A stretch of DNA of 64,000 nt from Naegleria gruberi (lineage: Eukaryota). The notes beneath the pieces were generated by a model. It was not told where the DNA came from and did no database searches. It saw only the letters and a list, made by a program, of their open reading frames with translations. Shown one piece after another: positions 1 through 64,000 of the stretch (positions within the stretch are counted from its first letter, which is position 1; each line of letters starts with the position of its first letter). The stretch lies in assembly GCA_000004985.1 (NCBI GenBank), contig GG738858.1, one strand, 5' to 3'. Position numbers and translations under genes: made by a program.

Positions 1-117
1 AAATAAGTTAAATTTTAAAAAAATTAAACATGTTCAAGTTTTTTCAGAATGGTTATTTGAATTTAATTTTATTAATGAAAATACAAAAAAATTTATTAAA
101 TTTATTAAATATTTAAA

Positions 118-1832
118 TTAAATATCTTGAATTTCTTTTTTTAAAATTTCTAAATTTTGATCAAATCTAATAAATTTACCAAATTGATTTAAATTATTAT
201 ATAAATTATTCATAAAATCATCCATAAAACAAAAACATAATAATTTAAAATGTCTAATTTCAGATTGTTCTAAATATGGTAATTGTTTTCTTTTAATATC
301 AATTAAAATTTTACAAATTGGATCAATTAAATAAAAACCAAAATCTAAATTTTCTAATAAATCTAAAAAACAAATTTCTTTTAAATCATTTAAATAAATT
401 AAAATATCATTTAATAATTCAGCTAGAGGTAAAAATTCTAAAATTTTTAAATTATTTTGATAATTATCTTTAAATTTATATTTTAAAATTGATTCTTTAA
501 AATTATTTAAAAATAAATTCATAAAAAATTTAAAATTATAATTTAATTTTTTAATAAATAAATTAATAATAATAGGTCTAATATCAATTCCAATTTTAGA
601 TAAAGTATTTCCTAAAAATAAACATTCATTTAATAATTTTTTATATTCTTCTCCATTTAAAATTGAATCTTGTAAAAAATTATTTAAATTATTTAAATAT
701 GGTTTAATTAAATGTTGAATACATGAAGATAAAATTAAATCTAAATTTGTAAATATACTTTTATATTGTGTTATAATTTCAAATATAAAATTTTTATATA
801 AATTTGTTAATTTTATAAAATTTTCAAAATTATTTGAAAAATCTAATTGTTGATTTAAATAAAAAATTCTTGATTGTAAAAATAACATTTTAATTTCTTC
901 TTCATTTTGTGTTATTTGCATTCTTTTTAAAATTCCAATTATTTGTATACTATTTTTAATATTAATTTCTTGTTTTAATTTATAAATTAATTGTGATAAT
1001 ATTGTTTTCATTATTAAATTAATTTCAATTATTATATTTTTAGTAATTTCTATATTTGGATATTGTTCATATATATCATATCCAATTTCATATATATCTA
1101 ATGCTTCTGTATATAATTGATTTTGTATACATAATTTTAATAAATTTGGTATTTCTAATATTTGTAATATTCTATTTTGATTTTCATTTAAAATTAAAAT
1201 TTTACTCTTTTCAATTTTATATTCAGATTGTTGTTGATATTGTAAAGTTTCTAATAAATTTTTAATTTTTAAATAAATTTCATCATTAATTGTAATTGTT
1301 AATTCATTTTTTAATTTATTAGTATTAGAATTAGAATTATTATTAGAATTATTAATAGTATTAGATGATGGTGATGATGTAGATATTGATTATTATTAGA
1401 ATTAATAGAAGGTGATATTGTTGTTGTTGTTGTATTTAAAAGTGATAAATTATTTAAATCATCTAATTTTTGATAATATTCATTTAATATATCCTTTTTT
1501 AAATCTAGTAATTGAATACATTCTGATTGAAGTTTTTCTGTTTCTTGTTTAATACTTTGAAACACTTTTTCATTATTTAAAAATACATTATAGTTTTTAG
1601 ATGAAAATTCAATCATTCGCTTTTTTAAATTTGTTAATTGTTGAGGAATTTCATATTCTTGTTCTCTAATTAAATGTTCTATATTATTAGAAAAATAATG
1701 ATGAAGATGATTAGAAGATGATGATGTTATTGTTGATGATGATGATAGCGATGCTGATGATGAAGGAATATTAAATAGTGAAGATGATGATGATGATGGT
1801 GTGATGGTCATGGATGAAGAAAGGCTTGTCAT
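118..1832 (-). CDS. Vps51/Dor1 (COG8)-like vesicle-tethering complex subunit. Single exon, with an apparent 1-nt frameshift at about 1385-1400.
   Basis: ORF 1311..1832 (-) and ORF 118..1011 (-) join into one continuous reading frame if a 1-nt indel is allowed inside the (AAT)n tract near 1385-1400. There are no g residues there, so no GT..AG intron is possible. The frame-0 tail 'HHHHHLILLIIL' is junk, and the other frame carries sensible coding sequence through to 118. The N-terminal coiled-coil segment 'IREQEYEIPQQLTNLKKRMIEFSSKNYNVFLNNEKVFQSI' resembles the Vps51/Dor1 domain. Confidence 0.4.
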
Positions 1833-2072
1833 TTTTTTATTACGTGGGCTTTTTTGATCAATAGATATTAATTGATGATATTGTAAATCATCATCACTAT
1901 ATCGGAATCTTTAAATTACACACAGATGGATAAATCTAATAGCATTGAACAAAAAGGCTAATAACAATTTGATGGATTCATAATTTGTATTGTACTTTTT
2001 ATTGGTGTGAAGTTGGTGAAGAAGGCTTTGAAATAAATTCGTTAACATACAAATTTTAAATTTAAAAAAAAA

Positions 2073-5000
2073 ATGTTAGCATCAACACCAGCAGGTGAAC
2101 ACGGTGTTGTATTCCAACCTAACAACAACAATATCAATTTTAATAATCAATATTCCGTGGCATCACCATCCATGATGAATGGTTCAGAATCTTCATATCA
2201 ACAAGAACAATACTATACTAGTAATATCAACAATAATAATGGATATCCACAAAATAATATTCCATCACAAGTTACATCATCAATGAAAGTTGAAAGTAGT
2301 CAAGTTGATACTAGTAAGAAGGATCAAAAATCGGAAAAGAAGAAAAAGAAGAAAAAGTCTACTGATAAAAAAGCAAGATCTGCAGAACCACGTCTACCAT
2401 ACAAAGTCTTACATCAAAAGTTAGTTTTAGATGTAGATTTGTATCAAAAGGCTTTGATAGGTTATACTGATATTATTATTACACCTTTCCACAATAATAT
2501 TGATCAAATATCATTACATTGTCTTCAATCAAGTATGTTATTTAGTAATTAGTTTGATAATTCTAATTCAATTAAAGATGTAACTGGTGTTCATGCACTT
2601 TTTATAAACAAACTTAAATCACAACCTATTGTACAACAAAATGAGGATCAAATTCAACAAGTAACTCATAATAATATTCAAAATCAAGTTAATCATCATG
2701 ATTTGGAAGTATCTATTAAAGAATTCATGTTACAATATGATATTGAAAATGAAGGAACATTAACTATTAAATTTAAAACACCATTACTAAAGAAAACAAC
2801 ATCATCTATTAGAATTTTCTTTGATTTGAAAAATCCTCTAAGTGGAGTCTATTTTGTAGATACAACAAGTAAAAATGATCAGTCAATGATAGATGATAAT
2901 GAATTGAATTCTAATACTTCAACTACACAAACAAATAATAATGATATGATTGATGAAAATTTATCATCACTTAATAGTACAATGCCACATATGTATACAC
3001 AAAGTCAAATGCAAGGAGCAAGATGTTGGTTTCCTTGTGTTGATTTATTATCATCATTTCATTCATTTGAATTTGAAATTACAAGTCATGCTGAAGCAAT
3101 GATAATTTGTTCAGGTGATTTGATAAAACAAGTTGAAAATTATTCAGGTACTTTAAAAACATCCTATTTTAAAACAAAATCCATCATTTCACCTTCAAGT
3201 GTTTGTATTGCAGTTGGACCATTTAATATTTCATATTCAAGTTTAACTCTAAATTCCTATGATTTAATATTAAATGCTTTTTATTTACCAAGTTATTCAT
3301 TGGAATCTATTAGACATACTTTAGGATTTGTGAAAAGAGCTTTAATATTTTTAGAAGATTATTTAGAATTTAAATATAAGGATTTATTTAATTTAAATAC
3401 ACTTAATATTGTATTTATTGAAAATGGTTATACAAAACAATCAACATTTAGTGGAATTTGTTTATTAGATTCAAATCAAATGATATTAGAACCAAATATT
3501 ATTGATACAGTACAAGATAATAGAATGAGTCTTGTTCGTTTAATAACTGAACAATTTTTTGGTAATTTTATTCATTCCAAAACATGGTCAGATTATTGGT
3601 TAATTGAAGGTATTGCAGGATATTTAGCCTATCAATATTATGAAAGTGAATTTGGTCAAAATGCTAAAAGATTTAAAATAATGAAAGCAGGAAAGGAATT
3701 ACTTTCAATTGAAAATCATACACAATCATTATATATTGAAAATTATTGTCATCCAAGTGAACTTTTAACAGAATATTTACTTAAGAAATCACCACTTGTT
3801 ATTTATATGATTGATAGACAAATTTCAACTTCTAATATGAGAAATTTATTGAACAAATTTTTAAAAAATGCTCATACACTTGATAGTAAGAGATATAATG
3901 ATCGTTTAATTTCATCATCAAGTTTTATCAAGACAATTGGTAAAACTTTTGCAACAGATTTAAAAGAATTTTCATCTTATTGGATTTATGGTACTGGTAT
4001 TCCACAATTTGCAATTTCATTTAAATATGATGATATGAGAAGTTGTGTTGATTTAAAAGTTAAACAAATTTTACCATTTCCTGAAATTCAACCTTTTAGA
4101 GGAAAAGTAACTGTTAGAATTTTAGAATCTGAAGGAGCACCAAATGATTTTATTGCAAATTTAGATAAGGAAGAAAATCAATTTGAATTTCATATTAATT
4201 CTAAACCTATTAAAAAGCATCACAAAAAAGTTCAAGGTGGACAAGGACAACCAACAGAAGCTGTTCGTGTTATCATTCCATTAAAATGGATTAGATTTGA
4301 TCCAGAACAAGATTGGATTAAAGTACAATCATTTTCACAAACACAAGAAATGTGGAATTATCAATTGAATGATGTTAAAGATGTTGTTGCACAATATGAA
4401 TCAATCAAAGCTTTAACATTCTTTGCAGATACTGAACCTGTTATTACAATTTTAAATAGAATTTTAAGAGATAATTCTTATTATTATCAAATACGTGTTT
4501 GTGCTGCACATGCTCTTTCTAAAATTCCACAACCAATTGAAAAGAAAGAAGCTTTAAATGTTTTAATTGGATTTTTTAAAACACAATTCTATGATGAACA
4601 ATTAACTTATTTAAAACCAAATAATTTTAAGAATTTTGCTGATTATTTCCTTAAAAAGGAAATTCCATTAGCTTTAACAAATTTTAAAGATGATAAGGTT
4701 AATAATGAAACATTTCCAGAAGTTGTTTTACTTTTATTAGAATTAATCAAATATAATGATGATTCTGAGAATTTATTCTCTGGAAATTTCTATATTGCTA
4801 ATTTAATCAAATCAATTTCACTTTTAAATACTTCAAATCCTAATTTTAATCAAAAAATTGAAAAAATACTTTACAAATATTTAGTAATTGATTCTGATTT
4901 AATTCCAAGTTATCATTATATCAAAACTGTTACTTCTTTAGAATCAATTGCAAATTTACAATCATCTGGTAAATCTAAAATTAATTTGGATGTTTTTTAT

Positions 5001-6080
5001 AGATATTTGGATTTTAAAAAATCAGATCATGTCAGATTTTCATCATGGCGTTGTGTTATGAATATTTTAGATTCAATTTTAGATTCTTCTTCTTTAAATA
5101 ATAATAATATGAATGGTAATAATTTAAATAACAATAATTTAAATGGTAATAATTTAAATGAAAAGAATATAATAACATCAAGTGGAGAATTAATATCAGA
5201 ATGTTATTCAAATGTAGAATTATTAACACATGTTAAAATAATATTTAATAGATTTATTTCATTATTAAATGATGAAAATGAAACAAGTCATGCTAAATAT
5301 GAAATTACTAAAATTATAACACAATCAATATTTAATTGTTCAGCACGTATGCTATTAGAATTTAATAATAAGAAAGTTTCATTAGCATTTATTAAAAAAG
5401 TATCAGCATTGGGATTATTTTTAATTGATATAAGATTATCAAAAATAACAAATAGAAAATTAGTTGATTTAATTTGGAATTATTTACATGATTCTAAATA
5501 TACACAATTTGATTTTAAATTAAGATCAATAATTATGAATTTATACAAATCTATTTGGTCTTCAAATATTCCATTGTGTTATGATTCTAAATTTGTTAAT
5601 AGTAATAATTTTGATCATGCTATTTTAGTTGCACCTTCTTTATATGGTATTACTGATTTGAAAATTGTTCAACCTCAACAATTGAAAAGTCATCAATATT
5701 TAGCAAGTGAACAACCACGTGTTGTATTTGATTCAAGTCAATTATCAAATTTTATTTCTTCACCTGCACTTGCACCAACTATATTTACAACAAGTCAAAT
5801 TGATAAGAAGAAACGATCTTCAAAATCATCTTCTGCTGCTCTTTCATCACTTGTTTCAAGTGCTACAGCTAATAATTCATCATCAACTGGTAGTGGTAGT
5901 GGTAGTAGTAATGGTAATGGACTTAGTGTTGTTACTTCACTCTCTACACCAACAACCATTACAATTTCTACTGCAGGTCAATCTACTGTTATTAATTCAA
6001 GTAATGGTAGTACTATTGGTAGTAGTACTAGTAAAGAAGGATTCAAAGAAGAAGGAGTCATCTTCCTCTTCCAAATCTAA
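2073..6080 (+). CDS. taf2: TFIID subunit TAF2 (TBP-associated factor 2), two exons. Intron about 2533..2661 (alternative acceptor 2688) removes the single in-frame TAG.
   Basis: Exon 1 'PRLPYKVLHQKL' matches human TAF2 'PRPYKLTHQVV'. 'GARCWFPCVD' is the degenerate M1-aminopeptidase motif that TAF2 carries. 'WNYQLNDVKDVVAQYESIKAL' matches human 'WQYQLRYERDVVAQQESILAL'. The GTATGT donor is at 2533, and both ORFs are in the same frame separated by one TAG. The frame-0 ORF ends oddly ('GVIFLFQI*') at 6080. Confidence 0.8.
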
Positions 6081-8016
6081 ATCGTCCTCTAAGAAAGAGT
6101 CCTCCTCTTCTGATAAAAAGGATAAAGATTCCTCAGAGTCTAAGAAGAAGGATAAAGATTCTGAAAAGAAGAAATCCAAGAAGGATTCCGATAAGAAGGA
6201 TAAGGATTCTGAAAAGAAGAGAAAGAGAGACTCTGAAAAATCTTCACCTTCTTCCTCATCTAAAAAGAAGAAGGAAGTTGTTGAACCTGTTACACCAACC
6301 ACTGTAAAAATCAAGTTAAATACACCAATTACAACACCGTTAGCTAGCAGTTCAACTTCAATGACAACACCTGAACAACCTAAAAAGAAAAAACCTTCTT
6401 CAAAATCCAAATCAGAAAAGTTAACTACACCTGCTTTAACAAGTGAAAAATCGACCAGTTCAAGTGCTTCTGCATCCTCATCATCTGCTATTGGTAGTAG
6501 TAGTAGTAGTAGTGGTAGTAGTAGAGGTGGTACAAGTCTATCAATTAAGAAGGAAATTAATATTGATGATCAACTTGTAACACCTGCAGCAGCAGCAACA
6601 ACAATAGCACAAACACAAGAAATTGGTAAGAATGAAAAGGAATCTATTGAAAAGAAATTGAAAAATCGTGAAGCTAAAAAGAATCAATGTAAAGCAACTC
6701 GATTAATTTTAATTACATTTGATACAAGTGAAATTAAAGTTTATGTTGAATTGGATGATGATTCACCAACAGCAGATGTAATTTATCGTAGTGTACCATT
6801 AGCATCACCTCTAGTACAATCACCTGGTAAAGGAATTGTTTATTTTACATGTGAAATTGAACATATTGAATTAGAAGAAACAGCAAGATCTGAAGTTAAA
6901 CAAGGTGAAATTGCATTCTGGGTTAGTGGTACAGCATTTGTTTTGGGATTTGGTAAAACAGTATTTTCACTTGCTAATGAAACACGTCTCTATCAACCAT
7001 GTAATATATTTGGTGAAATGATGTATCCAGTTAAATCATTACAAAAAACAGCATTACAACAAAAAGTAACTGTTAGTCGTTTCCCTAGAGTTTATATTGA
7101 TTTACCTGAACTTGATAAACGTATCGATATTGATATGTATGATACATTTAAAGATATTACAAATGGATATATTGCACCTAGATTACCATTTACTAGACAA
7201 TTTATGCCTTTATTTGGTAGAATATTATATTTTAATATTGGACATATTGATACATCACATTTAGAATCAGTTTCACCTGGTTTTCATAGAGATTATTTAT
7301 ATCCAGGTGAAATTGCTTATTGGGCAGGTGGTGATTCACTTTTACTTGGTACAGGTCCAACAGATATTAAGAAACACAATCATAATTCAAAGGAAATTAG
7401 ATATAATTTATTGGAAAATTGTTTTATTATTGGTAAAATTGTTTCAGCTGATTATAATTTATTACCTGATTTAATAGAAAAATATCCACACACACCACTC
7501 TATTTTAATAGACGTGAATTGGTTATTACCATTGATTTTGAACCAAATTTAAATGAACAAATTAATGGTGAAGGTGCTGTTAATAGTTTGGATATTTTAA
7601 TTGGAGTTTCAGGTACAATGAGTGGAGATATTATATTTGATACTTGTTTTAATGGATATGAAACAAGAGGTCATGAAATTACTCAACCACAAGGTGATAA
7701 ATGTGGTATTGTTGGAATTAAATTAAATCCAAAAGAAAATCCAATTTTAGAAACACTTCAACATGAAATTAATAATGCAACTGAAACTGCAAAACCACAA
7801 GAAGTTGTTTTATTTTGGGATTCACATACTATTGGTTTTCCATTTTCAAATAATCCTGAAACTGCTCCTTATAATTTACCTGAAATGGCAAATCCATTTG
7901 GAAGTTTTAAACAAGTTTTAAATATGGAAATGAGTTATTATCAATTTATTAACTTTTTACAAAACAGAAAAGTTAAACAATTTACAATTACAAAGAGAGA
8001 AATTGAATATAATTAA
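6040..8016 (+). CDS. In-frame (+1) continuation of TAF2. It holds a K/S/D-rich tail (like the human TAF2 lysine-rich C-terminus), then two tandem cyclophilin-like (PF04126-type) domains.
   Basis: The frame-1 ORF is open from upstream of 6040 to the TAA at 8016. Codon periodicity in the K/S-rich part is strong: 'KKDSKKKESSSS...KKRKRDSEK'. The duplicated motif 'GEIAFWVSGTAFVLGFGKT' / 'GEIAYWAGGDSLLLGTGPT' matches the G-D/E-I-A-Y-W...G..L.I.(F/Y)G signature I recall for cyclophilin-like domains. It is linked to the TAF2 frame by a 1-nt shift somewhere in 6030-6077, with no room for an intron. Confidence 0.5.
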   Translation, partial: DSKKKESSSSSKSKSSSKKESSSSDKKDKDSSESKKKDKDSEKKKSKKDSDKKDKDSEKKRKRDSEKSSPSSSSKKKKEVVEPVTPTTVKIKLNTPITTPLASSSTSMTTPEQPKKKKPSSKSKSEKLTTPALTSEKSTSSSASASSSSAIGSSSSSSGSSRGGTSLSIKKEINIDDQLVTPAAAATTIAQTQEIGKNEKESIEKKLKNREAKKNQCKATRLILITFDTSEIKVYVELDDDSPTADVIYRSVPLASPLVQSPGKGIVYFTCEIEHIELEETARSEVKQGEIAFWVSGTAFVLGFGKTVFSLANETRLYQPCNIFGEMMYPVKSLQKTALQQKVTVSRFPRVYIDLPELDKRIDIDMYDTFKDITNGYIAPRLPFTRQFMPLFGRILYFNIGHIDTSHLESVSPGFHRDYLYPGEIAYWAGGDSLLLGTGPTDIKKHNHNSKEIRYNLLENCFIIGKIVSADYNLLPDLIEKYPHTPLYFNRRELVITIDFEPNLNEQINGEGAVNSLDILIGVSGTMSGDIIFDTCFNGYETRGHEITQPQGDKCGIVGIKLNPKENPILETLQHEINNATETAKPQEVVLFWDSHTIGFPFSNNPETAPYNLPEMANPFGSFKQVLNMEMSYYQFINFLQNRKVKQFTITKREIEYN

Positions 8017-8313
8017 AATCATTAGAGAGATACCATTGAGGAGTAGAAAAGTATTATTAAATGACAATGGTTGATAAGAAAGTTCATCAATTCAATTTAG
8101 AATTTAATGTATTAAAATTACATATAATCTCTCTTCAAGACATGTAAAAGTTGATCAAAATGATTCCAACAAATAACCTCAGTAAACATTAGAAATTTCT
8201 GTAACAGTCAATTTTTTAAAACTACAAAAACCGTTCGAAAAAAACAGAAAATTCCCTCCAAACATTAAAAAAAGTAAAATACCAACAACACCAACACCAC
8301 CTCACATCTAAGC

Positions 8314-11300
8314 ATGTCATCAGATGCTCGTCTGATTCAATCACTAGAGGAAACTGCTCAATTTATTTCTAGTAAATATAAACTTGATGATGGTATGTTT
8401 GTATAATAACACTTTGTCATCCCGACTCTATAAAACATTGTACCTTAAATATGACATATCATTGTAGTATTGAATACCATTTCAAAGAGGAGACGTAATT
8501 CTCTTAAATCGTCATCATCCGAAACAACAAATATTCCTCAAATAGCCTTAGAGAAAGTCAATAATTCTCAGAGGCTTCAAAGAGAAGAGGAAGAAGATGA
8601 TGGTGCACCATCTGTTCTTTCAGCTCGTTCTCATAATTCAACAAGATTAAGTATTAAAACACCTAATAATCAACAACAACAACAATATGAAGTGATTACA
8701 CCTACAGGCTATTTACAAAATTCATTTCATTTCAATAATAATAATCAATCAATCAACCTCAATCGACCTTCAAGTGCAGCATCAAGTAATAGTTGTGTAA
8801 GTCAAAAAACAAGTACAAGTCAAACAATGTATCCTATTAGTAATTCAAAACTTTCTTCACCTAATTCAGTTCCAATTTATCCATTTTCAATGACAACAGA
8901 TCATCAACAACTCAATACTCAACAATCTCTAATTCATGAAGAACAATTACTTACTCCAAGACAACAATCATGCTTAATGAATCAACAAGAAGAAATATTT
9001 TCAATTCATGAATTAGATAGTGCTTCATTAAGATTACTTCAGGAAATTCATGATCCTAAATCTTCCCTAAATAGTAGTAGATCAAATAGTAGTTTAGGAA
9101 TTCATAATCAAAATAATAACAATTCATTTCATTCTTCTTCTAATAATTATTCACAACAATTAATTAATGATGAAGAATTAAATCAAGCTATAAATAGTCA
9201 TAACCAATTAAGGAAAGAAATAAGTAATGTCATTCCACAACAAGATTTTATTGAACCACCAAATGAAGAAGAATCAATTCTAGAAGAAGAATATGTTGAA
9301 AATTATGAAATTGATGAAACATATGAAATTGAAAATCCACATTTAAATAGAATTCATTTAACAACAAGTGAATCAATTATTAATGAAGTTTTTGATTTAA
9401 ATAACAAACAAACAAGAGAAACAATTGAACAAGTCATTTCACAATTAACTCAAGTTGAAGATGAATTAGATAAACAAGAAGATGAATTAATTATTAAGGA
9501 ACAATTTTTAAATCCAATAATTTTAAATAATAATTTAACTAATAATTTAAATAATAATTTAAATAGAACATCTTTGAATCAATCTATTAATAATATCAAT
9601 AATAATAATATGAATAATAATAATACATATACTAGTCAACAACAATTAAATCAATCGAATCCTTCTAATAATCTTAATAATTTTACACAATGTATACCAC
9701 CATTAAATGAAGATGTTGATTATAAAACAAGATTACAATATTATATGAAATATTTATTACATTCTAATGAAAAGATAAAAATGGAAAGTATTAAAAATTT
9801 AAAAGAATTAATTTCTAATAATCAAATTTATCAATCCTCAACAGATATATATTATAAACTAGTTGAAATATTAAATAATAATATAATACAATTATTTTAT
9901 AATCAAACCAAAATATTAAATAGAAATGTAATTGAATTATTAATTTTATTATATAAATTTATAAATAATGAAATAATTGAAAATATAATTGAATTATTAA
10001 AAGATTTTAAATATTTTGAAATTTATGATTCAATATTAACATTATTATTTAGATTAGGTATAACAACAATTGAAAGAGTATTTGAAATATTAAATATTGA
10101 ATCAGAATGGAATAATATTATTTTAACACATTTAGTAAATCATCCTTTAATTATTGAAAATGTAATACTTCCTATTTTACATAAAGAATGTTTATCATTT
10201 GATTTAGATAAAAGAGAATGTGCTATTAAATCAATTAAACATTTTGGTTTAATTTCACATAAATGTTTAAATACTTTACTAAATATGTTAATTAATGGTT
10301 CATGTGATAGAATTTTAATTGGACAAGCAATTAGATCTATGGGAATTGAAGGTGAAAAATCTTTAATTAAATTAATGGAATCTTCAAATTCTAAAGTTAA
10401 AGAATCAATTGCTACTGTTTTTGGTGAATTACCATATTTAGTACAATCTCATTTAACTATAATTGCAAATTCAGATATTCATCATTTTATCAAATCACAA
10501 AATCCTAGAATTTTATATTATTTTAATGGTGATGATCAATTACCTCCTTTATTATTATTTGATTCAAGAGAATTAATTTCCATAACTAGAAATATTATTA
10601 GAGATGGTTTATTAGATGAAATTGAATTTGGAAATCAATTTACATGTAAATCTGAATTAACTTTATTACATGCAATGGTTTCATCTTTAAAACCAATTAT
10701 TTATAATGATACTATAAATGGAAATAATACATTTTTAAATAATACTACTTGTATTATTAATAATAATTATACTTTATTAAATAATACAATGAATAATAAT
10801 TATAAAAATCAAACATCAATACTAAATAATATTAATAATACTAATAATATTAATACATCATTTAATTCAACTTGTTATAATTCTCAACATGATCAAAATA
10901 CATCATTTTCAATATTAAAAAGTTATTATATAAAAGAATGTCAAAGAATTAAACAATTATATCAACCTAATAATAATATATTTAAAAATATTAATAATAC
11001 AACTACTATTACTACTATTATAGAAAATCAAAGTGGTAATATTTGCAACAATAGTAGTGGTAGTAGAAAAATGTATTTAAATTCATATTTTGAACAAGTA
11101 CAAGTGAATACAATTTCAAATGAATGTTTAAATAGTTTAATTTGTAATTTTAAATATTCAGATGAATGTGTTAGAATTGCAAGTGTTAAATCAATTATTA
11201 ATTTAATAAGTTTAAATAATATTAATCAATTATTAGAATCATTAAAAATTGAATGTTTAACAGATCCATCACCAAGAGTAAGATCATTAGCATTGGATGC

Positions 11301-12276
11301 TTTTGCTAAAATTGGAAAATCATGTTCATGTTTAAATAGAAGAGAAAAGAGATCAATTTTACAATCAATATTACCATTAATAAGAGATTCACATTGGAAT
11401 GTTAGAATGAGTGCATGTAATGCATTATGTGAACATTATTTACAAATAATTAACATGTCTAATTTTGATAAGGATTTTTATAGACAAATTTTCCATATTT
11501 TAATAACTGCATTAAGAGAAGGAACTTTATCAAGAAATGAAATTTGTAAATGTTTAAGTTTATTAGAATATGATGGTATTTCACAATTAATTTATTTATT
11601 AAGACAAGATTCACAAAGTATGAGTATTCAAGTTAGAATTTCATCTTGTTATGGACTATCTTTAATTTCAATTGATTCTCCATATATAGATAGAATAGTT
11701 GAAACATTATTCATGACTTGTAATTCAATTGAAAAAACTCCACCTCTTGTTAGAAAAGCTGCTATTAAATCTTTAGGTGATTTAGCAAGAAAATCTAAAG
11801 ACAAATTATCATATCTAAGTCCAAGATCACTTTTACCATTTTTATATTCCTTTTTAAAAGATAAGCATTTAATTGTACGTCAAATGTCTGCTCAAGTTTT
11901 AGCTCATTCAGGTCCACATGGTGAATTATTATTAATGGAAGCATTATTGAAAGATTCAAATTCAATTATTCGTTCAAGTGCTGCTTTTGGAATGACTTTT
12001 ATTGGTCCAAAATCAATCATTTCATTAATATTAGCACTCTCAAATGAAATTAATTCACAAGTTAAGAAATCAATTTATATTTCAATTGAATCTTTTAAAT
12101 TTGATGAAATTATTTCAATTATTCAAAACAAATCTCAAAAGGATTCAATTTTAAATACTTTATACACAATTTTAAATAGAATTAATAATTCAAGAGAAAA
12201 TTGTTATCCATCAGATTATGTTTTAGATTTGTTTAATTATATTATTAATACTTTTCATTTAGAAAATCAACAATAA
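8314..12276 (+). CDS. N/Q-rich protein with C-terminal HEAT-type repeats. Two exons, intron 8393..8467 (75 nt).
   Basis: ATG at 8314 opens 'MSSDARLIQSLEETAQFISSKYKLDD'. GTATGT donor at 8393, and the acceptor 'cattgtag' ends at 8467 in the correct phase. HEAT-like repeats in the C-terminus: 'DPSPRVRSLALDAFAKIG', 'DSHWNVRMSACNALC', 'LVRKAAIKSLGDLA', 'HLIVRQMSAQVLAH', 'NSIIRSSAAFGMTF'. Confidence 0.6.
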
Positions 12277-12392
12277 ATTGTTTTTTCAATTAACAATTAT
12301 TCACCATCATCATCAGATTAATATTTTAGATTATTTTAGATTAATGTTTGATTAAATCAAATTATTGTTCTTATATAAATTTAAATATTAAA

Positions 12393-12920
12393 TTATTTAA
12401 AAGAATTATTTGGAATGGAGGCTAACATTGGATCTGATAATTTTCTATTATCGGAAATAGTACTGTATGAATTTGTTATTATTGGTTTTTGATTAATTAA
12501 TAATGGTATTTGATTATTATTATTATTACTACTACTACTGATGGTATTATTAGCCTTTGATGAATTTGAAGAGGATGGCATATTTGATGAGTCTGTAAAG
12601 GTTAGGGAAGGAATTTTGTTATTATTAGTATTCATTGTATTGCCATTTGTCAACATTTTAGGCTGATGTTGTTGATATTGTACTTGTAACATTGGAATTG
12701 AATTTGATTGATTCATTCTCTCATCCATAATCATTGCAATTTGATTAGCCTGAGAATTAACTTTATCAACAGCATCAAATAAAGAATGAATAATAGCCTC
12801 TGTTAATGAAACTGGTACATTTCTATCTTTTTGTAATCTTCTACGTGCTTGAACAATTTTAAGAGATGAAAATAAACTAGCCAATGCTCCAATAATCATA
12901 TAAAGAGGTGTTGATGACAT
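12393..12920 (-). CDS. Hypothetical protein with an N-terminal hydrophobic anchor and an N/S-rich C-terminus.
   Basis: 175-aa ORF starting at ATG. The N-terminal TM-like segment is 'LYMIIGALASLFSSL'. Codon usage fits its neighbours. No homology recognised. Confidence 0.35.
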   Translation of the reverse strand: MSSTPLYMIIGALASLFSSLKIVQARRRLQKDRNVPVSLTEAIIHSLFDAVDKVNSQANQIAMIMDERMNQSNSIPMLQVQYQQHQPKMLTNGNTMNTNNNKIPSLTFTDSSNMPSSSNSSKANNTISSSSNNNNNQIPLLINQKPIITNSYSTISDNRKLSDPMLASIPNNSFK

Positions 12921-13148
12921 TTCCGATTTTCTCCTCTTCTTGAAAAAGCCTTTACAATAAATTATTTTTTTTTAAAATAAATTCAAATAAATAATTGATA
13001 GGAAAATCGAGAATGATACCATTTCAACCTTGTCTTTGAAAACATGAATCATATTCCATCCAAATATTAATAACATCTAAAAAAGAAACAAATTAAATAT
13101 AAAAATTACAATAAAAATTTTTAGCCTTTTTTTGAAATTTTAAAAAAA

Positions 13149-14145
13149 ATGAAGAGAGGTCTTGTTCGCACCACTTCGATCCTCACGAGGCCATCAGCAT
13201 GGAGAAATTGTCCTATTGCTCTCGTTAATAATATTAATTCTATTGTTATTAATACAAATAATACACAAAGTAGAAACAAAACTATTGAAGCTAATAGAAA
13301 AGTTGATTTTAGTTGGGGACAAAATAGAAAGGCTGCCTTGAAGCACACTTATTTGACTGTTGAACAATCCAAGGAAGCCGTCAATGATTTGAAAAATGCT
13401 TTGGAAACTAATTACAAGACTGATATTGAAAATATCTCATCAATGTGTAAGTTTTTACTTTGAAAAAACGCGGAAATGTAGGAACGATATTAGCTAATGA
13501 AACCCAACTCTATGAAAAGTATATTCAATATATGGAATTAATGTTAAAAGCAAGGAGTGTTGTTTGTGCTAAATACGGTATTAATACATCCAACAATGAT
13601 ACTAATGGTATGTTTACAATGATGACAATTTTATTCTTACAATATAACAATATATAATAGATCGTAGACTTCGTATGTCTTTGGGAAGAAATAGTGCTAA
13701 TGATGAAGAATTACTTAAGCAAATTCAAGACTTGCACCAATATTTGGCCAAGTCTTGCTTCGGAATTGAAAAATTAGAAACTAGATTGGAAGAAATTCGT
13801 GTTTTGGGTGTTCACCAATTGGCTAAACAAAAAATGGTGGAAGAGTTTGAAAGTATAGCTCATACACTCTCATTGGAAGAATTCCTTCCAAAATCACGTA
13901 CAACATTGTTCGACCTTGAAAGAAGTTTGTTGAAATCATATGCTGTAGATATTGCTAAGGAAGAAAAGAGAAAGAGCCAATTTGAAAATGGTGAATTAAG
14001 TGAAGAAGAGAAAATGAAGTCCTATGTTGATTGGATTAAGGAAGTTCAAGTTGACGAATCTGAAATTCAAAACAAGTTGGACAAACCAGAAGATTGGATT
14101 ACATTTAGATTTATTTTGAACGATTTGCTTTTTAGACATGGATAA
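13149..14145 (+). CDS. Hypothetical mitochondrion-targeted protein of about 300 aa. Three exons: join(13149..13446, 13494..13607, 13661..14145).
   Basis: Three consecutive ORFs in frames 0, 2 and 1. GTAAGT donor at 13447 and GTATGT donor at 13608. Acceptors 'gatattag' (13493) and 'atataatag' (13660) restore the frame. The N-terminus 'MKRGLVRTTSILTRPSAWRN' looks like a mitochondrial presequence. Confidence 0.55.
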
Positions 14146-14186
14146 ATTTACAATTAAAACATTTTTGTATAAACAGCGAGCTTTTC

Positions 14187-15318
14187 TTAGACCTGTATTG
14201 CTACTGCATACTTTCCTTGGTTACTGTCCTTTGATACTGGATTATCAATTAAACATAAACATTCTGTGTTAGTGATTGGATTTGTTTTGGTTGCAAATTT
14301 AGTCGTTTGTTCATTTCGACTTGTTTCATTTGCATTAGTGCCACTCGGATTATGGAAATATTCTTGAATGAAACGATTCAAATCCATTCTCATATTAGCT
14401 CTATTATTGGCTCTTCTTTCTCTTCTATGAGTTTCAATTCTTGTATCAATTTGTTCATGTTCAGTAAAATCTCTAATTCTAATAAGGAATGCAACAAGTA
14501 AACAAACAGCAAATTGAAGTGATTCTGCTGCAACAATTTGAATCCAAAAGTTTTGAGAAATTTCACCAACAAACATGAAAACCATCATCAAGGCAAATAT
14601 GGCAATATAGGAAGCCAAAAATAGGAAGAGTAAAAATCTTAACTTTTTAAATAACATTAATTTCATAAATGTTGAAGATTTCATAATATCCACTTGAAGA
14701 ACTAATGGTGCTTCCACTTCCAAATATCTATGATTTAATAATTTAATATTCATTCCTATCGAAGATAATGCATGACCAAATAATATTACATAGAGAATAA
14801 ATAGTGGAAACTATTTAAGAGCCTTATTACAAACTCTATCAAAAAACACTAATACTTACCATAAAGAAAATATTGAAAATTCTTGCAACTTCGCAAAGTG
14901 CTAAACAAGTTAAATTCCATATAATTGATCTCTTTTCTGTATTTTCCAAAGAGTTTCTTGTTATTGCAACTCCCTTCGCCAGTATTAATAAACACCCAAA
15001 TAATACAAGATTAAATATTACATTAGCAGTGTTAGATAATAAAGTAGGAGTGACAGTACATTGTGATTTTCCGTTATATGCACAATCATAGAATAAATAA
15101 ATACTACAAGATGTATGAATTATTTTAGCTAATGGTACAAGAACAATATATCGATGAAGAGAAAGGCTATACTTTTTTAAATAGAGAAAATAAACAACAT
15201 GTATAATCCATAGTAATCCAACAACAGCCCACAACCCTGTAAATACACCATATGCAATTGGTAAATTTTCATAGGCTTTCGGATTGAATTGATCCGAGGT
15301 TGTTGTGGTGGTTGACAT
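14187..15318 (-). CDS. Multi-pass (about 7 TM) membrane protein, possibly in the Lung-7TM/GPR107/TMEM87 family. Two exons: join(15318..14860, 14810..14187), intron 49 nt.
   Basis: GTAAGT donor on the minus strand after 'NIFFM'. The acceptor 'aaatag' gives an in-frame start 'FPLFILYVILFGHALS'. Several hydrophobic helices run across both exons. The family assignment is tentative. Confidence 0.5.
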
Positions 15319-15604
15319 TTTTTGTAGTTTAAATTGTGTTGATTTGATGATGGATTGGTTCGAATAATATTTTATTTTAAGGTCAACAACTCAATTTCAA
15401 AATCTTGAGTTGTGTTGGGGTTGCATTTTAATGCTAAAAACGTTCAAATCTTTCCAATAAGAACATTTGATTCTTAATTCCATTGAGTTCAATTGTATCA
15501 ATTTGAAATCTCTTTTAACATAAATGAAAACATATAACAAAGAGATATCTTTAGATTGTTTTCCAATTTTGTAAAATATGATTTTTATTTAAACTCGGAA
15601 TAAA

Positions 15605-17783
15605 TTAATTAAAATTTCTAATCTTCGATTTAAACTCTTCAATGTTATCAAAATTGAGTTTTACCAAATGTCTTTTTGTTAGTGTTTGTTTAGTATAAGG
15701 GCATGTATTCTTTGGTTCAGTATTTAATACTTTTAACCATGTTTGATATCCTAAAACATGTCCATATGGAGAAATAGCTGGATCTTTAACTTGTTCTAAT
15801 GTAATTGGATCAATGAAATCTTCCAAAATATTTCTTGTATGATTTTCATCATCCGAATCTTCATCAGAAGATTGTTCAGAACTTTCACTATCACTCTTTG
15901 AATTATTACTTGATGAACCTGTATGAGATGAAACTGATTCACTATCATTTTGATGACTATCTTCATCTTCTTCATCATCTGATGGTTCAACAACTTTCTT
16001 TTTCTTAGATTTCCTAGTTGGAGTTGTTGGTTTTTTTCTCTTTTTAGATGTTGATGATGAACTAGATGATTTACTAGCACTACTGGCACTTCCACCTCCG
16101 CTCTTATTTTTACATTCTTCAACAATATCCAATTTAAAATCTCCTGATTTTAAAAGAGTTCTATAAAAATTACTACATTGATATCCAACTCTTCCAGGTA
16201 TTCTCTTTGAAAATAACCCCCATTGAAAATTATCAGTCTTTTCTATATACTCTTTCAATTTCTTAATAAATAACTCTTTCTCTTTTTGATTCCATTTTCC
16301 ATTCTTTTGAGATTCACCAGGTTCATTAAATCTATAATAATAAGCATTTGGATTGGTATTAATTTTTTCATAAGCTTCAATTCTTGCTTTTGACCATCCA
16401 TCCTTTTTAATGACATCACTCAAAGCATCGTCAAGAAGTAATCTACTAGAACTAATATTGGTGGAGGTTTTTCTCTTTCTCTTCTTTTTTTCCTCTTGTT
16501 TAATTTCTTCATCAATTTCTGAAATTTCTTCATCTTCTTCCTCTTCTTCAATTTCACATTCACTCTGAGATTCTTCTTGTCTTGATTTTTTAGAACTCTT
16601 CTTGGAAGATGATTTCTTTGTTTCTTTTTGCTTAGTTTTACTTGTCTTGTTAGAAGATGGCTTTTTTCTTTCCTTAATTACAAAGTCATCATCATCTTTA
16701 TCATCTTCTTCCTCTTCATCACTCATTTCATCATTATTATTACTATTAGAAATATTATTTGTAACAGGTGTAACAGATCGTTTAGAAGATTCATTTGGTG
16801 GAATGAATGAAGTTGAAGTGCTTGGAGTTTCATTTTGATCTGACATTGATGGTGATTCAGGTGAGTTTTGATCTTGTTCATAATTCCATTTATCAGCAAG
16901 TGGAACCAAATGATCAACTGTTAAGCTTGGATTTGGATTATATTCTAAAGCAATTTCCTTTCGAATTTGTTGTAAAAAAGTGTAATCTGTCAACTTGATA
17001 ATTGCTTCTTCCTCGATATTGTTAGTAAGCTTGAGAGCATAAAGTGCCTCTTCATTAGAAACATGTGGAATAACACATCGCAATTGATAAATTTGATGTT
17101 TACGATCTCTCTTTTCTAATCTTCTAAATAATTCATGTTGGTCTTTCAATCTCTTAATAACTTGTAATTTTTCTTCTTGTGTCAAGGAAGGATCACAAGA
17201 TTTTTCAAAATTAATGTTTCTATTTCTTTCAATTTCCTTCTTAGTATACAATCCTTCCCTTTCAATGATGTCCAAAAGTATTTGTTCATCATCCTTATTT
17301 TGAATTCTTTTGAAATCTTGTTGTTTTTTAAATCTATCAATTCTGTTTAATAAAATTAAACTTGACATGGGTATCTTATTAGAATGTTCACTTGTTTTTT
17401 GATCACAAATGCAACGAGAATCAAAATATTCACAATCATTGTCATCTTTAATAGTTTAGTAAATGTTAAAAATTTTGTAAAAACAAACCCATTGTTATAC
17501 TTGATGACGGTTGTTCAAAGAAAATGCTCTTCCCAATTTTAATATGATTAGGAACGTTTGAACGTTTAGAAGTAGATTTTTGATTTTGATTACTAGATCG
17601 TTTTTGTGATGAAGATTTCTTCTTCAATCTACTCCTTCTATTCTCTTGTTCACTATCCGATCCATCACTATCAATATTGTTTTGTTGTTGTGTTCTTCTC
17701 ACCACTCTTCTTCGTGGAGAAGTAGCTTCAGAATGAGTAGAAGCCTCCGATTGAACGGAATTACTTCTCTTTCTTGAAGACAT
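15605..17783 (-). CDS. U-box E3 ligase-like protein with a Myb/SANT-like domain and a CUE/UBA-like segment. There is probably a 5' exon at 17783..~17500, joined by a 43-55 nt intron ending at 17446.
   Basis: The C-terminal U-box signature is 'FIDPITLEQVKDPAISPYGHVLGYQTWLKVL...CPYTKQTLTKRHLVKL'. The SANT/Myb-like segment is 'WGLFSKRIPGRVGYQCSNFYRTLL'. Acidic/Ser-rich linkers separate the domains. The upstream S/R/K-rich ORF 17466..17783 joins in phase through donor GTATAA (17500) or GTTTGT (17488) to the acceptor 'ttaaag' at 17446. Confidence 0.6.
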
Positions 17784-17904
17784 TTTTTTGGCGCGTTAAT
17801 TATTTTCGAATTTGGAATCGGTTAACTTGCCTTTTTGAAAAGATGGACACCTAGTGAAACGAAACCAATAACAATTCAAGTTTTACAATATAATAGTGTA
17901 CAAT

Positions 17905-19098
17905 TTATGGGCTTAGGTTTTCAATATTATCAAGTACAATGTCTTCAGTGGTCTTGTTTCTCCTGGCTGCAGCTCTTCTTCTTCTTTCATTAGTGGATTG
18001 AGAATCCATTGAAATGTTCTTTGGCAATTTTGATTCTTCCTCTTCATCAATCAATACAATACTTCTTGCTTTATGATTACCAACTTCAATAATTGGTGCA
18101 TTAAATCCGGTACCATTAAGCACAGATTGTGATTCAAATCTTCTTTCAAATAATCCAAGCAAATCCATTACAACACTACTGAGTTTCCAAATTAATAAAT
18201 CACTTTGATAACCTGGATATTGCCTCTCTCCTCCATTTGTAGATTGAATTGACTCTTTTACAATTGATAACTTCTTCTTGATTGTATGACGAATTCCATG
18301 CTTTGCAATTAATGGAATATTTTCTTTGAGTAAACACAAATTGTACATAACTTGCATAGCCATCTTTGGAACGTTATGTTGTTCATCTAATCTGTGGTGA
18401 GTATCAATCATGGCATTAATTTCATCAAAGATTCCATTTTCTCTAGCTATCATAAATCTATTCTTTGGATTGGCAGACAAATAAACCAAAGCTTGTATAA
18501 TGTGATGCTTAATCTTTAAACTCTTTCCCGATGACCTTAATGATTGAACAATACCATATAAAATTGTATCAGTTCCACACACAAGAGTTTGATTTTGGAA
18601 TGTAACGGACATATAATCCAATACTCTTGCTGCTAATTCTACAGTCTCTCTATCAGAAGAGCACAACATCTTGGCCAAACCAGGAAGACAATTTTCTTCA
18701 TTAGCAATAAAGGCATCAATAATCGGATCTTCAAGAAGTAAATTACCCAAGATTGCTAGAGCATGTTGTTGACATCTTTTATGAGCATCATTTTCTTGTT
18801 CTATAACCAATATTGCTGAAATGGCCTCAATAAAATTATTAATCATGGCCATGGATTTTCTCAAAATCTTTTCATCACTAATTTTTCTTAACATACATGA
18901 TGCATGGATTTTATCCTTAGACTTTCCGTAAAGTAAGGTTTGTATATAATCAGGTACTTTTTCCAACGTTAATTCTGCTTCCGATTTATTTGCAAGCTCT
19001 GGATTTGGATTAATAATTGGCTTAGTTTCATACTTGAAGGTTAACTCTGATAACTTTGCACGAGCAGGGCTATCAAAGGTTCTTGCTGGTGAAGACAT
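17905..19098 (-). CDS. Armadillo-repeat protein.
   Basis: Likely start 'MSSPARTFDSPARAKL' at 19098. ARM-like repeats: 'ALAILGNLLLEDPIIDAFIANEENCLPGLAKMLCSSDRETVELAARVLDYMS' and 'IIQALVYLSANPKNRFMIARENGIFDEINAMI'. Confidence 0.55.
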   Translation of the reverse strand: MSSPARTFDSPARAKLSELTFKYETKPIINPNPELANKSEAELTLEKVPDYIQTLLYGKSKDKIHASCMLRKISDEKILRKSMAMINNFIEAISAILVIEQENDAHKRCQQHALAILGNLLLEDPIIDAFIANEENCLPGLAKMLCSSDRETVELAARVLDYMSVTFQNQTLVCGTDTILYGIVQSLRSSGKSLKIKHHIIQALVYLSANPKNRFMIARENGIFDEINAMIDTHHRLDEQHNVPKMAMQVMYNLCLLKENIPLIAKHGIRHTIKKKLSIVKESIQSTNGGERQYPGYQSDLLIWKLSSVVMDLLGLFERRFESQSVLNGTGFNAPIIEVGNHKARSIVLIDEEEESKLPKNISMDSQSTNERRRRAAARRNKTTEDIVLDNIENLSP

Positions 19099-19308
19099 TT
19101 TTTTAAGGCTAAAATAACGAACGTTACACTCAATATTTATGAAATTTAACTTTTTGAACGTTACCGTATTGACGAATTTCATCATCAAGATTTTCAAGCA
19201 CTCATTAACAATTGAATTCGATGGTAGTGAAATTGTTTCAAATGATAATAAGGATTTACTACTGCACTGTAATTGTTTCATAAATAGACAAATGACAAGT
19301 ATAAAAAA

Positions 19309-19890
19309 ATGATTATAAGTGATTATCATCTCCGATTGTTTCAACTATTAGTTGCAGTGATATTTGTTTGTGCAGGGTTTATTCAATTAATAGAAGATGT
19401 TATGTTTACTATAGATGCAAGGGTTTTATTTCCTCTATTTCAAACCTATCATTGGGTTTCTGTAATTTTGGATTATTGTTTTTCAGTGACAACAATTTGT
19501 TCTGGATTGATTGGAATAATATCTGTTTTAATTCCTGATGTGACGCTGCCAAAAACTAAATTATTTACATTCATTGTGTGGGTGATTTCGTTATTTGTTT
19601 CTTTTGGATTAGCATTAGCAAATGCAGGAATTGTTATTTATTTAATTGTATTGGTTTACGATCCAAATAGTACTGAAGTACAATCATTTCACTTTAGTTT
19701 CATATTTTCACTTGTTTATCAGGGATTATTTTCAATTTTATGTGTTGTTGTATTGATAATTGTTGTCTTTTTGGAAATACCACTTGTTTGGTCCACATAC
19801 AGGAGAAATCAAAAGACTGATTATCAATCTCCAAATGATGATTTAATGAATCAAGGTCATCAATTAATGAGTGATGATGAAGACAATTAG
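19309..19890 (+). CDS. Small four-helix transmembrane protein.
   Basis: Starts at ATG. It has four hydrophobic helices and an acidic C-terminal tail. No homology recognised. Confidence 0.4.
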   Translation: MIISDYHLRLFQLLVAVIFVCAGFIQLIEDVMFTIDARVLFPLFQTYHWVSVILDYCFSVTTICSGLIGIISVLIPDVTLPKTKLFTFIVWVISLFVSFGLALANAGIVIYLIVLVYDPNSTEVQSFHFSFIFSLVYQGLFSILCVVVLIIVVFLEIPLVWSTYRRNQKTDYQSPNDDLMNQGHQLMSDDEDN

Positions 19891-19965
19891 ATGATCAATT
19901 TTAATGATGATCAATTAATGAAAATAAATTAAAATTTATAATTTTGAAATATGCTGATCAGAGAG

Positions 19966-20556
19966 TTATAAGAGACGGGATTCAGCAAACTTCCAGTTGA
20001 CAACATTCCAGAAATGTTCCATATAATTAACCTTATTGTTTCTATAATCAATGTAGAAAGCATGTTCCCAGACATCACAAGTCAAGACTGGAACAACACC
20101 ATCAGTCAATGGACAACCACCATCATGAGTAGAAACAACAGACAAAGTGTTATTATCCTTTTGTCTAACCAACCAGACCCATCCGGAACCGAAGTGATTA
20201 ACAGCTTGAGTATTGAATTCAGCCTTGAATTTATCGAATGATCCGAAGCTCTTTTCAATGGCTTCACCAATTTTACCAGTTGGAACGCCACCAGCATTTG
20301 GTCCGATAGATTGCCAATAGAAATTGTGGTTGTAGACTTGAGCAGACAAATTGAAGGCCTTTCCCTTGTAATTCAACAAGATTTCTTCAATGGTCTTACC
20401 ACTCAATTCGGTTTCAGTTTGAGCAAGTTCGTTCAACTTGACAGCATAACCCTTGTGGTGCTTTTCGTAGTGGAATTCGAGGGTTTCTTGGGAGATGTGT
20501 GGAGCAAGAGCATCCTTGGCGTATGGCAATGGAATAACTTGATCAAGGAAAGACAT
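19966..20556 (-). CDS. Fe/Mn-family superoxide dismutase.
   Basis: '[29 protein letters not shown]' and '[12 protein letters not shown]' are classic SodA/SodB motifs. No N-terminal presequence is present. Confidence 0.9.
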   Translation of the reverse strand: [196 protein letters not shown]

Positions 20557-20901
20557 TTTGTTGTATTGTGATTATGTGTTTTTTTTTGATTAAATTCCGT
20601 TGTCCATCATTAAGCCACTTTTAAAGCGCTGGAAATGCTCGCTCAAAACAACGACAAAATTGCTTCTGCAGAAGAGTGCGGATTTTCAATAATGAGGTAC
20701 GCACTCAATTGTTGTCTCTGAGGATCAACCTGTACTGAAGAATCATTACTTTTAATATTTAAAACGTTGTAAACTTTGTATCTTATCCCATTAAACATTC
20801 TAAAAATCAACTGATATTTTTATTTAGAAAACCATATATTCAAATTGGTCATGATATTTGGACATACATTGTAAAGTATTTTGTAAGTTTATTCAATATT
20901 T

Positions 20902-22020
20902 CTATTCAATGTAATCATAAATAATTAGATGTGAAATAGACATTCGTTTTTCGTTAACAGAATCCAGGTAATTATAATTAATCATGTACTTATTGAACTG
21001 TTCCTTCATAATTATGTTCACTTCATCAGTTTCCTCTTCATCCTCACTGGCATTGTCCTCATTTCCTGCTTCGTGACTCGAATCAATTGGTTTTTGCAAG
21101 CTCAGTTCCTTCCTACTGCTTCTATAGAGTTTGAAAAGATATTTGTGATTTTCAGATACATCTTCCGCAGATCTGTTGGTTATTAAACTTCTAACATTTG
21201 GATCTGCATTAAACATAATCAACAGATTTGATTTTCCGTGAATTCCCTTAGTTTCTCTCTCGCAACAAAAATGCAGTGGTGTAAATCCTTCTGGGTTATC
21301 TGCTCTCCTATTAATATCTTGTTTCCCAATGGTAATGAGTAATTTAACAACAGATTCATTTCCCAAAGCATGATGAATAGGGAAGAAACCATTCTTATCA
21401 CTAACATTTGGATTTGCATGATTTTTCAATAGCCATTCTACTAACTCTGCATTTCCCTTTCTAGAGCTTAGCATTAGGGGCGTTTGCTGCATTGTTCCTC
21501 CCACTGAGTCTATTAATTCACCCTTTTTCAGTAACATTTTAATAATCTTCTTCTCTTGAACCATATGAATAGGCTTCCATAGAAGAATATCCGATAGAGT
21601 TGGATCTGCATCGAAATCTAACAATAACTTAATCATTTCCAACATGCTTTTTGATTTGTTTTCATCAAGTGTTGCTTCAAAGTTTCTTGTTAATAGGAAA
21701 AGTGGAGTTTCTTGTCTGGATTTTCTTGTTTTTTGGTTTGGATCAAAACCATATCTTAACATTATATTTACAAAATCAATACTTCCATTCATACAAGCAA
21801 TATGTAATAGAGGAAAATCTTCTAAATTTCCAACTGTAGAGGATGCTCGCTTTAGAGTTTCTAACTGATTCGAATTTAATAATAACCTCTTCAATATTTC
21901 AATGTCATTGTTATTCAAACAATCAATAAATAATTGGGTTAAATCATTGTCCGAATATATTGTACGAAGGGAATGTATTTCAATTTGATAGTGGTGGTGA
22001 GTAATATTGAGTGTTGTCAT
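20902..22020 (-). CDS. Ankyrin-repeat protein.
   Basis: Repeats: 'QQTPLMLSSRKGNAELVEWLLKNHANPNVSDKNGFFPIHHALGNESVVKLL' and 'GFTPLHFCCERE'. Confidence 0.7.
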   Translation of the reverse strand: MTTLNITHHHYQIEIHSLRTIYSDNDLTQLFIDCLNNNDIEILKRLLLNSNQLETLKRASSTVGNLEDFPLLHIACMNGSIDFVNIMLRYGFDPNQKTRKSRQETPLFLLTRNFEATLDENKSKSMLEMIKLLLDFDADPTLSDILLWKPIHMVQEKKIIKMLLKKGELIDSVGGTMQQTPLMLSSRKGNAELVEWLLKNHANPNVSDKNGFFPIHHALGNESVVKLLITIGKQDINRRADNPEGFTPLHFCCERETKGIHGKSNLLIMFNADPNVRSLITNRSAEDVSENHKYLFKLYRSSRKELSLQKPIDSSHEAGNEDNASEDEEETDEVNIIMKEQFNKYMINYNYLDSVNEKRMSISHLIIYDYIE

Positions 22021-22505
22021 CAGGTTTGTTCTCTAACGTTTTTTTTCTTTCTAAAATTGTTCTATTTTTGGGTCAGGGAATTTGACCTTAATGAACCATA
22101 CAACAATTAAGAAGTGATGTTGAGCAATTCAAATGATTCGATGAATACATGCTTGATTTTGACAAAATTGTTATTTCTGAGAATAAATGTAATTGACTGG
22201 ATTTATTTGTTATTTGATCCAGGTTTAGAGTTTTTCAATTTATGAAGAATTTCCATTATTTACTTCTTCCATTCTTGCTCTTTGCCTTCTTACTATGACA
22301 TTGAAATTATGATACAGTGCATATTTTGCATGTTACGATAGAGGAAAGTGTATTATTTAGTTACAAACACTTTTGTGAATCTCAAAAGTAAAGATAATTG
22401 AACCTTAAGAAGTTAAATGTTAATATTAATATTCAATGCCTTTAATGTGTAATAAAATCAATTGGTTTGACAAGTGGCCATAGTTTCAATGGTAGAAGAA
22501 TGTTG

Positions 22506-22554
22506 CTACTTCTTTTCAGTAATAAATATATAATTCTACTTCTTTTCAGTAATA
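22506..22554. repeat. Short tandem direct repeat: 'ctacttcttttcagtaata' appears twice with a 30-bp period.
   Basis: 19/19 identical copies at 22506-22524 and 22536-22554, in the intergenic region. Confidence 0.8.
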
Positions 22555-22656
22555 CATTATGTATGACCAGTTGTTATAATAATAAATCTGTATCTATTCT
22601 CAAGTAATACAACATGATAATTGTGTGATGGTAATATAGAATCTGTTCCTTTCTAA

Positions 22657-23007
22657 TTAAAACTTCTTTTCGAAGGCTATTCTTTTCATATCAGCTTGAA
22701 CTTGATTTTGTTTGTTATTATTAGTTAATCCAAATGATTGAATACTGAGGAGAGGAACTGACCAATCCAAGTTTAAGAATACTTTGGTATTAACACCCAT
22801 TCTATTATTCTCAATACTTGGTGTGGATGAAATTTCCATGTTCAATGATGGTGCAATAGAAGTAATAACAGTCTTTAAAACAAAGAATAATAATTTTGCT
22901 GATTTAAATGTTCCATTTCCGATCAATCCAAATATTAATTTAATCATTCCAAATAAGAGGTTGGAATCTTTTTGATGAAGAGTTGTTGATTGTTTATTGT
23001 TAGACAT
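22657..23007 (-). CDS. Small hypothetical ORF of 116 aa. Doubtful.
   Basis: ATG start and moderately hydrophobic. No recognisable domain. It could be non-coding. Confidence 0.2.
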   Translation of the reverse strand: MSNNKQSTTLHQKDSNLLFGMIKLIFGLIGNGTFKSAKLLFFVLKTVITSIAPSLNMEISSTPSIENNRMGVNTKVFLNLDWSVPLLSIQSFGLTNNNKQNQVQADMKRIAFEKKF

Positions 23008-23210
23008 TTTTTCTTCTTTTTAATTATTTTAATTATTTTAATTATCAAATTATTTTCAGTTCAGCTAATTGGCTTGGATCCATTCCAATCGTTTCAGGCC
23101 AATAAATAATATATACATCATTCCTGAGATGGTAGATTCCAATTCGAAAATGCTCATCTATCTTTCAATTTTCTCACATTTGTTCAGCTAATTGCTTCCC
23201 AATATTGCTT

Positions 23211-24370
23211 TTACACCGTTTGTTCTGGCTCTTCATTGACATTATGAGAATTGAGAGTTGGGGTATATTGTATAACAACTTCATCTATTCCTGATGATGG
23301 TAGTGTTGGCAAAGAATTTGGTGACTCAGTCAAATGAGAAACAACTACTCCTGTAAATCCATCATTATTCTCCAAATTGTTAAATGTGTTAGTGACATAG
23401 TATAGACCTGTTTGCTGAGATTTTCCTTCTTGCTCTTTCATTGGTGTAACCATTGTAGGAGAATTTCGTGTATTGCTAATATTTGTCATGTGACTGTGTG
23501 CAATTTCTTGATCTAAAACACTCGATCTTCTTCTACAACATCTTTGGAAAAGAATTATAATGAGGGAAAGTAACATTACTAGAGTAAATCCTATCAATAA
23601 AGGAATTATAATGGAATAGAAGAATAAATTATCTGCTTGTTGCTGTCCATATTCACAATTAGAGTATTTCAAATTGGTTACATTAAAAGCTCCTACAAAT
23701 AATGATCCAGTCGTGACATTAGTTGCATTGAATTCCAAAATATTATAAGTTGTTCCACTAACACTTTGAGAATATGAATAATAATCTCTGTTGGCCTGGA
23801 TTGATTTTTGGTTAAAAACTCCATTCTCATAGAAAAACTTGAATGAAATATTAGAAACTGGAATGGTGAATGAATTGTGCCATCTCAATTGAGATATGAA
23901 ATCCTCTGTTTTCATTGGACCTTTCAATAAATTATACCCATATATTAATGTTACCTTATCATAGTTCAATAGTTCTCTTCCATCAACAAAATAAACTCTG
24001 AAAATTATTGTCTTTCCATCAGCAGATACTAGAATGGACGGTGAAGATAAACTAACTTGAGGAGAGTCAACAAAAATATCAGAATTCTTGTCTATTACTA
24101 AATTTCCGGATGGCATTCCAACAGGTGATGGTAATTGTCTTGAAATTACTGAAAAAGGAGAACTACAAATTGTATGATGATCCTTAATATATTTACAAAT
24201 TCCAATAAAATACACTACCTAAATGAAAATGTAAACTTTTCCAATACATATATTGAACAATCCTGTTCTCCTGATAATGTCAAAATAGTTGACACTGAAT
24301 GAAGCGAATATTGTCCATTGACACAAATTGGTGATAATACAGTTAGGATGACCATACAAACTACCATCAT
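23211..24370 (-). CDS. Type I membrane glycoprotein: signal peptide, N-glycosylated ectodomain, one TM helix and a cytoplasmic tail. Probably two exons, with a short intron near 24216-24270.
   Basis: Signal-peptide-like start 'MMMVVCMVILTVLSPICVNG'. Many N-x-S/T sites. TM helix 'FFYSIIIPLLIGFTLVMLLSLIIILF', followed by 'QRCCRRRSS'. The two ORFs are in different frames, so a roughly 54-nt intron (ending 'ttaag|gatcatcat') or a frameshift is needed. The exact junction is unresolved. Confidence 0.45.
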
Positions 24371-24777
24371 CATACAATACAAATTTTTTGAATGATTACG
24401 ATGATGATTATTATTAACTGATAATGACGAAGATGATGATTCTATCAGCAGCAGCTCTGAGATATTCCTTTTTGTATGCCAGCTTTTTGCTCTATCCGAT
24501 AATAATTTGCTTTGACTTCTATTGCAGTTATGAAAGTTAATTTCAATGCTTGAGCCACAATAACCATGATGATGATTGATTGGTATCATTTTTTAATTGG
24601 TTTTTAATTGGTGTTCATCTCTTTGAACTGTCTTGTTTGACTACTGATTTTGATTGGGATGTGACAGCAATTTTACATTGATTTCTAAGGGAAGTAATAT
24701 TGGGATGTGATGCCTTATTCTAGTGCTTAGTGGTCTTGTCCTTTATGATTTAATAAAACAACCCTTATAGAATTGGG

Positions 24778-25995
24778 TTATAATGAGAAATGATAAACTT
24801 CTCTCCTGAAATCCAATCTTTTCACATTGTCAAATTTACAAAACGCTGGCAATTTAAAATTATAAAATCCTGTTTCAATTATTCCTCCTGCATAGTCACT
24901 TCTCCATGGGTTAGCAAGCTCTGAAATTATTATACAATTATCGTTGAGAATAATCTTTGGATTAAATCTATTATTGATATGATCGTATGGACGAGGTTTA
25001 GAATTTCCAACTCCTGACCTATCTGTCAAACATGAGAAGAAGCATCCAATCAAAACTCTGTAAATTCCAATTTCTTTACAATCATGAAAAGCATTTGGAA
25101 TTCCCTTACTGTAAATTCTTCTTTTAAGGGATTCTGGTGTGTAGAATTTGTAAATACTATCAATTGTTTTCAATTGTCTGTCAGTATAGTGATGGTAGGT
25201 CATGTCTAGCATGAAACATGAATCAGTTCCATCAATTTTTCCTATTAGAAAGAAATTTGATAGATTCGTTTTTGATTTGTTGTCTGTTGTGTCAAATGTT
25301 TTGAGTTTGATATAAACTTGTTTCTTTTCATGATCTACATCAAGAATTTCGACTAATCTCGAAAGTATTTCATTTTCCAACATTAAATTTTCACTACTGA
25401 GATTGGAAATATTTAAATAATTTACAATTTCTATAATTGAATCAAATTTCAAATCAAGATTGATGTGAAAAACATTAACATCTTTTCTCTTTACATTGAT
25501 AATAGAATTGAAGAAATCTTTTTGCAACTTTTCATTTGTAATATCAATTCTATTCGAATCCTTTTTGTTTTCATTGTGATCCAAATCACATTTAAATCGA
25601 ATAATAATCTTTGATCTCTTAATATTCACCAAATAGGCATCATCAGAATAGGTACCGGTATGCAAATTTCCATTTAAAACTTGCTCTTCCATTTCAGATA
25701 CTTTCTCTAAATTCGATTGATCCAGTATCGGTTCATAATTCCACTTATTATTCATCAATTCCTCCAAAAATTGCTGTTCAAAATCTTCTCTCTTCCTCCT
25801 ATTATGATAATTAATTCTAGTCTTAACAATAATACCAAAACTTTGTAAAATTTCAATTAGTGATATATTCAAATTTTTCTGATTAATTTTGTGATTGGGA
25901 AATTTTCTGGATGAAAGTGAAATTTTTGGAATTTTGTGATGTGTTGTTGGTGTGAATTGTATTGACATTTTTTTTGAATATTTCTTCATTTTCAA
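24778..25995 (-). CDS. Hypothetical protein of 405 aa.
   Basis: Long ATG-initiated ORF. The C-terminal Cys-rich segment is 'YRVLIGCFFSCLTDRSGVG'. No family recognised. Confidence 0.45.
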   Translation of the reverse strand: MKMKKYSKKMSIQFTPTTHHKIPKISLSSRKFPNHKINQKNLNISLIEILQSFGIIVKTRINYHNRRKREDFEQQFLEELMNNKWNYEPILDQSNLEKVSEMEEQVLNGNLHTGTYSDDAYLVNIKRSKIIIRFKCDLDHNENKKDSNRIDITNEKLQKDFFNSIINVKRKDVNVFHINLDLKFDSIIEIVNYLNISNLSSENLMLENEILSRLVEILDVDHEKKQVYIKLKTFDTTDNKSKTNLSNFFLIGKIDGTDSCFMLDMTYHHYTDRQLKTIDSIYKFYTPESLKRRIYSKGIPNAFHDCKEIGIYRVLIGCFFSCLTDRSGVGNSKPRPYDHINNRFNPKIILNDNCIIISELANPWRSDYAGGIIETGFYNFKLPAFCKFDNVKRLDFRREVYHFSL

Positions 25996-26240
25996 TTTGG
26001 AGATTTACAATAATTGTTTGTTGATTGAAAAGCGGCTGATTTTTCAAGTACTTGACCCATCATTGGAATCTCATTGGCCAAGTGTTATCCCTCACTCAAT
26101 ACAATTTTCACATCACATTGTAGCCACCACCTCAGGTTAGAAGGTTACAATGCGAGGGGAGTATAACTTCAAGGCAACACTCATTTCCATTTATAAAAAA
26201 TCAACGCTCACAATTATCCATTCAACAAACTTTAAAAAAA

Positions 26241-26801
26241 ATGATCAAACAATCGCTCATTGCTCTTGCTGCTACTATCTTTGCTGTCATCTTGATGATG
26301 AATGTTGTCAAGGCTGAACAAATGGCCGCTCAAGAAAGTGCTGCTTCTGCACCAAATTTTGCTGAAATTTGTAGTTTGCCAAATAATAATTGGGCTCCAA
26401 TAATGGGTGTTCCTTGTAATCCAAATAATTTTACCTTGTTAGTTTCACCAACTACAAGAGTACAAATTACTGGTTCTAATTTCATTGCTAATTGTGGTAT
26501 TCAATATACTCCTGTTTATACTTTTGATATGAATGCTGGATATGTTGAAACTTCTCAATTGTGTAATATCAAATCTGTTTTCAGAGGAGGTGATAGAGTT
26601 TCAGTTTGTAAGACTTCAAATTCTTTGGCCATGTATCCAACTCCAATTCTTTCTGGAAAGGCTTCTTATAATTTTGTTCCAGGTCAATATGGTTTGGTTT
26701 TATCTGATCCAGTTTTCACTGGACAACGTATTTATGTTTCAAAGGTTTTAGTTGGATCTGCAATTGGTTGGGTTCAATCTGATTACATTTGTTTGGCTTA
26801 A
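26241..26801 (+). CDS. Small secreted cysteine-containing protein with a signal peptide.
   Basis: The N-terminus 'MIKQSLIALAATIFAVILMMNVVKA' is signal-like. Eight Cys residues. No homology recognised. Confidence 0.5.
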   Translation: MIKQSLIALAATIFAVILMMNVVKAEQMAAQESAASAPNFAEICSLPNNNWAPIMGVPCNPNNFTLLVSPTTRVQITGSNFIANCGIQYTPVYTFDMNAGYVETSQLCNIKSVFRGGDRVSVCKTSNSLAMYPTPILSGKASYNFVPGQYGLVLSDPVFTGQRIYVSKVLVGSAIGWVQSDYICLA

Positions 26802-27039
26802 TTTTATTTAATATTAAAAATAAATATTATTTACAATTTAATTGGAATTGTCTTTTTAAAGTAATCATTGGAAAAAATTAACAATGTTAAATGGTATTGA
26901 ACTAATGTGATAAATTTCTTTGAAAATTCCTCAATTTATTCCAAGGCCGAATTTGAGTAATGTAAACTTGATGTTAATTTAAATTCATTGAATTAATGGA
27001 ATTGTGTTCAAAATTGAAAATATTTTTTATTATAAAAAA

Positions 27040-28711
27040 ATGATGAACCAACAAACAAGTCACCAACATGCAGAAAATGCTTCGGAAGAAATAATTGAAT
27101 CATTTTCACCCTATTCTTGTGTTTATTGTAGAAAGGCACATCGTAAATGGTTAGTTTCAAAGTTATTAATCATGATTAATTTTATATTTATCTATATTAT
27201 TAGTGGTAAGTATTCTATTAATATTTAAATTAATATTATTAATATTTAATACATCATTCCATAAAGATAGAAAATTGCCATCATGTTCTAAATGTAAAAG
27301 TAGAAATTCGCCATGTGAATATGTTGATTTAAAAAGAAGGAAGAATATTCAAATTGGATCATCATCTGTTCAGGAATGTTTGGATTTACAAAATAATTTA
27401 AAACAATTGAATTTAATGGATGGAAATGATTTTGTACAAAATGATTTATTTGCATCTTTGAGAATGAATATAATTGGAGCTTATTTTGAAATAATTTGTT
27501 TGGGATGTCCTTTTTTGGAAAAAGAAACACTTGAAAGTTATTTATATTCAAAGGAAATTTTACAATCTAATAGATTAATACTTGCATTGGTATTTTCAAT
27601 TCAAACTCTTGTTGGTAAGTTAATTTTTTAAATTTACTATAAAAGGAAAGAGCAAAGATTTGGATTTGTAGATTTGGCATTTGAAAGTTATAAGAAAACT
27701 CTTTCAATTTTACCAAATGATAAAGCAGATCAATTTTATGCAGCATGTGTTTATGTAAATTTAGGAATTTACTTAATTGGAGAAGGTAAAAAGAAGGAAG
27801 CTAATTTTTATGCACATTGCTCTGATTACTATTTTAAACAATTAGATTCTAATTATCAACATAATGAATTTGATAGAAATTTAATTTGGTTTAAAATGAC
27901 ACTGGAATACATGTCTAGTCCATTATATCCATTAATGGCATCTCAAGAATTGATTGATAATTACAAAATTATATTGAAACATAACATGCCAATGGAATGG
28001 CAAGAAGTAGTGATGGATTTGAAAAATTCAACAATATCTAATGTTGAAAGCAGAATCAAAGTGTATCAATTAATTGCATTCACTTTACAGGGAGAGAGAA
28101 GAGTTGGAGGTTATGGAGTTTCATTATGTGAAATTATTTATTTATCAATGCATTCATGTATTTCAATTTCTTTCTATTCATTGGTAGATCCAATTTATTT
28201 TAAAGATCAAATTTATGCTGAAACTGTTAAAGCAGCAGAATTGACAGAATATGAACTATTTTCCTATTCTGCCCCTCAAGTAATTATGAATATTCTAGTT
28301 GCTATTAAGGTACATTTAGAAATGCAACAATTAGTGGAGAGTGGACAAATTACAGGAGTCTCCTTACAAGATTATTACAAAATTATTGCAAAGAATTATA
28401 GAGCTGTAAATATTTTGAGAAAAAAGTATAGAGTGATAGATGCACAACATTCAGATATTGTTACAAAACTTGAGGAACTAAATAAGGAGGTAGATAAGGA
28501 ACCTTCGCCTCAGCAATACAATATTGATGATAAGATGAAGAGATTGGAGGATTTTGAAAGTCAACTCAGTTCTGTCATGAAAAAATTTGTTAGTATGCTT
28601 CCATTTAAAGAAAAAGAAAACCAGCCACAAATGGAAGAACTCAATGGATTGGAATTCTATACAGACATGTTTTTATTGGATGATACAGATGATTTATTCT
28701 TAGAATTTTAA
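27040..28711 (+). CDS. Zn(II)2Cys6 (GAL4-type) binuclear-cluster transcription-factor-like protein, multi-exon. The last intron is 27615..27670. The 5' splice structure is unusual (see findings).
   Basis: 'SCVYCRKAHRK' (C-x2-C-R-K-x-H-x-K) followed by 'DRKLPSCSKCKSRNSPCEY' (C-x2-C-x6-C). GTAAGT donors at 27216 and 27615. The acceptor 'tttgtag' at 27670 is in phase with the ORF starting at 27674. Confidence 0.5.
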
Positions 28712-28720
28712 TAGGGTAAA

Positions 28721-31506
28721 TTATTTGACCATCTTTTTTGGTGCATCAAAATAACCACATGTTTGAAAGATGGTTTCACACATTTTAACTACTGCCTTCC
28801 GTTTTGATTCTTTCTTCCCTTTGTGTGGATCTCCTTGCACAGTACCAATTGGTTCAACAGTGCATGATGTAACATATCCTAACTTTGGTACCACTTGCTC
28901 TGAAAAAGTTGGGTGAGTCCTATAATTTATATTACAATGGTGTAATAAGGCGTTCATTATTGCATTATTTGAGATTGTTGACATAAATACATCCTTATCA
29001 GTTATTCTTATAGTGCTGCCTTTGTATTTGCTTTGAAGTTCTCTAGTAGTGATATTTGTATTGATCTCTTTTTCAAGAGTTTGATTGATTTTCTCATCCA
29101 CAATAATTGTATGTTTGTATCGTTCCTTATAAATTTCGGTCCAAGAACTTGTAGGGAAGATTGCTAAATCTCTATCAAGAAATTTCCTCAGCACTTCTAG
29201 TGATGCTGCATTCTTGGCATCTTGTTTTGATTTGAACATTGAAGATGAGGTCAAAACAAAGTAACTGGCTGCTTGCAAACCAAATTCTACCATTGAACGA
29301 TCATAATTGTTCAGTTTGATTAGAATACGAACAAAGAATAGATGTCCAACCTTGACTACCTGAAATATTGGTTTTACACCAAATAATTTTTCACATGTCA
29401 ACGTTAAGACAGTAGATTGAGTATTAGTGTTTTCTGTAAATTCGAACAGTTTCAATATAGTTTCCTCAACTTTGTAAATTGGTTCGCTATTCCATATGTA
29501 TTCGAAAATATGACTAATTACCATCTGTTTTAGCCCAATATTTTGTAAATGTAATTTTCTATAATAAACATCAGGATGTATCTTTTCAGATTTGGTAAGA
29601 AGTCCAATAGAAATTATCATTTTCTGTTCTTGAGTTTGATATTTTCCATATGAAGAGCTTGCTTCCACAGAATTAGAATGATGAATGCAATAAAATTCGG
29701 AATTTGCTGATCTAGCTCTTCCTCTTGATTGAATCATTGTTTTTGTTGTTTCAATTCCATCCAATCTAATAACAAGTGAACAAGCAGGAACATCTAAACC
29801 TTCTTCTGCTACACTTGTTGAAATAAGAGTATTTACAATTCCCTGTCTGAAATTATCTAGAATAGTATTTTGTTGATTTGATGTCATTCCACTCTTTCCA
29901 AGTAGAATATCAACTTTTAAATAATCTTTTAGGTCTGGTTCTGATTGTAAAAATTCTAAAGTCTCCTTACAACCAATTCTAGTTTTTACAAATATTAAAG
30001 CTCGTAATTCTTTTCCAGTTTCTTTGTATTGTTTCAATAACTTAGCCAACGCGAATCTCTTTGCACAATGAATTGGTAGAGAGCCTAAAGATAATTCATG
30101 TTCATAGCACATATGTGAAATTCCACAAAATTTTAAAGTTTTTAAAATCTCAATCTCCGTAAATGATTTTAAAAATTTTAACAAGTGATCCCAACTATTT
30201 TGTGTTAATTCAATAATTTTAATTCTACATACGCTGCAGTACATGATCTATGGTCATTGATCATTAAAGATTCATTAAGGACTGATAGAGTTTTACATGT
30301 TAAAATCAAATTTGAATTCTGCTTGTTAGATTTTGAATATCTAATAAAATCATCCAAATTTCTATTATCATCTTCCTTGTCATAAGTTCCTGTAACGTGA
30401 TTCATTTTCAAATCAAGCCATTCATCAGCTTCATCTGTTCCAAATTTGGAATCATCCATATCTACATCAGCATCTGATGAAAAATTTTCCAATAATTTAA
30501 TTTTAACTCCTCTAATAGCATTGAAAATGAAATCTCTCAATCTCAAAGAGAATGGATCCATATCTACTGAAATAGATTTCATTGAAGGTGTGAATACAAA
30601 TGTACCAAGCTCTTCTTCATTATTCTCAACTTGTCTCACTGTACAATCCAAATCATGTCCCAGTTGGAGTATCTTTAATAATGTCTCTGCAATGGTGTTT
30701 TTGGCAGCTGGTGTAGCACTCAAACCAAGTATTCTAGGTATTAATAGACCTGCATGCTTTCTTGGTTTATAATAATCTCTCATTAATACTTTAAATGGAT
30801 GATTTGAATGAGTATGATGGCATTCATCAAATATTAACAATTGCAAATCATCAAAAATGTCAGAATATTGTAAAACATTCAAAATGATTTGGATTGTACA
30901 GACAAGTACAGTAAAATCCTTTGTTTCTAATTTCCAATTCTTGATTGATTTCTTTTCTCCATGAAAAGCTCCAACTTTTTCAATTCCAAACTCTCTCAAT
31001 GCCCTCGCCTGCTGTTCAACAAGTGAAATTTGATTCACAATAAACAAAACCTTCTTGAATGGATTTAAATTCAACATGTGATGAATTAAAAGTGCAGCAA
31101 TAAATGTTTTACCAGCACCTGTCGGAGCAACAATGATTGTATTTTCATCTTTACAATGTTCTACCAATTCCTTTTGATATTCTCTTGCATTGGAGAGTAG
31201 TGTACTAGTTGCTGTAGAATTAGAAACAACACTTTCCGAACATGATCCTACCAATATATTATCGTTGTATGATGTTGTAGATGATTCATCAAATTGATGT
31301 TCGTTATCATCACCATCACCATGATGAATAGTGGAATTAAAATTGGTTGTTGTATTTAGTGTCGGAACATGTAATATTCTTCTTCCCTCATTATCAAACT
31401 CTTCTTCGAGTTTTAATTTTTCAAATGTTGTTTCCTCTTCTTGTTTAATTGATGAAGATGATGTAATTGGCCATGCAAATCCTGAGCATTTGATGTTATT
31501 GAACAT
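28721..31506 (-). CDS. Dicer/RIG-I-like DExH-box helicase with two C-terminal dsRBD-like motifs and no RNase III domain. Two exons: join(31506..30233, 30194..28721).
   Basis: Motif I 'IIVAPTGAGKTFIA', motif II 'LLIFDECHH', motif III 'LGLSATP', motif VI 'QSRGRARS'. dsRBD-like C-terminal helices 'SKQDAKNAASLEVLRKF' and 'KGKKESKRKAVVKMCETI'. A 38-nt intron has a GTATGT donor after 'tgtactgcagc' and the acceptor 'aaaatag'. It joins the two ORFs in phase: '...HRSCTA|AWDHLLKF...'. Confidence 0.8.
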
Positions 31507-31824
31507 GGTGATGCAAGATTAGTAGTACATTTTTTATTTTTTTTTTAGAAATTTAATTTATTACAATTTAATTGTCAGTCAGACTCGTGATTGAATAAAT
31601 TGCTGTAGATTGCTATCTACAGAATGCTTACATATTTGTTAAGGTCTTTGCTCCATTCATAGTTTTCGTGAAGCCAGTCGTTCCTTTCTTTCCAGATGCT
31701 AGTATTAGCTCTTGTGGTTTCTTTGATTATGATTTTGTGACATTCATTGCCGATGAAGTCTAGTTTTTGTCCAGTGTTGTAGAGTAGAGATTAGTAGTAC
31801 ATTTTTTTAATTTAGTTTTATGAA

Positions 31825-32982
31825 ATGAAGAATATTTCATTTAATTGTAATGAAAACAAGTTTCAAAAAATGTCAATCATGATGCTATCCGATGATTTAT
31901 GTTATGAAATTGTTGGATATTTAGATTCATGTACAATTTTAAATACTTGTTCTCTGCTTTCCAAACAATGGTTGGAGGTTATTAGAACTAGATCACATAT
32001 TTCGGTTGAGTTGGATGGAAATATTTGTGATGAGAGAATAACTTCAATGATGAAGAGTCAATTTTTGGATAGTATTCAAAGTGTGAAAGTAAAAAGTGGT
32101 AATAATAGTGGGTCAATTGGTTATTTATTGAATTCTCTGTGTTTAATGAGGAATTTACAAGAGTTGTATCTTGTTTCTAAAGAATTGGATTCGAATGATG
32201 CACAAGTAATAAGTGAAATGAAGAGTTTGACGAAACTTGATCTGAATGGAAATAGAATTAGTGATGAGGGTGTTGATTTCATAAGTAAAATGAGCGGTTT
32301 GACCTATCTTAGGATAGATTCAAATGCTGTTCATGATGAAGGAGCAAAATCAATTCAAGGAATGAAAGGATTAAGAACTTTAAAAGTTTCTAATAATTCT
32401 TTTTTTGAAGTTGGATTTGAGGCAATAAGCCAAATGGGAAATTTAACAAAACTTGATATGAGTGAAAACTCATTGGGAATTGAGGGAACTAAATCGATAG
32501 GTATAATGAAAAATTTAACATCCCTCAAGATTGACTATAATCATATTGGTTCAGAAGGAGTTAAATATCTCAATGAAATGAAACAATTAACAAAGCTTTC
32601 AATTGTGGAAAATCAAATAGATGAAGAAGGAGCCAAGTACATTGGAGAGTTGAAACAATTGACAATACTTGACATTAGTTTCAATTATGTTGGGGAGAAA
32701 GGAGCCAAATCAATTAGTACATTGAACAAGCTAACAATGCTTGATATTATTGAAAATAATATTGGTGAAAATGGAGCAATTTCATTAAGTAATCTTAATC
32801 AATTAACCAAACTAGATATTAACTCTAATAATATTGGACATTTAGGAGCCAAATCACTTGTGAAATTGAATCAATTGAAAGAACTCAATATCAGCTATAA
32901 TAATATTAATGACTTAGAAATTAACATAATAAGACAAATGAAAAACTTGAAGAGCTTAACAAATCATTCTCAAAATCGATAG
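31825..32982 (+). CDS. F-box/leucine-rich-repeat protein.
   Basis: N-terminal F-box-like segment 'MLSDDLCYEIVGYLDSCTILNTCSLLSKQWLEVI'. About ten LRRs of the form 'LTKLDxxxNxIGxEGAKxI'. Confidence 0.7.
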   Translation: MKNISFNCNENKFQKMSIMMLSDDLCYEIVGYLDSCTILNTCSLLSKQWLEVIRTRSHISVELDGNICDERITSMMKSQFLDSIQSVKVKSGNNSGSIGYLLNSLCLMRNLQELYLVSKELDSNDAQVISEMKSLTKLDLNGNRISDEGVDFISKMSGLTYLRIDSNAVHDEGAKSIQGMKGLRTLKVSNNSFFEVGFEAISQMGNLTKLDMSENSLGIEGTKSIGIMKNLTSLKIDYNHIGSEGVKYLNEMKQLTKLSIVENQIDEEGAKYIGELKQLTILDISFNYVGEKGAKSISTLNKLTMLDIIENNIGENGAISLSNLNQLTKLDINSNNIGHLGAKSLVKLNQLKELNISYNNINDLEINIIRQMKNLKSLTNHSQNR

Positions 32983-33064
32983 AAGAACGTATTGCATAAG
33001 TTTCAACCCAAATAAGAAAATTACAATTAATGATTTACCATCCCACACATAAAAACAAAAAAGT

Positions 33065-33137
33065 TATACCCTGTGGGACTCGAACCCACAACCCCCGGCT
33101 CCGTAGGCCGATGCTCTTCCAATTGAGCCAAGGGTAC
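33065..33137 (-). tRNA. tRNA-Arg, anticodon ACG. 73 nt, no intron, G1:U72 wobble.
   Basis: Minus-strand sequence GTACCCTTGGCTCAATTGGAAGAGCATCGGCCTACGGAGCCGGGGGTTGTGGGTTCGAGTCCCACAGGGTATA. It folds as a cloverleaf: acceptor 7 bp, D-stem GCTC/GAGC, anticodon stem TCGGC/GCCGG with loop CTACGGA, T-stem GTGGG/CCCAC with loop TTCGAGT. Confidence 0.9.
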
Positions 33138-33228
33138 TTATGTTCGAAGTAATTTGTATATTTCTTGTATATTATTTTTACCCATTTTGTGCGCTCTTGC
33201 TGTCCGTTTCTTGAACTATTTCCTATGA

Positions 33229-33582
33229 TTAATTCAACATTAGTTTATAATTCATTAATTGGAGGTGGTCGTCCTTTCCATTTGGATGGTAAGGAAGGAG
33301 GGATGACACTTTTTTCTTTTCATTTGTAACAAATAATGGCTCCTCCAATAACATGATAGCATGTTTAGATTTTGTATCATTTAAATGTTGCAAATAATTA
33401 GTAGAATTATATCCGAATATTCTTCTGATTTTTCCAATATTCATCACACTCAAAATATCCAACACTAGTTTCCATCTGTTTTTTGAATCCAAATTATTGG
33501 CAATCTTTGCTAACAACACCTTGTTTAAAAACAAAGTGCTTGCCAATAAAATCTGATAGAGAATTACGCCAGAAATAATCAT
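33229..33582 (-). CDS. Small hypothetical ORF of 117 aa next to the tRNA gene. Doubtful.
   Basis: ATG-initiated ORF with no recognisable domain. Confidence 0.2.
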   Translation of the reverse strand: MIISGVILYQILLASTLFLNKVLLAKIANNLDSKNRWKLVLDILSVMNIGKIRRIFGYNSTNYLQHLNDTKSKHAIMLLEEPLFVTNEKKKVSSLLPYHPNGKDDHLQLMNYKLMLN

Positions 33583-33837
33583 TCAATAAAATTCAATCAC
33601 AGTATGTAATCATTCGAATTAAAAGATTAGAAGCCTCTTCTGCAGCTTGTTGCAAACTTTAAAGTACAAGTGTGGAATATTTTTTAAATTGATTTTGGCG
33701 GTTTTTTGTCGTTTTTTAGTCTCTTTAGTTCGTCTCTGCATGTCCTTAATTATTATCTACGGTACGTTAAAACCAACATTTTTTAAAAAAGAAAACGAAC
33801 AATCATCATCACCCTTTAATTTTCATTCCTTAATTTT

Positions 33838-35752
33838 ATGACCGACGATATGAACCTTTCCTCGGGAGGAACCAACTCTCATTTAGATCATTCTGTAGTA
33901 AACGCTATGGATATTTCAAGGAACAGTGAGAGTGAGGGAGAACTTAGTAATGAGAGTGTAGATATGATTATGAATAATGCTACTGGAGACCCAACAATAG
34001 ATATGTGCGATGAAGGACACAGTGATGATGAGTTTGGAGAACAAGGACAACATTTTGACCAAGCACAATTCGAACGAATGTTGAGCCAAAGACACTATAA
34101 GGTTGTTAGAGAACGAGGCGAAGGAACTTTTTCTAAAGTACTTGAAGCAAAAAATCTCAAGACCAATCAGCGAGTGGCTATTAAGTGTATGAAAAGCAAA
34201 TTTAAGGATAGAGACAGAGTCAATAGGTTAAGGGAAATTCAAGCACTGAAGATTCTATCACCTCACGATAATGTCATTTCTCTATTAGAAGTTGTTTATG
34301 ATCCAAAGAATGGTAATCTTGCTCTTGTGTTTGAATTGATGGACATGAATATTTATGAACTTATCAAAAGAAGAAAAAAGTACTTTCCAGAACATCAATT
34401 GAAATCATATATGTATCAAGTTTTAAAGTCAATTGATCATATGCATAGACATAACATTTTCCATCGAGATGTCAAGGTAAGTTGGATTTGAATTGACTTG
34501 TTATTTACATTCTCAGCCTGAGAATATTCTTGTAATGAAAATCACAACACCTCCCTCAATACCAACATCGAGCAGTATGACTCAACCAAACCAAATACTA
34601 TCAACAAACTTTCTTTACTATTATTATCTCAACGGTACTGCACCAACAAGTGCTTCCCCTTCATCTAGTAGATCTGAAACACCAACAGATTCATTCAGTT
34701 ATCCGACTCTTAAATTGGCTGACTTTGGAAGTTGTCAAGGAACAAAAGGAAAGAGACCTTATACTGAATACATTTCTACGAGATGGTACAGAGCACCAGA
34801 GTGCCTGTTAACAGATGGTTTTTATGATCAAAAAATGGACATGTGGAGTATTGGATGTGTGTTTTATGAGCTAATTACTTTCGAACCATTATTCCCAGGA
34901 GAAAACGAATTGGATCAAATCCATCTTATTCACAAAGTTGTTGGAACACCAAGTGAAGACATTTTGAACAAATTCAGAAAACATGCAAGTAGATATTTGA
35001 GTAATGGTAAATTCCCAAAGCGAGCAGGAAAGGGTTTAAAAGCCATGATACCTAATGTTTCGAAAGATTGTCTAGATTTATTACAAAAACTTTTAATTTA
35101 CAACCCTGAAGAAAGAATTACTGCCAGTAAGGCTCTAAGACACCCTTATTTTAAAGAATTGTATGCTCTTGACCAAAGCTTTGGAGGAGGCCAGTCAATA
35201 CCTAGTCCATCTCCTCTCATGAACAACATTTCAACCAACGCTACTAATAGCCCCTCTAGCACACAAGGCCCAGGGCTCCAACAAGCACCTTTAATTCACC
35301 ACAATATTCAAAATCAAGCCCAGAATCATAACAATAATTCAAATATGGTTGTTTTACCAACAATATATGGTACCAAGCAAAAACCAACGAATAAGAAACC
35401 GGTTCAAAACCAACAAGGAATAACTTCATATGGAAAAAATATGAGCAATAGTAACCTTAATACCTCAAATCAAAGCAATGCAAGCGGTACAGGAGGTTCA
35501 CTGAATCAATTTTTCTCTTCTATGAAGAGGAATACCAATATGAAAACTGTAAACCTCTCTCCCTACATGAATGATCATCCTCCAGTTTCTAGCTCAATGA
35601 CCTACCAAACCACAACAACCTACAATAACTTCCAATCAAACAAAGCTCCTCCAATCTTCCAAAACAATGTACATGCGTCTCTTTCCAACTCCAATAAGAA
35701 TGAACCTATAGAAAAACAGCAGAAAAAGTATTCACTTCATTACATGATATAA
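33838..35752 (+). CDS. CMGC serine/threonine kinase of the MAK/ICK/MOK (RCK) family. Two exons: join(33838..34476, 34517..35752).
   Basis: 'GEGTFSKVLEAKNLKTNQRVAIKCMKSKF...LREIQALKIL', 'HRDVK|PENILV', 'DFG', 'TEYISTRWYRAPECLL', 'DMWSIGCVFYEL'. These match human ICK/MAK closely. The 40-nt intron GTAAGT...ctcag splits HRDVK|PEN in phase 0. The kinase domain has an S/T-rich insert. Confidence 0.85.
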
Positions 35753-35890
35753 AGTTGTAAATTTATATAATCTCACAATATTTAAGCTCCCTAAAATTTG
35801 CACAACTAGATCAAAAACTTTGAAAAATTAATTATTAAATAATTTTTTAATTTTAAATTTTAAAATAATTTTTTTACAATAAATTTACAA

Positions 35891-36318
35891 TTATTCCTTC
35901 TTTTGTTGATTTTCGAAAAGAATACCAGCTTGATATTTCCTGCCCAATTGATATAAACCAGTACATCCAACGAAGAAGTTGACAGCAAACAAACCCCAGT
36001 TCTTTGGAATAATTTGAGTACTATATCTACTCCAAATAAATCCAGTAACAGTAAGAGCTACATTTTGGTTAGTGGAAACCAATTCAGGTGGCTTTGATAA
36101 ATCGGAAATACCAGCGATCACAAGACCCCACTTGAAAACCTGTTAACAATTAAAATTGAATTAAATTTTTTAAAGAATATTTTCTCAACATACTGGTGCC
36201 CAAAAGTGAACTGTAAAATGATTAAATAACAAAGATCACACAATGATGATGTATTAAATATTTACCTGTTCTAATACCAGCTTCTCCGTACCAAAGGTAA
36301 TGACGGAAGTTGGCAAAC
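35891..36318 (-). CDS. mpc: Mitochondrial pyruvate carrier (MPC/BRP44 family). Three exons including a 17-nt micro-exon: join(36318..36246, 36210..36194, 36139..35891).
   Basis: The spliced protein reads '...GIRTVHFWAPVFKWGLVIAGISDLSKPPELVS...IPKNWGLFAVNFFVGCTGLYQLGRKY', matching MPC 'THFWGPVANWGLPIAA...'. Introns of 35 nt (GTAAAT...ttttacag) and 54 nt (GTATGT...gttaacag) keep the phases consistent. Confidence 0.85.
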
Positions 36319-37207
36319 TTTTGTCCGAATGAAGCCATTTTTTTATTGTTGATGTATTGATGAGAGGCCGCCTCTATGTAAAATGGCGAATATTGCAGAA
36401 TGAAAAGCAAGTGACGAGATAAAGCGAAAAATTGATTCTTCTATGTGAACACCTCCATAGAATGGATCAAACATTTGAATTGCAACATTGATTTTGATCC
36501 TTGACTTTCTGCTTCAATGGTTTAGTTAAAATTTGAAGGAAACAATGTACTGTTAGTGCTTTTCAAATATAGACTGTTGTTTAAAGTTTGTTTGTTGGCA
36601 TACAAATTGTCAAGTGATAAAGATTTATGATTTGAAACATCTCAATTATTATATCTATCATTATAAATTCGGTCAAGACACCTCTATCACAAAAGATGAC
36701 AGAGAAATTGTTTCACGTTTTGGATGTCATTGTATATTTGAAAAGTTCTCTATTCTCTTAGTTTCGACCAAATTGAAGCACTTAGAGATTGCACACAATA
36801 CCACCAATACACGCATCTCGTTACCACTATTGGAGGATCAACAAAGAGCACGTTGGCCATTTCCCTGACCAGTGTTGCTCTTTGAGTCTGCAAGCTTCTC
36901 TTGTTGCTTGTTCAACAAGAAAAATTAAAACACTAACTGTTGTAAAGATATTCAGGCGCCATTTTCGAAAAAAATATTAGAGATCCAATTATTAGAGAGT
37001 GAAGTCATCAGCGCGTCGTTAAAATTCCACCACAATTCCCTCTTGCCCTTCACCACCATCCACTTCCTTTATTTCTTTTCGTGAATAACACACTACTTCC
37101 TGCCGCGGCTAATTCTTCATCTTATTGCTGCTCATCCTTCCTACCACAACAACAAAAATTAAATTCTTGAAAACTACAACAACTACTGCACCTCCTACAA
37201 CAACACG

Positions 37208-39919
37208 ATGAACAACATTCCAAACCCTTCTGTTCCACTCTCCAATTCAATCACCCCTAAAACTAACAATGGAACAACATCTTCTAATGTTGAACAAAAG
37301 AAGAAGCTTATTAGACACAATAGAACCACTTTAAGAAAGAAACCTTCTTCTTCTACCTCTCCTAATGGTACCAACCACAGCGTATCACCATCCAATGGTG
37401 GTAGTAACGCTTCGTCACCACCAAGAAATATGATTACATCTCCTTTAAATTTTGTTGCTATTAATCAAAACCAAGGTACTACACCATCTAAAGTTATCCA
37501 CTTTAGAAGAATTCCTATCGATACTACCCAAAATGATTTGATGAATATGTGCCAACCTTTTGGTACTGTAACAAACATTTTGCTTTTAAAGAATGGACAA
37601 GGATTGGTTCAATTTGCTGAAGTGGATGGAGCAATAAGTTTGATAGAATCTTTCAACAATAATCCTGATTCACCATCATTTGTTATAAGAGATACTAAAG
37701 TATACCCAAATTATAGCAGCCACACAGAATTATCAAAAGGATTAATTTCTAAATCTGATAATGGTCTTGCAAATAATGGAAAACAACAAGATCCAAACCA
37801 CATTCTATTAGTTACTATTAGCAAGTCTAAATCCACTGATGTTAACATTGATTCCCTCCATGAAATCTTCTCACTTAAAGGTTCTTGTTCAATTGAAAAG
37901 ATTGTAATGTTTAACAAGACAGCAGGTTTGCAAGCTTTAATTCAATACAAGAATGTTAATGATGCGCTAGAAGCAAGAAAAAAGCTTCAAGGAGAGACAC
38001 CATTCTCAACAAGTGAAAACTTGTTAATCCAATTTTCCAATCTAAAAGATCTTACCGTTCACCAAAACAGTGATAAAGCCAGAGATTACACAAAACCACC
38101 ACAACAACCCCAATCAAGCGTTTCCTCTCCAACAACTACCAACACTACAAATTCTACTAATACGGTCGCGGTTTCTTCAACCCTACCATCTACAAATAAT
38201 GCACCAACAACAGTAATGAAGAGAAGTGTAGCTGCTAACGTTCCAACTACAACAATTTCACCACAACAACCTCTTGTACAACAATTACAAGACCAACGTA
38301 GCCGCAGTAATTCTACTTCATCTGGAGCATTTGAACATGTTCAACATCAAGTTGTTATGCATCCAACACAACATGTTCCTCCAAACAATACTCCTATTTC
38401 CTTTATGAATAACCTTCCAACTTCTGCCATTAACAACTCACCTAATGTTACAAACACAAATAACTCAAATTCTCGTGTTTCAATGACTCATTTACCTGAT
38501 AATAATGCCAATCTCATGAGTGCTAGCTTCTTTTCATATGCACCTTTTGCTCCTCACAGAGAAACCTTTGGAGCATTCTCTCCTACAATACCATCTGCTC
38601 ATCATACGGCCCACTCTACAAATCATCAAAGTAATGGAAATCCTCACCATCCACATAATCATCATCATCACCATCATCCAACTAACTCGGTTCAAAATCA
38701 ATTTTTGAATCATTCTTTCCTATCTCCAACAACACTTAACCAAACATTCAATGATAAAATTGTAATGTCTCCTAATGGTGTTGTAGTTCAAATGCCAGAT
38801 AAGCTTGTTATGACTAATGTTGTTCAAAACCCAAGTTCCAACCCTAATGGTCAATATCACTTGTTGAATGGTGGATTTACTCATATGCAAAATTCCATCA
38901 GAAATGGTACTCCAAACACTGCCCCAAAGAATACTACTAATGGTACCCTTAATGGTATTATTTCTGCTCCATCATCTAGTTTATCAATTTCAAATGAAAA
39001 TGGTTCCTCTCACCAAATTCGTTTGAATTTGCAACCAAACAACCAACCTCCAACCAACCCTACTAGATCTCAACCTTCTTTGGGAACTATTGGTTCAAGT
39101 AGATTGCTTTCAAATCCTCAAACAACCTTACATACTCCAACTGAAGAAACAAATAGTATCGAAGAAGAAATGGCATCTGAAGAAAACATTGATGACCAAG
39201 AAGATGAAACTGCTGAAGAAGGTGATGATTCAAGGGATAATGGTGCTAATAATGAAAAATCATCAGTCCTTTTAGTTTCAAACTTTAATGATAAGAAGAT
39301 GAATTGTGATTTGTTATTCAATCTCTTCTCTTGTTATGGTTACATTCACAGAATCAAGATTTTCAAGACCAAGCCTGATCATGCTTTGGTTCAAATGGCA
39401 TCACACAAACAAGCACTTAATGCTATTAGCAGTTTGAAGGGTGTCCAAATATTTGGAAAAACATTATCAGTTAACTTTTCCAAGCACACTTTTATTAATA
39501 CCAATAAGAGTGATAACAATATGAAAGATTTTACAAAGACAAATCTTAATAGATTCCCAAGAGGTGCTTCTACTAGTCAAACCTCTCCTTCCTCCAACAA
39601 CTCACTCACAAATGGAAAGCAACACAATAAGCTTTATATGTGCCAACCAACTCATACCCTTCATATTTCAAATGTTCCATTTGAGAAAGATGAAAAAGGA
39701 AAGGAAATTCTTACAAACATTTTCTCACAATTTGGTGAAATTGAAGGTTTGAGAGTTTTCAGACATAATGACAAACCTATGGCCTTAATCAAATTCAAAA
39801 CAATCACTTCAGCTGCTGAAGCTCTTGCAACTCTTCATAACGAAACTATTTCTGGCAAACACATGAAGGTTGCCTTCTCCCTCAATTCTGTTATTCCTCA
39901 AAATAATAACAAGAAATAA
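37208..39919 (+). CDS. Polypyrimidine-tract-binding protein (PTB/hnRNP I/L family) with four RRMs.
   Basis: RRM1 'KVIHFRRIPIDTTQNDLMNMCQPFGTVTNILLLKNGQGLVQFAEV' and RRM2 '...KNVNDALEARKKLQGE' are PTB-like. RRM3 and RRM4 are 'LLVSNFNDKKMNCDLLFNLFSCYGYIHRIKIF' and 'LHISNVPFEKDE...FSQFGEIEGLRVF'. Single exon. Confidence 0.85.
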   Translation: MNNIPNPSVPLSNSITPKTNNGTTSSNVEQKKKLIRHNRTTLRKKPSSSTSPNGTNHSVSPSNGGSNASSPPRNMITSPLNFVAINQNQGTTPSKVIHFRRIPIDTTQNDLMNMCQPFGTVTNILLLKNGQGLVQFAEVDGAISLIESFNNNPDSPSFVIRDTKVYPNYSSHTELSKGLISKSDNGLANNGKQQDPNHILLVTISKSKSTDVNIDSLHEIFSLKGSCSIEKIVMFNKTAGLQALIQYKNVNDALEARKKLQGETPFSTSENLLIQFSNLKDLTVHQNSDKARDYTKPPQQPQSSVSSPTTTNTTNSTNTVAVSSTLPSTNNAPTTVMKRSVAANVPTTTISPQQPLVQQLQDQRSRSNSTSSGAFEHVQHQVVMHPTQHVPPNNTPISFMNNLPTSAINNSPNVTNTNNSNSRVSMTHLPDNNANLMSASFFSYAPFAPHRETFGAFSPTIPSAHHTAHSTNHQSNGNPHHPHNHHHHHHPTNSVQNQFLNHSFLSPTTLNQTFNDKIVMSPNGVVVQMPDKLVMTNVVQNPSSNPNGQYHLLNGGFTHMQNSIRNGTPNTAPKNTTNGTLNGIISAPSSSLSISNENGSSHQIRLNLQPNNQPPTNPTRSQPSLGTIGSSRLLSNPQTTLHTPTEETNSIEEEMASEENIDDQEDETAEEGDDSRDNGANNEKSSVLLVSNFNDKKMNCDLLFNLFSCYGYIHRIKIFKTKPDHALVQMASHKQALNAISSLKGVQIFGKTLSVNFSKHTFINTNKSDNNMKDFTKTNLNRFPRGASTSQTSPSSNNSLTNGKQHNKLYMCQPTHTLHISNVPFEKDEKGKEILTNIFSQFGEIEGLRVFRHNDKPMALIKFKTITSAAEALATLHNETISGKHMKVAFSLNSVIPQNNNKK

Positions 39920-40006
39920 TTTTCTTTCACAATTAATCATGACTGAAACATTATGTGGTGGTAATGTTTTCAGTCTTTTCAATAAAAATTTAAAATTTAA
40001 TTTTTA

Positions 40007-40804
40007 TTAATCAAATGTTATCTTCTTTCTTCCATATCTTGTGTAATGAGAATTAAAAGTTTCCAATGTTTGTCTTGAACCATATTCACCATTTGTTAGT
40101 TGATTCAAATCTTCTTTTGCCTTTCCATCTAACTTTCTTGTCATCATTGTATTAAAAGTTGTTTCAAATTGAGCATCATACTCATGTTCATGAGGAGTCG
40201 GTTTTGTTTTTGTTGCTTTAAAAGTTTCATCAATTTCCCTCTTTGTTTGAAGTTTCTTGTTATATAGATCCGATGTTTGAGCAGTTGTATAGGGATTAAG
40301 GGTATATTTCTTTCTATCTATTTCCTCTAATTGTGATTCATTCTTTTTCTTATCGACATGAAGGGTATTTGGATTAATTTTTTGGGGTGGTAAGGCATGA
40401 ACATAATAACTTTCTAACTTGGTTTTCTTTTTTGATGGAGATGGCACACGATTAAGAAGATGAGGTGGTTTAGGAAGTAATTCTTCGGAATTTAAAGCTC
40501 TCCTAACAGTTGCTGAATTTAAATGATCTCCTGTATAATTTAAATGTTGATGTTGTTTTTCGTGTGTCATTTCTGTTGCTCTATTCTCAAGTCGCTTATG
40601 CTCATCATCCACAAGGAAATCAAAATTCTGATTCCAAGCATTTCTACGAGATAATGAGTAAGATCCTACTCATCACAACACTTACCGAATGACTGATTCA
40701 TTCTTTATTGAATTTCTCCAAATTCTATCATTATTTACAATTAGTGAGGGATCCACATCTTTCCATCTCAAACCAAAGGTTCCATTTTCTTTATCCTTGC
40801 TCAT
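40007..40804 (-). CDS. Hypothetical protein. Two exons: join(40804..40686, 40644..40007).
   Basis: Exon 1 'MSKDKENGTFGLRWKDVDPSLIVNNDRIWRNSIKNESVI' ends at a GTAAGT donor. A 41-nt intron ends at 'ctcgtag' and continues in phase into the 201-aa ORF. Confidence 0.5.
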
Positions 40805-40930
40805 CTTTTTTTTTAATTGGTATTAGTGTTAAGCATCATCACTTCATTTTGATGTAACGGTCAGAGATGAAAAATCGCTGTAGATTTGTTTTGGCGGCTA
40901 AAATAAGATAACCCTTCTTGATTCGAGATA

Positions 40931-41386
40931 TTAAAGGGCAAGCTCTCTCTCAAGATTTTCCCCTTTTCCATTATAAAAGTATCCCTTCCATACTTTACCA
41001 TCATCACTTGTAAAACGACCTCTTCCGTGCATCTTATTATTCACCCAAGTTCCTTCATAACGTTGAGTCTTGTTTGGCCATGTATAAATTCCATTACCTT
41101 CCATCAATCCCTTTACAAAATCACCTTCATATTGAGATCCGTTTGCCCAAGACATCTTTCCTTTACCATGCATTAAATCATTCTCAAAGTGTCCTTCATA
41201 AACATTTGATCCATCTTTATAAATTCCGAATCCATGTTTTTGTTTTTGATTTGTTTCTTCATTAAGCATCCACTCTCCATCATAGATGATATCATCATTG
41301 TAGTAAAACAGTGCCTTGCCAGTTTTTTCTTCTTCTGGTACAACGTTCTTACCTGCAACAGGCTTCTTCTTTGGATCTTTGGACAT
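40931..41386 (-). CDS. MORN-repeat protein.
   Basis: Repeated 'YEGxFxNDxxHGxGxxxxxxGxxYEGxWxxxKxHGxG' units (MORN motif). Confidence 0.75.
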   Translation of the reverse strand: MSKDPKKKPVAGKNVVPEEEKTGKALFYYNDDIIYDGEWMLNEETNQKQKHGFGIYKDGSNVYEGHFENDLMHGKGKMSWANGSQYEGDFVKGLMEGNGIYTWPNKTQRYEGTWVNNKMHGRGRFTSDDGKVWKGYFYNGKGENLERELAL

Positions 41387-41619
41387 TTTTCTTGGGTTTG
41401 TTTTTGGAGGTAAAATGCAAATACAATAATTTTTACATCACTTTCCATCATAACATCCAGGTGCACTGCGTATTCTCTTCATGTATTAACTATTGAAGAA
41501 TAGTATTAAAGAACATACTTTGGAAAATACTGTTATGATAACCTTCCTGATAAAGACCAACAAAGTAAATATTCTAATTTTTACTCAACTTAAAAAAAAT
41601 ATCAAAATTGTACAACAAC

Positions 41620-42371
41620 ATGTCATCATCTGAGGAGGAACCAATGAAAAAGTCCGTCAAGGGTATACTCAAGAAATATAAAGATAATAAGAGGAGGTAT
41701 GATTAAATAATAATAATATTATTGATGGATTAATATTTTCTAGTCAAATAACATTTCAATTTGATGAACAAAATCTTCAAGAGAATGAACATATCAAGAA
41801 ATTAATTAAAGAAAATTGTCAAACAATTAATGAAGCAAAAACACCATATAGATATAATTTTGATTCCGATTCGGAAGGAGAAAGTGATCCTAACATTCCT
41901 AGGAGAATGACTCCTGTTGAACATATGGATAGAATTAGTAGTGCTTTGGAACGAAAATTAGAAAATCTAAAATGTGGAAGTGATGAAGAAAGTAATGATC
42001 ATACTATGAATACAACAGATGATCATCATGTAACACCAACAAAATCAATTCCGATCAATAGACAGATTATTGAAGATAACGAATACGGAAGTTATTCACC
42101 AAAATTTGGAGAATTAATAATACCTAATGATCTTAATGGACATTCACCAAACAAACATATTGGATTTTCAATGGAAAACCCTTCACCATCATCATCTATG
42201 GAAACTAAACCTGAAGGGGATCATGAGCATGAAACCCCTGAATTCAAGCAAAAGAGAAAAGAACATTACAATGAATATTTAGTAATGAAGAGAGCAAGAG
42301 AAAGAAATCAACAATTTTTCAAAAATGGTGAAGTAAGCGAGGATGAAAGTGATAGCAGTGATGACGAATAA
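41620..42371 (+). CDS. Protein phosphatase-1 inhibitor-2 (IPP-2) homologue. Two exons: join(41620..41696, 41744..42371).
   Basis: 'KGILKKYKDNKRR|SQITFQFDEQNL...EAKTPY...RKEHYNEYLVMKRARE' matches I-2 'KGILK...KIDEPSTPY...HYNE'. The 47-nt intron runs GTATGA...ttttctag in phase 2. Confidence 0.7.
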
Positions 42372-42589
42372 TTTTAGAATGAAGTTTCTAATAGATTCAA
42401 GATGTTTTTAATTTCAGATGATTTGATTTCTTTTGATTTTAAGCTGATACATTTAACAAATTCTTTTTGCAACAATTGGAATGGATTATCATTAGCAAAT
42501 CTATAAATTATCAATCTTAATGCGTTTAGTTTTTCATTTGGTGTTCATTAATATGTAAATCTTAAAATCTTATCTTTTTCATTATTAAT

Positions 42590-43510
42590 TTATATTGCAT
42601 CGATTTTGATATTTTCAAATAACTCATATCTTGCAATAACATCTTCTCTTTGTAATAATTTTGAAAAAAAGATAAATAATCTCTTAATATTCTCATTAAC
42701 TTCAAAGCAACACATCTTCAAAAGCTCATCACCTGTGTAGAGAAGGTCAATATGGTAGGGACGAACTATACCTTTATAACTAAGCTGAACAACAGTTCCT
42801 CCTTCCACGACTAATTGAGGAGCTTCTTTACCTTCTTTAGTCAACTGGCAGATGGTCCTAGATATACTTAATCTTAAATGAATTTGAGAAGCATTAATGG
42901 TGATTAATTTTAACTTTGGAAAAAGTGAAACATCAAATTCTTTAACATTCCAACAACCTTTCAATGAAATTTTCTCTAAATTTGGGTAATTGTAAATTAT
43001 TTTCATAAATGAATAATCATTCAATTTGTGAAAGCCATCCAAAATCAACACTTTCAAATTTTCAAATCCCTTATGTAAATTCAATGTCATATTGTTACAA
43101 ATCATATCTTGTCTTTCAAATTCAGCTTGTATTCCAGGATCATTCTCCAAAATCATTCCATCAGTCAACTCAATCCTTTGAAAGTTTGGATACTTTAAAA
43201 ATGCTCCCTTATTGATTCCTGTATTTATCTTTTGTATCTTTAGAACCAAACTTTCAGAAAATAAACAAGATAAATCCAAGATGGAAACTCCATATTTAAT
43301 TCCATCATGCAAGAGTCTGTTTTTACATCTTGTTTGTGTCCATTTCTTTCCTATTTCCTTTAACTGTTCTTTAGGATCCGAACTTTTAAAATAATGGATT
43401 ACAGTTGCTAACCATTTGGATTGATCAATCGAAGATAATTGAAAAGGTTCAAAGAAGGAGAAAATAAGAGCCCACACTTCAGATGGAAGCTGCAAAGCTC
43501 TTCTTGGCAT
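42590..43510 (-). CDS. F-box/LRR protein.
   Basis: N-terminal F-box-like segment 'LPSEVWALIFSFFEPFQLSSI', followed by LRR-like repeats. Confidence 0.65.
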   Translation of the reverse strand: MPRRALQLPSEVWALIFSFFEPFQLSSIDQSKWLATVIHYFKSSDPKEQLKEIGKKWTQTRCKNRLLHDGIKYGVSILDLSCLFSESLVLKIQKINTGINKGAFLKYPNFQRIELTDGMILENDPGIQAEFERQDMICNNMTLNLHKGFENLKVLILDGFHKLNDYSFMKIIYNYPNLEKISLKGCWNVKEFDVSLFPKLKLITINASQIHLRLSISRTICQLTKEGKEAPQLVVEGGTVVQLSYKGIVRPYHIDLLYTGDELLKMCCFEVNENIKRLFIFFSKLLQREDVIARYELFENIKIDAI

Positions 43511-43776
43511 TTTTTCAAAGGTTTTCGATCAGATTTAACTTGGATTGACTTTTAAACTCTAAAAGAATGTTGTAAAACTGTAACACATTATTTGTTGTAA
43601 AGTGTTTAGCAAGTTAACAGTTCCATAATTTCCTCTATTGATTCTGAAAGTTGAATGAATTCAGGTCCGTAATCTCTAGTTAAATTATCAATCCGCAACC
43701 TTACTCCTAATCCATCTAATCCATGAAGGCAACTTGTTGCCAATAATAAAAATTACATAAAGAATTAATTAAAAAA

Positions 43777-44226
43777 ATGATGAAATCAGTACTCAATAAG
43801 TTGAAGGGTCCAACTTCCGAGTTGATACACAACAAGACATTTCAAAATTCAAATATTATGATCACAAGAACATTTAAATGTAATTTAATTCAATTAAAAG
43901 TGGATAATCAAGGGAAGGAAAATAATTATTTTATTGCTTCAAGCCAACTGCGAATTTATCCCGATAATTTTTCATACCCTCTAGATGATAATGGAAATTA
44001 TGCAATTTTACAATTTTCCAAAGATTCAGAGAGTGGTGTGTATGAATTTTATCATGTTGAAGTACCAGTAGCTTTCAAAGGAAAGGGAATTGCAATGCCG
44101 TTTGCAAAGGCTTGTTTTGATCATGCACTGGAAAATAATTGGAAGGTCAAGGTAACTTGTACCTATTTGAAGTGGAAGTTTTTAGAGAAGTATTATGATA
44201 CTTACGAGAGAATTCTCGTAGACTAG
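43777..44226 (+). CDS. GNAT-fold N-acetyltransferase, NATD1/YitI-like (Acetyltransf_CG).
   Basis: 'YEFYHVEVPVAFKGKGIAMPFAKACFDHALENNWKVKVTCTYL' fits the NATD1-family core. Confidence 0.6.
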   Translation: MMKSVLNKLKGPTSELIHNKTFQNSNIMITRTFKCNLIQLKVDNQGKENNYFIASSQLRIYPDNFSYPLDDNGNYAILQFSKDSESGVYEFYHVEVPVAFKGKGIAMPFAKACFDHALENNWKVKVTCTYLKWKFLEKYYDTYERILVD

Positions 44227-44690
44227 GTGTTGAGAACTCATTTAACATCCTCTTCAATTACCACTTCGACTGGGCTAGAAAGAGATCAAAACAGTAGAAA
44301 TTTCAATTCAAGATACAAAAAGAATTGGGCTTGGGAACGATAATTATGAGAGCCGTTTCTATGATGGAAACGATGGAATATACAACACCACAATTTGGAT
44401 ATCCTAACTTTGTTAAATATTATCATTAAATATTGTTGTTACAATACTGTTAAACCAAGGTACCAACCAGCTGTTGTTTTTCCTGTTACGCGAAGAAAAG
44501 CGCTAAAAAACGCCGAAAACGTTACAAATTTATTCGACCAATCCAGCTGGGTTGTATTACAAAAAAATATTGTAACTGCCGTGTGCAGCCTATTGCTATC
44601 ATCATCCTCATCTAGTTACAACTCTTGTAACAAAACAAATAATTCCTGATTCAAAAGTAGTACACACAACATCAAAATAATTTAAACATC

Positions 44691-47406
44691 ATGAGTAGTA
44701 GTAAGGATAATTCATTACCTGTTCGGGAGGAAGAAGAAATGATGAACATGGACCACGAAGATGATGATGAAGAAGATGAAGAAGAAGAAATGATGGACCC
44801 TAACACTGCAGCCCAACATCACTTGTACCAAATGCAAGCTATGCAACAAGCAGGATATCCAATGCCAACACATGGAGAGATGGACCCTAACACTGCTGCA
44901 GCCTATGGTGTACATCCAGGATATTCGGGAATGGATTACTCAGCAGCTGCAGCCTACGGTGTTGATTATCAAATGCAACAATTATATTATCAACAGAGTA
45001 TGCAACGTTTCCTATCTTCTCTTCCTCCTTCACAACAACAACAATACCTTGCTCAAATGCAACAACAACAGAGAAATCCACAAATGATGAAAGCCTATGC
45101 AACTTCGGCCGCTACTCAACAAAAGTATTCCACAGCATCAACACCTTCCGGTTATGTTGCTTCATCAAGTGTTGATCCATCTGTTGCTCCTCCTTCACCT
45201 GAAAATTCATCACTCACTCCAGAGGATGGTGGAAAGAAGAAGAGAGGTAGAAAGAATAATGCTGATGGTGAAGGTAAAAAAGGTGAAAAGGCTAGACAAC
45301 GTGCCGTCAGACATAACTGGACTCAAGCTCAAGATGATGCTCTCAAGAAGGCCATTAATTCACAACAATACAGCGAAAATGGTCAAAAGATTCGATGGAC
45401 AAAGATTTCACAAGAAGTTTTCGGAAGCAAATTAACACCACANNNNNNNNNNNNNNNNNNNNNNNNNNNNNNNNNNNNNNNNNNNNNNNNNNGCTGCATC
45501 TGCAACAGGTGGAACAACTACAGGAAGTAGTAGTGCAACAACTCCAACACCAACCAAGTCAAAAAAGAAGAAGGAAGCTGCTTCTGAAGATGCTGTAGAA
45601 GGTGAAGATGGCAAGAAAAAGAAGAGTAAGAAAAAGGCAACAACCACTAAGAAGAAGAAAAAGAAAAAGGGTGAAGAAGAAAGTGAACCTGAAGAGGAAG
45701 AAAGTGCAAAGAGGAAGAAACTTGAAGATGATTCAAGTACTAGAGGAAAGAATTATAGTAGAAGAAAGAGTGCAAATCCAAGAAAGGGAAATGTCAGCGT
45801 TATTTTCTCTTCTGAAACAGTTAGTGTTAAACAAGAATCAGATGTATCCATTGACCCTATTTTAGGAGCTGCTTCAAGTATTGAACATACTGAAACAGCA
45901 CTTTTTGGAGAAAAGAAGAGACCTAAGGTTTATCTTTCAAGAAAAGTTCCAAAGAAAAATAGAAATGCTAAATATATTAATGTGGATGATGTCATGAATC
46001 ACATCTATGAAACTAATCCTCAAGAGAAATATGTTTCAATTAGTATTAAGAGTGCTGATATTTTCCGTAATTTCCAACCTATTCCAAACCACCCACTCAA
46101 AGTTGATTGCCTTCTTGGTTTATATTTCGGTACCAATGAAAGAAATATTTGTCTTTCATCTTATAGAACCATGGTAGAAAATGAACAATTTGGTCAATTG
46201 GATGTTAGCTTCCCAACTAATTTGGTTTCTTTCTTCTCAAAGTGTAGACTGAGAAGAAATACTAAGAATTCTCTTTTCCTTTGTGTTGCTCTTAGACAAG
46301 CTGCTTTAGTTCAATCTCTTGATGATGATCCTAGTAGTCAAACCATCCCTCTTTACTGGGATAAGCACAATTATGGAGCAACCGTTTTCTCCTCCCATGC
46401 CTTTGTTGGTTTCTTCTCTGGGCAATATCCTGTCCAATTAAGAACAGCAACTGGAATTTTACTTCAATCTCCACTGACCATCAATGTTAAATTCTCTGAC
46501 TCAACAGATAAGTTGAGTGATTATCCTCTTGAACTTTCTAAGGTTCACTATAGAGAAGTTTCCAATCAATCCAATCTTGCTTCCACCTCTAATACTCAAA
46601 TTAATCCATTAATACTAGGTAGTGAAACTCTGGATCAAAAAGATGATATTCTCCAACTTCACTATATGGTGTATAAGGTCAACTACATAAATACTCATAA
46701 CAGAGGTGTAGAAAGACTTTGGCTACGCTGGGATATGAATTGTCCATTAGAAGATGATTTTGAAGTCAACAATATGATGATTATGGGAACAAACACAGAT
46801 GAAGATACCTTCGCTCAACTCAAGAAACATCTTACAGAAAAACATGGTGATAGATTTGAGATTCAATTTGAAGGTAGAGAAGGTGAAGGAGAAACTGGAT
46901 CATACATTATCAGCATGAATCAATACAAGCACTGGTATCAAAATTATCAATACATGGACAGAAAGAGATTGATGCTTTTGGATCCATCAACAATGGATGT
47001 CAATCAACTTACTCATATTCAAAAACAATTTATGGATGTTTGGAATAGTTATCTATTGGAAAATTTCAAATTATTAATGACAGAAAACGAAGCTCATGAT
47101 GCTTGCCGTAATCTTTACATTAATGAAAGATCCAAGTTGGATGCTGATGAAATGAAAGAAATTCTTGCCCATCAATTCTTAAGATTGACCAGTTTGAATG
47201 TAATATCTATTGAACATTTTATGAATCTTTTGGGAGAAGCTAAGATTCCACTTACCTCAGCCCTAGAACAACAATTACAACATATTCAACAAATGCAACA
47301 AATACAACAACAAACTATCAATCAGAATATGCAATATGCTCAAATGGTAAATCAGTTAAGTGATCAACAACCTGAAGAAGAGGAAGAGGATGAAGAAGAT
47401 GAATAA
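44691..47406 (+). CDS. Myb/SANT-domain protein with an acidic, poly-Q N-terminus, a K/E-rich linker and a large conserved C-terminal domain. It spans a 50-N gap.
   Basis: Myb-like segment 'RAVRHNWTQAQDDALKKAI...WTKISQEV'. The frame is 0 before the gap and 1 after it. The post-gap frame is continuously open from 45493 to 47406. The ORF track began it only at GTG 45982 because there is no in-frame start codon after the gap. Confidence 0.55.
45443..45492. other. Assembly gap (50 N) inside a coding region.
   Basis: A run of n characters. The flanking frames differ by 1. Confidence 1.
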
Positions 47407-47493
47407 ACATTTTTGAAAAGTTCATAATTAATAGATATCAACAACTGTTCAGTTACATTTTATTGTTGCACCAATTTTTCTTTTTTGAAAAAA

Positions 47494-48720
47494 ATGACAT
47501 CAACAAGTGAACAAGTCCCACAACAACTTGCTGTTGTTGAAAGTGGAATCCCATTAATTAAAGAAGGAGATACAATTCTAGTAAAATTAAATAGTGGTTC
47601 AATGATTTTACAACAACATATTAAACCAGAAACAAATTTAAAAATCGGAAAGAAACAAACTTTTCCTTTAAAACTTTTAATAGGACAACCATATTATGCC
47701 TTCTATGAAATTTTGTCATCACAAAATGAAGGAGAGAAGCAACCATCAGTAGTTTTAAAACGTATGTTGTATGATCCTGATAGTGAGGAAGCTTCTGCTG
47801 TTATTCCTGGTGATGATGAAGCACCACAAGAAGAAATGCAAGATGAAGAAGGTGAAACTGTTGATGCTAATACAAAGAGATTAATTGATAATAACAAATC
47901 ACAAACTTTAACTCAAGATGAAATTTTAGAATTAAAAAAACAAGGAGTTGAAGGAAAGGAAATTATCAGCAAATTAATTGAAGGAAGTAAATCTTTCCAA
48001 GTTAGAACTCAATTTTCCCAACAAAAATACTTGAAGAGAAAGAAGAAGAAATATTTAACTTACTTTAAAGTTATTGATCCTTCTGCATATGATATTTGTG
48101 ATTTTTACTTTTCAAAGAATCCTGAGAAAATTAGTCATATGAGAGTTGATGGACTTGCTCAATTATTAACTTTAGGTTCTATTTATCCAAATAGAAAAGT
48201 AATGGTAATGGAAACTTGTATGGGTTTAGTTACTGCTGCTGTTTTTGAAAGAATGGGATGTTATGGTGAAATTATTCGTGTAGCTCCAGATGATATGCTT
48301 GGTAAACATGTTCATGCTGTTACCTATTTGAATATTAACAGAAATTTAGCTTCTAGTGTTGTTAGAGATGTTCCATTTGGAAAACTTGTATCTGGTGATA
48401 TGTCTGATGAAAATGCTACTGATGAAAATATGGTTGATTGTTTATTGATTGCTACTAATCAATATAGTCCAATCTCAGTTCTTACAAACTTGTATCCTTA
48501 TCTTAGAGAATCAGGATCATTTGCTATTTATTCTTCATACAGAGAACCATTAGAAGAATGTCACAACAAATTAAAGGATGACAAGTCAGCTGTTTTGGTT
48601 CAATTGACAGAAACATGGATGAGAGAATACCAAGTTCTTCCAAAGAGGACTCACCCAATGATGACAACGTCTAGTGCAAGCGGTTTCGTTTTGTCAGGTA
48701 TCAAAGTAAAGATTGATTAA
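47494..48720 (+). CDS. trm6: tRNA (adenine58-N1)-methyltransferase non-catalytic subunit TRM6 (GCD10/TRMT6).
   Basis: 'NKSQTLTQDEILELKKQGVEGKEIISKLIEGSKSFQVRTQFSQQKYLKRKKKKY' matches human TRMT6 'GKSQKLTQDDIKALKDKGIKGEEIVQQLIENSTTFRDKTEFAQDKYIKKKKKKY'. Also 'MVMETCMGLVTAAVFERMG' and 'ETWMREYQVLPKRTHP'. Confidence 0.85.
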   Translation: MTSTSEQVPQQLAVVESGIPLIKEGDTILVKLNSGSMILQQHIKPETNLKIGKKQTFPLKLLIGQPYYAFYEILSSQNEGEKQPSVVLKRMLYDPDSEEASAVIPGDDEAPQEEMQDEEGETVDANTKRLIDNNKSQTLTQDEILELKKQGVEGKEIISKLIEGSKSFQVRTQFSQQKYLKRKKKKYLTYFKVIDPSAYDICDFYFSKNPEKISHMRVDGLAQLLTLGSIYPNRKVMVMETCMGLVTAAVFERMGCYGEIIRVAPDDMLGKHVHAVTYLNINRNLASSVVRDVPFGKLVSGDMSDENATDENMVDCLLIATNQYSPISVLTNLYPYLRESGSFAIYSSYREPLEECHNKLKDDKSAVLVQLTETWMREYQVLPKRTHPMMTTSSASGFVLSGIKVKID

Positions 48721-51683
48721 TCTGTGTCAATAATTTTCTTTGGAGATCCACCAAATGATTGTCTTCTTGTCAGTCTTCTCATGTTGGCTGAATCACTAAG
48801 ATTCTCACTTGTTGCAACTGGAGTTCTTGTTTGCTTAATAGGACTATTTCTTCTCTTGACTGTTTTTCTTATCTTTTTACCTTCGATTTTTTCTGCGGCA
48901 GGATCATTACTACTTGTGCTAGTGTCAACACTATCATCAGAATCAGCGTTTGGATTAAAGACAGATATTGGACTGATATCACTAATAGATCTTGGTGTTT
49001 CGTAAGCCTTCTTTTCCATGTCAGGAGTTTTGGTTTGTTGACTTGTGGTAGGTGGTTGTACTGGCTGAACCTTATCTTTAATTACACTACTTCCAGATGA
49101 AAGCAAAGGGGTATTCGTGTTGGTTTCAATATTTGGAGTTGATGGATTGGAAGTGCAAATCGTTAACTTTTCTGGTGTTGATTTGAAACTGTCAATAGTC
49201 GAGGTTCTAGATTCTATTTTTTTCTCCCTTACTTTATCTTTCAAGGACTTATTTTCTTCCATAACAGTTTTGTTAATCTCAAGAATTCTTCTGTTGGTAG
49301 TGTTCAAATGTTCTACTTGTTCTTCAAGCTCTTTAATTCTTTCTGAAGAGGAGAGTTGGGCTGAATTTTTGAGAGTTTGTCGCAACCTATCTTCACTGTC
49401 AGCAGCTTTTTCTTTTTCAAGCATCATCATTCTTTCGCTTGATTTTATCTTTGCATTCTTCGTTGATATTTCTCTTTCTAATTTTCTAATTGTTTCTTTT
49501 TGAGATTCCGTCTCAGTGTTCAAAAATGAAACTTGTTCCTGAAGCTTTTTCATCGAATCCTCAAGCTGTCGTTTTCTTTCAGTGGATGATTCCAAAACCT
49601 CAGTTGTTTGTTTAAGAGTTTCTTCTGTGTTTGAATTTTGTAATCTCACTTTGTTATAGTTATCCTTTAATTTGGCAATAACTTCTTGTAATTCACCAAT
49701 ATTTCTTTGCAATTCCGACTTATTTTCTTGTAAGATGGCTATTGTTCTTTGCAGGTTTGTGTTTTCTTCTTTAAGTGCATCATTTTCCAATCTTTCAGTG
49801 TGTAATTGATCTCCAAACTTATCTTTCTGCTCTTTTAGCTCTTGGAATGAGTTTTCCAAATCATTTCTGAGATTTTGAACGTCTTGCATCAATTTTGAGT
49901 TTTCTTGTTTGTAAACAACTATTTTGTCTGACTGCTCTTTAGTTAGAGTTTCTTGGGAGGTAAGATCTTTTTTGAGTTTCTTGATTGCATTACTTAAATT
50001 CAACATTTGGTCTTTCATTTTAGATTTTGAGTCAGACAGCTGCACAATCTCAAAGTTCATTTGCTCTTGTAATGACTGGAGTCTCTCCTCATAATTTTTG
50101 ATAATCTGTTCATTTTCCTTATTCTTTTCCATTATTAGTGATTCAATAAAATTGTTGTGATAGTGAGGCATTGTTTCATAAATCCAATTAGTCATTAAAT
50201 CCGCCAACAATGTGTTTTTATCTCCTTTTGCTTTTTCGTTATATGAATCCAAACACTCCCTAAATTTCAAATTCATTTCTTCAATATTTCGAAAACTTCC
50301 AGATGTTGAAATCTGTGAAAAGGAAGAGCTCAGAATCTTGCTGTTGTACTCATAATTTATACTCCTAACCTCCTCTCTCACTATTTTAAAAATTTGAACA
50401 ATTGAATCATGTAATTGTCCAACATGGAATTGAACATCTCTTACCACAAGCTTTGAATTTTCCAAGAAATAAGAAACTGCTTCTGATTCTGATTCGAAGT
50501 GAATGTTTTCCAACTCTGTTTGATCCACGTTCTGTCTTAACAGCTTTTGCATTTTTGTTTTGTAAATTTTGATAGATTCTGAATGAACAGCATCACATTC
50601 AGTTTTCACTACATTACTCCAACAAGAATCCACTATAATAGAGCCATCATTGATGGCATTACAATAGTTCTCACACAAACTTATGAACATCCTACCATTC
50701 AACATTCTTCCTCCCAGTTCTTTAGGAGCAACTGTGTCTAATATTTTTTGTTTGAGTTTTTCTATTTGATTCCTAAACTCTGGTCTTATTTCATAGGATT
50801 CCAATTTTGAGGCATTTTGTAATTTCTTTTCATCGTGAATAGGTCTTACCAGAGTGAAACAATCTCTATCTCGGAAATATTGTTTCAGAGAGGCCTTAAT
50901 TTGTTGCTTATTCCTTTCAGTTTCGGTGTATCTTTCCTCACTGGATAAGGCAAATTCAAGATAATTCTTTGGTGTAATTTGTAAATCCAACGAAAAGTCT
51001 CTCACAACCCATAAAAAAGATGGGAATATTGCTTGATTATCCAATCCTCCAAGTTTTGATTTAACATATTTTGAAAGTTCAGTTACCAACCTAATAGATT
51101 TAGAAACTAGTTCAAACCAACAACTTACCCTAATCTGGTTATTGCGTTGTCATCAATGCTTCCTTGACTATTATAAATAAACATTGAACTCATTAGTAAA
51201 GCAAGAGAGAACACCTAAAACTGTTGAAGAAATACAACCAATAACAACTTACTTGTGTATCATAGGTCTCATTTGCACTGAAGGATCCAATTCCCTCCGA
51301 ATCAACAATTAATAATCTAAAATCTGGATGGTTGTCATTGCTTACTTTCATCGGAACGCTCCAGACCCATAATCCTTTTGTGCAGGGTAAATGTGAGGGA
51401 CTGGTAGTAAAGCTGTATTATTATTTACTAATGAATATTATTGGTTTTTAAAAACATACCCATCATTCCTATCTAAAATTTGATTAAGTAAAAAGCTTTT
51501 CCCCGATCGATAAACTCCAGCTATCGAAAGTACAGCAACCGGTTCTTTAATTTTCGAAATCACAGAGATTGCTTTTTTATCCACTTGAAACTTTCCATCA
51601 ATGTATGATATCAAAGGAATTTGTTGTGGCTGCAGCGTTGACAGCGAGGGCGATGTTGAATAGTCTTGTAGTGATGGTTCCAT
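48717..51683 (-). CDS. Guanylate-binding-protein (GBP) family large GTPase with a long C-terminal coiled coil. Four exons: join(51683..51460, 51412..51253, 51214..51129, 51090..48717).
   Basis: G1 'LSIAGVYRSGKSFLLNQIL', 'TKGLWVWSVP', 'LLIVDSEGIGS', 'VFSLALLMSSMFIYNSQGSIDDNAITRL', 'FLWVVRDFSL'. These match human GBP1 block by block. Introns of 47, 38 and 38 nt, all with GTAAGT/GTATGT donors and phase-consistent acceptors. Confidence 0.85.
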
Positions 51684-51949
51684 TTTTTACTAAGGATTGG
51701 TTCAAAAATATGGCGCCAAAACATGTATTTGCTTTTAGCGCCAAAAATAAATCAATATATTTGATGTATGGTGACATATTCTGAGGAGTGAATAAGAGTT
51801 AATACTATTAATATTAATTATTCTGAACAACAACATCATGAGATTGATTATTTATCTTTTTAATAGACTTAAAACAAACTATTTTGTAAAAATTCAAAAA
51901 GGTATTGTAATATCAATAGAATTTGTTATTTACATTTAGTGCCAAAAAA

Positions 51950-54900
51950 ATGCAACCAGCCAATCGAAAGCCAATCAAGGTCAAACCATCGAAAGGTTCT
52001 AGCACACAACAACCTGTAATTATAACAACCTCATCATCTAATCATCAACAAAATAATTCCGAATCACATTCTCCATCACCTCTAATTTTATCACCCACAA
52101 CCACTGGCACAAATAATTATGTATTTGAAAATGAAGGAGAACAAAACGAACAAAAAACCAACAAGAAAATCAGAGCAAAAAGAACAGGAGGGATATTGGG
52201 AAACTTTTTCGACGTTTCTAAAAATTTAAATGAAAATACACTAAATCAAATGGAATCCAAGATGAAAGAAATTATTGAATCGAGAAATTTGTTTAAAGAA
52301 AATAACTTGGAGTTGTGTGAAATGATCATGTCTGCTGATGTGGAATCGAAGAATGAATCAATTTCTCAACAAGAAATTCTCAAAATTGATTTGATAAATA
52401 GGCAAATGGCCGAATTGGAATCATTTGAAACAAATCTGAATAACTTTATTCAATCAAATGGCTCTTCTGGAATTACAAATCATCTTGTAAACGCTGTTAA
52501 TACAAGAAATGCTATGAGAAATGAGTGTATGAATAATCTTAACGAAGTTACTAACTTGTTGGGTGAAACATTGGAATCAATGAAAAATGACATCCCCGTA
52601 GAAAGGATTCAAAAAATAGATGAAATTCATTCAAAAATTCTTTTAGAAGAAGATGTTTTATCAGTTTCTGGTTCTGGTGAGTCTTTCAATATGTATGAGT
52701 TTAATAGGAGATCAAAGGAATACTTTGAGTGGGTTAAAAAATCCAGTCCAAAACTGATTATTCAATACAAGGAAACAAAGGCTGTTTTCAAGAAGTTTCT
52801 AGAAGCAATGGAAAAAGAGCTAAATCTTATGAAAGAGGTTAAAGAGGAGGAGAAGAAAATGATGGATAATTTTGAGTATATAATTACCTACACTCCTGAA
52901 TATTTGGAGGCAAAGCGACAAACAACTGCTGAGCCAAGTGAAAGAAAGACTCATATCAAGGAGTTACATAGCTACTATTTGAAACGTAAAATTGAAATGG
53001 AATCCAAAACACAACTACCACTTAAACCAGACCTTGAAAGCGTCAATCTATTTTACAATCAGCTTAACTCTTTGAAAACAGACTTGAGAGAGGCTAAAAG
53101 AAATCATCTAAAATTGAAATTTGAAAAAGAAAATCATGAGTTGGATGGAGTTTCTCAGTCTATTCTACAAATTTCAACACAAAAAGTTCAAGAAGCATCT
53201 GAGGTAGTTCATAGAATCGAAGAAAAGATTCAGCTATTTGAATCTAATCTAGAAAAATCCATCAAATTGCATCCAGAAATTTTAATTTACATTAACAGTT
53301 TCTCTAAGAATGATGATCTTATTCCTATATCAATTAAGGATACAAAGTTGGAGGTGAAGAGATCTATCAAAGATTATGAAATATTGAAAATAATCAATCC
53401 AAGGGTTTGCAAAGCAAAATTTGCTAACCAAATATCAATAATCAAACAGTACTCTTTTTCAGATAGCAAATCAAGAAAAGAGTTTATGAAGGAGGTTCAA
53501 ATTTTACACAAAATGAATCATCCTTGTATTGTAAAGATAGAAGCGTACTTTTGTGAGAATGACTTTGTATTTATTCAAATGGAACACAAAGGAGATTTAA
53601 CTCTAGCTGATTGGCTCCTTAAATCTCCTTCAGAATATGAAAAACGAAATGTATTTCACTCTGTGGCACAAACTTTGAAATATGTGCACGACTTTAATAT
53701 TATTCACTGTGACATCAAACCAGAGAATATAATAATGTCACCAATCGGTTCTAAATCAATTGGATCCGTACAGGAGATATATGAATCATATAGACCTATT
53801 CTTATTGACTTTGATATATCAGTTGACAAGAATTCCTTACAAAATTCTTTAGCAATCCGATCCACTTTAACTTACTTGGCTCCAGAAGTTGTTCATGCAG
53901 CTTCTACAGGTGCAGATTTCAAGAGTGTTTTGAATACATCAATAGATGTTTGGTCATTTGGTGTTATGATGTTTAAGGCATACTATCCAAATGATGAGGT
54001 GTTGCTTCTTCCAAACGAACACTCAGTAAGAATACCAGAACATGAAAATCAATATTTGCAAGATCTTTTATCAAATATTTTACAAAGAGACGCAAAAGAT
54101 AGACCTTGTGCTGAAGATATTTACTCTCATATCTATTTCAACTCGTCCATCATGAATGAACTAGTATCTCAAAAACAAATAGTTAGTACAGAAGACAAGA
54201 TGCAATCATTCAATAGATTTCTGCATCACTACAAGAAAAGAATGCAAAGGAACACTTCAGATGTTATTCAAATACGTATGAGAAGAGATGCAATAGTAGG
54301 TCACACATTACAAGCATTTTCATCTATGGAAATCAATGACTTACTTTTGAGACTTCAAGTGCAATTTGTTGGTGAAATTGGAATGGATTTGGGAGGAATT
54401 ACATCTAATATGTATACAGAGTTCTTCAGACAATCAATACAAAATGATCATAACATTTTTGAATGTGGTTCAAGCTCTAAAACTGGAGGTTACCTACCAA
54501 AGGCAGATGCACCAGTTGAGGTTTGTGAAAGTATTGGAAAAATTTTAATCAAAACAATTTACGATCAAAGAGTTATTCCAGAAGTGCTTTCTCCTTTCAT
54601 ATTCAAGTTTCTTTCACACAAATATTCATCAAGCGATCCTGATTACAATTCTTTGCAAGTAACTTTCAGAGATTTGGAACAATTTGATGAATCTATGGCA
54701 AGATCTTTGAGAATGCTCCTTACTCATGAAGGAGTGCACGAATGGGAAATTTCTTTTGATGGCCTGGGACAAGACTCTAATAGAATGGTAAATGATCAAA
54801 ATAAGCACGATTATGTTAAAATGAAAATGAGAAATGTTCTCTTACTCTCAAGATTAGAACAATTGAAAGCTATTAGGAAAGGTTTTAATTCGCTTGTTGA

Positions 54901-55309
54901 GCTTCAGCCTCAGCTGGCATTATTTAGTTGGAAAGAGCTAATGCTGCTTTGTTGTGGAAAGGATTATATTGATGTAAAATCAGTGATTGACCTATTGAAG
55001 TTCAAAGATTTCCCTACTAATAGTAGGACTCCTTTATTTTTCACTCAATTTATTTCTTCACTCTCTAGCATTCAGTTAAGGCAATTTATTGAATTCTCCA
55101 CTGGTCAATGTGGAATTTCCTACGGATGGCAATCCAAGGCTCTGAGCATCACTGTACAATACTCTTCCTCTTCAGTTGATTCATTACCTGTTTCTCATAT
55201 TTGCTCATTCATATTAGACCTTCCTGACTATAACAATTATCAACTTTTAGAAACGAAAATTAAGCAAGCTTTCGAATTTACCTCATCCTCCGGCTTTTAC
55301 ATTGCTTAG
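51950..55309 (+). CDS. Protein with a coiled-coil N-terminus, a central protein-kinase-like domain and a C-terminal HECT ubiquitin-ligase domain.
   Basis: Kinase segments: 'ISIIKQY', 'EFMKEVQILHKMNHPCIVKI', 'HCDIKPENIIM', 'LIDFDISV', 'LTYLAPEV', 'DVWSFGVMMF'. HECT segments: 'LQVQFVGEIGMDLGGITSNMYTEFF' and C-lobe 'LPVSHICSFILDLPDYNNYQLLETKIKQAFEF' with the catalytic Cys. It is a single uninterrupted 1120-aa frame from the ATG at 51950. Confidence 0.8.
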   Translation: MQPANRKPIKVKPSKGSSTQQPVIITTSSSNHQQNNSESHSPSPLILSPTTTGTNNYVFENEGEQNEQKTNKKIRAKRTGGILGNFFDVSKNLNENTLNQMESKMKEIIESRNLFKENNLELCEMIMSADVESKNESISQQEILKIDLINRQMAELESFETNLNNFIQSNGSSGITNHLVNAVNTRNAMRNECMNNLNEVTNLLGETLESMKNDIPVERIQKIDEIHSKILLEEDVLSVSGSGESFNMYEFNRRSKEYFEWVKKSSPKLIIQYKETKAVFKKFLEAMEKELNLMKEVKEEEKKMMDNFEYIITYTPEYLEAKRQTTAEPSERKTHIKELHSYYLKRKIEMESKTQLPLKPDLESVNLFYNQLNSLKTDLREAKRNHLKLKFEKENHELDGVSQSILQISTQKVQEASEVVHRIEEKIQLFESNLEKSIKLHPEILIYINSFSKNDDLIPISIKDTKLEVKRSIKDYEILKIINPRVCKAKFANQISIIKQYSFSDSKSRKEFMKEVQILHKMNHPCIVKIEAYFCENDFVFIQMEHKGDLTLADWLLKSPSEYEKRNVFHSVAQTLKYVHDFNIIHCDIKPENIIMSPIGSKSIGSVQEIYESYRPILIDFDISVDKNSLQNSLAIRSTLTYLAPEVVHAASTGADFKSVLNTSIDVWSFGVMMFKAYYPNDEVLLLPNEHSVRIPEHENQYLQDLLSNILQRDAKDRPCAEDIYSHIYFNSSIMNELVSQKQIVSTEDKMQSFNRFLHHYKKRMQRNTSDVIQIRMRRDAIVGHTLQAFSSMEINDLLLRLQVQFVGEIGMDLGGITSNMYTEFFRQSIQNDHNIFECGSSSKTGGYLPKADAPVEVCESIGKILIKTIYDQRVIPEVLSPFIFKFLSHKYSSSDPDYNSLQVTFRDLEQFDESMARSLRMLLTHEGVHEWEISFDGLGQDSNRMVNDQNKHDYVKMKMRNVLLLSRLEQLKAIRKGFNSLVELQPQLALFSWKELMLLCCGKDYIDVKSVIDLLKFKDFPTNSRTPLFFTQFISSLSSIQLRQFIEFSTGQCGISYGWQSKALSITVQYSSSSVDSLPVSHICSFILDLPDYNNYQLLETKIKQAFEFTSSSGFYIA

Positions 55310-55316
55310 AGAGATA

Positions 55317-55499
55317 TTATTTACAGCCAAGCCTGTATCTATTAAGGAAATAGATTTCGTTGATTTTACTGCCGCCGTTTTTATGCAATTGGAGGTAGCA
55401 CTTCATGGGCGCCAAGTTCCATTCAAAACAGTAGTAGATTGCACAGTAAAAACCAACAACAGCAGCAACTTTTGAAATTATTTTGATCAAAGAGGCCAT
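55317..55499 (-). CDS. Possible small single-TM protein of about 60 aa.
   Basis: 'MASLIKIISKVAAVVGFYCAIYYCFEW...' It lies 8 bp from the stop of the kinase-HECT gene, convergent with it. Confidence 0.3.
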   Translation of the reverse strand: MASLIKIISKVAAVVGFYCAIYYCFEWNLAPMKCYLQLHKNGGSKINEIYFLNRYRLGCK

Positions 55500-55867
55500 G
55501 ATATTTAGTTTATTGCTACTGAAATATTCATGACACAACAACATTTCAAGGTTAGTTGTTTCCGTTGAGAGTTGACGTTCAACATTGTATTCCCCAACCT
55601 GTTTCTAAAAAGGTGAAAGACAAACCCGATCTTTTTCCCTCTCATCATAAATCTCCTCACAGAAAAAAATATTTCAACTCTGTAATCAAACTCTTTATTT
55701 CCTCGGTTAAAGAGAAAATTGTTACCCAGAGTTTCATTTGAAATCTTTTGGATTTCATCATCAAGTTGTATTATTATTAAAATATAAAAAGATCAACGTT
55801 TGATCCTAGAGTTTCATCATCAACACCATTTGTAAAATATATAGTAAAATAGTAAATATTGTGGACG

Positions 55868-58240
55868 ATGAGTGGCAATCCTTTTAACTTGTTGAGTATT
55901 TCTATTGCGGAATTTGATAAACTAAGTGGAAATAGTTTAACTCACACATACCCGACAGATGTTCACTTGGAAAAGTATTACCCTACCAGTAATATTGCTG
56001 ATAAATGTATTCCTGATGGAGCTCATATTTACCATGAAGATCAAACCGGAATAATATTACCAATAACCGAGGATAACACAGAATTAATTCAAGTGCTTCA
56101 CAAGTACATTTCTTCCTTTAAATTCACAACTTCACCTACACCACCCAAACCAATACCATCATCACCATCATCTAATATACCAAATAATAATGATAATGGT
56201 TTTCAAAATTCACAATACTTATATGGAAGTGTTTTCTTCAGGAACAAACTTGATGACAGAGTGCGAAGAGGAGCAATTCAAAAGAGTATTCTTGTTGTAA
56301 CAACAAAGCCACTCTTCACTCTCTTTATTCCTCTTATGAGGGATGCAATTGATAGGTTAGTATATTCATACATTGTTCAATGTTCATCATTTGATTAGAA
56401 TTATAAGTATTGAGGAAGCACACATAGAGAAATCTGAAAAGGAAGTAAGGGAAGTTTGCCGAGATCAAGTTACACTAGTGTTAAAAGATCTTTATGATAG
56501 CTTAAAGGAATCTATAGATGTTGCCTCAATGAACGCAACAAGAAAATTATCGATATCCTTCTCCGATAAGATTTATAATTTAAAAGTACCAAAGTAAGTT
56601 TATTTTAATATTTCCTTGTTAACACAGGAACTAGATGTAAAGAAGAGAATTTTAATGGTGCTTCTCTGATAGACCTTTTAACAATATTTGAAAAACACAT
56701 TTGTTATATTTGGGAAGCATTGCTCTTCTCGCGAAGAATTGTATTTGTAGGATCGCCAGCTAAAGTTGTGACGATGTGCTGTCTCTCTTGTCCTTTATTA
56801 ATTTCTCCTCTTAAAGGAATAACCAATAGGTAAGTTTTTGATTATTTTAAATGTGGAAACGAATTATATTTTAGGATTTCGCCCTATGTGACTATTGGAG
56901 ATCAAAAATTGAGTGAACATGTCTATGTGTGTGGAATGACTAATCCATTACTAGAAAATTCTAAATATGGATGGGATTACTATGCCAGTATTGCTGCTGG
57001 TAAAGTACAATACAAAAGACAAAAAATCTCATTAATTTCAAAATCAGATTTTAAAGATTTTATCAAACAAGTACTTTCTGGAATTAAAAAAGGAAAAAAG
57101 GAAAATTGGGTTCGTGAACAATTCACACAATTCAATTTAAATTTCCTCAAACACGTTCCAAACTCTAAGAAGAAAAGTATCACTCAAAATTTTATTCATA
57201 GTCATGTATATAAGAGATTTTGTAGTACAAATGTGTTGTCTAGCTCTCCACCCTCTCCAATTGCAGATAACACTCTTTCGGTGGGCAGTGTTAGATTTCC
57301 AAAGATTTCATTTGAGGGCTCTGACTCTCCTTTAAGAATATTCCCTCCAAAACTTGTGAAAAGCAAACATTCACAAAGTTATAGTGGTGAATTGAGATTA
57401 TCACCCAAAAAAACACCCACTTCTATTAAGAGTATATACAGGAAGCTTAACCCATTCATTTCATCCAAAAATGAATCACAATTTTCTCAAAAGGATCTCA
57501 TTTCTCAAGTCGTATCTGATGGAGAACTGGAGTTCCTTTGGCCATATATAATGCCTAACAGTGAATCCATGTTAGATTGGACTGTAACAGGGCATGTTAC
57601 ATTGTACAAAATGACATTATGTATCAAAGATGGTTTAAATACCTTTTATTCAAGACATAGTGGACCTTTGAGCCACAAATATGAAAAAGTGCTAGCAAAT
57701 ATTCATTTCATATTAGGAAAACTTTTTAAAGAAAACGAAGAAGTAATTTATTCACAGGAACAACTTGCTTATTTGGATAGAAAATCACTCGATGAAAAGG
57801 AAAAAATACTGAATGAACAAACAGCTAAAAACAAGAGAGATAGTTCATTCCTACATATCAAATTGCAAAAACCATTAGAACAAGAATATATGGTGATCAA
57901 CTCAGAAGTTAAGCAAACATCTCAAAGATCTTTGTTTGTACATAAGGTTGTTCGTCTTCAACTTGATTCTAACAAGCAATATACCTTTTTGGAGAACCCA
58001 GAATATTTTGTTTACGTTGTGAATCGAGTTAGTGAAGAACAAACTGAGCTCACACAAGTTCATGTAATAAGAGCAACTAATCTTAGTGAAAAACGAGACA
58101 AGTATACATACTTTAGTTCAGCTTTAGAAACTAGAAAATTACTAATCGAAAGATTGGATAAAGATGCAACAGATTATAGCAACATTGTAGTGAGTGATTC
58201 AGATTCGAGTGAGGATGAGGATTTAGGATCAAGTGAATAA
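55868..58240 (+). CDS. avl9: AVL9 (DENN-related late-secretory-pathway protein) homologue. Four exons: join(55868..56355, 56399..56593, 56635..56829, 56875..58240).
   Basis: 'LYGSVFFRNKLDDRVRRGAIQKSILVVTTKPLFTLF' (uDENN-like), 'NGASLIDLLTIFEKHICYIWEALLFSRRIVFVGSPAKVVTMCCLS' (cDENN core), 'HVYVCGMTNPLLENSKYGWDYYA'. Introns of 43, 41 and 45 nt with GTTAGT/GTAAGT donors. Confidence 0.75.
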
Positions 58241-58342
58241 AATTGTTTTCTTTATTTCCATAGCAATTGTTGAGTACCACATTCTCTCAACTTTTTTTCA
58301 TCATGATTTTTGAAAATATTTATTTTTTGAATTTTTGAAAAA

Positions 58343-59811
58343 ATGGGTGAGCGAACTGACAAACTCAAGGAATGGGCAAAGGGAGCCTGTTCTGTTGGAA
58401 ATTTCTACACACTTTTTCTGGCTTTGGCCATGTTGATCACCGGTACCGTCAACACTATTGGTATGTAGGAAATTTATGCGTAGGAAATATTCATTGTGGA
58501 ATGTTGATCAAATTATATATCGCTTGTTATTATGTAAAATTCTTCTTGTTGATTCTATTAAATAGCCACTAAATTACAGGATGTTAGTAATGCTAAGGGT
58601 ATTGGTGATGGGCCACCAACCGCTTTCCAACATGCCTTGTAGGTTTAATTTTTGTTATTGTTGTTAATTAATTAATTAATTTTCATATGATGATTTTAAT
58701 ATTACTAATTATGATGAAATTTTCGTTTTCAATAGTTTCCAAACTGCAGCAATGTTTTTGGGTGAATTGCTCTGTCTCATTCCACACAATCTTCAATTAT
58801 TATATAACAAAATCCGTGGTAGAGGAAAAGCTAAAGAAGAGGAATCAGACTCTTTGATGGATTCCGAAAAACCAAAACCAAAGCCATTCACAAATCCACT
58901 CATCTTTTGGATTCCTGCTTGTTGCGATTTGGGAGGTTCAACTTTGCTCAGTAAGTATTTTGGAAATTCATTTTGCATGATGAAATTCAATTATGTCACA
59001 AACAGATTTTGGTCTCTTCTATACTGATGCTTCTGTTTATCAAATGTTGAGAGGTATCTTGGTCGTTTTTACTGGTTTATTCTCAGTAATTTTCCTTAAA
59101 GCTAGATTGTACTATCACCACTGGTTTGGTTTATTATTAATCCTTGTTGGTTGTGTTATTGTCGGTTTGAGTTCATATTTGTATGCTGAAGATTCTGGAG
59201 CTTCTAGAAATGCTTGGTTGGGTGATCTTTTCGTTGTTTTGGCTCAAATTTTGGCTGCTACTCAATTCATTGTTGAAGAAAAGTTCTTCAGTAGATATGA
59301 TGTTGCTCCATTGCAAGCTGTTGGTTGGGAAGGATACTGGGGTTTGTCAATGACAACTATTGTTTTGTTTGTCTTGTATTGGATTCCAGGTAGCGATTAT
59401 GGAAGTGCTGAAAATGCTGTTTATGCATTTGCTCAATGTTTGAATAATTGGAAGATTGCTGTTTCTACTTTGGGTTCAATTTTCTCAATTGCTTTCTTCA
59501 ACTTCTTTGGTGTTTCTATCACTAAGAGAATCAGTTCTACCACTAGATCAACTATTGACTCTTGTCGTACTATTTTCATTTGGGCTATTTCCCTTATTAT
59601 TGGTTGGGAAGAATTCCATTGGCTCCAAGTTGGTGGTTTCGTCGTTTTGTTGTTGGGTACCTCTCTTTACAATGAAATTATTAAGGTTCCATATTACCAC
59701 AAGTGGTATTTGGGCAGAAAGGAACTTTATTTGCAAGAAAAGGAAAGAAAGGAAGCTGAAAAGAAAGCTTTGGCTGAAGAAAAGAAGAATAGAAAGAGAA
59801 ATATTCAATAA
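58343..59811 (+). CDS. SLC35F6 (solute carrier family 35 member F6) homologue. Four exons: join(58343..58460, 58566..58638, 58736..58950, 59006..59811).
   Basis: 'FQTAAMFLGELLCL', 'YQMLRGILVVFTGLFSVIFL', 'ILAATQFIVEEKFFSRYDVAPLQAVGWEG', 'IAFFNFFGVSITKRISSTTRSTIDSCRTIFIWAISL...GWEEFHWLQVGGFVVLLLGTSLYN'. All closely parallel human SLC35F6. Introns of 105, 97 and 55 nt. Confidence 0.85.
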
Positions 59812-59885
59812 ATTAATTGTAAACTTATTCTAAATTATTTTCTGGAAATAATCTAATAATCACCATATTTAAACATTGAAAAAAA

Positions 59886-62668
59886 ATGAGTGAACATCAA
59901 ATCTCCCTCAACAAAGAGACAGACATGGCTGTTGTTCGTTTGGATCAAATAAATGATCATTATTACAAGCTTTTCAATCTTAATGTTCCGAAGGATTTGG
60001 TGAATAACATCAAGAAGGCAATCGTTTCTCAAGATTTAGTTTGGATCATTGATAATGACGGAAAATTGTACGAGTGCAAATTTTCTGGTACCATGTCACC
60101 TTGTTATTGCAAGTTGTTTGATACTAGGGAAATTAATGAGCCAATTTTAGATATTGTTGGAAATGACAATCATTTATTTCTCACCACCAAATCACAAATG
60201 TATGGATTGGGGGTATGTTTTATGATCTATTGATATTAATTATTGATTTAGGGAAATGGATTTGGACAATTAGGATTAGGTAGTACAAAATTTAAAGAGT
60301 CTACTTGTCAACCAATAACCTTTTTCGATAGAATTAATGTAAATAGTAGCAAATATAAGGATAGAGTTGTGAAGATTGCTTGTGGAGAGGCATTTACTTT
60401 ATTCTTGACAAATACTAATAAGGTTTACAGTTGTGGAAGGTAAGAATTGAATATTTAACAACATAAGTCATTTTGAAAAGTAATTATTATGGACAACAGA
60501 CATTCCCTATGGAATCAGCTTTTCTTCCAACTCCTCAAAGAATTACTGAAATTTTCAAAGAAAATCAAAAAGTTGTTAACATTCATTGTGGCCAAACATA
60601 TTCTTTATTTGAGTTGGATGATGGATCATTTCTTTGCTATGGAAGATTGGGTAGTTTTTTGGTGAAAGATCCTAAAATTGTTCCAAAATTGCAAGAATTT
60701 GACAGGTTTGTGCTATTGAATTGATTTATTAACCATTTCAGTATTGAGTCTGTGTATTGTTTATCAGAACGGATTATTTTCATAACTAAATTCATGAAAA
60801 GAATTGATGTGGTGATTAAGACAATCTCTAAAGCAAATCAAGACAATTTTTTTGTTGTCCATTCTGTCAAGGAAGGTTCATTTCAATGTGTGGAGAAAAA
60901 CTCTCAAGAAATTATTTTGAACTGTAACGAGCAACACTTTAAATTATTTCACATTCAATATAAAGCTACCAATTCAGTTAAAGTCTACCAAGGTGATAAA
61001 TTAATCAGAACAATAACTATTAATTCAGATCCAAGTAGATTGAGGGTTTGTTTTACTTCTGGCGAAAACATTCTCATTTATATGAGCAACAGCACTTCAC
61101 AACGTAAAAAAACAATTCATGAATTGATTTTGGGAAAATCTAAAGAGTTCAAACTACCTTCTGATACAATTAATGTTGGATCCTCACCTGTTTATGCATT
61201 CCTTCCATTCATTCAAATTAGAAATCCTCAATTTTATGATTTACTTAGAACAGGTGATTTATTCACTTCGGATAGATCGCCAACCATTATTCAAGATTTG
61301 ATTGATTACTGTTTTTCACAAGACTGTTCATTCTTGAGAAGTTACACATCACCAATGGTTGCTGAGTTAATATACTTATTAGAGAAAATGGGTGTTATCT
61401 ACAATGAATTCACTGCTCCATTAATTTTTCAATCATCAGTACAAATTTCAGCTAGTGAAGATTTTGCTCCAAATGCTGATGCATACGTTGTGAAGCTAAA
61501 ACAAGAGGGAATTACCCCAAAGCTATTTGGTAATTCTCAATTTTTCAATAATCAAACGCCAGCTTATCTACCACCAATTGGTTCAGTTTTGGGTAAACTT
61601 TTTAACTCTGAATCATCAGCAGATACTTCTATAGTCATTGACCAGTTTGGATTGGAAAAAGTCAAATGCCACAGAAGTGTATTGATTGCACAAAGCACCT
61701 TTTTTGAGGCGTTCTATACTGGACATTTTGCTTCAAATGAAATCAATCTCTTCAATGACGAAGATACAGGAGAATTGGATATCAACACTGAGGATATGAG
61801 CGAAGAGGAGAGACAAATGCTGATAGACCCTGAATCTCAAATCAAAACCAGAGCATTGAGAAATATTTTAATGATGTTTTATGAAATTGAGCCAACTGTT
61901 GAGTATGAATTGGTAATTCCAATGCTAGACATGGCTCACAAATTAGATTCTGAGAATTTGGTTATGAAATGCTTGAATATGTTTGAAAATAATTTGGATG
62001 ATGAAAGCTATCAAGTTGTTAATCAGTGGCTGGGAGGTCTTGAACAAAAGACCGATATTCAAAATATGATTTTGAAGACTGCAGATACTTGGGCAAGTCA
62101 AGTATCTCAAAAAATAATACTATTCGAAAATTATGAATTGGAAGAAGAATTTGGTAAATATATTAGAAAACTTAATAATTTCGAAATTTGCCAAGAATTC
62201 ATTCCAAATTTTACAACTCACTATGTTGCAACTAAGCTTGACAAGAAGGATTACAATTTCCTATGTGCAGTAGCTGGTAATTGTAGTATTGTTAAACCTG
62301 AATATTTAAGAAAATGTGGAGAAGAGCAATGTTGGATTGAGGAAGGGCCATATCTTTTAAATAATTGTGCTAATGAATTTGAAAAAAAGGTTCAACTTCT
62401 CTTAAAGGTAAACATGGATAACAAGTTATTGAAGAAATTTGCCTTCTCTTCATATTGTGCACATATATTTTTNNNNNNNNNNNNNNNNNNNNNNNNNNNN
62501 NNNNNNNNNNNNNNNNNNNNNNATGTTGGTGTAAAATGTGAAAAGTATTACATTATTGACTACCACAATTTGGTGGATGTTTTACTTGGCAGTCAAGCAT
62601 CAAAATTCCATTTTGAAAAGAAACGTAAAAGAGAAGATCAAGATCAAAATAGATTTCATTTTTATTAG
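59886..62668 (+). CDS. RCC1-repeat plus BTB/POZ-domain protein (RCBTB-like). Four exons: join(59886..60212, 60252..60439, 60481..60705, 60742..62668). It contains a 50-N gap.
   Basis: RCC1 blades: 'MYGLG|GNGFGQLGLGS', 'KVYSCG|SNYYGQQ', 'CYGRLGSF'. BTB segment 'VKCHRSVLIAQSTFFEAFYTGHFASNEINL'. Introns of 39, 41 and 36 nt (GTATGT, GTAAGA, GTTTGT donors), all phase-consistent. Confidence 0.75.
62473..62522. other. Assembly gap (50 N) inside the last exon of the RCC1-BTB gene.
   Basis: A run of n characters. Confidence 1.
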
Positions 62669-64000
62669 TTAAATACTGATGATTTGGTAGGAATATTTGG
62701 GTTGGTAGATTTGGCGGTAATTGTTTGAGAAGTTAAGGTTGATGTTACAAGTGACTTTTCTCTTCGTAAAGCCATTTGTTTTCGTTGACTTATTGTTGGG
62801 CTGTGTTTCCTTGATACTGTCTGAGACAATGATACAGGATCTTTCCTAATGTGGAGTGAGTTTACATTAATAAATGTGAGATTATCAATTAATTGATAAA
62901 ATAAGCTCTGACTCATCATTGATAATGATGAAGTATAGCTGAAATAATAATGACAAGATGGTGACTTTACAAAAACGCAAATTTGTCCAATTTTGAAATT
63001 CTCCAACTTGTAAGTAAAAAATAATCTCTTTCCTGGATATTTCAAATTTCCAATTTCTATGTCTTCTGATGTAACAAGGGTACCTTCTGGTGATTGTAAA
63101 ATTTCCTTTACAACTGTGTTAACTTGTTCTTCAAAATTGAGTGGTAGTAATATTTTGGCATTGAAATTTTCTCGTTCTGAATTATTTGATAATATTTGTA
63201 CAGGGTGAAATAAAAATACATATCCATCTTGGACTTCCATGTGCATAATGGATGGGAATGACATTGATAACTCTTTTGAAAGTTTAACTTCTTTTGTATC
63301 TATTTCTAATAAAGACCTTGTGTAAAGTCCTTCTCTTATCATTTTGTCAAAAACTTGTTCATTTCTTTCCTCAGGATTGATATTAGTGGTATATTTGATT
63401 TGATGCATCAAGCCCATTCCATCTTGGATGATAACTATCTTTTGATAGATTGTCATCTTTACAGTATTGGTCTTGTTGATTGGTAATAACTGATCAAATT
63501 GTAAAGTACAAAATGCACACTGTTTTTCTGGTTGAATATTTCTCTCATTTGTAATACTTGTCATGGATTGTAAAACTTTGAAATTTGAAACCTTGGTGCT
63601 TCCTCTCTCCAATCTTTTAAATTGTTCTTCCAGAGAGGAATTTTTCGTGAATAATTGTGTACACAGTATATCTTCTTTGAGTTTGCCATTATCGAGTGGG
63701 GATGTGAATATTGGAGCTCCACTAGGAAGAGCCATTCCTTTTTTCCAAGTCGTTGGTAAATGCATTTCATAAAAATCCTCTCTGTGAATTACTTCACCCA
63801 CTGAATCATATTCAGTAGGAATAGATGGAAAGGATGATTTCTGTGAAATTTCAGTGGGTGAAATAGAATTCCCTGAAACTAATGACCGTGTCCCAACTGG
63901 TGATGAGGAAATTGAATTGGTTGGCGAACGAGGACTTGGTTTAATAAAATTGGGAGTGTTAGGTGAGGATGAGAGTGAGGGAGAATTAGGTGATGAAGAA
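62665..64000 (-). CDS. Hypothetical protein, 3' part only. The ORF is open to the window edge, so the 5' end is outside the window.
   Basis: The frame is open from 64000 down to the TAA at 62665. The N-terminal side is S/P/N-rich. No domain recognised. Confidence 0.5.
   Translation of the reverse strand, partial: SSSPNSPSLSSSPNTPNFIKPSPRSPTNSISSSPVGTRSLVSGNSISPTEISQKSSFPSIPTEYDSVGEVIHREDFYEMHLPTTWKKGMALPSGAPIFTSPLDNGKLKEDILCTQLFTKNSSLEEQFKRLERGSTKVSNFKVLQSMTSITNERNIQPEKQCAFCTLQFDQLLPINKTNTVKMTIYQKIVIIQDGMGLMHQIKYTTNINPEERNEQVFDKMIREGLYTRSLLEIDTKEVKLSKELSMSFPSIMHMEVQDGYVFLFHPVQILSNNSERENFNAKILLPLNFEEQVNTVVKEILQSPEGTLVTSEDIEIGNLKYPGKRLFFTYKLENFKIGQICVFVKSPSCHYYFSYTSSLSMMSQSLFYQLIDNLTFINVNSLHIRKDPVSLSQTVSRKHSPTISQRKQMALRREKSLVTSTLTSQTITAKSTNPNIPTKSSVFN

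What the first reader, a model, noticed from the sequence alone, without database searches (positions are those of the whole stretch)
5707..8016. TAF2 reading frame continues after a 1-nt shift into two tandem cyclophilin-like domains
The TAF2 frame ends with an implausible 'GVIFLFQI*' at 6080. The +1 frame is open across the same region. It encodes a K/S/D-rich tail (as in human TAF2) and then two copies of a domain with the signature G-E-I-A-(F/Y)-W...G...L(G/L)-(F/T)-G. I recall this as the hallmark of the cyclophilin-like family found mainly in bacteria and archaea. There is no stop or ATG-delimited boundary between TAF2 and these domains. The two options are a real TAF2 fusion to a possibly horizontally acquired domain pair, or a frameshift error that hides a gene boundary.
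Basis: partly seen in the sequence, partly recalled or inferred. Interest (0 to 1): 0.7.

Follow-up and report, generated by a model that had tools for sequence, protein, structure and literature searches.

The report
TAF2 gene with cyclophilin-like tail
This is one gene for the transcription factor subunit TAF2 that, as in Naegleria and its relatives, ends in three cyclophilin-like domains of unknown function, and the one-base frame break inside it is most likely a sequencing error in a draft assembly.

Summary
The TAF2 frame stops at 6078-6080 after 'GVIFLFQI'. The +1 frame is open from 5707 to 8016. It encodes a K/S/D-rich linker and then Pfam PF04126 (TM1367-type cyclophilin-like) domains, E=1.4e-22. 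There are three domains, not two; the third is degenerate.

The organism is not a dictyostelid. It is a heterolobosean close to Naegleria and Willaertia, judged by best hits and by shared gene order.

The fusion is real and old. N. fowleri encodes TAF2, linker and three domains in one uninterrupted 2440-codon ORF. Two short-read environmental contigs and a Pharyngomonas kirbyi transcript do the same. Acrasis and Willaertia also carry the fusion.

Removing one base near 6033 gives a 1965-aa protein that aligns end to end with these orthologues, linker motifs included.

No intron-like signal or known frameshift signal sits at the break. A second intron-less frame break lies 4.7 kb away in the COG8/Dor1 gene, and the window holds two 50-N gaps. 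So the break is most likely an assembly indel. A real recent mutation cannot be excluded without reads.

The function of the module is unknown. I found no paper describing the architecture.

The parts
2073..2532 (+). Exon 1 of the TAF2 gene. The ATG follows an A-run, and the exon ends ...DQISLHCLQS.
   Evidence: The N-terminus aligns with Willaertia P0002 and N. lovaniensis P0003 (KVLHQKLV.DVDL...ISLHCLQ).
2533..2577 (+). A 45-nt spliceosomal intron, GTATGT...TTAAAG, GC 0.18.
   Evidence: Removing it restores HCLQS-NVTGVH, as in the orthologues. Willaertia has a 77-nt T-rich intron at the same place.
2578..6032 (+). TAF2 core: M1-peptidase-like domain, Ig-like third domain and TPR/HEAT domain. 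It is followed from about 5700 by an S/T/G/N-rich low-complexity stretch. Codon starts are at multiples of 3.
   Evidence: Pfam gives PF25577 at 1.3e-38, PF25316 at 6.5e-16, PF01433 at 4.3e-11 and PF17900 at 2.3e-5. Identity to heterolobosean TAF2 proteins is 59-66%.
6033..6033 (+). Inferred position of the one surplus base, in 'AGT A AAG AAG'. The true site can only be placed within about 6020-6036.
   Evidence: The upstream frame is homology-supported up to ...GSSTS. The downstream frame is supported from KKDSKK, which is shared with P0001 and resembles ESKKKESK in N. fowleri. Deleting 6033 gives a 1965-aa ORF with no internal stop.
6078..6080 (+). TAA stop reached by the TAF2 frame 15 codons after the shift, after '..EGFKEEGVIFLFQI'.
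6034..6693 (+). K/S/D/E-rich, presumably disordered linker in the +1 frame. It contains the NLS-like KKRKR (6214-6228) and the VKIKL motif.
   Evidence: 'EKKRKRDSEK' and 'VKIKL' align with 'EKKRKRESEK' and 'IKIKL' of the single N. fowleri ORF and with other orthologues. GC is 0.35, against 0.25-0.28 in the flanking intergenic DNA.
6694..7083 (+). Cyclophilin-like domain 1 (PF04126), motif GEIAFWVSGTAFVLGFGKT.
   Evidence: Pfam on this domain alone gives 3.2e-19 and 69 bits. It matches PDB 2NNZ and 1ZX8 by sequence.
7084..7512 (+). Cyclophilin-like domain 2, motif GEIAYWAGGDSLLLGTG.
   Evidence: Pfam on this domain alone gives 8.7e-4 and 19.6 bits, below the 27-bit cutoff. It counts as the second stretch. 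R-D-Y-L-x-P-G-E-x-A-x-W is invariant in the window protein and three orthologues; the more distant fusion proteins vary here.
7513..8013 (+). Cyclophilin-like domain 3, degenerate (QEVVLFWDSHTIGFPF).
   Evidence: No Pfam hit in the window. The orthologous domain of P0004 scores 3.9e-13 and that of Pharyngomonas P0014 scores 5e-18. hhalign against the domain-1 profile gives probability 91.7%, E=7.7e-7.
8014..8016 (+). TAA stop of the full gene.

Best explanation
Positions 2073-8016 hold one gene for a roughly 1965-aa TAF2 (TFIID subunit 2).

Its conserved core is followed by a long, basic, probably disordered linker with an NLS-like KKRKR. After that come three tandem TM1367-type cyclophilin-like domains (PF04126).

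This architecture is ancestral to Heterolobosea. The window comes from an unidentified member close to Naegleria and Willaertia.

The reading frame is broken by one surplus base at about 6033. This is most likely an indel error in a draft assembly, so in the organism the whole protein is made from one frame.

Shown here:
- the domain identities;
- orthology and shared gene order;
- continuity of the ORF in relatives;
- absence of intron or recoding signals at the break.

Inferred:
- The base is an artefact rather than a mutation.
- The module works as a non-PPIase ligand- or peptide-binding (or still unknown enzymatic) appendage. It would be tethered to TFIID by the flexible linker, much as fungi appended bromodomains to TAF2.
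For: Fusion in relatives:
- The N. fowleri gene L004 3001-10323 translates directly to the 2440-aa protein XP_044559494.1, which carries TAF2 domains plus PF04126. It lies within a single stop-free ORF, 2941-10323.
- The environmental contigs L001 (ORF 370-5454) and L003 (21-4352) are also single ORFs spanning TAF2 through the domains.
- The Pharyngomonas kirbyi transcript GECH01001979.1 has a complete 1730-aa ORF with the same architecture. Pharyngomonada and Tetramitia are the two main heterolobosean clades.
- Acrasis kona and Willaertia magna proteins also carry both parts.

Fit of the repaired window gene:
- The one-base-corrected product aligns end to end with all of these, including linker motifs just after the shift.
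- Gene order Dor1(-)/TAF2(+)/HEAT(+) is shared with N. fowleri and N. lovaniensis. Dor1 also lies next to TAF2 in Willaertia.
- The downstream frame is open for 660 codons, P of about 5e-24 by composition.

No intron at the break:
- Putative introns elsewhere in the window are 36-55 nt, GC 0.16-0.30, with donors GTAAGT, GTATGT or GTTTGT.
- None of the 150 frame-restoring GT..AG pairs at the junction has such a donor.

Draft quality of the assembly:
- The COG8/Dor1 gene has a second frame break, between 1389 and 1314 on the minus strand, in a stretch with no GT at all. The N. fowleri orthologue is one ORF.
- The window holds two 50-N gaps.
- The Willaertia and N. lovaniensis assemblies show frame breaks in this same gene, at other places and in the other direction. 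Annotators patched or split them.
Against: - No reads or transcripts of this organism were available. Its proteins and DNA were not found in any searched collection. The surplus base therefore could not be checked directly.
- The context (A3 in AGTAAAGAAG) is not a long homopolymer, where indel errors are most common.
- The function of PF04126 is unknown (DUF369; PMC2954229), so the proposed role of the module rests on inference only.
- The structural model is of moderate confidence: pLDDT 66.9 from a 4-sequence alignment.
Confidence: 0.8

Rival explanations
1. The frameshift is a real, recent mutation in the sequenced strain, or one allele of it. TAF2 would then be truncated after its core. 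The linker and cyclophilin-like module would be lost, or made separately from the in-frame ATG at 6361 as a gene fission in progress.
For: - The sequence as given has a stop at 6078-6080.
- An in-frame ATG lies at 6361, upstream of the domains.
- The A3 context is not a classic error hotspot.
- No reads were available.
Against: - The downstream 660 codons are intact and conserved at 38-42% identity to the closest orthologues, so any lesion must be very young.
- The stretch 6081-6360, which would become untranslated, still reads as conserved linker (KKRKRDSEK, VKIKL).
- A second frame break in the neighbouring COG8/Dor1 gene and the N gaps point to assembly quality. Two independent real lesions are less likely.
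Confidence: 0.12
2. A very short or non-canonical intron (length 3n+1) spans the junction and restores the frame on splicing. An example is 6001-6031, GTAATG...TACTAG, 31 nt.
For: - Introns in this genome are tiny, 36-55 nt.
- 150 GT..AG pairs of the right length class exist around the junction.
- Willaertia annotators modelled an intron in the same linker.
Against: - No candidate has the GTAAGT, GTATGT or GTTTGT donor (G at +5) seen in all seven putative introns of the window.
- All candidates have coding-like GC of 0.28-0.47, and they read as (GGT AGT)n or K/S codons.
- N. fowleri, L001 and L003 have no intron here.
- The Willaertia 'intron' is about 100 nt of purine-rich K/E/S-coding-like sequence, unlike its T-rich first intron. 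It looks like a patch over an indel.
Confidence: 0.03
3. Programmed +1 ribosomal frameshifting joins the two frames, giving a short TAF2 and a long TAF2-cyclophilin-like product.
For: - The two frames overlap over 374 nt with no stop in the +1 frame.
- The frame-0 stop context ATC TAA A would allow a +1 reading into KSSSKKE.
Against: - No known +1 signal is present. By my own knowledge these are CUU-AGG-C, UCC-UGA-U and AAA-UAA.
- Four orthologous sequences are plainly in frame, so the feature is not conserved.
- The Willaertia break goes the other way, -1.
- Homology supports the +1 frame from 6034 on, 45 nt before the stop.
Confidence: 0.02

Closest known systems
Naegleria fowleri TFIID subunit 2 (XP_044559494.1 / UniRef100_A0A6A5BK98, 2440 aa) and Willaertia magna ABK040_005934 (1807 aa)
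   Same: Same domain order: M1-like, Ig-like, TPR, K/S-rich linker with KKRKR, then three cyclophilin-like domains. Identity is 59-61% in the TAF2 part and 38-40% in the cyclophilin-like part. Both species have Dor1 upstream; N. fowleri also shares the downstream HEAT gene.
   Different: The window copy has a one-base frame break. It is shorter than the N. fowleri protein, which has long low-complexity inserts. Its third domain is as degenerate as in the other Naegleria-clade members.
TM1367 (PDB 1ZX8, 2KA0) and AF2241 (PDB 2NNZ): Pfam PF04126, formerly DUF369, the atypical cyclophilin fold
   Same: Sequence matches at 7.9e-8 to 3.5e-5. Foldseek gives 1ZX8 at E=4e-7, target-normalised TM 0.81, rmsd 2.2 A. 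The motif G-[DE]-[IV]-[AG]-[FY]-W...G...FGKT is shared.
   Different: Those are stand-alone proteins of about 125-150 aa from a bacterium and an archaeon. Here three copies sit in tandem at the C-terminus of a eukaryotic general transcription factor. The function of the family is unknown (PMC2954229).
Canonical TAF2 (human, yeast) and fungal TAF2 with appended bromodomains
   Same: The core is the same: M1-aminopeptidase-like plus HEAT/TPR, followed by a charged low-complexity tail. Like some fungal TAF2 proteins, which gained 1-6 bromodomains (PMC6672047), the heterolobosean protein gained extra globular domains at the C-terminal end.
   Different: The appended domain is a cyclophilin-like DUF, not a chromatin reader of known specificity. 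The 2019 survey of TFIID evolution calls TAF2 otherwise invariable and does not mention this architecture.
Environmental proteins with ARID/BRIGHT plus PF04126 (P0074, P0136)
   Same: This is another pairing of the same cyclophilin-like domain with a nuclear DNA-binding or transcription domain.
   Different: The partner differs and there is a single copy of the domain. The organisms are unknown.

Membership tests
TAF2 (TFIID subunit 2) | M1-aminopeptidase-like N-terminal domains | tested here: met
   PF01433 scores 4.3e-11. PF17900 scores 2.3e-5 with 25.0 bits, just under its 25.8-bit cutoff.
TAF2 (TFIID subunit 2) | TAF2 Ig-like third domain and TAF2 C-terminal TPR/HEAT region | tested here: met
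   PF25316 scores 6.5e-16 and PF25577 scores 1.3e-38.
TAF2 (TFIID subunit 2) | Orthology with named TAF2 genes, by best hits and gene order | tested here: met
   59-66% identity to heterolobosean TAF2 proteins. The Dor1/TAF2/HEAT neighbourhood is shared.
TAF2 (TFIID subunit 2) | Incorporation into TFIID | not testable with these tools
   Needs biochemistry.
Pfam PF04126 Cyclophil_like (TM1367 type) | HMM score above the gathering cutoff of 27 bits | tested here: met
   The whole region scores 80.3 bits. Domain 1 alone scores 69.4 bits. Domain 2 alone scores 19.6 bits, below the cutoff. Domain 3 has no hit in the window, but its orthologues score 49.7 and 65.5 bits.
Pfam PF04126 Cyclophil_like (TM1367 type) | Cyclophilin-like beta-barrel fold resembling 1ZX8 and 2NNZ | tested here: met
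   Foldseek gives 1ZX8 at E=4e-7 and TMt 0.81, and 2NNZ at TMt 0.75. The model is only moderately confident, at pLDDT 66.9. The output does not say which of the three domains matched.
Pfam PF04126 Cyclophil_like (TM1367 type) | Third repeat is homologous to the first two | tested here: met
   hhalign of the domain-3 alignment against the domain-1 alignment gives probability 91.7%, E=7.7e-7.
Canonical cyclophilin PPIase (PF00160) | Match to the Pro_isomerase model or its active-site signature | tested here: not met
   There is no PF00160 hit even at E<=1 or E<=10 per domain. PPIase activity itself cannot be tested here.
Programmed +1 ribosomal frameshift site | Known slippery or stall motif, and conservation of the frame change in orthologues | tested here: not met
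   No such motif is seen at 6020-6080 (the motif list is from my own knowledge). Orthologues are in frame.
Spliceosomal intron of this genome | GT..AG with a GTAAGT/GTATGT-type donor, low GC, length 36-55 nt, frame-restoring | tested here: not met
   None of the 150 frame-restoring GT..AG pairs has G at +5, and their GC is 0.28-0.47.

The most novel reading that the evidence does not exclude
The TM1367-type cyclophilin-like domain, so far a prokaryote-type domain of unknown function, may be a working part of the general transcription machinery in a whole eukaryotic phylum. A triple module has been tethered to TFIID through TAF2 since before Pharyngomonada and Tetramitia split. The same domain also pairs with ARID DNA-binding domains in other uncultured eukaryotes. 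This would point to an undescribed transcription- or chromatin-linked binding or enzymatic activity.
Probability: 0.4. Interest if true: 0.6.

Novelty: new member of a known kind. Interest (0 to 1): 0.4.

Why it matters
For annotation: taken at face value, the frame break yields a truncated TAF2 and an orphan 'cyclophilin-like' ORF. The N. lovaniensis and Willaertia annotations show the same gene being split or patched. The correct model is one gene of about 1965 codons.

For biology: TAF2 is described as nearly invariable outside fungi (PMC6672047). A phylum-wide addition of three cyclophilin-like domains is an unreported exception. It also gives PF04126/DUF369 a first testable functional context, namely TFIID in Naegleria. 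That organism can be cultured, and N. fowleri is a human pathogen.

Tried and rejected
Searches that led nowhere:
- A word-indexed homology search with the domain region alone found nothing. The exhaustive HMMER search was needed.
- NCBIfam gave no hit.
- I tried to identify the organism, or find a second copy of the junction. Three exact look-ups of window proteins failed. A helicase homology search gave only a 57% metagenome hit. Two exact DNA scans of metagenome contigs found nothing.
- The AFDB fold library was unavailable.
- Naming the closest single-domain and ARID-fusion hits returned no organism names. The donor lineage of a possible horizontal transfer could therefore not be addressed.

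Readings I rejected:
- Dictyostelid origin, because of best hits and shared gene order.
- A gene boundary at 6080.
- An intron at the junction.
- Programmed frameshifting.
- A canonical PPIase cyclophilin.

Other adjacent-ORF junctions in the window were checked for further frameshifts. One turned out to be a 38-nt intron in a helicase gene. One spans an N gap. The others were uninformative.
Full report
**1. What the sequence shows**

- The + strand has an ORF at 2703..6080 and a second ORF at 5707..8016 in the +1 frame. They overlap by 374 nt.
- The first ORF is TAF2: PF25577 at 1.3e-38, PF25316 at 6.5e-16, PF01433 at 4.3e-11. It ends '...GSSTSKEGFKEEGVIFLFQI*'.
- In the second frame, everything upstream of about 6034 is a V/L-rich reading of (GGT AGT)n. 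From 6034 it reads KKDSKKKESSSSSKSKSSSKKESSSSDKKDKD... and stays open to 8016.
- That is 660 codons without a stop in a 30% GC sequence, P of about 5e-24 by composition. The other two frames of the same stretch hold 27 and 113 stops.
- The gene starts at ATG 2073. It has a 45-nt intron at 2533-2577 (GTATGT..AAAG). Removing it restores HCLQS-NVTGVH as in the orthologues.

**2. The downstream domains**

- Pfam gives PF04126 Cyclophil_like at E=1.4e-22, 80 bits against a cutoff of 27, in two stretches.
- By sequence, PDB 2NNZ (AF2241) matches at 7.9e-8 and TM1367 (1ZX8, 2KA0) at about 3e-5.
- An AlphaFold model was built from a 4-sequence alignment: pLDDT 66.9, pTM 0.65. Foldseek finds 1ZX8 at E=4e-7, target-normalised TM 0.81 and rmsd 2.2 A. 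Next come 2NNZ, 2KA0, KslB and 3KOP.
- There is no match to the canonical cyclophilin PPIase model.
- The region splits into three domains.

| Domain | Window coordinates | Pfam PF04126 on the domain alone |
|---|---|---|
| D1 | 6694-7083 | 3.2e-19 |
| D2 | 7084-7512 | 8.7e-4 (19.6 bits, below the 27-bit cutoff) |
| D3 | 7513-8013 | no hit |

- D3 is nonetheless a third copy. The orthologous D3 of P0004 scores 3.9e-13 and that of Pharyngomonas scores 5e-18. The Naegleria-clade D3 alignment matches the D1 profile at probability 91.7%, E=7.7e-7.

**3. Organism**

- The best TAF2 hits are heterolobosean: an ENA metagenome protein P0001 (64%), Willaertia magna (60%) and N. lovaniensis (66% over 56% of the query).
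- The neighbours are also shared. Dor1/COG8 lies upstream on the opposite strand and a HEAT-repeat gene lies downstream, as in N. fowleri and N. lovaniensis. Willaertia shares the Dor1 neighbour.
- The species itself is in none of the searched collections.
- It is not a dictyostelid.

**4. Is the fusion real?**

- The exhaustive search with the domain region found 170 hits.
- Twelve of the top nineteen hits, and P0026 further down, carry TAF2 domains as well as PF04126: P0008, P0002, P0004, P0009, P0010, P0012, P0013, P0014, P0016, P0017, P0019 and P0026.
- Named members:
  - N. fowleri XP_044559494.1, 'TFIID subunit 2', 2440 aa;
  - Willaertia magna ABK040_005934, 1807 aa;
  - Acrasis kona KAL0489706.1, a fragment;
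  - the Pharyngomonas kirbyi transcript GECH01001979.1, with a complete 1730-aa ORF.
- Pharyngomonada and Tetramitia are the two main branches of Heterolobosea. The fusion therefore predates their split.
- At the DNA level:
  - The N. fowleri gene L004 3001-10323 translates directly to the 2440-aa protein. It lies in one stop-free ORF, 2941-10323.
  - The megahit contig L001 has one ORF at 370-5454.
  - The Logan contig L003 has one ORF at 21-4352.
- Deleting base 6033 from the window gives a 1965-aa product. It aligns with these proteins end to end.
- The fit includes the linker right after the shift: KKDSKK with P0001, EKKRKRDSEK with N. fowleri EKKRKRESEK, and VKIKL with IKIKL.
- Identity is 59-66% in the TAF2 part and 38-42% in the cyclophilin-like part for the closest three.

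**5. What is the frame break?**

- *Intron.* Putative introns elsewhere in the window are 36-55 nt, GC 0.16-0.30, with donors GTAAGT, GTATGT or GTTTGT.
  - Two of these are backed by homology or domain continuity: 2533-2577, and the 38-nt helicase intron at 30195-30232.
  - Of the 150 GT..AG pairs that would restore the frame at the TAF2 junction, none has such a donor. All have coding-like composition.
- *Programmed frameshift.*
  - I see no known +1 signal. The motif list is from my own knowledge.
  - The orthologues are in frame.
  - The Willaertia assembly has a break in the same linker but in the opposite direction. Its annotators bridged it with a purine-rich 'intron' of about 100 nt that reads as K/E/S codons.
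  - The N. lovaniensis assembly has two breaks in this gene, which is annotated as two genes.
- *Assembly error.* The window is a draft.
  - It contains two 50-N gaps.
  - The neighbouring Dor1/COG8 gene has its own frame break, between 1389 and 1314 on the minus strand. That low-complexity stretch contains no GT dinucleotide at all. The N. fowleri orthologue is a single ORF.
  - Two intron-less one-base breaks in conserved genes within 6 kb are best explained by consensus indel errors.
- A real, very recent mutation cannot be excluded without reads. The A3 context is not a typical error hotspot.
- The exact site can only be placed within about 6020-6036.

**6. How it most likely works**

Shown: one gene with the layout TAF2 core, then about 310 residues of low-complexity linker (with KKRKR), then three cyclophilin-like domains. 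The layout is conserved across a phylum.

Inferred:
- The module is a TFIID appendage on a flexible tether.
- D1 and D2 keep the family's G-E-[IVL]-[AS]-[FY]-W motif (G-D-V in D2 of the Pharyngomonas protein) across all aligned fusion proteins. This fits a conserved ligand or peptide site.
- D3 keeps the motif in the more distant members (P0004: GELAYW) but has lost it in the Naegleria clade. It may now be structural.
- The function of PF04126 is unknown (DUF369; PMC2954229).
- Cyclophilin-like folds include enzymes such as KslB, so an enzymatic role is not excluded.

**7. Comparison with what is known, and novelty**

- The architecture is present in public protein databases under automatic annotation.
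- I found no paper on it. Searches for TAF2 / cyclophilin-like / Naegleria, for TM1367, and for TFIID / Heterolobosea returned nothing relevant.
- The 2019 survey of TFIID evolution reports only fungal bromodomain gains in TAF2 and calls the rest invariable (PMC6672047).
- The window gene is thus a new member of an existing but undescribed architecture.
- The frame break itself is most likely ordinary.
- Two environmental proteins combine an ARID DNA-binding domain with PF04126. This is a second link between the domain and nuclear DNA-binding proteins.

**8. Verdict**

- Interest is moderate, 0.4.

Noticed in passing
window 1314-1389 (minus strand), within the Dor1/COG8 gene at about 121-1691: There is a second apparent one-base frame break, in an N/S/T/H-rich low-complexity run with no GT dinucleotide. 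The N-terminal part is in frame -2 (1691-1467) and the C-terminal part in frame -1 (1308-151). The N. fowleri and Willaertia orthologues are single ORFs.
   Followed up: partly
window 45443-45492 and 62473-62522: Two runs of exactly 50 N mark scaffold gaps. The first lies inside a + strand coding region (ORFs 44661-45527 and 45436-47403), so the window is a draft scaffold.
   Followed up: partly
window 2533-2577, 14811-14859, 17446-17488, 27615-27650, 30195-30232, 34477-34516, 58951-59005: Introns in this genome appear to be very short, 36-55 nt. They are AT-rich (GC 0.16-0.30) with donors GTAAGT, GTATGT or GTTTGT. Only two were checked against homology or domain continuity.
   Followed up: partly
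proteins P0074 (816 aa) and P0136 (830 aa) from environmental contigs: These have an ARID/BRIGHT DNA-binding domain followed by a PF04126 cyclophilin-like domain. This is a second architecture that joins the domain to a nuclear DNA-binding module. P0109 joins the domain to a coiled coil and a C-type lectin. The organisms are unknown.
   Followed up: partly
L005 (N. lovaniensis PYSW02000034.1) 5914-13186 and L002 (Willaertia magna JBEGDK010000001.1) 8735-8838: The same gene is broken into three overlapping ORFs in the N. lovaniensis assembly and annotated as two genes (1343 aa and 997 aa). In Willaertia a frame change in the K/E/S linker is bridged by a coding-like 'intron' of about 100 nt. Both public models probably need correction.
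   Followed up: partly
window 8315-12276 (+): The downstream neighbour is a large HEAT-repeat protein with a short first exon (ATG 8315). An intron seems to start at GTATGT around 8394. The gene is syntenic with the HEAT (GCN1-like, faint hit) gene downstream of TAF2 in N. fowleri and N. lovaniensis.
   Followed up: no
window 2578-5700: The TAF2 core coding sequence has only 23.5% GC. That is lower than the flanking intergenic DNA (25-28%) and the window average (30.4%).
   Followed up: no

What the first reader, a model, noticed from the sequence alone, without database searches (positions are those of the whole stretch)
27121..27300. A 2-nt micro-exon or recursive splice would restore a perfect Zn2Cys6 cluster
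Exon 1 ends '...CVYCRKAHRK' + 'tg' at a GTTAGT donor (27150). Every single-intron solution gives TGA or a hydrophobic junk insert. If the 64-nt intron 27150..27213 is removed, 'tg' (27214-15) is followed by a perfect GTAAGT (27216). A second 51-nt intron then ends at 'cataaag' (27266). The product is 'CVYCRKAHRK-C-DRKLPS-CSKCKSRNSPC', an exact C-x2-C-x6-C-x6-C-x2-C-x6-C GAL4-type motif with the usual K-C-D. This implies a 2-nt exon or a recursive splice through a regenerated 5' splice site.
Basis: inference. Interest (0 to 1): 0.5.

Follow-up and report, generated by a model that had tools for sequence, protein, structure and literature searches.

The report
Probable two-nucleotide exon in amoeba gene
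A zinc-cluster transcription-factor gene of a Naegleria-like amoeba can only encode its conserved DNA-binding motif if two short introns separated by a 2-base exon ("TG") are both removed, which would be one of the smallest exons known but is so far inferred from comparison only, not from RNA.

Summary
Intron A is 27150..27203 (54 nt, GTTAGT…TTAG). The "TG" is 27204-27205. Intron B is 27206..27266 (61 nt, GTAAGT…AAAG).

No single GT/GC-AG intron restores the six-cysteine motif. Only two double-intron models do: the 2-nt exon and a weaker 6-nt variant. Both require intron A.

Relatives show the gene family belongs to heterolobosean amoebae (Naegleria, Willaertia), not fungi.
- Intron B sits at an old, conserved position (TGY G|GT…AG|AY). 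It is found in N. fowleri, W. magna and two metagenome relatives.
- A closer relative has no intron there and reads …HRKCDKKLPSC… contiguously.
- Intron A occurs in none of these relatives. It looks like a lineage-specific intron gained 2 nt upstream of the old one.

The first half of the DNA-binding domain, upstream of intron A, is under strong purifying selection (pN 0.07, pS 0.93).

Best reading: two ordinary introns removed one after the other, leaving a 2-nt exon (confidence about 0.7). No 5' splice site is "regenerated"; it is intact in the DNA.

There is no RNA evidence. The only near-identical independent assembly stops 290 bases short of the site.

This would be a new member of a known kind: 1-nt exons are documented in Arabidopsis and Fusarium.

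The parts
27040..27149 (+). Exon 1. Runs from the ATG to ...CGT AAA TG. Encodes MMNQQ...SPYSCVYCRKAHRK plus the first two bases (TG) of the Cys3 codon.
   Evidence: Residues 25-36 are conserved with L011 at pN 0.07 and pS 0.93.
27150..27203 (+). Intron A, 54 nt, GTTAGT...TTAG, phase 2 inside the Cys3 codon. It is lineage-specific and absent at this position from every relative examined. It is open in frame (18 codons) if retained.
   Evidence: The donor type GTTAGT is also used at 56356. Absent in L001, L011, L012, L013 and L014. No similarity to intron B, to exon 1 or to other window sequence.
27165..27180 (.). Perfect 16-nt palindrome ATTAATCATGATTAAT inside intron A. Significance unknown.
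   Evidence: Self reverse-complement match. It gives no stable RNA fold (z = +0.96).
27204..27205 (+). Proposed 2-nt exon 'TG'. T is the third base of the Cys3 codon (TG|T). G is the first base of the Asp codon (G|AT).
   Evidence: It corresponds to the last two exon bases (TGY G|GT) in front of the conserved intron in relatives.
27206..27266 (+). Intron B, 61 nt, GTAAGT...AAAG, phase 1 in the Asp codon after Cys3. This is an ancient, conserved intron position.
   Evidence: The same position is used in N. fowleri L012 (61 nt), W. magna L014 (52 nt), L001 (38 nt) and L013 (38 nt).
27267..27614 (+). Exon 3. Begins AT AGA AAA TTG CCA TCA TGT. Encodes (D)RKLPSCSKCKSRNSPCEYV... through ...SIQTLV.
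27615..27650 (+). Intron C, 36 nt, GTAAGT...GGAAAG, phase 1. The acceptor was chosen by homology: it yields EQRFGFVDLAFES, which matches the relatives.
   Evidence: The same intron position is present in L011.
27651..28711 (+). Last exon, through the stop codon. The complete product is 506 aa.
   Evidence: It is 41% identical to the L001 protein over the full length. Window 27557 onwards is 99.6% identical in DNA to L002.

Best explanation
The gene encodes a 506-aa Zn2Cys6 (zinc-cluster) transcription factor of a heterolobosean amoeba.

Its family carries an old intron immediately after the first base of the Asp codon that follows Cys3 (TGY G|GT...AG|AY). That is intron B (27206..27266). In the lineage of this window a second, complete spliceosomal intron, intron A (27150..27203), has been added 2 nt upstream, inside the Cys3 codon.

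The two introns are each recognised across the intron, as is usual for genomes whose introns are 35-60 nt long. They are removed in two separate splicing reactions, probably one after the other because their signals abut. This leaves the dinucleotide TG (27204-05) as an internal exon. The mRNA then reads ...CGT AAA TGT GAT AGA AAA..., which encodes ...HRKCDRKLPSC..., an intact six-cysteine cluster.

**Shown:**
- the sequence anatomy;
- the absence of any single-intron solution;
- the conserved position of intron B;
- the absence of intron A in relatives;
- selection on exon 1.

**Inferred:**
- that intron A is actually excised;
- the order of the two reactions;
- how intron A arose.
For: 1. 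No single GT/GC-AG intron keeps the six cysteines. Of all double-intron models only two do, and both use intron A.
2. Pfam Zn_clus scores 38.4 bits for the 2-nt model. With intron A retained it scores 19.5, below the 21-bit cut-off.
3. Relatives encode the same peptide.
   - L011/P0004, about 60% identical, reads CAT CGA AAG TGT GAT AAA AAA CTC CCA TCA TGT with no intron.
   - P0003 reads CDRKLPSC.
   - N. fowleri reads HKRCDKKMPSC.
4. Intron B's position is shared by N. fowleri (an annotated gene model), W. magna (annotated) and two metagenome relatives.
5. Intron A has a consensus-type donor that is also used elsewhere in the window (GTTAGT at 56356). It has a TAG acceptor, TTAAT/TCTAT branch-like motifs and a length of 54 nt. 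About 16 other confident introns of the window are 35-55 nt, with GTAAGT, GTATGT, GTTTGT or GTTAGT donors and YAG or AAG acceptors.
6. The AG|TG|GTAAGT arrangement is far from chance.
7. Exon 1's part of the domain has 7.0 synonymous against 2.0 non-synonymous differences versus L011 (pS 0.93, pN 0.07). The rest of the 506-codon frame is intact.
8. Exons of 1 nt are spliced accurately in vivo in Arabidopsis APC11 (PMC4674806) and Fusarium CYP621A (PMC12940212), so size alone is no obstacle.
Against: - No transcript evidence of any kind was available.
- Intron A is not seen in any other sequence.
- The only independent near-identical assembly (L002/L003, 99.6% identical) starts at window position 27557 and does not cover the site. 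The DNA sequence itself is therefore unreplicated and the age of intron A is unknown.
- If intron A is very recent, the dN/dS signal says little about the time since its insertion.
- Intron A is a multiple of 3 and stop-free, so a retained-intron protein is possible.
- Branch-point assignment in such AT-rich introns is ambiguous.
- Splicing from 27150 directly to 27266, which skips the exon and gives TGA, could compete.
Confidence: 0.72

Rival explanations
1. A 6-nt exon instead of a 2-nt exon. Intron A is removed as above, but the second intron is 27210..27270 (GTATTC...ATAG). This leaves TGGTAA (27204-27209) as the exon and gives ...HRKCGKKLPSC...
For: It is the only other double-intron model with the full cysteine spacing. 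Pfam Zn_clus scores 35.2 bits, only 3 bits less than the 2-nt model. The 'KK' matches CDKK of L011, L001 and N. fowleri.
Against: - The donor GTATTC matches none of the donors of the window's confident introns, whereas GTAAGT 4 nt upstream is the commonest donor.
- It replaces the Asp that is invariant after Cys3 in all relatives examined.
- It moves the intron 4 nt away from the position conserved in four relatives.
Confidence: 0.07
2. Intron A is not spliced, or not efficiently. The 54-nt segment would be a recent insertion that disabled the DNA-binding domain. The locus would then be a young pseudogene, or would produce a protein with an 18-residue hydrophobic insert in place of Cys3 (…HRKWLVSKLLIMINFIFIYIISDRK…) that no longer binds DNA through a zinc cluster.
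For: The segment is 54 nt (3 x 18) and has no in-frame stop, so removing intron B alone gives an open frame. Intron A is unique to this sequence. There is no RNA evidence for its removal.
Against: - A random AT-rich 54-mer that begins GTWWGT and ends AG has an expected probability of about 3e-5 from the base composition of the region (my calculation from the composition). The segment has the anatomy of an intron, not of arbitrary inserted DNA.
- Being stop-free over 18 AT-rich codons and a multiple of 3 is only about a 1-in-20 coincidence.
- The remainder of the gene (506 codons) is intact, and the five other cysteines and the basic residues are conserved.
- The retained form falls below the Pfam cut-off.
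Confidence: 0.13
3. Sequence or assembly error. The true genome would read AAATGTG|GTTAGT, with two bases lost in the assembly. A single intron 27150..27266 would then suffice and the internal AGTGGTAAGT would be fortuitous.
For: The site is not covered by the independent assembly.
Against: - It requires a 2-nt deletion outside any homopolymer.
- It also requires a chance internal AG|TG|GTAAGT (3 in 200,000 shuffles). That motif happens to reproduce the exon end plus donor (TGY G|GTAAGT) seen in four relatives.
- The resulting 117-nt intron would be about twice as long as any other confident intron of the window (the scan range was 28-130 nt).
- Long intact ORFs throughout the window, and 99.6% identity with one gap over 3.9 kb to L002, argue against frequent indel errors.
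Confidence: 0.04

Closest known systems
Single-nucleotide exons: Arabidopsis APC11 (Guo & Liu 2015, PMC4674806) and Fusarium CYP621A (Nelson & Syed 2026, PMC12940212)
   Same: - An ultra-short internal exon is flanked directly by AG and GT.
- It lies inside a codon of a strongly conserved motif.
- It was detected because exon phases cannot otherwise be joined.
- It is supported by comparison with an intron-less relative.
- It is typically missed by annotation pipelines.
   Different: - Those exons are 1 nt (AG|G|GT) and are backed by cDNA, RNA-seq or reporter assays. Here the exon is 2 nt (AG|TG|GT) and rests on inference only.
- The Fusarium exon is shared by 20 or more orthologues. Here the upstream intron is seen in one sequence only.
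- The organism here is a heterolobosean amoeba, not a plant or fungus.
Trichoderma Xlr2 microexon inside a Zn2Cys6 domain (PMC11121469)
   Same: A micro-exon lies within the coding sequence of a zinc-cluster DNA-binding domain. Its inclusion decides whether the protein has a functional domain.
   Different: The Xlr2 exon is 20 nt, encodes PCRRCE (two cysteines), is conserved across Trichoderma and is shown to be regulated by glucose. Here the exon is 2 nt, contributes parts of two codons, and nothing is known about regulation.
Spliceosomal twin introns (stwintrons) of Pezizomycotina and Lipomyces (PMC5639578, PMC5587772, PMC7138796)
   Same: An intervening region must be cleared by two consecutive U2-type splicing reactions. 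A young intron is inserted at or next to the donor of an older intron. Both bear on intron gain and on shifts of intron position by a few bases.
   Different: In a stwintron the internal intron interrupts a splice signal of the external intron (for example G|…|TAAGT in [D1,2]). The external intron therefore exists only after the first reaction, and no exon bases lie between them. Here both introns are complete in the DNA, either could be removed first, and two exon bases separate them.
Recursive splicing at ratchet points or RS-exons (for example PMC6224609)
   Same: A 3' splice site lies almost immediately in front of a 5' splice site. A long intervening region is removed stepwise.
   Different: Recursive sites regenerate a 5' splice site by ligation of the upstream exon to AG|GTAAGT and leave no exon bases, or an RS-exon that is then lost. 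They serve to remove very long introns. Here the donor is intact beforehand, 2 nt are retained in the mRNA, and the introns are 54 and 61 nt.
Near intron pairs (NIPs) used in studies of intron gain and intron sliding (Lehmann et al. 2010, PMC2891723)
   Same: [quoted passage not shown]
   Different: NIP introns are described as 'very unlikely to have coexisted' within one gene. Here both positions, 2 nt apart, are occupied in the same gene copy. That would be the coexisting intermediate the NIP framework treats as very unlikely.

Membership tests
Zn2Cys6 binuclear cluster DNA-binding domain (Pfam PF00172) | Six cysteines with spacing C-x2-C-x6-C-x5-12-C-x2-C-x6-8-C. | tested here: met
   Met only by the two micro-exon models. 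Not met by any single-intron model.
Zn2Cys6 binuclear cluster DNA-binding domain (Pfam PF00172) | Score above the Pfam gathering threshold (21 bits) over the full-length profile. | tested here: met
   38.4 bits over profile positions 1-38 of 39 for the 2-nt model. With intron A retained the score is 19.5 bits and only the second half of the profile matches.
U2-type GT-AG spliceosomal intron (applied to intron A, 27150..27203) | 5' GT with the genome's consensus extension, a 3' AG, and a length within the genome's range. | tested here: met
   GTTAGT…TTAG, 54 nt. The window's other confident introns are 35-55 nt with GTAAGT, GTATGT, GTTTGT or GTTAGT donors and YAG or AAG acceptors.
U2-type GT-AG spliceosomal intron (applied to intron A, 27150..27203) | A branch-point motif at a suitable distance from the 3' splice site. 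| tested here: inconclusive
   TTAAT lies 24 nt and TCTAT 9 nt upstream of the AG. Other window introns show TTAAC, CTAAT or TTAAT 8-23 nt upstream. AT-richness makes such matches weak evidence.
U2-type GT-AG spliceosomal intron (applied to intron A, 27150..27203) | Excision demonstrated in RNA. | not testable with these tools
   No transcript data are accessible.
Ultra-short micro-exon (15 nt or less) | An internal exon bounded by AG and GT that is required to join otherwise incompatible exon phases and to complete a conserved motif. | tested here: met
Ultra-short micro-exon (15 nt or less) | The same exon-intron structure is conserved in orthologues. | tested here: not met
   Intron B's position is conserved, but intron A is absent from L001, L011, L012, L013 and L014. 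The near-identical strain contig does not reach the site.
Recursive splice site (ratchet point) | Juxtaposed AG|GT with a zero-length exon, where the 5' splice site is reconstituted by the first ligation. | tested here: not met
   Two exon bases separate AG and GT. GTAAGT and its -3..-1 context (GTG) are identical before and after removal of intron A.
Stwintron | An internal intron interrupts the donor, branch or acceptor element of an external intron, which becomes functional only after the first excision. | tested here: not met
   Both introns have complete, uninterrupted signals in the DNA. No shifted GT-AG pairing yields the same mRNA.
Introner or repeated-intron family, or tandem-duplication-derived intron (origin of intron A) | Sequence similarity to other introns or elements, or to the adjacent 54 nt. 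| tested here: not met
   - Only short AT-rich matches occur elsewhere in the window.
- Intron A against intron B reaches a score matched by 654 of 2000 shuffles.
- Ungapped identity to the flanking 54 nt is 16/54 upstream and 22/54 downstream, which is chance level.
- Only 64 kb of the genome could be searched.

The most novel reading that the evidence does not exclude
The locus is a living intermediate of intron sliding or intron gain. A newly acquired intron coexists 2 nt from the ancient one, a state that near-intron-pair studies treat as practically never coexisting. The resulting 2-nt exon works as a three-way splicing switch for the transcription factor:
- inclusion gives an intact zinc cluster;
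- skipping from 27150 to 27266 gives an immediate TGA;
- retention of the in-frame 54-nt intron A gives a DNA-binding-dead protein with a hydrophobic insert.

This would be analogous to the glucose-controlled Xlr2 microexon of Trichoderma.
Probability: 0.15. Interest if true: 0.75.

Novelty: new member of a known kind. Interest (0 to 1): 0.5.

Why it matters
If RNA confirms it, this would be one of the smallest exons known.
- I know of no comparable case outside plants, fungi and animals.
- It would show that a spliceosome adapted to introns of 35-60 nt can process two introns whose 3' and 5' splice sites are only 2 nt apart.
- It would give a datable example of an intron gained next to an ancient one. 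That bears on how intron positions "slide" by a few bases.

There is also a practical point. Gene predictors will mis-annotate this transcription factor as truncated, split or lacking its DNA-binding domain. The same error may affect other genes in heterolobosean genomes. The N. fowleri orthologue is already split into two gene models in one annotation.

Tried and rejected
- **Single-intron models.** All GT/GC-AG combinations were enumerated and none restores the motif. A non-canonical acceptor (…AAAGA|T) would give C-x5-C. It scores only 27.1 bits, lacks the conserved Asp and lacks an AG.
- **My first model of intron 3.** I first set it to 27615..27671 (57 nt). That was wrong. Homology shows 27615..27650 (36 nt), which restores EQRFGFV.
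- **Origin of intron A.** No significant similarity to intron B, to exon 1, to the flanking 54 nt or to anything else in the window. Neither tandem duplication nor a repeated element is supported, so the origin is unresolved.
- **RNA structure.** Intron A folds no better than shuffles (z = +0.96). Intron B and the whole region are marginal (z about -1.8).
- **A second micro-exon candidate at 13608-13752.** It came from my scan but is false. A single intron 13608..13660 suffices.
- **Independent coverage of the site.**
  - L002/L003 (99.6% identical) start at window position 27557.
  - Exact look-ups of window ORFs 26241-26798 and 27040-27225 found nothing.
  - The spliced protein could not be looked up.
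  - The exact 20-mer across the exon 1/intron A boundary is absent from genome contigs and viral contigs.
  - The metagenome scan used patterns inside the uninterrupted domain and returned only distant, mostly intron-less relatives.
- **Source of the metagenome.** A literature search for the metagenome accessions found nothing. No paper in the library describes a 2-nt exon as such.
- **Tool behaviour.** The word-indexed protein search was erratic. P0002 (99% identical) was missed, and P0001 was missed.
- **Species.** The species of the window was not identified. Only the clade (Heterolobosea) is inferred, from the named family members.
Full report
**1. What is in the sequence**

The window is AT-rich (about 30% G+C) and gene-dense, and it is read with the standard genetic code. 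On the + strand an ORF starts at ATG 27040 and encodes MMNQQ…SPYSCVYCRKAHRK. After ...CGT AAA TG (27149) comes GTTAGT.

- The first intervening segment is 27150..27203 (54 nt) and ends TTAG.
- 'TG' is at 27204-05.
- GTAAGT is at 27206-11.
- The second segment is 27206..27266 (61 nt) and ends AAAG.

Removing both segments gives …CVYCRKAHRK-C-D-RKLPSCSKCKSRNSPC….

**2. Is any simpler gene model possible?**

- I enumerated every GT/GC…AG intron in 27100-27300. Twelve keep the frame open and none keeps six cysteines.
- The 27150..27266 intron gives TGA TAG.
- The 27206..27266 intron gives an in-frame insert, WLVSKLLIMINFIFIYIIS, in place of Cys3.
- Because the genome reads AAATGG…AAAGATAGA, no single contiguous deletion of any splice type can yield TG[T/C]GAT.
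- Among all double-intron models (17 stop-free), only two restore C-x2-C-x6-C-x6-C-x2-C-x6-C.
  - One is the 2-nt exon.
  - The other is a 6-nt exon TGGTAA with intron 27210..27270 (GTATTC…ATAG), giving CGKKLPSC.
  - Both need intron A.
- Pfam Zn_clus scores are as follows.
  - 38.4 bits for the 2-nt exon.
  - 35.2 bits for the 6-nt exon.
  - 27.1 bits for a non-canonical C-x5-C solution.
  - 19.5 bits with intron A retained, which is below the 21-bit cut-off.

**3. Is it chance?**

- In 200,000 shuffles of the 117-nt region, an AG|YG|GT with both introns at least 30 nt appeared 122 times.
- With a GTWWGT donor it appeared 3 times.
- AGYGGTWWGT occurs once on the + strand of the 64-kb window, at this site.

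**4. The genome's introns**

I joined long ORFs (60 or more open codons on each side) by short GT…AG segments that are needed to keep the frame. This gives about 16 confident introns of 35-55 nt.
- Donors are GTAAGT (commonest), GTATGT, GTTTGT, GTAAGA and, at 56356, GTTAGT.
- Acceptors are YAG or AAG.
- Branch-like motifs TTAAC, CTAAT or TTAAT lie 8-23 nt before the AG.

Introns A (54 nt) and B (61 nt) fit this picture. A single 117-nt intron would be about twice the size of any other confident intron found in the 28-130 nt range that was scanned.

**5. Relatives**

*Which sequences were found*
- The word-indexed protein search gave few hits.
  - P0001 (contig L001): the full-length protein reconstructed from this contig is 41% identical.
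  - P0002 (contigs L002/L003): 99.6% identical in DNA, but covering only window 27557-31419.
  - P0004 (contig L011): about 60% identical.
- An exhaustive HMM search found 109 family representatives.
- All ten representatives examined that carry names are from Naegleria fowleri, N. gruberi or Willaertia magna.
- The window therefore comes from a heterolobosean amoeba, not a fungus. The species is not identified.

*Gene structure at the site*

| Sequence | Structure at the site |
|---|---|
| N. fowleri (L012, annotated XP_044557779.1) | AAA CGC TGC G\|GTAAGT…(61 nt)…CAG\|AT AAG AAA ATG CCA TCC TGT |
| W. magna (L014, KAL9646222.1) | AAG AAA TGC G\|GTATGT…(52 nt)…TAG\|AC AGA AGA AAG CCT TCT TGT |
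| L001 | AGA AAA TGT G\|GTACGT…(38 nt)…CAG\|AC AAA AAA |
| L013 | AAA CGT TGT G\|GTAAGT…(38 nt)…AAG\|AC AAG AAA |
| L011 | CGA AAG TGT GAT AAA AAA, no intron |
| Window | CGT AAA TG\|[A, 54 nt]\|TG\|[B, 61 nt]\|AT AGA AAA |

*What this shows*
- Intron B occupies an old, conserved position, phase 1 of the Asp codon after Cys3.
- The 'TG' plus GTAAGT in the window is simply the ancestral exon end plus donor.
- Intron A is an addition that splits the Cys3 codon 2 nt upstream, and it is seen nowhere else.
- A more distant zinc-cluster gene (L010) has a 28-nt intron 3 nt further upstream, at AA|G of the preceding Lys codon. This corner of the domain has therefore acquired introns repeatedly.

**6. 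Is the gene alive?**

- The full model gives 506 codons without a stop. Its exons are 27040-27149, 27204-05, 27267-27614 and 27651-28711. Intron 3 was corrected by homology to 27615..27650, 36 nt.
- The protein is 41% identical to the L001 protein over its whole length.
- Against L011, the twelve codons of the domain that lie in exon 1 show 7.0 synonymous and 2.0 non-synonymous differences (pS 0.93, pN 0.07). This part has been kept under selection.
- This does not date intron A, so it cannot exclude a very recent disabling insertion.
- However, a random AT-rich 54-mer would begin GTWWGT and end AG with a probability of about 3e-5. This is my calculation from the composition.

**7. Mechanism (inferred)**

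- Both introns have complete signals in the DNA.
- The exon-side context of donor B (-3..-1 = GTG) is the same before and after removal of A, because G precedes TG in both TTAG·TG and AAATG·TG.
- Either intron can therefore be removed first, and no splice site is regenerated.
- The acceptor AG of A lies at positions -4/-3 of donor B, inside the stretch that pairs with U1 snRNA (established knowledge). Simultaneous recognition is therefore unlikely, and two consecutive reactions are expected.
- Direct pairing of donor 27150 with acceptor 27266 would skip the exon and create TGA.
- Retention of A is in frame.
- These two by-products could be noise or a means of regulation. There is no evidence either way.

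**8. Origin of intron A**

- There is no similarity to intron B, exon 1, the adjacent 54 nt or the rest of the window.
- There is no significant RNA structure.
- A perfect 16-nt palindrome (27165-27180) is noted but unexplained.
- Insertion of a ready-made intron is the simplest scenario, with its mechanism (reverse splicing, transposon or repair-mediated) left open.
- The alternative proposed for Fusarium, loss of bases at an exon end rescued by a cryptic micro-exon (PMC12940212), would need the improbable motif to pre-exist in an unusually long intron.

**9. Comparison with what is known**

- Exons of 1 nt are experimentally established in Arabidopsis APC11 (PMC4674806) and Fusarium CYP621A (PMC12940212). 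The latter paper cites computational reports of 2-5-nt exons in Arabidopsis, Drosophila and human.
- A 20-nt microexon inside a Zn2Cys6 domain acts as a switch in Trichoderma (PMC11121469).
- The present case is not a stwintron, because no splice signal is interrupted.
- It is not a recursive splice site, because the exon is not of zero length and no donor is regenerated.
- It is a near intron pair whose two members coexist. Lehmann et al. (PMC2891723) call that very unlikely.

**10. Verdict**

- The 2-nt-exon interpretation is the best-supported gene model (about 0.7).
- The alternatives are a 6-nt exon (0.07), a non-spliced or disabled allele (0.13) and a sequence error (0.04).
- It is a new member of a known kind, the ultra-short micro-exon, in a new clade and with an informative evolutionary setting.
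- It awaits RNA confirmation.

Noticed in passing
window 1-64000; L002/L003: The window comes from a heterolobosean amoeba related to Naegleria and Willaertia, inferred from the family members named. A 99.6%-identical strain is present in metagenome run ERR1078381 (PRJEB11402), covering window 27557-31419. The species itself was not identified.
   Followed up: partly
window 27615-27671: Intron 3 has two in-frame acceptors 21 nt apart: GGAAAG at 27650 and TTGTAG at 27671. Homology (EQRFGF conserved in L001, L011 and Naegleria) favours the 36-nt intron. Use of the distal acceptor would delete seven conserved residues, so alternative splicing is possible.
   Followed up: partly
L012 1501-3704 (N. 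fowleri VFQX01000063.1): The N. fowleri orthologue is annotated as two adjacent genes, FDP41_008730 (362 aa) and FDP41_008731 (269 aa). Another annotation (CAG4713173.1, 661 aa) joins them. This is probably a split gene model.
   Followed up: no
L010 3743-3770: A distant zinc-cluster gene on metagenome contig JAESGV010003497.1 needs a 28-nt intron (GTGTGT…CTAATTAACAATAG) at AA|G of the Lys codon before Cys3. That is 3 nt upstream of the position of intron A. It is a very short intron and a third nearby intron position in this domain.
   Followed up: partly
L001 4492-4539: The L001 relative has an additional 48-nt intron directly after the Cys1 codon (GCA TGC|GTATGT…CAACAG|TTG). This intron is absent from the window and from L011.
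   Followed up: no
window 51923-55309 (+): One uninterrupted ORF combines a protein kinase domain (residues 496-739) with a C-terminal HECT ubiquitin-ligase domain (833-1120). This is an unusual domain fusion.
   Followed up: no
window 28721-31506 (-): This is a helicase gene with ResIII/DEAD and Helicase_C domains, possibly Dicer- or RIG-I-like. That label is my guess from domain order and was not tested. Its two long ORFs are joined by a 38-nt intron (30232..30195, GTATGT…AAATAG). It converges on the 3' end of the zinc-cluster gene with only about 10 nt between the two stop codons.
   Followed up: no
window 13447-13660 (+): The gene 13149-14145 has two short introns, one of about 35 nt (GTAAGT…TGTAG) near 13447 and one at 13608..13660 (53 nt, GTATGT…AATAG). 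An apparent micro-exon here from my scan is an artefact.
   Followed up: yes
window 33065-33137 (-): A single tRNA-Arg(ACG) gene. It is the only Rfam or ARAGORN hit in the window.
   Followed up: no
window 1-2000: The first 2 kb are only 16% G+C, against about 30% for the rest of the window.
   Followed up: no
window 48717-51089 (-): An ORF with N- and C-terminal domains of guanylate-binding proteins (GBP). Other ORFs carry LRR, ankyrin, BTB, U-box, HEAT-repeat, TAF2 and TRM6/Gcd10 domains. This gene content is typical of free-living amoebae rather than fungi.
   Followed up: no

What the first reader, a model, noticed from the sequence alone, without database searches (positions are those of the whole stretch)
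28721..31506. Dicer-type DExH helicase with C-terminal dsRBD-like motifs and no RNase III domain
The helicase core has the 'PTGAGKTFIA', DECH and 'QSRGRARS' motifs typical of Dicer/RIG-I/FANCM-type helicases. The C-terminus carries two helices with the dsRBD consensus (G.G.SK..AK..AA..AL). The architecture is helicase plus dsRBD without nuclease. It resembles dicer-related helicases (DRH-type) or a small-RNA-pathway regulator. In dictyostelids the Dicer-type helicase module is otherwise described mainly on RdRPs and HelF.
Basis: partly seen in the sequence, partly recalled or inferred. Interest (0 to 1): 0.6.

Follow-up and report, generated by a model that had tools for sequence, protein, structure and literature searches.

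The report
Naegleria Dicer-type helicase without nuclease
This is a real gene of the amoeboflagellate Naegleria gruberi, already named "dicer helicase" in GenBank, that joins a Dicer/RIG-I-type RNA helicase to two double-stranded-RNA-binding domains without any cutting domain; its function is untested and the public gene model seems to be mis-spliced.

Summary
Window 28721..31506 (minus strand) encodes one protein of 915 aa, in two exons joined by a 38-nt intron. It has an intact Dicer/RIG-I-clade DExH helicase: motifs I to VI, a helical Hel2i-like insertion and pincer-like helices. Two C-terminal domains are predicted to have the alpha-beta-beta-beta-alpha dsRBD fold. There is no RNase III, PAZ, RIG-I-type C-terminal domain or CARD in the protein, and no RNase III coding sequence anywhere in the 64 kb.

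The organism is Naegleria gruberi (Heterolobosea), not a dictyostelid. N. gruberi has complete Dicers elsewhere in its genome. The gene is already in GenBank as EFC46563.1 / XP_002679307.1, "dicer helicase". That 857-aa model removes 58 conserved residues through a 212-nt intron; the 38-nt intron fits all orthologues.

Every named family member is heterolobosean (Naegleria x3, Willaertia, Acrasis x2). The family is monophyletic. Its position between the Dicer and RIG-I-like helicases is unresolved.

The most likely role (inferred, not shown) is an ATP-driven dsRNA-binding accessory of the small-RNA pathway, like C. elegans DRH-1 and RDE-4 in one chain. Interest is modest: the gene is real, conserved and uncharacterised, but already annotated and of a known kind.

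The parts
28721..31506 (-). Whole gene, start codon to stop codon: N. gruberi 'dicer helicase' (EFC46563.1 / XP_002679307.1 / D2V9B4). My model gives 915 aa.
30233..31506 (-). Exon 1 (aa 1-424 plus two bases of codon 425): disordered N-terminal ~100 aa, Hel1, first part of the helical insertion
30195..30232 (-). 38-nt intron, GTATGT...TTAAC (branch-site-like)...AG, phase 2
   Evidence: The junction aligns without a gap to orthologues. cDNA was not available.
28721..30194 (-). Exon 2 (aa 425-915 and the stop codon): rest of the insertion, Hel2, pincer-like helices, D1, linker, D2
30085..30296 (-). Alternative 212-nt intron used by the GenBank model. It removes 58 aa (KTLSVLNESLMINDHRSCTAAWDHLL...ELSLG) that are conserved in all orthologues, so it is probably wrong.
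29654..31209 (-). Helicase core, aa 100-605 (Hel1, helical insertion, Hel2). The coordinates span the intron.
30697..31188 (-). Hel1 (Pfam ResIII/DEAD, aa 107-270) with motif I APTGAGKT (31105..31128), motif II FDECHH (30814..30831) and motif III LSATP (30709..30723)
30074..30654 (-). All-helical insertion between Hel1 and Hel2 (about aa 285-465), Hel2i-like. Weak Pfam RIG-I_C (PF18119) match at aa 395-440. Boundaries are approximate.
   Evidence: 17 bits, below threshold; helices only between the two RecA-like halves in the orthologue model..
29714..30049 (-). Hel2 (Pfam Helicase_C, aa 474-585) with motif IV (29978..29998), motif V (29789..29821) and motif VI QSRGRARS (29708..29731)
29174..29419 (-). 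D1 (aa 684-765): divergent dsRBD-fold domain, in the position of Dicer DUF283. Last helix is SKQDAKNAASLEVLRKFL.
   Evidence: fold; block-mean pLDDT about 74-89 with one low-confidence loop. (hhalign to the DUF283 region of Dicers, prob 77%, E 2e-5). (only weak direct PDB sequence matches).
28757..28969 (-). D2 (aa 834-904): dsRBD with a near-canonical KKxxK helix (GKKESKRKAVVKMCETIF)
   Evidence: fold. (family profile against RDE-4, R2D2, TRBP and Loqs dsRBDs, E 1e-8 to 1e-6). (Dicer_dimer 18 bits, below threshold).

Best explanation
The region is the Naegleria gruberi gene already annotated as 'dicer helicase'. It encodes a stand-alone helicase of the Dicer/RIG-I clade of SF2 DExH helicases (the 'duplex-RNA-activated ATPases'; that label is from my own knowledge).

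Layout: about 100 disordered N-terminal residues; Hel1; a helical Hel2i-like insertion; Hel2; pincer-like helices; a divergent dsRBD-fold domain where Dicer has DUF283 (D1); a disordered linker; and a near-canonical dsRBD (D2). There is no nuclease.

Shown: the architecture, the intact ATPase motifs, the dsRBD folds (as predictions), the absence of RNase III/PAZ/RIG-I-type CTD, and conservation across Heterolobosea.

Inferred: the protein binds double-stranded RNA through D1/D2 and the helicase, and uses ATP to translocate along it. It would act in trans in the small-RNA pathway alongside the separately encoded complete Dicers. Functionally this would combine in one chain what C. elegans splits between DRH-1 (ATP-driven helicase) and RDE-4 (tandem dsRBD) in the Dicer antiviral complex.
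For: Identity and architecture:
- Pfam helicase domains.
- PDB sequence matches to DCL4, ancestral Dicer helicase, DCL1 and RIG-I at E 1e-45 to 1e-42, against FANCM at 1e-20.
- All helicase motifs intact.
- The full-length model of the 51%-identical N. lovaniensis orthologue matches RIG-I, MDA5, LGP2 and ancestral Dicer helicase at E about 1e-24.
- The D2 family profile hits RDE-4 dsRBD2 at 1e-8 and R2D2 at 2e-7.
- D1 aligns to the DUF283 region of Dicers.

No nuclease.

Conservation, which argues for function: orthologues with the same layout in N. lovaniensis, N. fowleri, Willaertia magna and Acrasis kona (two), plus metagenomic relatives. Family monophyly has 95.5% NJ bootstrap support.

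Context: N. gruberi has complete Dicers elsewhere (PMC3566956; PMC4791657).

Against: - There is no experimental or expression evidence of any kind.
- Intact motifs do not guarantee ATPase activity; human Dicer has them and does not hydrolyse ATP (PMC10159624 abstract).
- D1 has lost the His-containing beta1-beta2 loop motif in the Naegleria/Willaertia members, so it may mediate protein contacts rather than RNA binding.
- Pfam dsRBD scores on the window protein alone are sub-threshold.
- No RNAi gene lies nearby, though linkage is not expected in eukaryotes.
- The closest functional precedent with a helicase plus dsRBD outside animals, Dictyostelium HelF, is reported as making cells hypersensitive to RNAi when deleted, i.e. 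a suppressor and not a cofactor (PMC2175303).
Confidence: 0.5

Rival explanations
1. It is an RLR-like cytosolic dsRNA sensor or antiviral effector that works independently of Dicer. It would bind viral dsRNA and oligomerise or signal through its disordered N-terminus, which carries short conserved motifs.
For: The family profile scores RIG-I-like proteins somewhat higher than Dicers (312 against 222 bits). The structural top hits are RIG-I, MDA5 and LGP2. Small N-terminal motifs (GFAWP, RRIL..PTL) are conserved among orthologues. Naegleria is a host of giant viruses (PMC13315211).
Against: There is no CARD, no RIG-I-type zinc-binding CTD and no recognisable signalling domain. The NJ tree puts the family weakly on the Dicer side rather than with RLRs (28% support). 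D1 resembles Dicer DUF283.
Confidence: 0.2
2. It is a negative regulator of RNAi that competes for or sequesters dsRNA, like Dictyostelium HelF or vertebrate LGP2 acting on Dicer.
For: HelF is also a helicase plus dsRBD without a nuclease, and its loss makes cells hypersensitive to RNAi (PMC2175303; PMC4894637). LGP2 inhibits Dicer processing of long dsRNA (PMC5813259, title and abstract).
Against: HelF has a different domain order: its dsRBD is N-terminal. Orthology to HelF could not be tested. Nothing in the sequence tells an activator from an inhibitor.
Confidence: 0.15
3. It is a FANCM/Hef/Mph1-type DNA translocase. JGI names several relatives 'ERCC4-related helicase'.
For: The JGI/IMG names for cluster members. 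FANCM and Hef do appear among the PDB sequence matches (E 1e-20 and 1e-26).
Against: RLR and Dicer matches are about 16-25 orders of magnitude better. The protein has a Hel2i-like insertion and RLR-like global fold. It has no ERCC4 or HhH domains. Its C-terminal domains are dsRBDs.
Confidence: 0.05
4. It is a decayed or truncated Dicer (a pseudogene or an assembly artefact) that has lost its nuclease half.
For: The layout equals Dicer minus PAZ and RNase III. The reading frame is interrupted once.
Against: The frame break is a well-formed intron and is identical in an independent assembly. All helicase motifs are intact. The same nuclease-less layout is conserved in at least six heterolobosean genes from four genera. 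A convergent gene abuts the stop codon.
Confidence: 0.03

Closest known systems
Dicer (class 3 RNase III; e.g. Drosophila Dcr-2, Arabidopsis DCL1/DCL4, N. gruberi D2UZR2)
   Same: An N-terminal DExH helicase with a helical insertion, followed by a dsRBD-fold domain in the DUF283 position, and a dsRBD at the C-terminus. PDB sequence matches to DCL4 and DCL1 are among the best (E 1e-45 to 1e-42). D1 aligns to the DUF283 region.
   Different: It lacks the platform/PAZ module and both RNase III domains, so it cannot dice. It is about 915 aa, against 1300-1900 aa.
RIG-I-like receptors and nematode Dicer-related helicases (RIG-I, MDA5, LGP2; DRH-1, DRH-3)
   Same: A stand-alone helicase of the same clade without a nuclease. 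Overall helicase fold is the best structural match. The precedent for such a helicase working with Dicer and a dsRBD protein is DCR-1/DRH-1/RDE-4 (PMC11095941).
   Different: There is no zinc-binding RIG-I-type C-terminal domain (PF11648) and no CARDs. The C-terminal RNA-binding module is two dsRBD-fold domains instead. PDB sequence similarity to DRH is weaker (E 4e-24) than to RIG-I or Dicers.
Dictyostelium HelF
   Same: A protist helicase of the Dicer-related type combined with a dsRBD and no nuclease. It is genetically linked to RNAi (PMC2175303, PMC4894637).
   Different: HelF has one dsRBD at the N-terminus (aa 2-76) before the helicase. Here the N-terminus is disordered and two dsRBD-fold domains follow the helicase. 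It is in a different supergroup (Amoebozoa against Discoba). Orthology was not tested.
Tandem-dsRBD Dicer partners (RDE-4, R2D2, Loquacious, TRBP, HYL1/DRB)
   Same: The D2 family profile matches their dsRBDs best (E 1e-8 to 1e-6). The two-domain C-terminal model matches them as tandem units.
   Different: Those proteins have no helicase. Here the dsRBD module is fused to one.

Membership tests
Dicer/RIG-I clade of SF2 helicases (duplex-RNA-activated ATPases) | Two RecA-like domains with motifs I-VI, including DECH and QxRGRxR | tested here: met
Dicer/RIG-I clade of SF2 helicases (duplex-RNA-activated ATPases) | All-helical Hel2i insertion between Hel1 and Hel2, and pincer helices after Hel2 | tested here: met
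   In the orthologue model there are only helices between the two RecA-like halves, and a long helix follows Hel2. RIG-I, MDA5, LGP2 and the Dicer helicase are the top structural matches. Duck RIG-I aligns by sequence through aa 649, about 60 residues past motif VI. The Pfam RIG-I_C match is sub-threshold. Model confidence is moderate (mean pLDDT 62).
Dicer/RIG-I clade of SF2 helicases (duplex-RNA-activated ATPases) | dsRNA-stimulated ATPase activity | not testable with these tools
   Needs biochemistry.
Dicer | Two RNase III domains | tested here: not met
   No Pfam hit in the protein or in any of 12 family members. tblastn with six Dicers finds only the helicase in the 64 kb.
Dicer | Platform/PAZ module | tested here: not met
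Dicer | DUF283 (Dicer dimerisation, dsRBD fold) directly after the helicase | tested here: inconclusive
   D1 has the fold and the position, and hhalign places it on the DUF283 region of Dicers (prob 77%, E 2e-5). However, Pfam Dicer_dimer hits in this family fall on D2, or are sub-threshold.
RIG-I-like receptors / DRH | Zinc-binding C-terminal regulatory domain (Pfam RIG-I_C-RD, PF11648) | tested here: not met
   No hit in 12 members. The C-terminus folds as dsRBDs.
RIG-I-like receptors / DRH | N-terminal CARDs (RIG-I, MDA5) or a structured autoinhibitory NTD (DRH-1) | tested here: not met
   No CARD hit. The N-terminal ~130 aa of the orthologue model have pLDDT below 35.
dsRBD (Pfam dsrm PF00035 / Dicer_dimer PF03368) | alpha-beta-beta-beta-alpha fold | tested here: met
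dsRBD (Pfam dsrm PF00035 / Dicer_dimer PF03368) | Sequence-profile match at the curated threshold | tested here: inconclusive
   The window protein alone is below threshold: dsrm 13.5 against 23, Dicer_dimer 18.1 against 23.7. Orthologues pass: P0041 dsrm 35.1, P0036 Dicer_dimer 26.3. Counts are 5/12 and 4/12 members at E<=0.01. The D2 family profile hits PDB dsRBDs at 1e-8. The D1 profile reaches only E 0.3.
dsRBD (Pfam dsrm PF00035 / Dicer_dimer PF03368) | Actual dsRNA binding | not testable with these tools
   The KKxxK helix is kept in D2 and SKxxAK in D1. The His loop of D1 is lost in the Naegleria/Willaertia members.
Dictyostelium HelF | N-terminal dsRBD preceding the helicase | tested here: not met
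   HelF layout is from PMC4894637. Here the N-terminus is disordered.
Dictyostelium HelF | Orthology of the helicase domain | not tested
   No HelF sequence was available to the tools.
FANCM/Hef | C-terminal ERCC4 nuclease-like domain and HhH motifs | tested here: not met

The most novel reading that the evidence does not exclude
The heterolobosean helicase-DUF283-dsRBD family could be an ancient, non-animal lineage of stand-alone Dicer/RIG-I-type helicases. It would fuse the DRH-1-like (ATP-driven translocase) and RDE-4-like (dsRBD) functions in one chain and feed dsRNA in trans to Naegleria's Dicers, or sense viral dsRNA. That would show that 'RLR-style' nuclease-free dsRNA helicases arose outside Metazoa, independently or before the Dicer/RLR split.
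Probability: 0.15. Interest if true: 0.6.

Novelty: new member of a known kind. Interest (0 to 1): 0.3.

Why it matters
Nuclease-free helicases of the Dicer/RIG-I clade are best known from animals (RLRs, nematode DRHs). From my own knowledge, the usual view is that this stand-alone form is an animal development. A conserved stand-alone lineage in Heterolobosea, a deep branch of eukaryotes that also keeps complete Dicers, is a useful outgroup. It could help in asking how the helicase, DUF283 and dsRBD modules of Dicer were assembled or shed, and whether ATP-driven dsRNA handling in trans is older than animals.

In practice, Naegleria (including the pathogen N. fowleri, which has an orthologue, FDP41_006228) is a target for developing RNAi tools. 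An activator or suppressor of RNAi would be relevant there.

The immediate concrete gain is small: a corrected gene model for an already annotated gene, and a domain description of its C-terminus.

Tried and rejected
I therefore modelled the window's own C-terminal 308 aa and the full-length N. lovaniensis orthologue.
- A word-indexed search with the C-terminal profile returned only two proteins. The exhaustive HMMER search was needed.
- The Biopython bootstrap timed out and was replaced by a numpy NJ bootstrap. This tree is only NJ on about 480 columns with 32 sequences. It lacks DRH-1/3, HelF, RdRP-borne helicases and the N. gruberi Dicers, so the Dicer-versus-RLR placement (28% support) is not resolved.
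- The afdb50 fold library was unavailable.
- A literature search for the accessions found nothing. No paper found discusses this protein.
- I looked for an RNAi-related neighbour in the window and found none.
- I considered a sequencing frameshift in place of an intron. It is rejected because an independent assembly is identical and the intron has consensus GTATGT, a branch-like TTAAC and AG.
- I considered a split Dicer whose nuclease half lies nearby. It is rejected and by the literature on complete N. gruberi Dicers.
- I could not assign D1 and D2 unambiguously to DUF283 or to the C-terminal dsRBD of Dicer. Both align best to the DUF283 region by hhalign.
Full report
**What is in the sequence**

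On the minus strand there are two long ORFs, 31506..30205 (433 aa) and 30244..28721 (507 aa). They overlap in different frames. The overlap contains a 38-nt element, GTATGTAGAATTAAAATTATTGAATTAACACAAAATAG (window 30195..30232). It has a consensus 5' splice site, a branch-site-like TTAAC nine bases before the 3' AG, and it is the right length to restore the frame.

Removing it gives a 915-aa protein. This protein aligns without a gap across the junction to five homologues (INDHRSCTAA|WDHLLKFLK against INDHRSPYDAWEQLKKFLN), and W426 is invariant. A metagenome contig assembled independently is identical over this stretch, so the frame break is real.

The start codon is supported by conserved N-terminal motifs shared with orthologues. 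The stop codon (28721..28723) lies 10 bp from the stop of a convergent plus-strand gene.

**Organism, and the fact that the gene is already annotated**

The best homologues are from Naegleria lovaniensis (51% identity, 99% coverage) and Willaertia magna (39%). Exact look-ups of two other ORFs in the window return Naegleria gruberi proteins XP_002679303 and XP_002679311, on a 782-kb scaffold. The window is therefore N. gruberi, not a dictyostelid.

The 90%-identity cluster of the second ORF contains EFC46563.1 / XP_002679307.1 / UniProt D2V9B4, named 'dicer helicase [Naegleria gruberi]', 857 aa. That model differs from mine in one respect. It uses a 212-nt intron (window 30085..30296) that deletes 58 residues. 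Those residues are conserved in the alignable family members (59% identity to N. lovaniensis, 16-48% to nine others), and they include residues that are invariant among the five closest homologues and nearly so across the wider family, such as R420 and W426. The 38-nt intron is therefore the better model, pending cDNA.

I found no paper that discusses this protein.

**The helicase**

Pfam finds ResIII/DEAD at aa 107-270 and Helicase_C at aa 474-585. Motifs I (APTGAGKT), Ia, Ic, II (FDECHH), III, IV, IVa, V and VI (QSRGRARS) are all intact.

By sequence, the best solved relatives are Arabidopsis DCL4 (8e-45), a reconstructed ancestral Dicer helicase (4e-43), DCL1 (1e-42) and RIG-I (3e-42). Further down are Dcr-2, MDA5 and LGP2, a nematode Dicer-related helicase (4e-24), Hef (2e-26) and FANCM (2e-20).

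I made an AlphaFold model of the N. lovaniensis orthologue. It is only moderately confident (mean pLDDT 62; helicase blocks mostly about 65-88, with several low-confidence loops; 8-row alignment). It has a purely helical insertion between the two RecA-like halves, and long helices after Hel2. Its best structural matches are RIG-I, MDA5, LGP2 and the ancestral Dicer helicase, at E about 1e-24.

A neighbour-joining tree of about 480 helicase columns recovers the family as a clade (95.5% of 200 bootstraps). It places that clade on the Dicer side with only 28% support. The family belongs to the Dicer/RIG-I clade, but its position inside that clade is unresolved.

**The C-terminus**

An AlphaFold model of the window's own last 308 residues (5-row alignment, mean pLDDT 68) shows two alpha-beta-beta-beta-alpha domains. 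D1 is aa 684-765 and D2 is aa 834-904 in full-length numbering, block-mean pLDDT about 74-91 apart from a low-confidence loop inside D1 (about aa 722-732). A disordered linker separates them.

- Foldseek's top hits are tandem-dsRBD partners of Dicer and Drosha (Loqs-PB 4e-5, DGCR8, TRBP, R2D2, RDE-4) and the dsRBD-fold parts of Dicers.
- By sequence, an 11-member profile of D2 matches RDE-4 dsRBD2 (1e-8), R2D2 (2e-7), TRBP (9e-7) and Loqs (2e-6). D2 keeps the KKxxK start of the last helix.
- D1 is more divergent. Its profile reaches only E 0.3 against PDB dsRBDs. Profile-profile comparison aligns it to the DUF283 region that follows the helicase in Dicers (probability 77%, E 2e-5). D2 also aligns best there, more weakly (46%).
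- In the Acrasis and several metagenomic members, D1 still has a GxxHxPxF-like beta1-beta2 loop. This loop is lost in the Naegleria/Willaertia members.

On the window protein alone, Pfam scores for Dicer_dimer (18.1 bits) and dsrm (13.5 bits) are below the curated cut-offs. Among 12 family members, 5 match Dicer_dimer and 4 match dsrm at E<=0.01.

**What is absent**

No member matches RNase III, PAZ, RIG-I C-terminal domain, CARD or ERCC4 models. tblastn with six complete Dicers finds only the helicase in the whole 64-kb window. The neighbouring genes are TAF2, HEAT, U-box, a PTB-like RRM protein, a GBP-like GTPase, a kinase-HECT fusion and BTB; none is an RNAi gene.

N. gruberi encodes complete Dicers elsewhere. 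D2UZR2 has all canonical domains, D2VEU9 has a helicase plus RNase III (PMC3566956), and three DCRs are listed in PMC4791657. N. fowleri has a 1524-aa Dicer candidate (PMC13315211).

**Distribution**

An exhaustive HMMER search of 1.8 billion representatives with the C-terminal profile found only 44 proteins at E<=1e-3. About a dozen are true family members. The rest are generic multi-dsRBD proteins that match D2.

Every member that carries a name is heterolobosean:
- N. gruberi
- N. fowleri FDP41_006228
- N. lovaniensis C9374_008448
- Willaertia magna ABK040_008995
- Acrasis kona AKO1_015735 and AKO1_007044

The others come from metagenomes or unnamed assemblies.

**How it most likely works**

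What is shown is the architecture and its conservation. The function is inferred. A helicase of this clade with intact motifs, followed by a DUF283-like domain and a near-canonical dsRBD, is built to bind double-stranded RNA and probably to hydrolyse ATP on it. Without a nuclease it must act through partners.

The closest mechanistic precedent is the C. elegans DCR-1/DRH-1/RDE-4 complex. [quoted passage not shown] The Naegleria protein looks like both accessory functions in one chain. I give this reading about 0.5.

The main rivals are a Dicer-independent dsRNA sensor (0.2) and a HelF/LGP2-like suppressor of RNAi (0.15). A DNA translocase (0.05) and a decayed Dicer (0.03) are largely excluded by the data above.

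**Comparison and novelty**

The protein is not a Dicer, because it has no RNase III or PAZ. It is not an RLR or DRH in the strict sense, because it has no RIG-I-type CTD. It does not have the HelF layout, in which the dsRBD is N-terminal. It is a member of the broader Dicer/RIG-I helicase clade with a distinct accessory module.

The gene is already in public databases under the name 'dicer helicase', and nuclease-free helicases of this clade are a known kind. I therefore rate it a new (uncharacterised) member of a known kind, with modest interest (0.3). The corrected intron and the description of the two dsRBD-fold domains are the concrete additions.

Noticed in passing
window 30085..30296 (-), against 30195..30232 (-): The GenBank model EFC46563.1 (857 aa) splices out 212 nt and so loses 58 residues of the helical insertion that are conserved in the alignable orthologues. 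A 38-nt GTATGT...AG intron restores the frame and keeps them. The public model is probably mis-annotated.
   Followed up: yes
window 51923..55306 (+): One ORF of 1128 aa has a protein kinase domain (aa 496-739) followed by a HECT ubiquitin-ligase domain (aa 833-1120). This is an unusual fusion.
   Followed up: no
window 48720..51089 (-): An ORF with guanylate-binding-protein N- and C-terminal domains, i.e. a GBP-like GTPase. From my own knowledge, GBPs take part in cell-autonomous immunity in animals.
   Followed up: no
window 36131..36193 (-): The only other match in the window to the short-intron-like pattern GTATGT...TTAAC...AG (63 nt). Two matches against 0.46 expected by chance. It is possibly another small intron.
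   Followed up: no
window 27203..28711 (+): A convergent neighbour gene whose stop lies 10 bp from the helicase stop. An upstream ORF contains a Cys pattern (CSKCKSRNSPCEY) that by eye resembles a Zn2Cys6 zinc cluster. The 345-aa downstream part has no Pfam match.
   Followed up: partly
window 31825..32982 (+): A divergently oriented 385-aa ORF, about 320 bp upstream of the helicase start, made by eye of leucine-rich repeats. The exact ORF is not in the protein collection, so the public model probably differs.
   Followed up: partly
P0042 (Acrasis kona KAL0491710, named 'PUT4', 432 aa): A protein with no detectable helicase domain that matches the D2 profile and Pfam Dicer_dimer. It may be a free-standing relative of this family's dsRBD module, or a fragmentary gene model.
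   Followed up: partly
P0019 (Bryopsis sp. KO-2023 BSKO_01324, 1418 aa): A green-algal helicase for which only helicase-type Pfam domains are on record. It groups weakly (52% bootstrap) as sister to the heterolobosean family in the NJ tree.
   Followed up: no

What the first reader, a model, noticed from the sequence alone, without database searches (positions are those of the whole stretch)
51950..55309. One ORF joins a protein-kinase-like domain to a HECT E3 ubiquitin-ligase domain
A continuous 1120-aa frame holds a coiled-coil N-terminus and an ePK-like catalytic core. The core keeps the VAIK lysine, the alphaC glutamate, an HCD catalytic loop and APE, but has DFD in place of DFG and no glycine-rich loop. 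A complete HECT domain follows, with the catalytic Cys in 'LPVSHICSFILDLPDY'. I do not know a kinase-HECT architecture in the standard eukaryotic domain repertoire. If real, it would place phospho-signalling and ubiquitin ligation in one polypeptide, possibly a phospho-dependent self-regulated E3. The region has no stop codons, gaps or frame changes, so an assembly artefact is unlikely.
Basis: partly seen in the sequence, partly recalled or inferred. Interest (0 to 1): 0.78.

Follow-up and report, generated by a model that had tools for sequence, protein, structure and literature searches.

The report
Naegleria kinase–HECT ubiquitin ligase (TKUL-like)
The window really does encode one 1119-residue Naegleria gruberi protein that joins a protein kinase domain directly to a HECT ubiquitin-ligase domain, but this pairing was already noted in this species in 2013 and a Leishmania relative (TKUL/HECT12) has since been characterised, so it is an uncharacterised member of a known family.

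Summary
ORF 51923-55309 (+), first ATG 51950, encodes 1119 aa. Pfam Pkinase matches aa 487-730 (E 5e-32) and HECT matches aa 824-1111 (E 2e-41). The catalytic residues K499, E515, D588, N593 and D620 are present, as are HECT Cys1085 and the -4 Phe.

The organism is Naegleria gruberi (Heterolobosea), not an amoebozoan. N. lovaniensis and N. fowleri have orthologues, syntenic in N. lovaniensis, and the kinase-HECT junction is as conserved as the domains.

The architecture is not new. Leishmania LmjF35.4000 was described in 2005. Grau-Bové 2013 noted kinase domains on N. gruberi HECT proteins. L. mexicana TKUL/HECT12 is reported to need autophosphorylation for ligase activity.

The Naegleria protein aligns with TKUL in a single stretch (E 1e-59). 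Of the proteins gathered here, 79 of 153 carry kinase followed by HECT, from Discoba, Amoebozoa, Archaeplastida, Malawimonada and Metamonada. All complete members lack a canonical glycine loop yet keep the catalytic residues.

The most likely function is a kinase-gated HECT E3. This is a new member of a known kind, of modest interest.

The parts
51684..51949 (.). Short divergent intergenic region between the GBP-like gene (- strand) and the kinase-HECT gene. It is the presumed shared promoter region.
   Evidence: The GBP-like first exon ends at 51683 and the first ATG of the kinase-HECT ORF is at 51950. N. lovaniensis has the same divergent arrangement, with a 200-bp gap.
51950..55309 (+). Complete single-exon coding sequence of the kinase-HECT protein (1119 aa plus TAG).
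   Evidence: ORF listing, codon check, and 100% identity over 1119 aa to the N. gruberi protein model P0001.
51950..52195 (+). aa 1-82: low-complexity, probably disordered N-terminus rich in S, T, N and Q.
   Evidence: No secondary structure in the full-length model, which is low confidence. The region aligns poorly with the orthologues.
52196..53302 (+). aa 83-451: helical N-terminal region with no Pfam family, only 33% identical among Naegleria species. It is the likely targeting or oligomerisation part.
   Evidence: Long predicted helices at low pLDDT, no Pfam hit, 33% identity.
53033..53269 (+). aa 362-440: heptad-like pre-kinase helices ending in the conserved 'HPE' motif (HPEI in this protein). 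This is the best-conserved part of the N-terminal region.
   Evidence: Heptad test segments 362-440. It is the only N-terminal stretch with pLDDT 50-64. Invariant residues run through aa 372-443. Its C-terminal part, from aa 406, aligns with L. mexicana TKUL aa 582-620, where the motif reads HPEL.
53357..54154 (+). aa 470-735: eukaryotic protein kinase domain. Lys, Glu, Asp, Asn and Asp are all present, the glycine-rich loop has no glycines, and the motifs read HCD and DFD.
   Evidence: Pfam Pkinase E 5e-32 over aa 487-730. The best solved kinase is 9gmp, the Leishmania TKUL kinase domain, over aa 474-732. Motif table. AlphaFold module model with pLDDT mostly above 90 here.
53444..53446 (+). 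Codon of K499, the ATP-anchoring lysine that corresponds to the VAIK motif.
   Evidence: AAA = K. The column is invariant in the 33-member family alignment, as K60 of A2.
53711..53713 (+). Codon of D588, the catalytic aspartate of the HCD motif.
   Evidence: GAC = D. The column is nearly invariant in the family, as D149 of A2.
53807..53809 (+). Codon of D620, the metal-binding aspartate of DFD (the DFG equivalent).
   Evidence: GAC = D. The column is nearly invariant in the family, as D181 of A2.
54155..54262 (+). aa 736-771: junction between the kinase and HECT domains. It is a helix leading into the HECT N-lobe rather than a loose linker.
   Evidence: 64-67% identical among three Naegleria species. 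Predicted helix at residues 308-329 of the module model. The kinase-to-HECT gap is only 10-15 residues in many family members.
54263..55306 (+). aa 772-1119: complete bilobal HECT domain.
   Evidence: Pfam HECT E 2e-41. phmmer against E6AP 1c4z covers aa 772-1114. The modelled fold superposes on the HUWE1 HECT~Ub structure 6xz1 with target-normalised TM-score 0.83 and rmsd 3.1 A.
55202..55204 (+). Codon of C1085, the ubiquitin-thioester cysteine of the HECT domain.
   Evidence: TGC = C. It aligns with the E6AP active-site cysteine motif and is invariant in 33/33 and 47/47 family members.

Best explanation
This is the Naegleria gruberi member of the kinase-HECT (TKUL-like) family of ubiquitin ligases. 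Shown here: one intron-less gene encodes a helical N-terminal region, an ePK kinase domain and a full HECT domain, joined by a short conserved helix. All catalytic residues of both enzymes are retained. The whole pre-kinase-helix, kinase, junction and HECT cassette is homologous and colinear with Leishmania TKUL/HECT12 and with dozens of proteins from several eukaryotic supergroups. Those proteins differ mainly in their N-terminal repeat or targeting domains. Inferred by homology, not shown for this protein: the HECT domain takes ubiquitin from an E2 onto Cys1085 and passes it to substrates. The adjoining kinase domain would act as a built-in switch, with ATP binding and autophosphorylation placing the kinase in a conformation that allosterically permits HECT activity, as reported for TKUL. 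The variable helical, partly heptad-like N-terminus would supply localisation, oligomerisation or substrate choice.
For: Domains and residues. Single polypeptide: the ORF is continuous and identical to the deposited model. The N. lovaniensis and N. fowleri orthologues have both domains, and the N. lovaniensis gene is syntenic. The junction is 64-67% identical, against 59-61% for the domains and 33% for the N-terminus. Transcriptome-derived relatives from Pharyngomonas, Soliformovum, Echinamoeba, Gloeochaete and Gefionella carry both domains in one ORF. Family: among the proteins gathered from a search of 1.84 billion representatives plus earlier hits, 79 of 153 have kinase then HECT, usually 10-60 residues apart. 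All 33 aligned members pass both Pfam models. Link to TKUL: a single BLASTP HSP joins aa 406-1118 to aa 582-1342 of the L. mexicana protein, E 1e-59. 9gmp, the kinase domain of that Leishmania protein, is the best solved kinase for the single sequence. It is also the top hit overall for a family profile built without kinetoplastid sequences: 254.6 bits against 200 for GCN2, 187 for NEK1 and 184 for PLK4. Kinase likely active: the glycine-less loop is shared by all 47 complete members, including TKUL (LSSTVYHA), which is reported to autophosphorylate. K, E, D, N and D are invariant or nearly so. [quoted passage not shown] Structure: the module model has pLDDT 87.5 and a canonical HECT fold.
Against: There are no biochemical or expression data for the Naegleria protein. 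The primary TKUL paper could not be read, so the mechanism rests on two secondary descriptions. I could not check whether TKUL's autophosphorylation sites or interface residues are conserved. Identity to TKUL is only 24%. In a rough NJ tree the heterolobosean and kinetoplastid proteins form separate clades with unresolved deep nodes, so orthology is not shown. The N-terminus differs: TPR repeats in TKUL, a helical region here. The Naegleria lineage has HCD and DFD where TKUL has HGD and DFG, and the effect on catalysis is unknown. The model's pTM of 0.61 gives no confident inter-domain geometry.
Confidence: 0.62

Rival explanations
1. Cis-acting 'prime and tag' enzyme. The kinase domain's main job is not self-regulation. 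It phosphorylates bound substrates, creating or exposing a degron, and the adjacent HECT domain then ubiquitinates the same substrates.
For: Both active sites are fully conserved across the family. The N-terminal domains vary like substrate-recruiting modules: ankyrin, RCC1, Kelch, LRR and TPR. Nothing computed here separates trans-phosphorylation from autophosphorylation.
Against: The only characterised homologue is described as using the kinase as an allosteric, autophosphorylation-dependent regulator of the ligase. The two readings are not mutually exclusive.
Confidence: 0.2
2. Pseudokinase scaffold. The kinase domain has lost phosphotransfer and serves only as a nucleotide-binding or structural module that holds or regulates the HECT domain.
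For: The glycine-rich loop has no glycine (INPRVCKA). The HRD arginine is replaced by Cys and the DFG glycine by Asp. The Pfam match starts only at profile position 18.
Against: The residues normally lost in pseudokinases are all present: K499, E515, D588, N593 and D620. They are invariant among three Naegleria species and nearly invariant in 33 family members. The same glycine-less loop occurs in Leishmania TKUL, whose kinase activity and autophosphorylation are reported. The beta1-turn-beta2 hairpin is still modelled with high confidence.
Confidence: 0.12
3. Inactive HECT domain. The HECT part would be a divergent, non-catalytic G2E3-like domain, leaving the protein in effect a kinase with a HECT-fold adaptor.
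For: Grau-Bové et al. placed the N. gruberi kinase-bearing HECT proteins in the fast-evolving 'GL-Bikonta' group next to G2E3, whose HECT domain is non-functional.
Against: The catalytic Cys is invariant in 47/47 complete members and -4 Phe1116 is present. Pfam HECT scores 143 bits. The domain is 59% identical among Naegleria species. The modelled fold matches the active HUWE1 HECT~Ub structure. Ligase activity is reported for TKUL.
Confidence: 0.04
4. Gene-model or assembly artefact that joins two neighbouring genes.
For: None found. I have no N. gruberi transcript data.
Against: The ORF has 1128 codons with no stop, with chance probability about 8e-41. Two other Naegleria genomes, Willaertia and transcriptome ORFs of distant relatives show the same fusion. 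The junction is conserved. One colinear alignment to Leishmania TKUL spans it.
Confidence: 0.02

Closest known systems
Leishmania mexicana TKUL / HECT12 (LmxM.34.4000; L. major LmjF35.4000; kinase-domain structure PDB 9gmp)
   Same: The order and spacing are the same: pre-kinase helix, ePK domain, short junction, C-terminal HECT. One BLASTP HSP covers the whole cassette (E 1e-59). Its kinase domain is the closest solved kinase structure. Both share a glycine-less 'glycine-rich' loop and a non-RD catalytic loop, and both keep the K/E/D/N/D residues, the HECT Cys and the 'GF' tail. TKUL is reported to be a dual kinase and ligase in which autophosphorylation is needed for ligase activity and a kinase inhibitor blocks the ligase allosterically. 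The null mutant loses fitness.
   Different: Identity is only 24%. TKUL has N-terminal TPR repeats, whereas the Naegleria protein has a disordered head and a helical, partly heptad-like region with no Pfam match. The motifs are HGD/DFG in Leishmania and HCD/DFD in Naegleria. The two fall in separate clades of a rough tree. Leishmania is a parasite and TKUL is called a virulence factor; N. gruberi is free-living.
'GL-Bikonta' HECT proteins with kinase domains (Grau-Bové et al. 2013, PMC3673628)
   Same: [quoted passage not shown] This is the same architecture in the same species.
   Different: The survey gave no function, no family-wide analysis of the kinase and no link to the Leishmania protein. 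I could not confirm that this exact gene is among their 'some proteins', because no supplement is held.
Other members of the kinase-HECT family with different heads
   Same: They share the same kinase-HECT cassette and pass both Pfam models. Examples are Tieghemostelium lacteum (RCC1-kinase-HECT), Anaeramoeba ignava (LRR/filamin-kinase-HECT), the EukProt protein 'Clim_evm80s218' (ankyrin-kinase-HECT), Willaertia and Pharyngomonas.
   Different: The N-terminal modules are swapped: RCC1, LRR and filamin, ankyrin, Kelch, beta-helix or TPR. Several have a longer kinase-HECT spacer of 150-220 residues.
Canonical HECT E3s (E6AP/UBE3A, HUWE1, NEDD4/Rsp5 family)
   Same: The bilobal HECT fold, the active-site Cys and the C-terminal -4 Phe are shared. 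Sequence E-values are around 1e-22 and the target-normalised TM-score to HUWE1 HECT is 0.83.
   Different: There are no C2/WW, UBA/WWE or AZUL modules. Regulation by phosphorylation in those enzymes comes from separate kinases, whereas here a kinase is fused directly upstream.
Arabidopsis KEG (RING-kinase-ankyrin-HERC2-like E3) and plant U-box-kinase proteins; recalled from memory, not tested here
   Same: They combine a protein kinase domain and a ubiquitin-ligase domain in one polypeptide.
   Different: Their ligase domains are RING or U-box adaptors, not a thioester-forming HECT. The domain order is different and there is no homology of the cassette.

Membership tests
Eukaryotic protein kinase superfamily (Pfam PF00069 Pkinase) | Profile match above the curated gathering score | tested here: met
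   111.8 bits against a cut-off of 31.7, aa 487-730.
Eukaryotic protein kinase superfamily (Pfam PF00069 Pkinase) | Catalytic residues: beta3 Lys, alphaC Glu, catalytic-loop Asp and Asn, DFG Asp, APE | tested here: met
   K499, E515, D588, N593, D620 and APE 644-646. They are invariant in three Naegleria species and invariant or at least 90% conserved in 33 family members.
Eukaryotic protein kinase superfamily (Pfam PF00069 Pkinase) | Canonical GxGxxG glycine-rich loop; HRD Arg; DFG Gly | tested here: not met
   The motifs read INPRVCKA, HCD and DFD. None of the 47 complete family members has a canonical GxGxxG loop, including the reportedly active TKUL, so this argues for a family variant rather than a dead enzyme.
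Eukaryotic protein kinase superfamily (Pfam PF00069 Pkinase) | Phosphotransfer activity | not testable with these tools
   Needs recombinant protein.
HECT E3 ubiquitin ligases (Pfam PF00632) | Profile match above the gathering score, covering N- and C-lobes | tested here: met
   143.1 bits against a cut-off of 23.9, profile positions 13-300 of 306. phmmer against the E6AP HECT domain covers aa 772-1114.
HECT E3 ubiquitin ligases (Pfam PF00632) | Active-site cysteine in the C-lobe aligned with that of E6AP, and a C-terminal -4 Phe | tested here: met
   C1085 in LPVSHICSF aligns with LPTSHTCFN of E6AP. F1116 is at position -4. The Cys is invariant in the family.
HECT E3 ubiquitin ligases (Pfam PF00632) | Bilobal HECT fold | tested here: met
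   The AlphaFold module model has pLDDT 87.5. Foldseek against 6xz1 (HUWE1 HECT~Ub) gives E 4.9e-23, target-normalised TM-score 0.83 and rmsd 3.1 A. This is a predicted structure, not an experimental one.
HECT E3 ubiquitin ligases (Pfam PF00632) | E2-dependent ubiquitin thioester formation | not testable with these tools
   Needs biochemistry.
Kinase-HECT (TKUL-like) family | ePK domain immediately N-terminal to a C-terminal HECT domain in one polypeptide | tested here: met
   There are 10 residues between my phmmer domain envelopes, 470-735 and 745-1119. The junction is conserved.
Kinase-HECT (TKUL-like) family | Colinear sequence homology to Leishmania TKUL across both domains | tested here: met
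   A single HSP joins aa 406-1118 to aa 582-1342, E 1e-59, 24% identity.
Kinase-HECT (TKUL-like) family | Kinase domain specifically related to the TKUL kinase rather than to a generic kinase group | tested here: met
   9gmp is the best solved kinase for the single sequence: 71.5 bits against 60.6 for ULK2. For a profile without kinetoplastid sequences it scores 254.6 bits against 200 or less for any other kinase. The identity of 9gmp as the L. mexicana protein comes from cluster membership.
Kinase-HECT (TKUL-like) family | N-terminal TPR repeats as in Leishmania TKUL | tested here: not met
   No Pfam family matches aa 1-470, while TKUL has TPR_1/TPR_2. N-terminal modules vary across the family, so this is probably not a defining feature.
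Kinase-HECT (TKUL-like) family | One-to-one orthology with TKUL | tested here: inconclusive
   The NJ tree on 613 columns puts heteroloboseans and kinetoplastids in separate clades. Deep nodes are star-like and no support values were computed.
Kinase-HECT (TKUL-like) family | Ligase activity dependent on autophosphorylation, with allosteric coupling | not testable with these tools
   This is reported only for L. mexicana TKUL, through secondary sources.
NEDD4-family HECT ligases | C2 and WW domains upstream of the HECT domain | tested here: not met
   No C2 or WW match in the Pfam scan at E up to 1.

The most novel reading that the evidence does not exclude
The kinase-HECT cassette may be an ancient eukaryotic signalling module, with a kinase switch wired to a ubiquitin ligase. 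On this reading it arose once, was retained in at least five supergroup-level lineages with interchangeable N-terminal targeting domains, and was lost from animals, fungi and land plants. The Naegleria lineage would then offer a free-living, culturable model. Because the N. fowleri orthologue shares the cassette, its ligase might be shut off with ATP-site kinase inhibitors, as reported for Leishmania TKUL.
Probability: 0.35. Interest if true: 0.5.

Novelty: new member of a known kind. Interest (0 to 1): 0.3.

Why it matters
The value here is in placing the gene, not in discovering an architecture. The analysis ties an unannotated Naegleria 'predicted protein' to the recently characterised Leishmania TKUL. 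It also suggests that TKUL is not a parasite-specific curiosity but one member of a broad family of kinase-HECT ligases in protists, all of which share a glycine-less ATP loop. If the allosteric kinase switch is general, the family would be a natural example of phosphorylation directly gating ubiquitin ligation. The orthologue in the pathogen N. fowleri would then be a candidate target for kinase-type inhibitors.

Tried and rejected
1. A word-indexed homologue search with the HECT part alone returned only one fragment and added nothing.
2. Literature searches for 'hectPK1', 'kinase-HECT' and 'HECT domain kinase' found nothing. The Dictyostelium kinome paper does not mention HECT or ligase. My recollection of a D. 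discoideum 'bifunctional kinase/NEDD4-like ligase' entry therefore stays unverified and is not used. A dictyostelid member, Tieghemostelium, was verified instead.
3. The primary TKUL paper (Fokkens et al. 2025, Mol Cell) is not held, so the phosphosites and interface could not be compared.
4. The full-length AlphaFold model from three sequences was unusable, with pLDDT 35.9. Only its secondary-structure trend is cited.
6. I looked for a missed upstream exon encoding the extra N-terminal segment of the N. fowleri and N. lovaniensis orthologues. tblastn found nothing in the window, so the 51950 start stands.
7. No supplement of Grau-Bové 2013 is held, so I could not confirm that this exact gene is one of their N. 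gruberi kinase-HECT proteins.
9. The NEDD4-like and G2E3-like (inactive HECT) readings were considered and rejected on domain content and conserved catalytic residues.


Full report

Yes. The + strand carries an open frame from 51923 to 55309. Its first ATG is at 51950, an in-frame stop lies just upstream, and TAG is at 55307-55309. With this window's base composition, a stop-free run of that length has probability about 8e-41.

Pfam scores both domains far above their curated cut-offs:
- Pkinase, aa 487-730: 111.8 bits against 31.7, E 5e-32.
- HECT, aa 824-1111: 143.1 bits against 23.9, E 2e-41.

Against solved structures, the HECT part aligns with E6AP over aa 772-1114. Naegleria LPVSHICSFILDLPDY lies over E6AP LPTSHTCFNVLLLPEY, so C1085 is the thioester cysteine.

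- ISIIK (K499)
- MKEVQ (E515)
- HCDIKPEN (D588, K590, N593)
- DFD (D620-D622)
- APE (644-646)

The glycine-rich loop position reads INPRVCKA, and the Pfam match starts only at profile position 18. The HECT tail ends GFYIA, which puts Phe1116 at position -4.

The 'coiled-coil N-terminus' is only partly supported:
- No Pfam family matches aa 1-470.
- A three-sequence AlphaFold model is too poor for 3-D use (pLDDT 35.9). It draws aa 1-82 as unstructured and aa 83-451 as long helices.
- A crude heptad test is enriched over shuffles only in aa 95-124 and 362-440.

**2. Whose gene is it, and is it one gene?**

The translation is 100% identical over 1119 aa to a 'predicted protein' of Naegleria gruberi. 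That species belongs to Discoba/Heterolobosea, not Amoebozoa.

- N. lovaniensis (1239 aa) and N. fowleri (1268 aa) have 49%-identical orthologues with the same two Pfam domains.
- The N. lovaniensis gene sits next to the same divergently transcribed GBP-like gene as in the window, so it is a positional orthologue.
- Identity among the three species is 33% in the N-terminal region, 61% in the kinase, 64-67% in the 36-residue junction and 59% in HECT. The junction is therefore under the same constraint as the enzymes.
- In the confident module model (33-sequence alignment, pLDDT 87.5) the junction is a helix leading into the HECT N-lobe.
- Relatives assembled from transcriptomes carry both domains in a single ORF: Pharyngomonas, Soliformovum, Echinamoeba, Gloeochaete and Gefionella.

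I found nothing that supports a fusion artefact. Direct N. gruberi transcript data are still missing.

**3. What family is it?**

I searched aa 440-1119 against 1.84 billion representative proteins. This gave 107 hits at E <= 1e-30, many aligned in one stretch across both domains.

- Re-scoring each domain separately showed that 79 of the 153 proteins gathered carry a kinase followed by a HECT domain, usually 10-60 residues apart.
- All 33 complete, non-kinetoplastid members that I aligned hit both Pfam models.
- Named members span several lineages:
  - Heterolobosea: Willaertia, Pharyngomonas.
  - Kinetoplastea: Leishmania species, Phytomonas.
  - Amoebozoa: Tieghemostelium (with an RCC1 head), Soliformovum, Echinamoeba.
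  - A glaucophyte (Gloeochaete) and a green alga (Cymbomonas).
  - A malawimonad (Gefionella).
  - Metamonada: Anaeramoeba (with LRR and filamin heads).
  - An ankyrin-headed EukProt protein, 'Clim_evm80s218'. The prefix suggests Corallochytrium, but that is my inference.
- Across the family the N-terminal modules differ (ankyrin, RCC1, Kelch, beta-helix, TPR, LRR), while the cassette is constant.

**4.

In 47 complete cassettes none has a canonical GxGxxG glycine-rich loop, and most have no glycine there at all. The typical pattern is L-x-x-x-V-Y-x-A; Leishmania has LSSTVYHA. The middle residue of HxD varies: Cys in heteroloboseans, Gly in Leishmania, Arg in many others. DFD, DFG and DFE all occur.

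By contrast the beta3 Lys and the HECT Cys are invariant. The alphaC Glu, catalytic Asp, Asn and DFx Asp are at least 90% conserved. That pattern fits an active, unusual kinase rather than a decaying pseudokinase.

**5. Comparison with what is known**

- Parsons et al. 2005 described Leishmania LmjF35.4000 as an ePK with TPR motifs and a HECT domain, a combination they had not seen in the other kinomes sampled.
- Grau-Bové et al. [quoted passage not shown] The architecture in this very species is therefore already in the literature.
- The Leishmania protein is HECT12. Its null mutant loses fitness.
[quoted passage not shown] Its kinase and ligase activities matter in amastigotes, and its autophosphorylation is required for ligase activity.
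[quoted passage not shown] 2025, Mol Cell 85:3711). I could not read that paper.

Three results link the Naegleria protein to TKUL:
- PDB 9gmp clusters with the L. mexicana protein. It is the best solved kinase for the Naegleria sequence.
- 9gmp is also the top hit overall for the family profile built without kinetoplastids: 254.6 bits, against 200 for GCN2, 187 for NEK1 and 184 for PLK4.
- BLASTP joins Naegleria aa 406-1118 to L. mexicana TKUL aa 582-1342 in one alignment (E 1e-59, 24% identity). It starts about 65 residues before the kinase, in a helix ending in a shared HPE motif, and runs to the last residues.

The HECT part of the model superposes on the HUWE1 HECT~ubiquitin structure with target-normalised TM-score 0.83.

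**6. Membership and limits**

The protein meets the tested defining features of ePKs, except the canonical glycine loop and the RD and DFG-Gly positions. It meets those of HECT ligases and of the kinase-HECT family.

It is not shown to be a one-to-one orthologue of TKUL:
- A rough NJ tree separates heterolobosean and kinetoplastid clades, with unresolved deep nodes.
- It lacks TKUL's TPR head.

It is not a NEDD4-type ligase, since it has no C2 or WW domains.

**7. Mechanism**

Shown here: both active sites are intact and conserved, the junction is rigid-looking and conserved, and the cassette is homologous to TKUL.

Inferred:
- Ubiquitin is loaded on C1085 from an E2.
- The kinase domain acts as an ATP- and autophosphorylation-dependent allosteric switch for the ligase.
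- The helical N-terminus, especially aa 362-440, provides oligomerisation or targeting.

Rivals, with my confidence in each:
- Substrate priming by the kinase followed by ubiquitination in cis (0.2). This is compatible with the switch.
- A pseudokinase scaffold (0.12).
- An inactive HECT domain (0.04).
- A gene-fusion artefact (0.02).

**8. Verdict**

The architecture is known, was already noted in this species, and has now been mechanistically studied in Leishmania. I file it as a new, uncharacterised member of a known kind, of modest interest. The remaining value lies in three points: the apparent breadth of the family, the shared glycine-less ATP loop, and the existence of an N. fowleri orthologue.

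Noticed in passing
P0002/P0003 N-termini (alignment A1 columns 1-100); window 51684-51949 for the absence: The N. lovaniensis and N. fowleri orthologues have about 110 extra N-terminal residues. These include a strongly conserved segment, IPTSML.VVDAICLGYPSISRERIIVLLKKYHYSEQKVREYLDQWMRT, which looks like a small UBA/CUE-type helical domain but has no Pfam hit at E<0.1. N. gruberi lacks it, and tblastn finds no trace anywhere in the window.
   Followed up: partly
window 48717-51683 (- strand): A guanylate-binding-protein-like gene lies divergently upstream. It is in two ORF pieces (48717-51089 and 51438-51683), which implies an intron of roughly 350 bp, and it has a long coiled-coil-like tail. 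The same neighbour is present in N. lovaniensis, so the locus is syntenic.
   Followed up: partly
window 55859-58240 (+ strand): Downstream ORF pieces have weak Avl9/Afi1 and SPA (DENN-related trafficking) matches. They are probably exons of one multi-exon gene. In N. lovaniensis the downstream neighbours are different: an unannotated 220-aa gene and then FBPase.
   Followed up: no
L001 about 7083-7183 (N. lovaniensis); window about 53750-53800 for the equivalent region: The N. lovaniensis gene model has one 101-nt intron after aa 694, inside the variable insert between the kinase catalytic loop and DFD. N. gruberi has a continuous frame there. The insert differs in length in all three species and is the lowest-confidence internal stretch of the kinase-HECT module model, at model residues 163-170 = aa 602-609.
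   Followed up: partly
window 1-2000: This stretch is extremely AT-rich, with 12% GC in the first kilobase and 20% in the second, and it contains short degenerate AT-rich tandem repeats. The rest of the window is about 30-35% GC.
   Followed up: no
protein cluster of P0027: The 90% cluster holding the Leishmania TKUL proteins also lists a 129-aa UniRef entry named 'TmrC' from Dehalobacter sp. (P0168). This is probably a clustering or contamination artefact.
   Followed up: no
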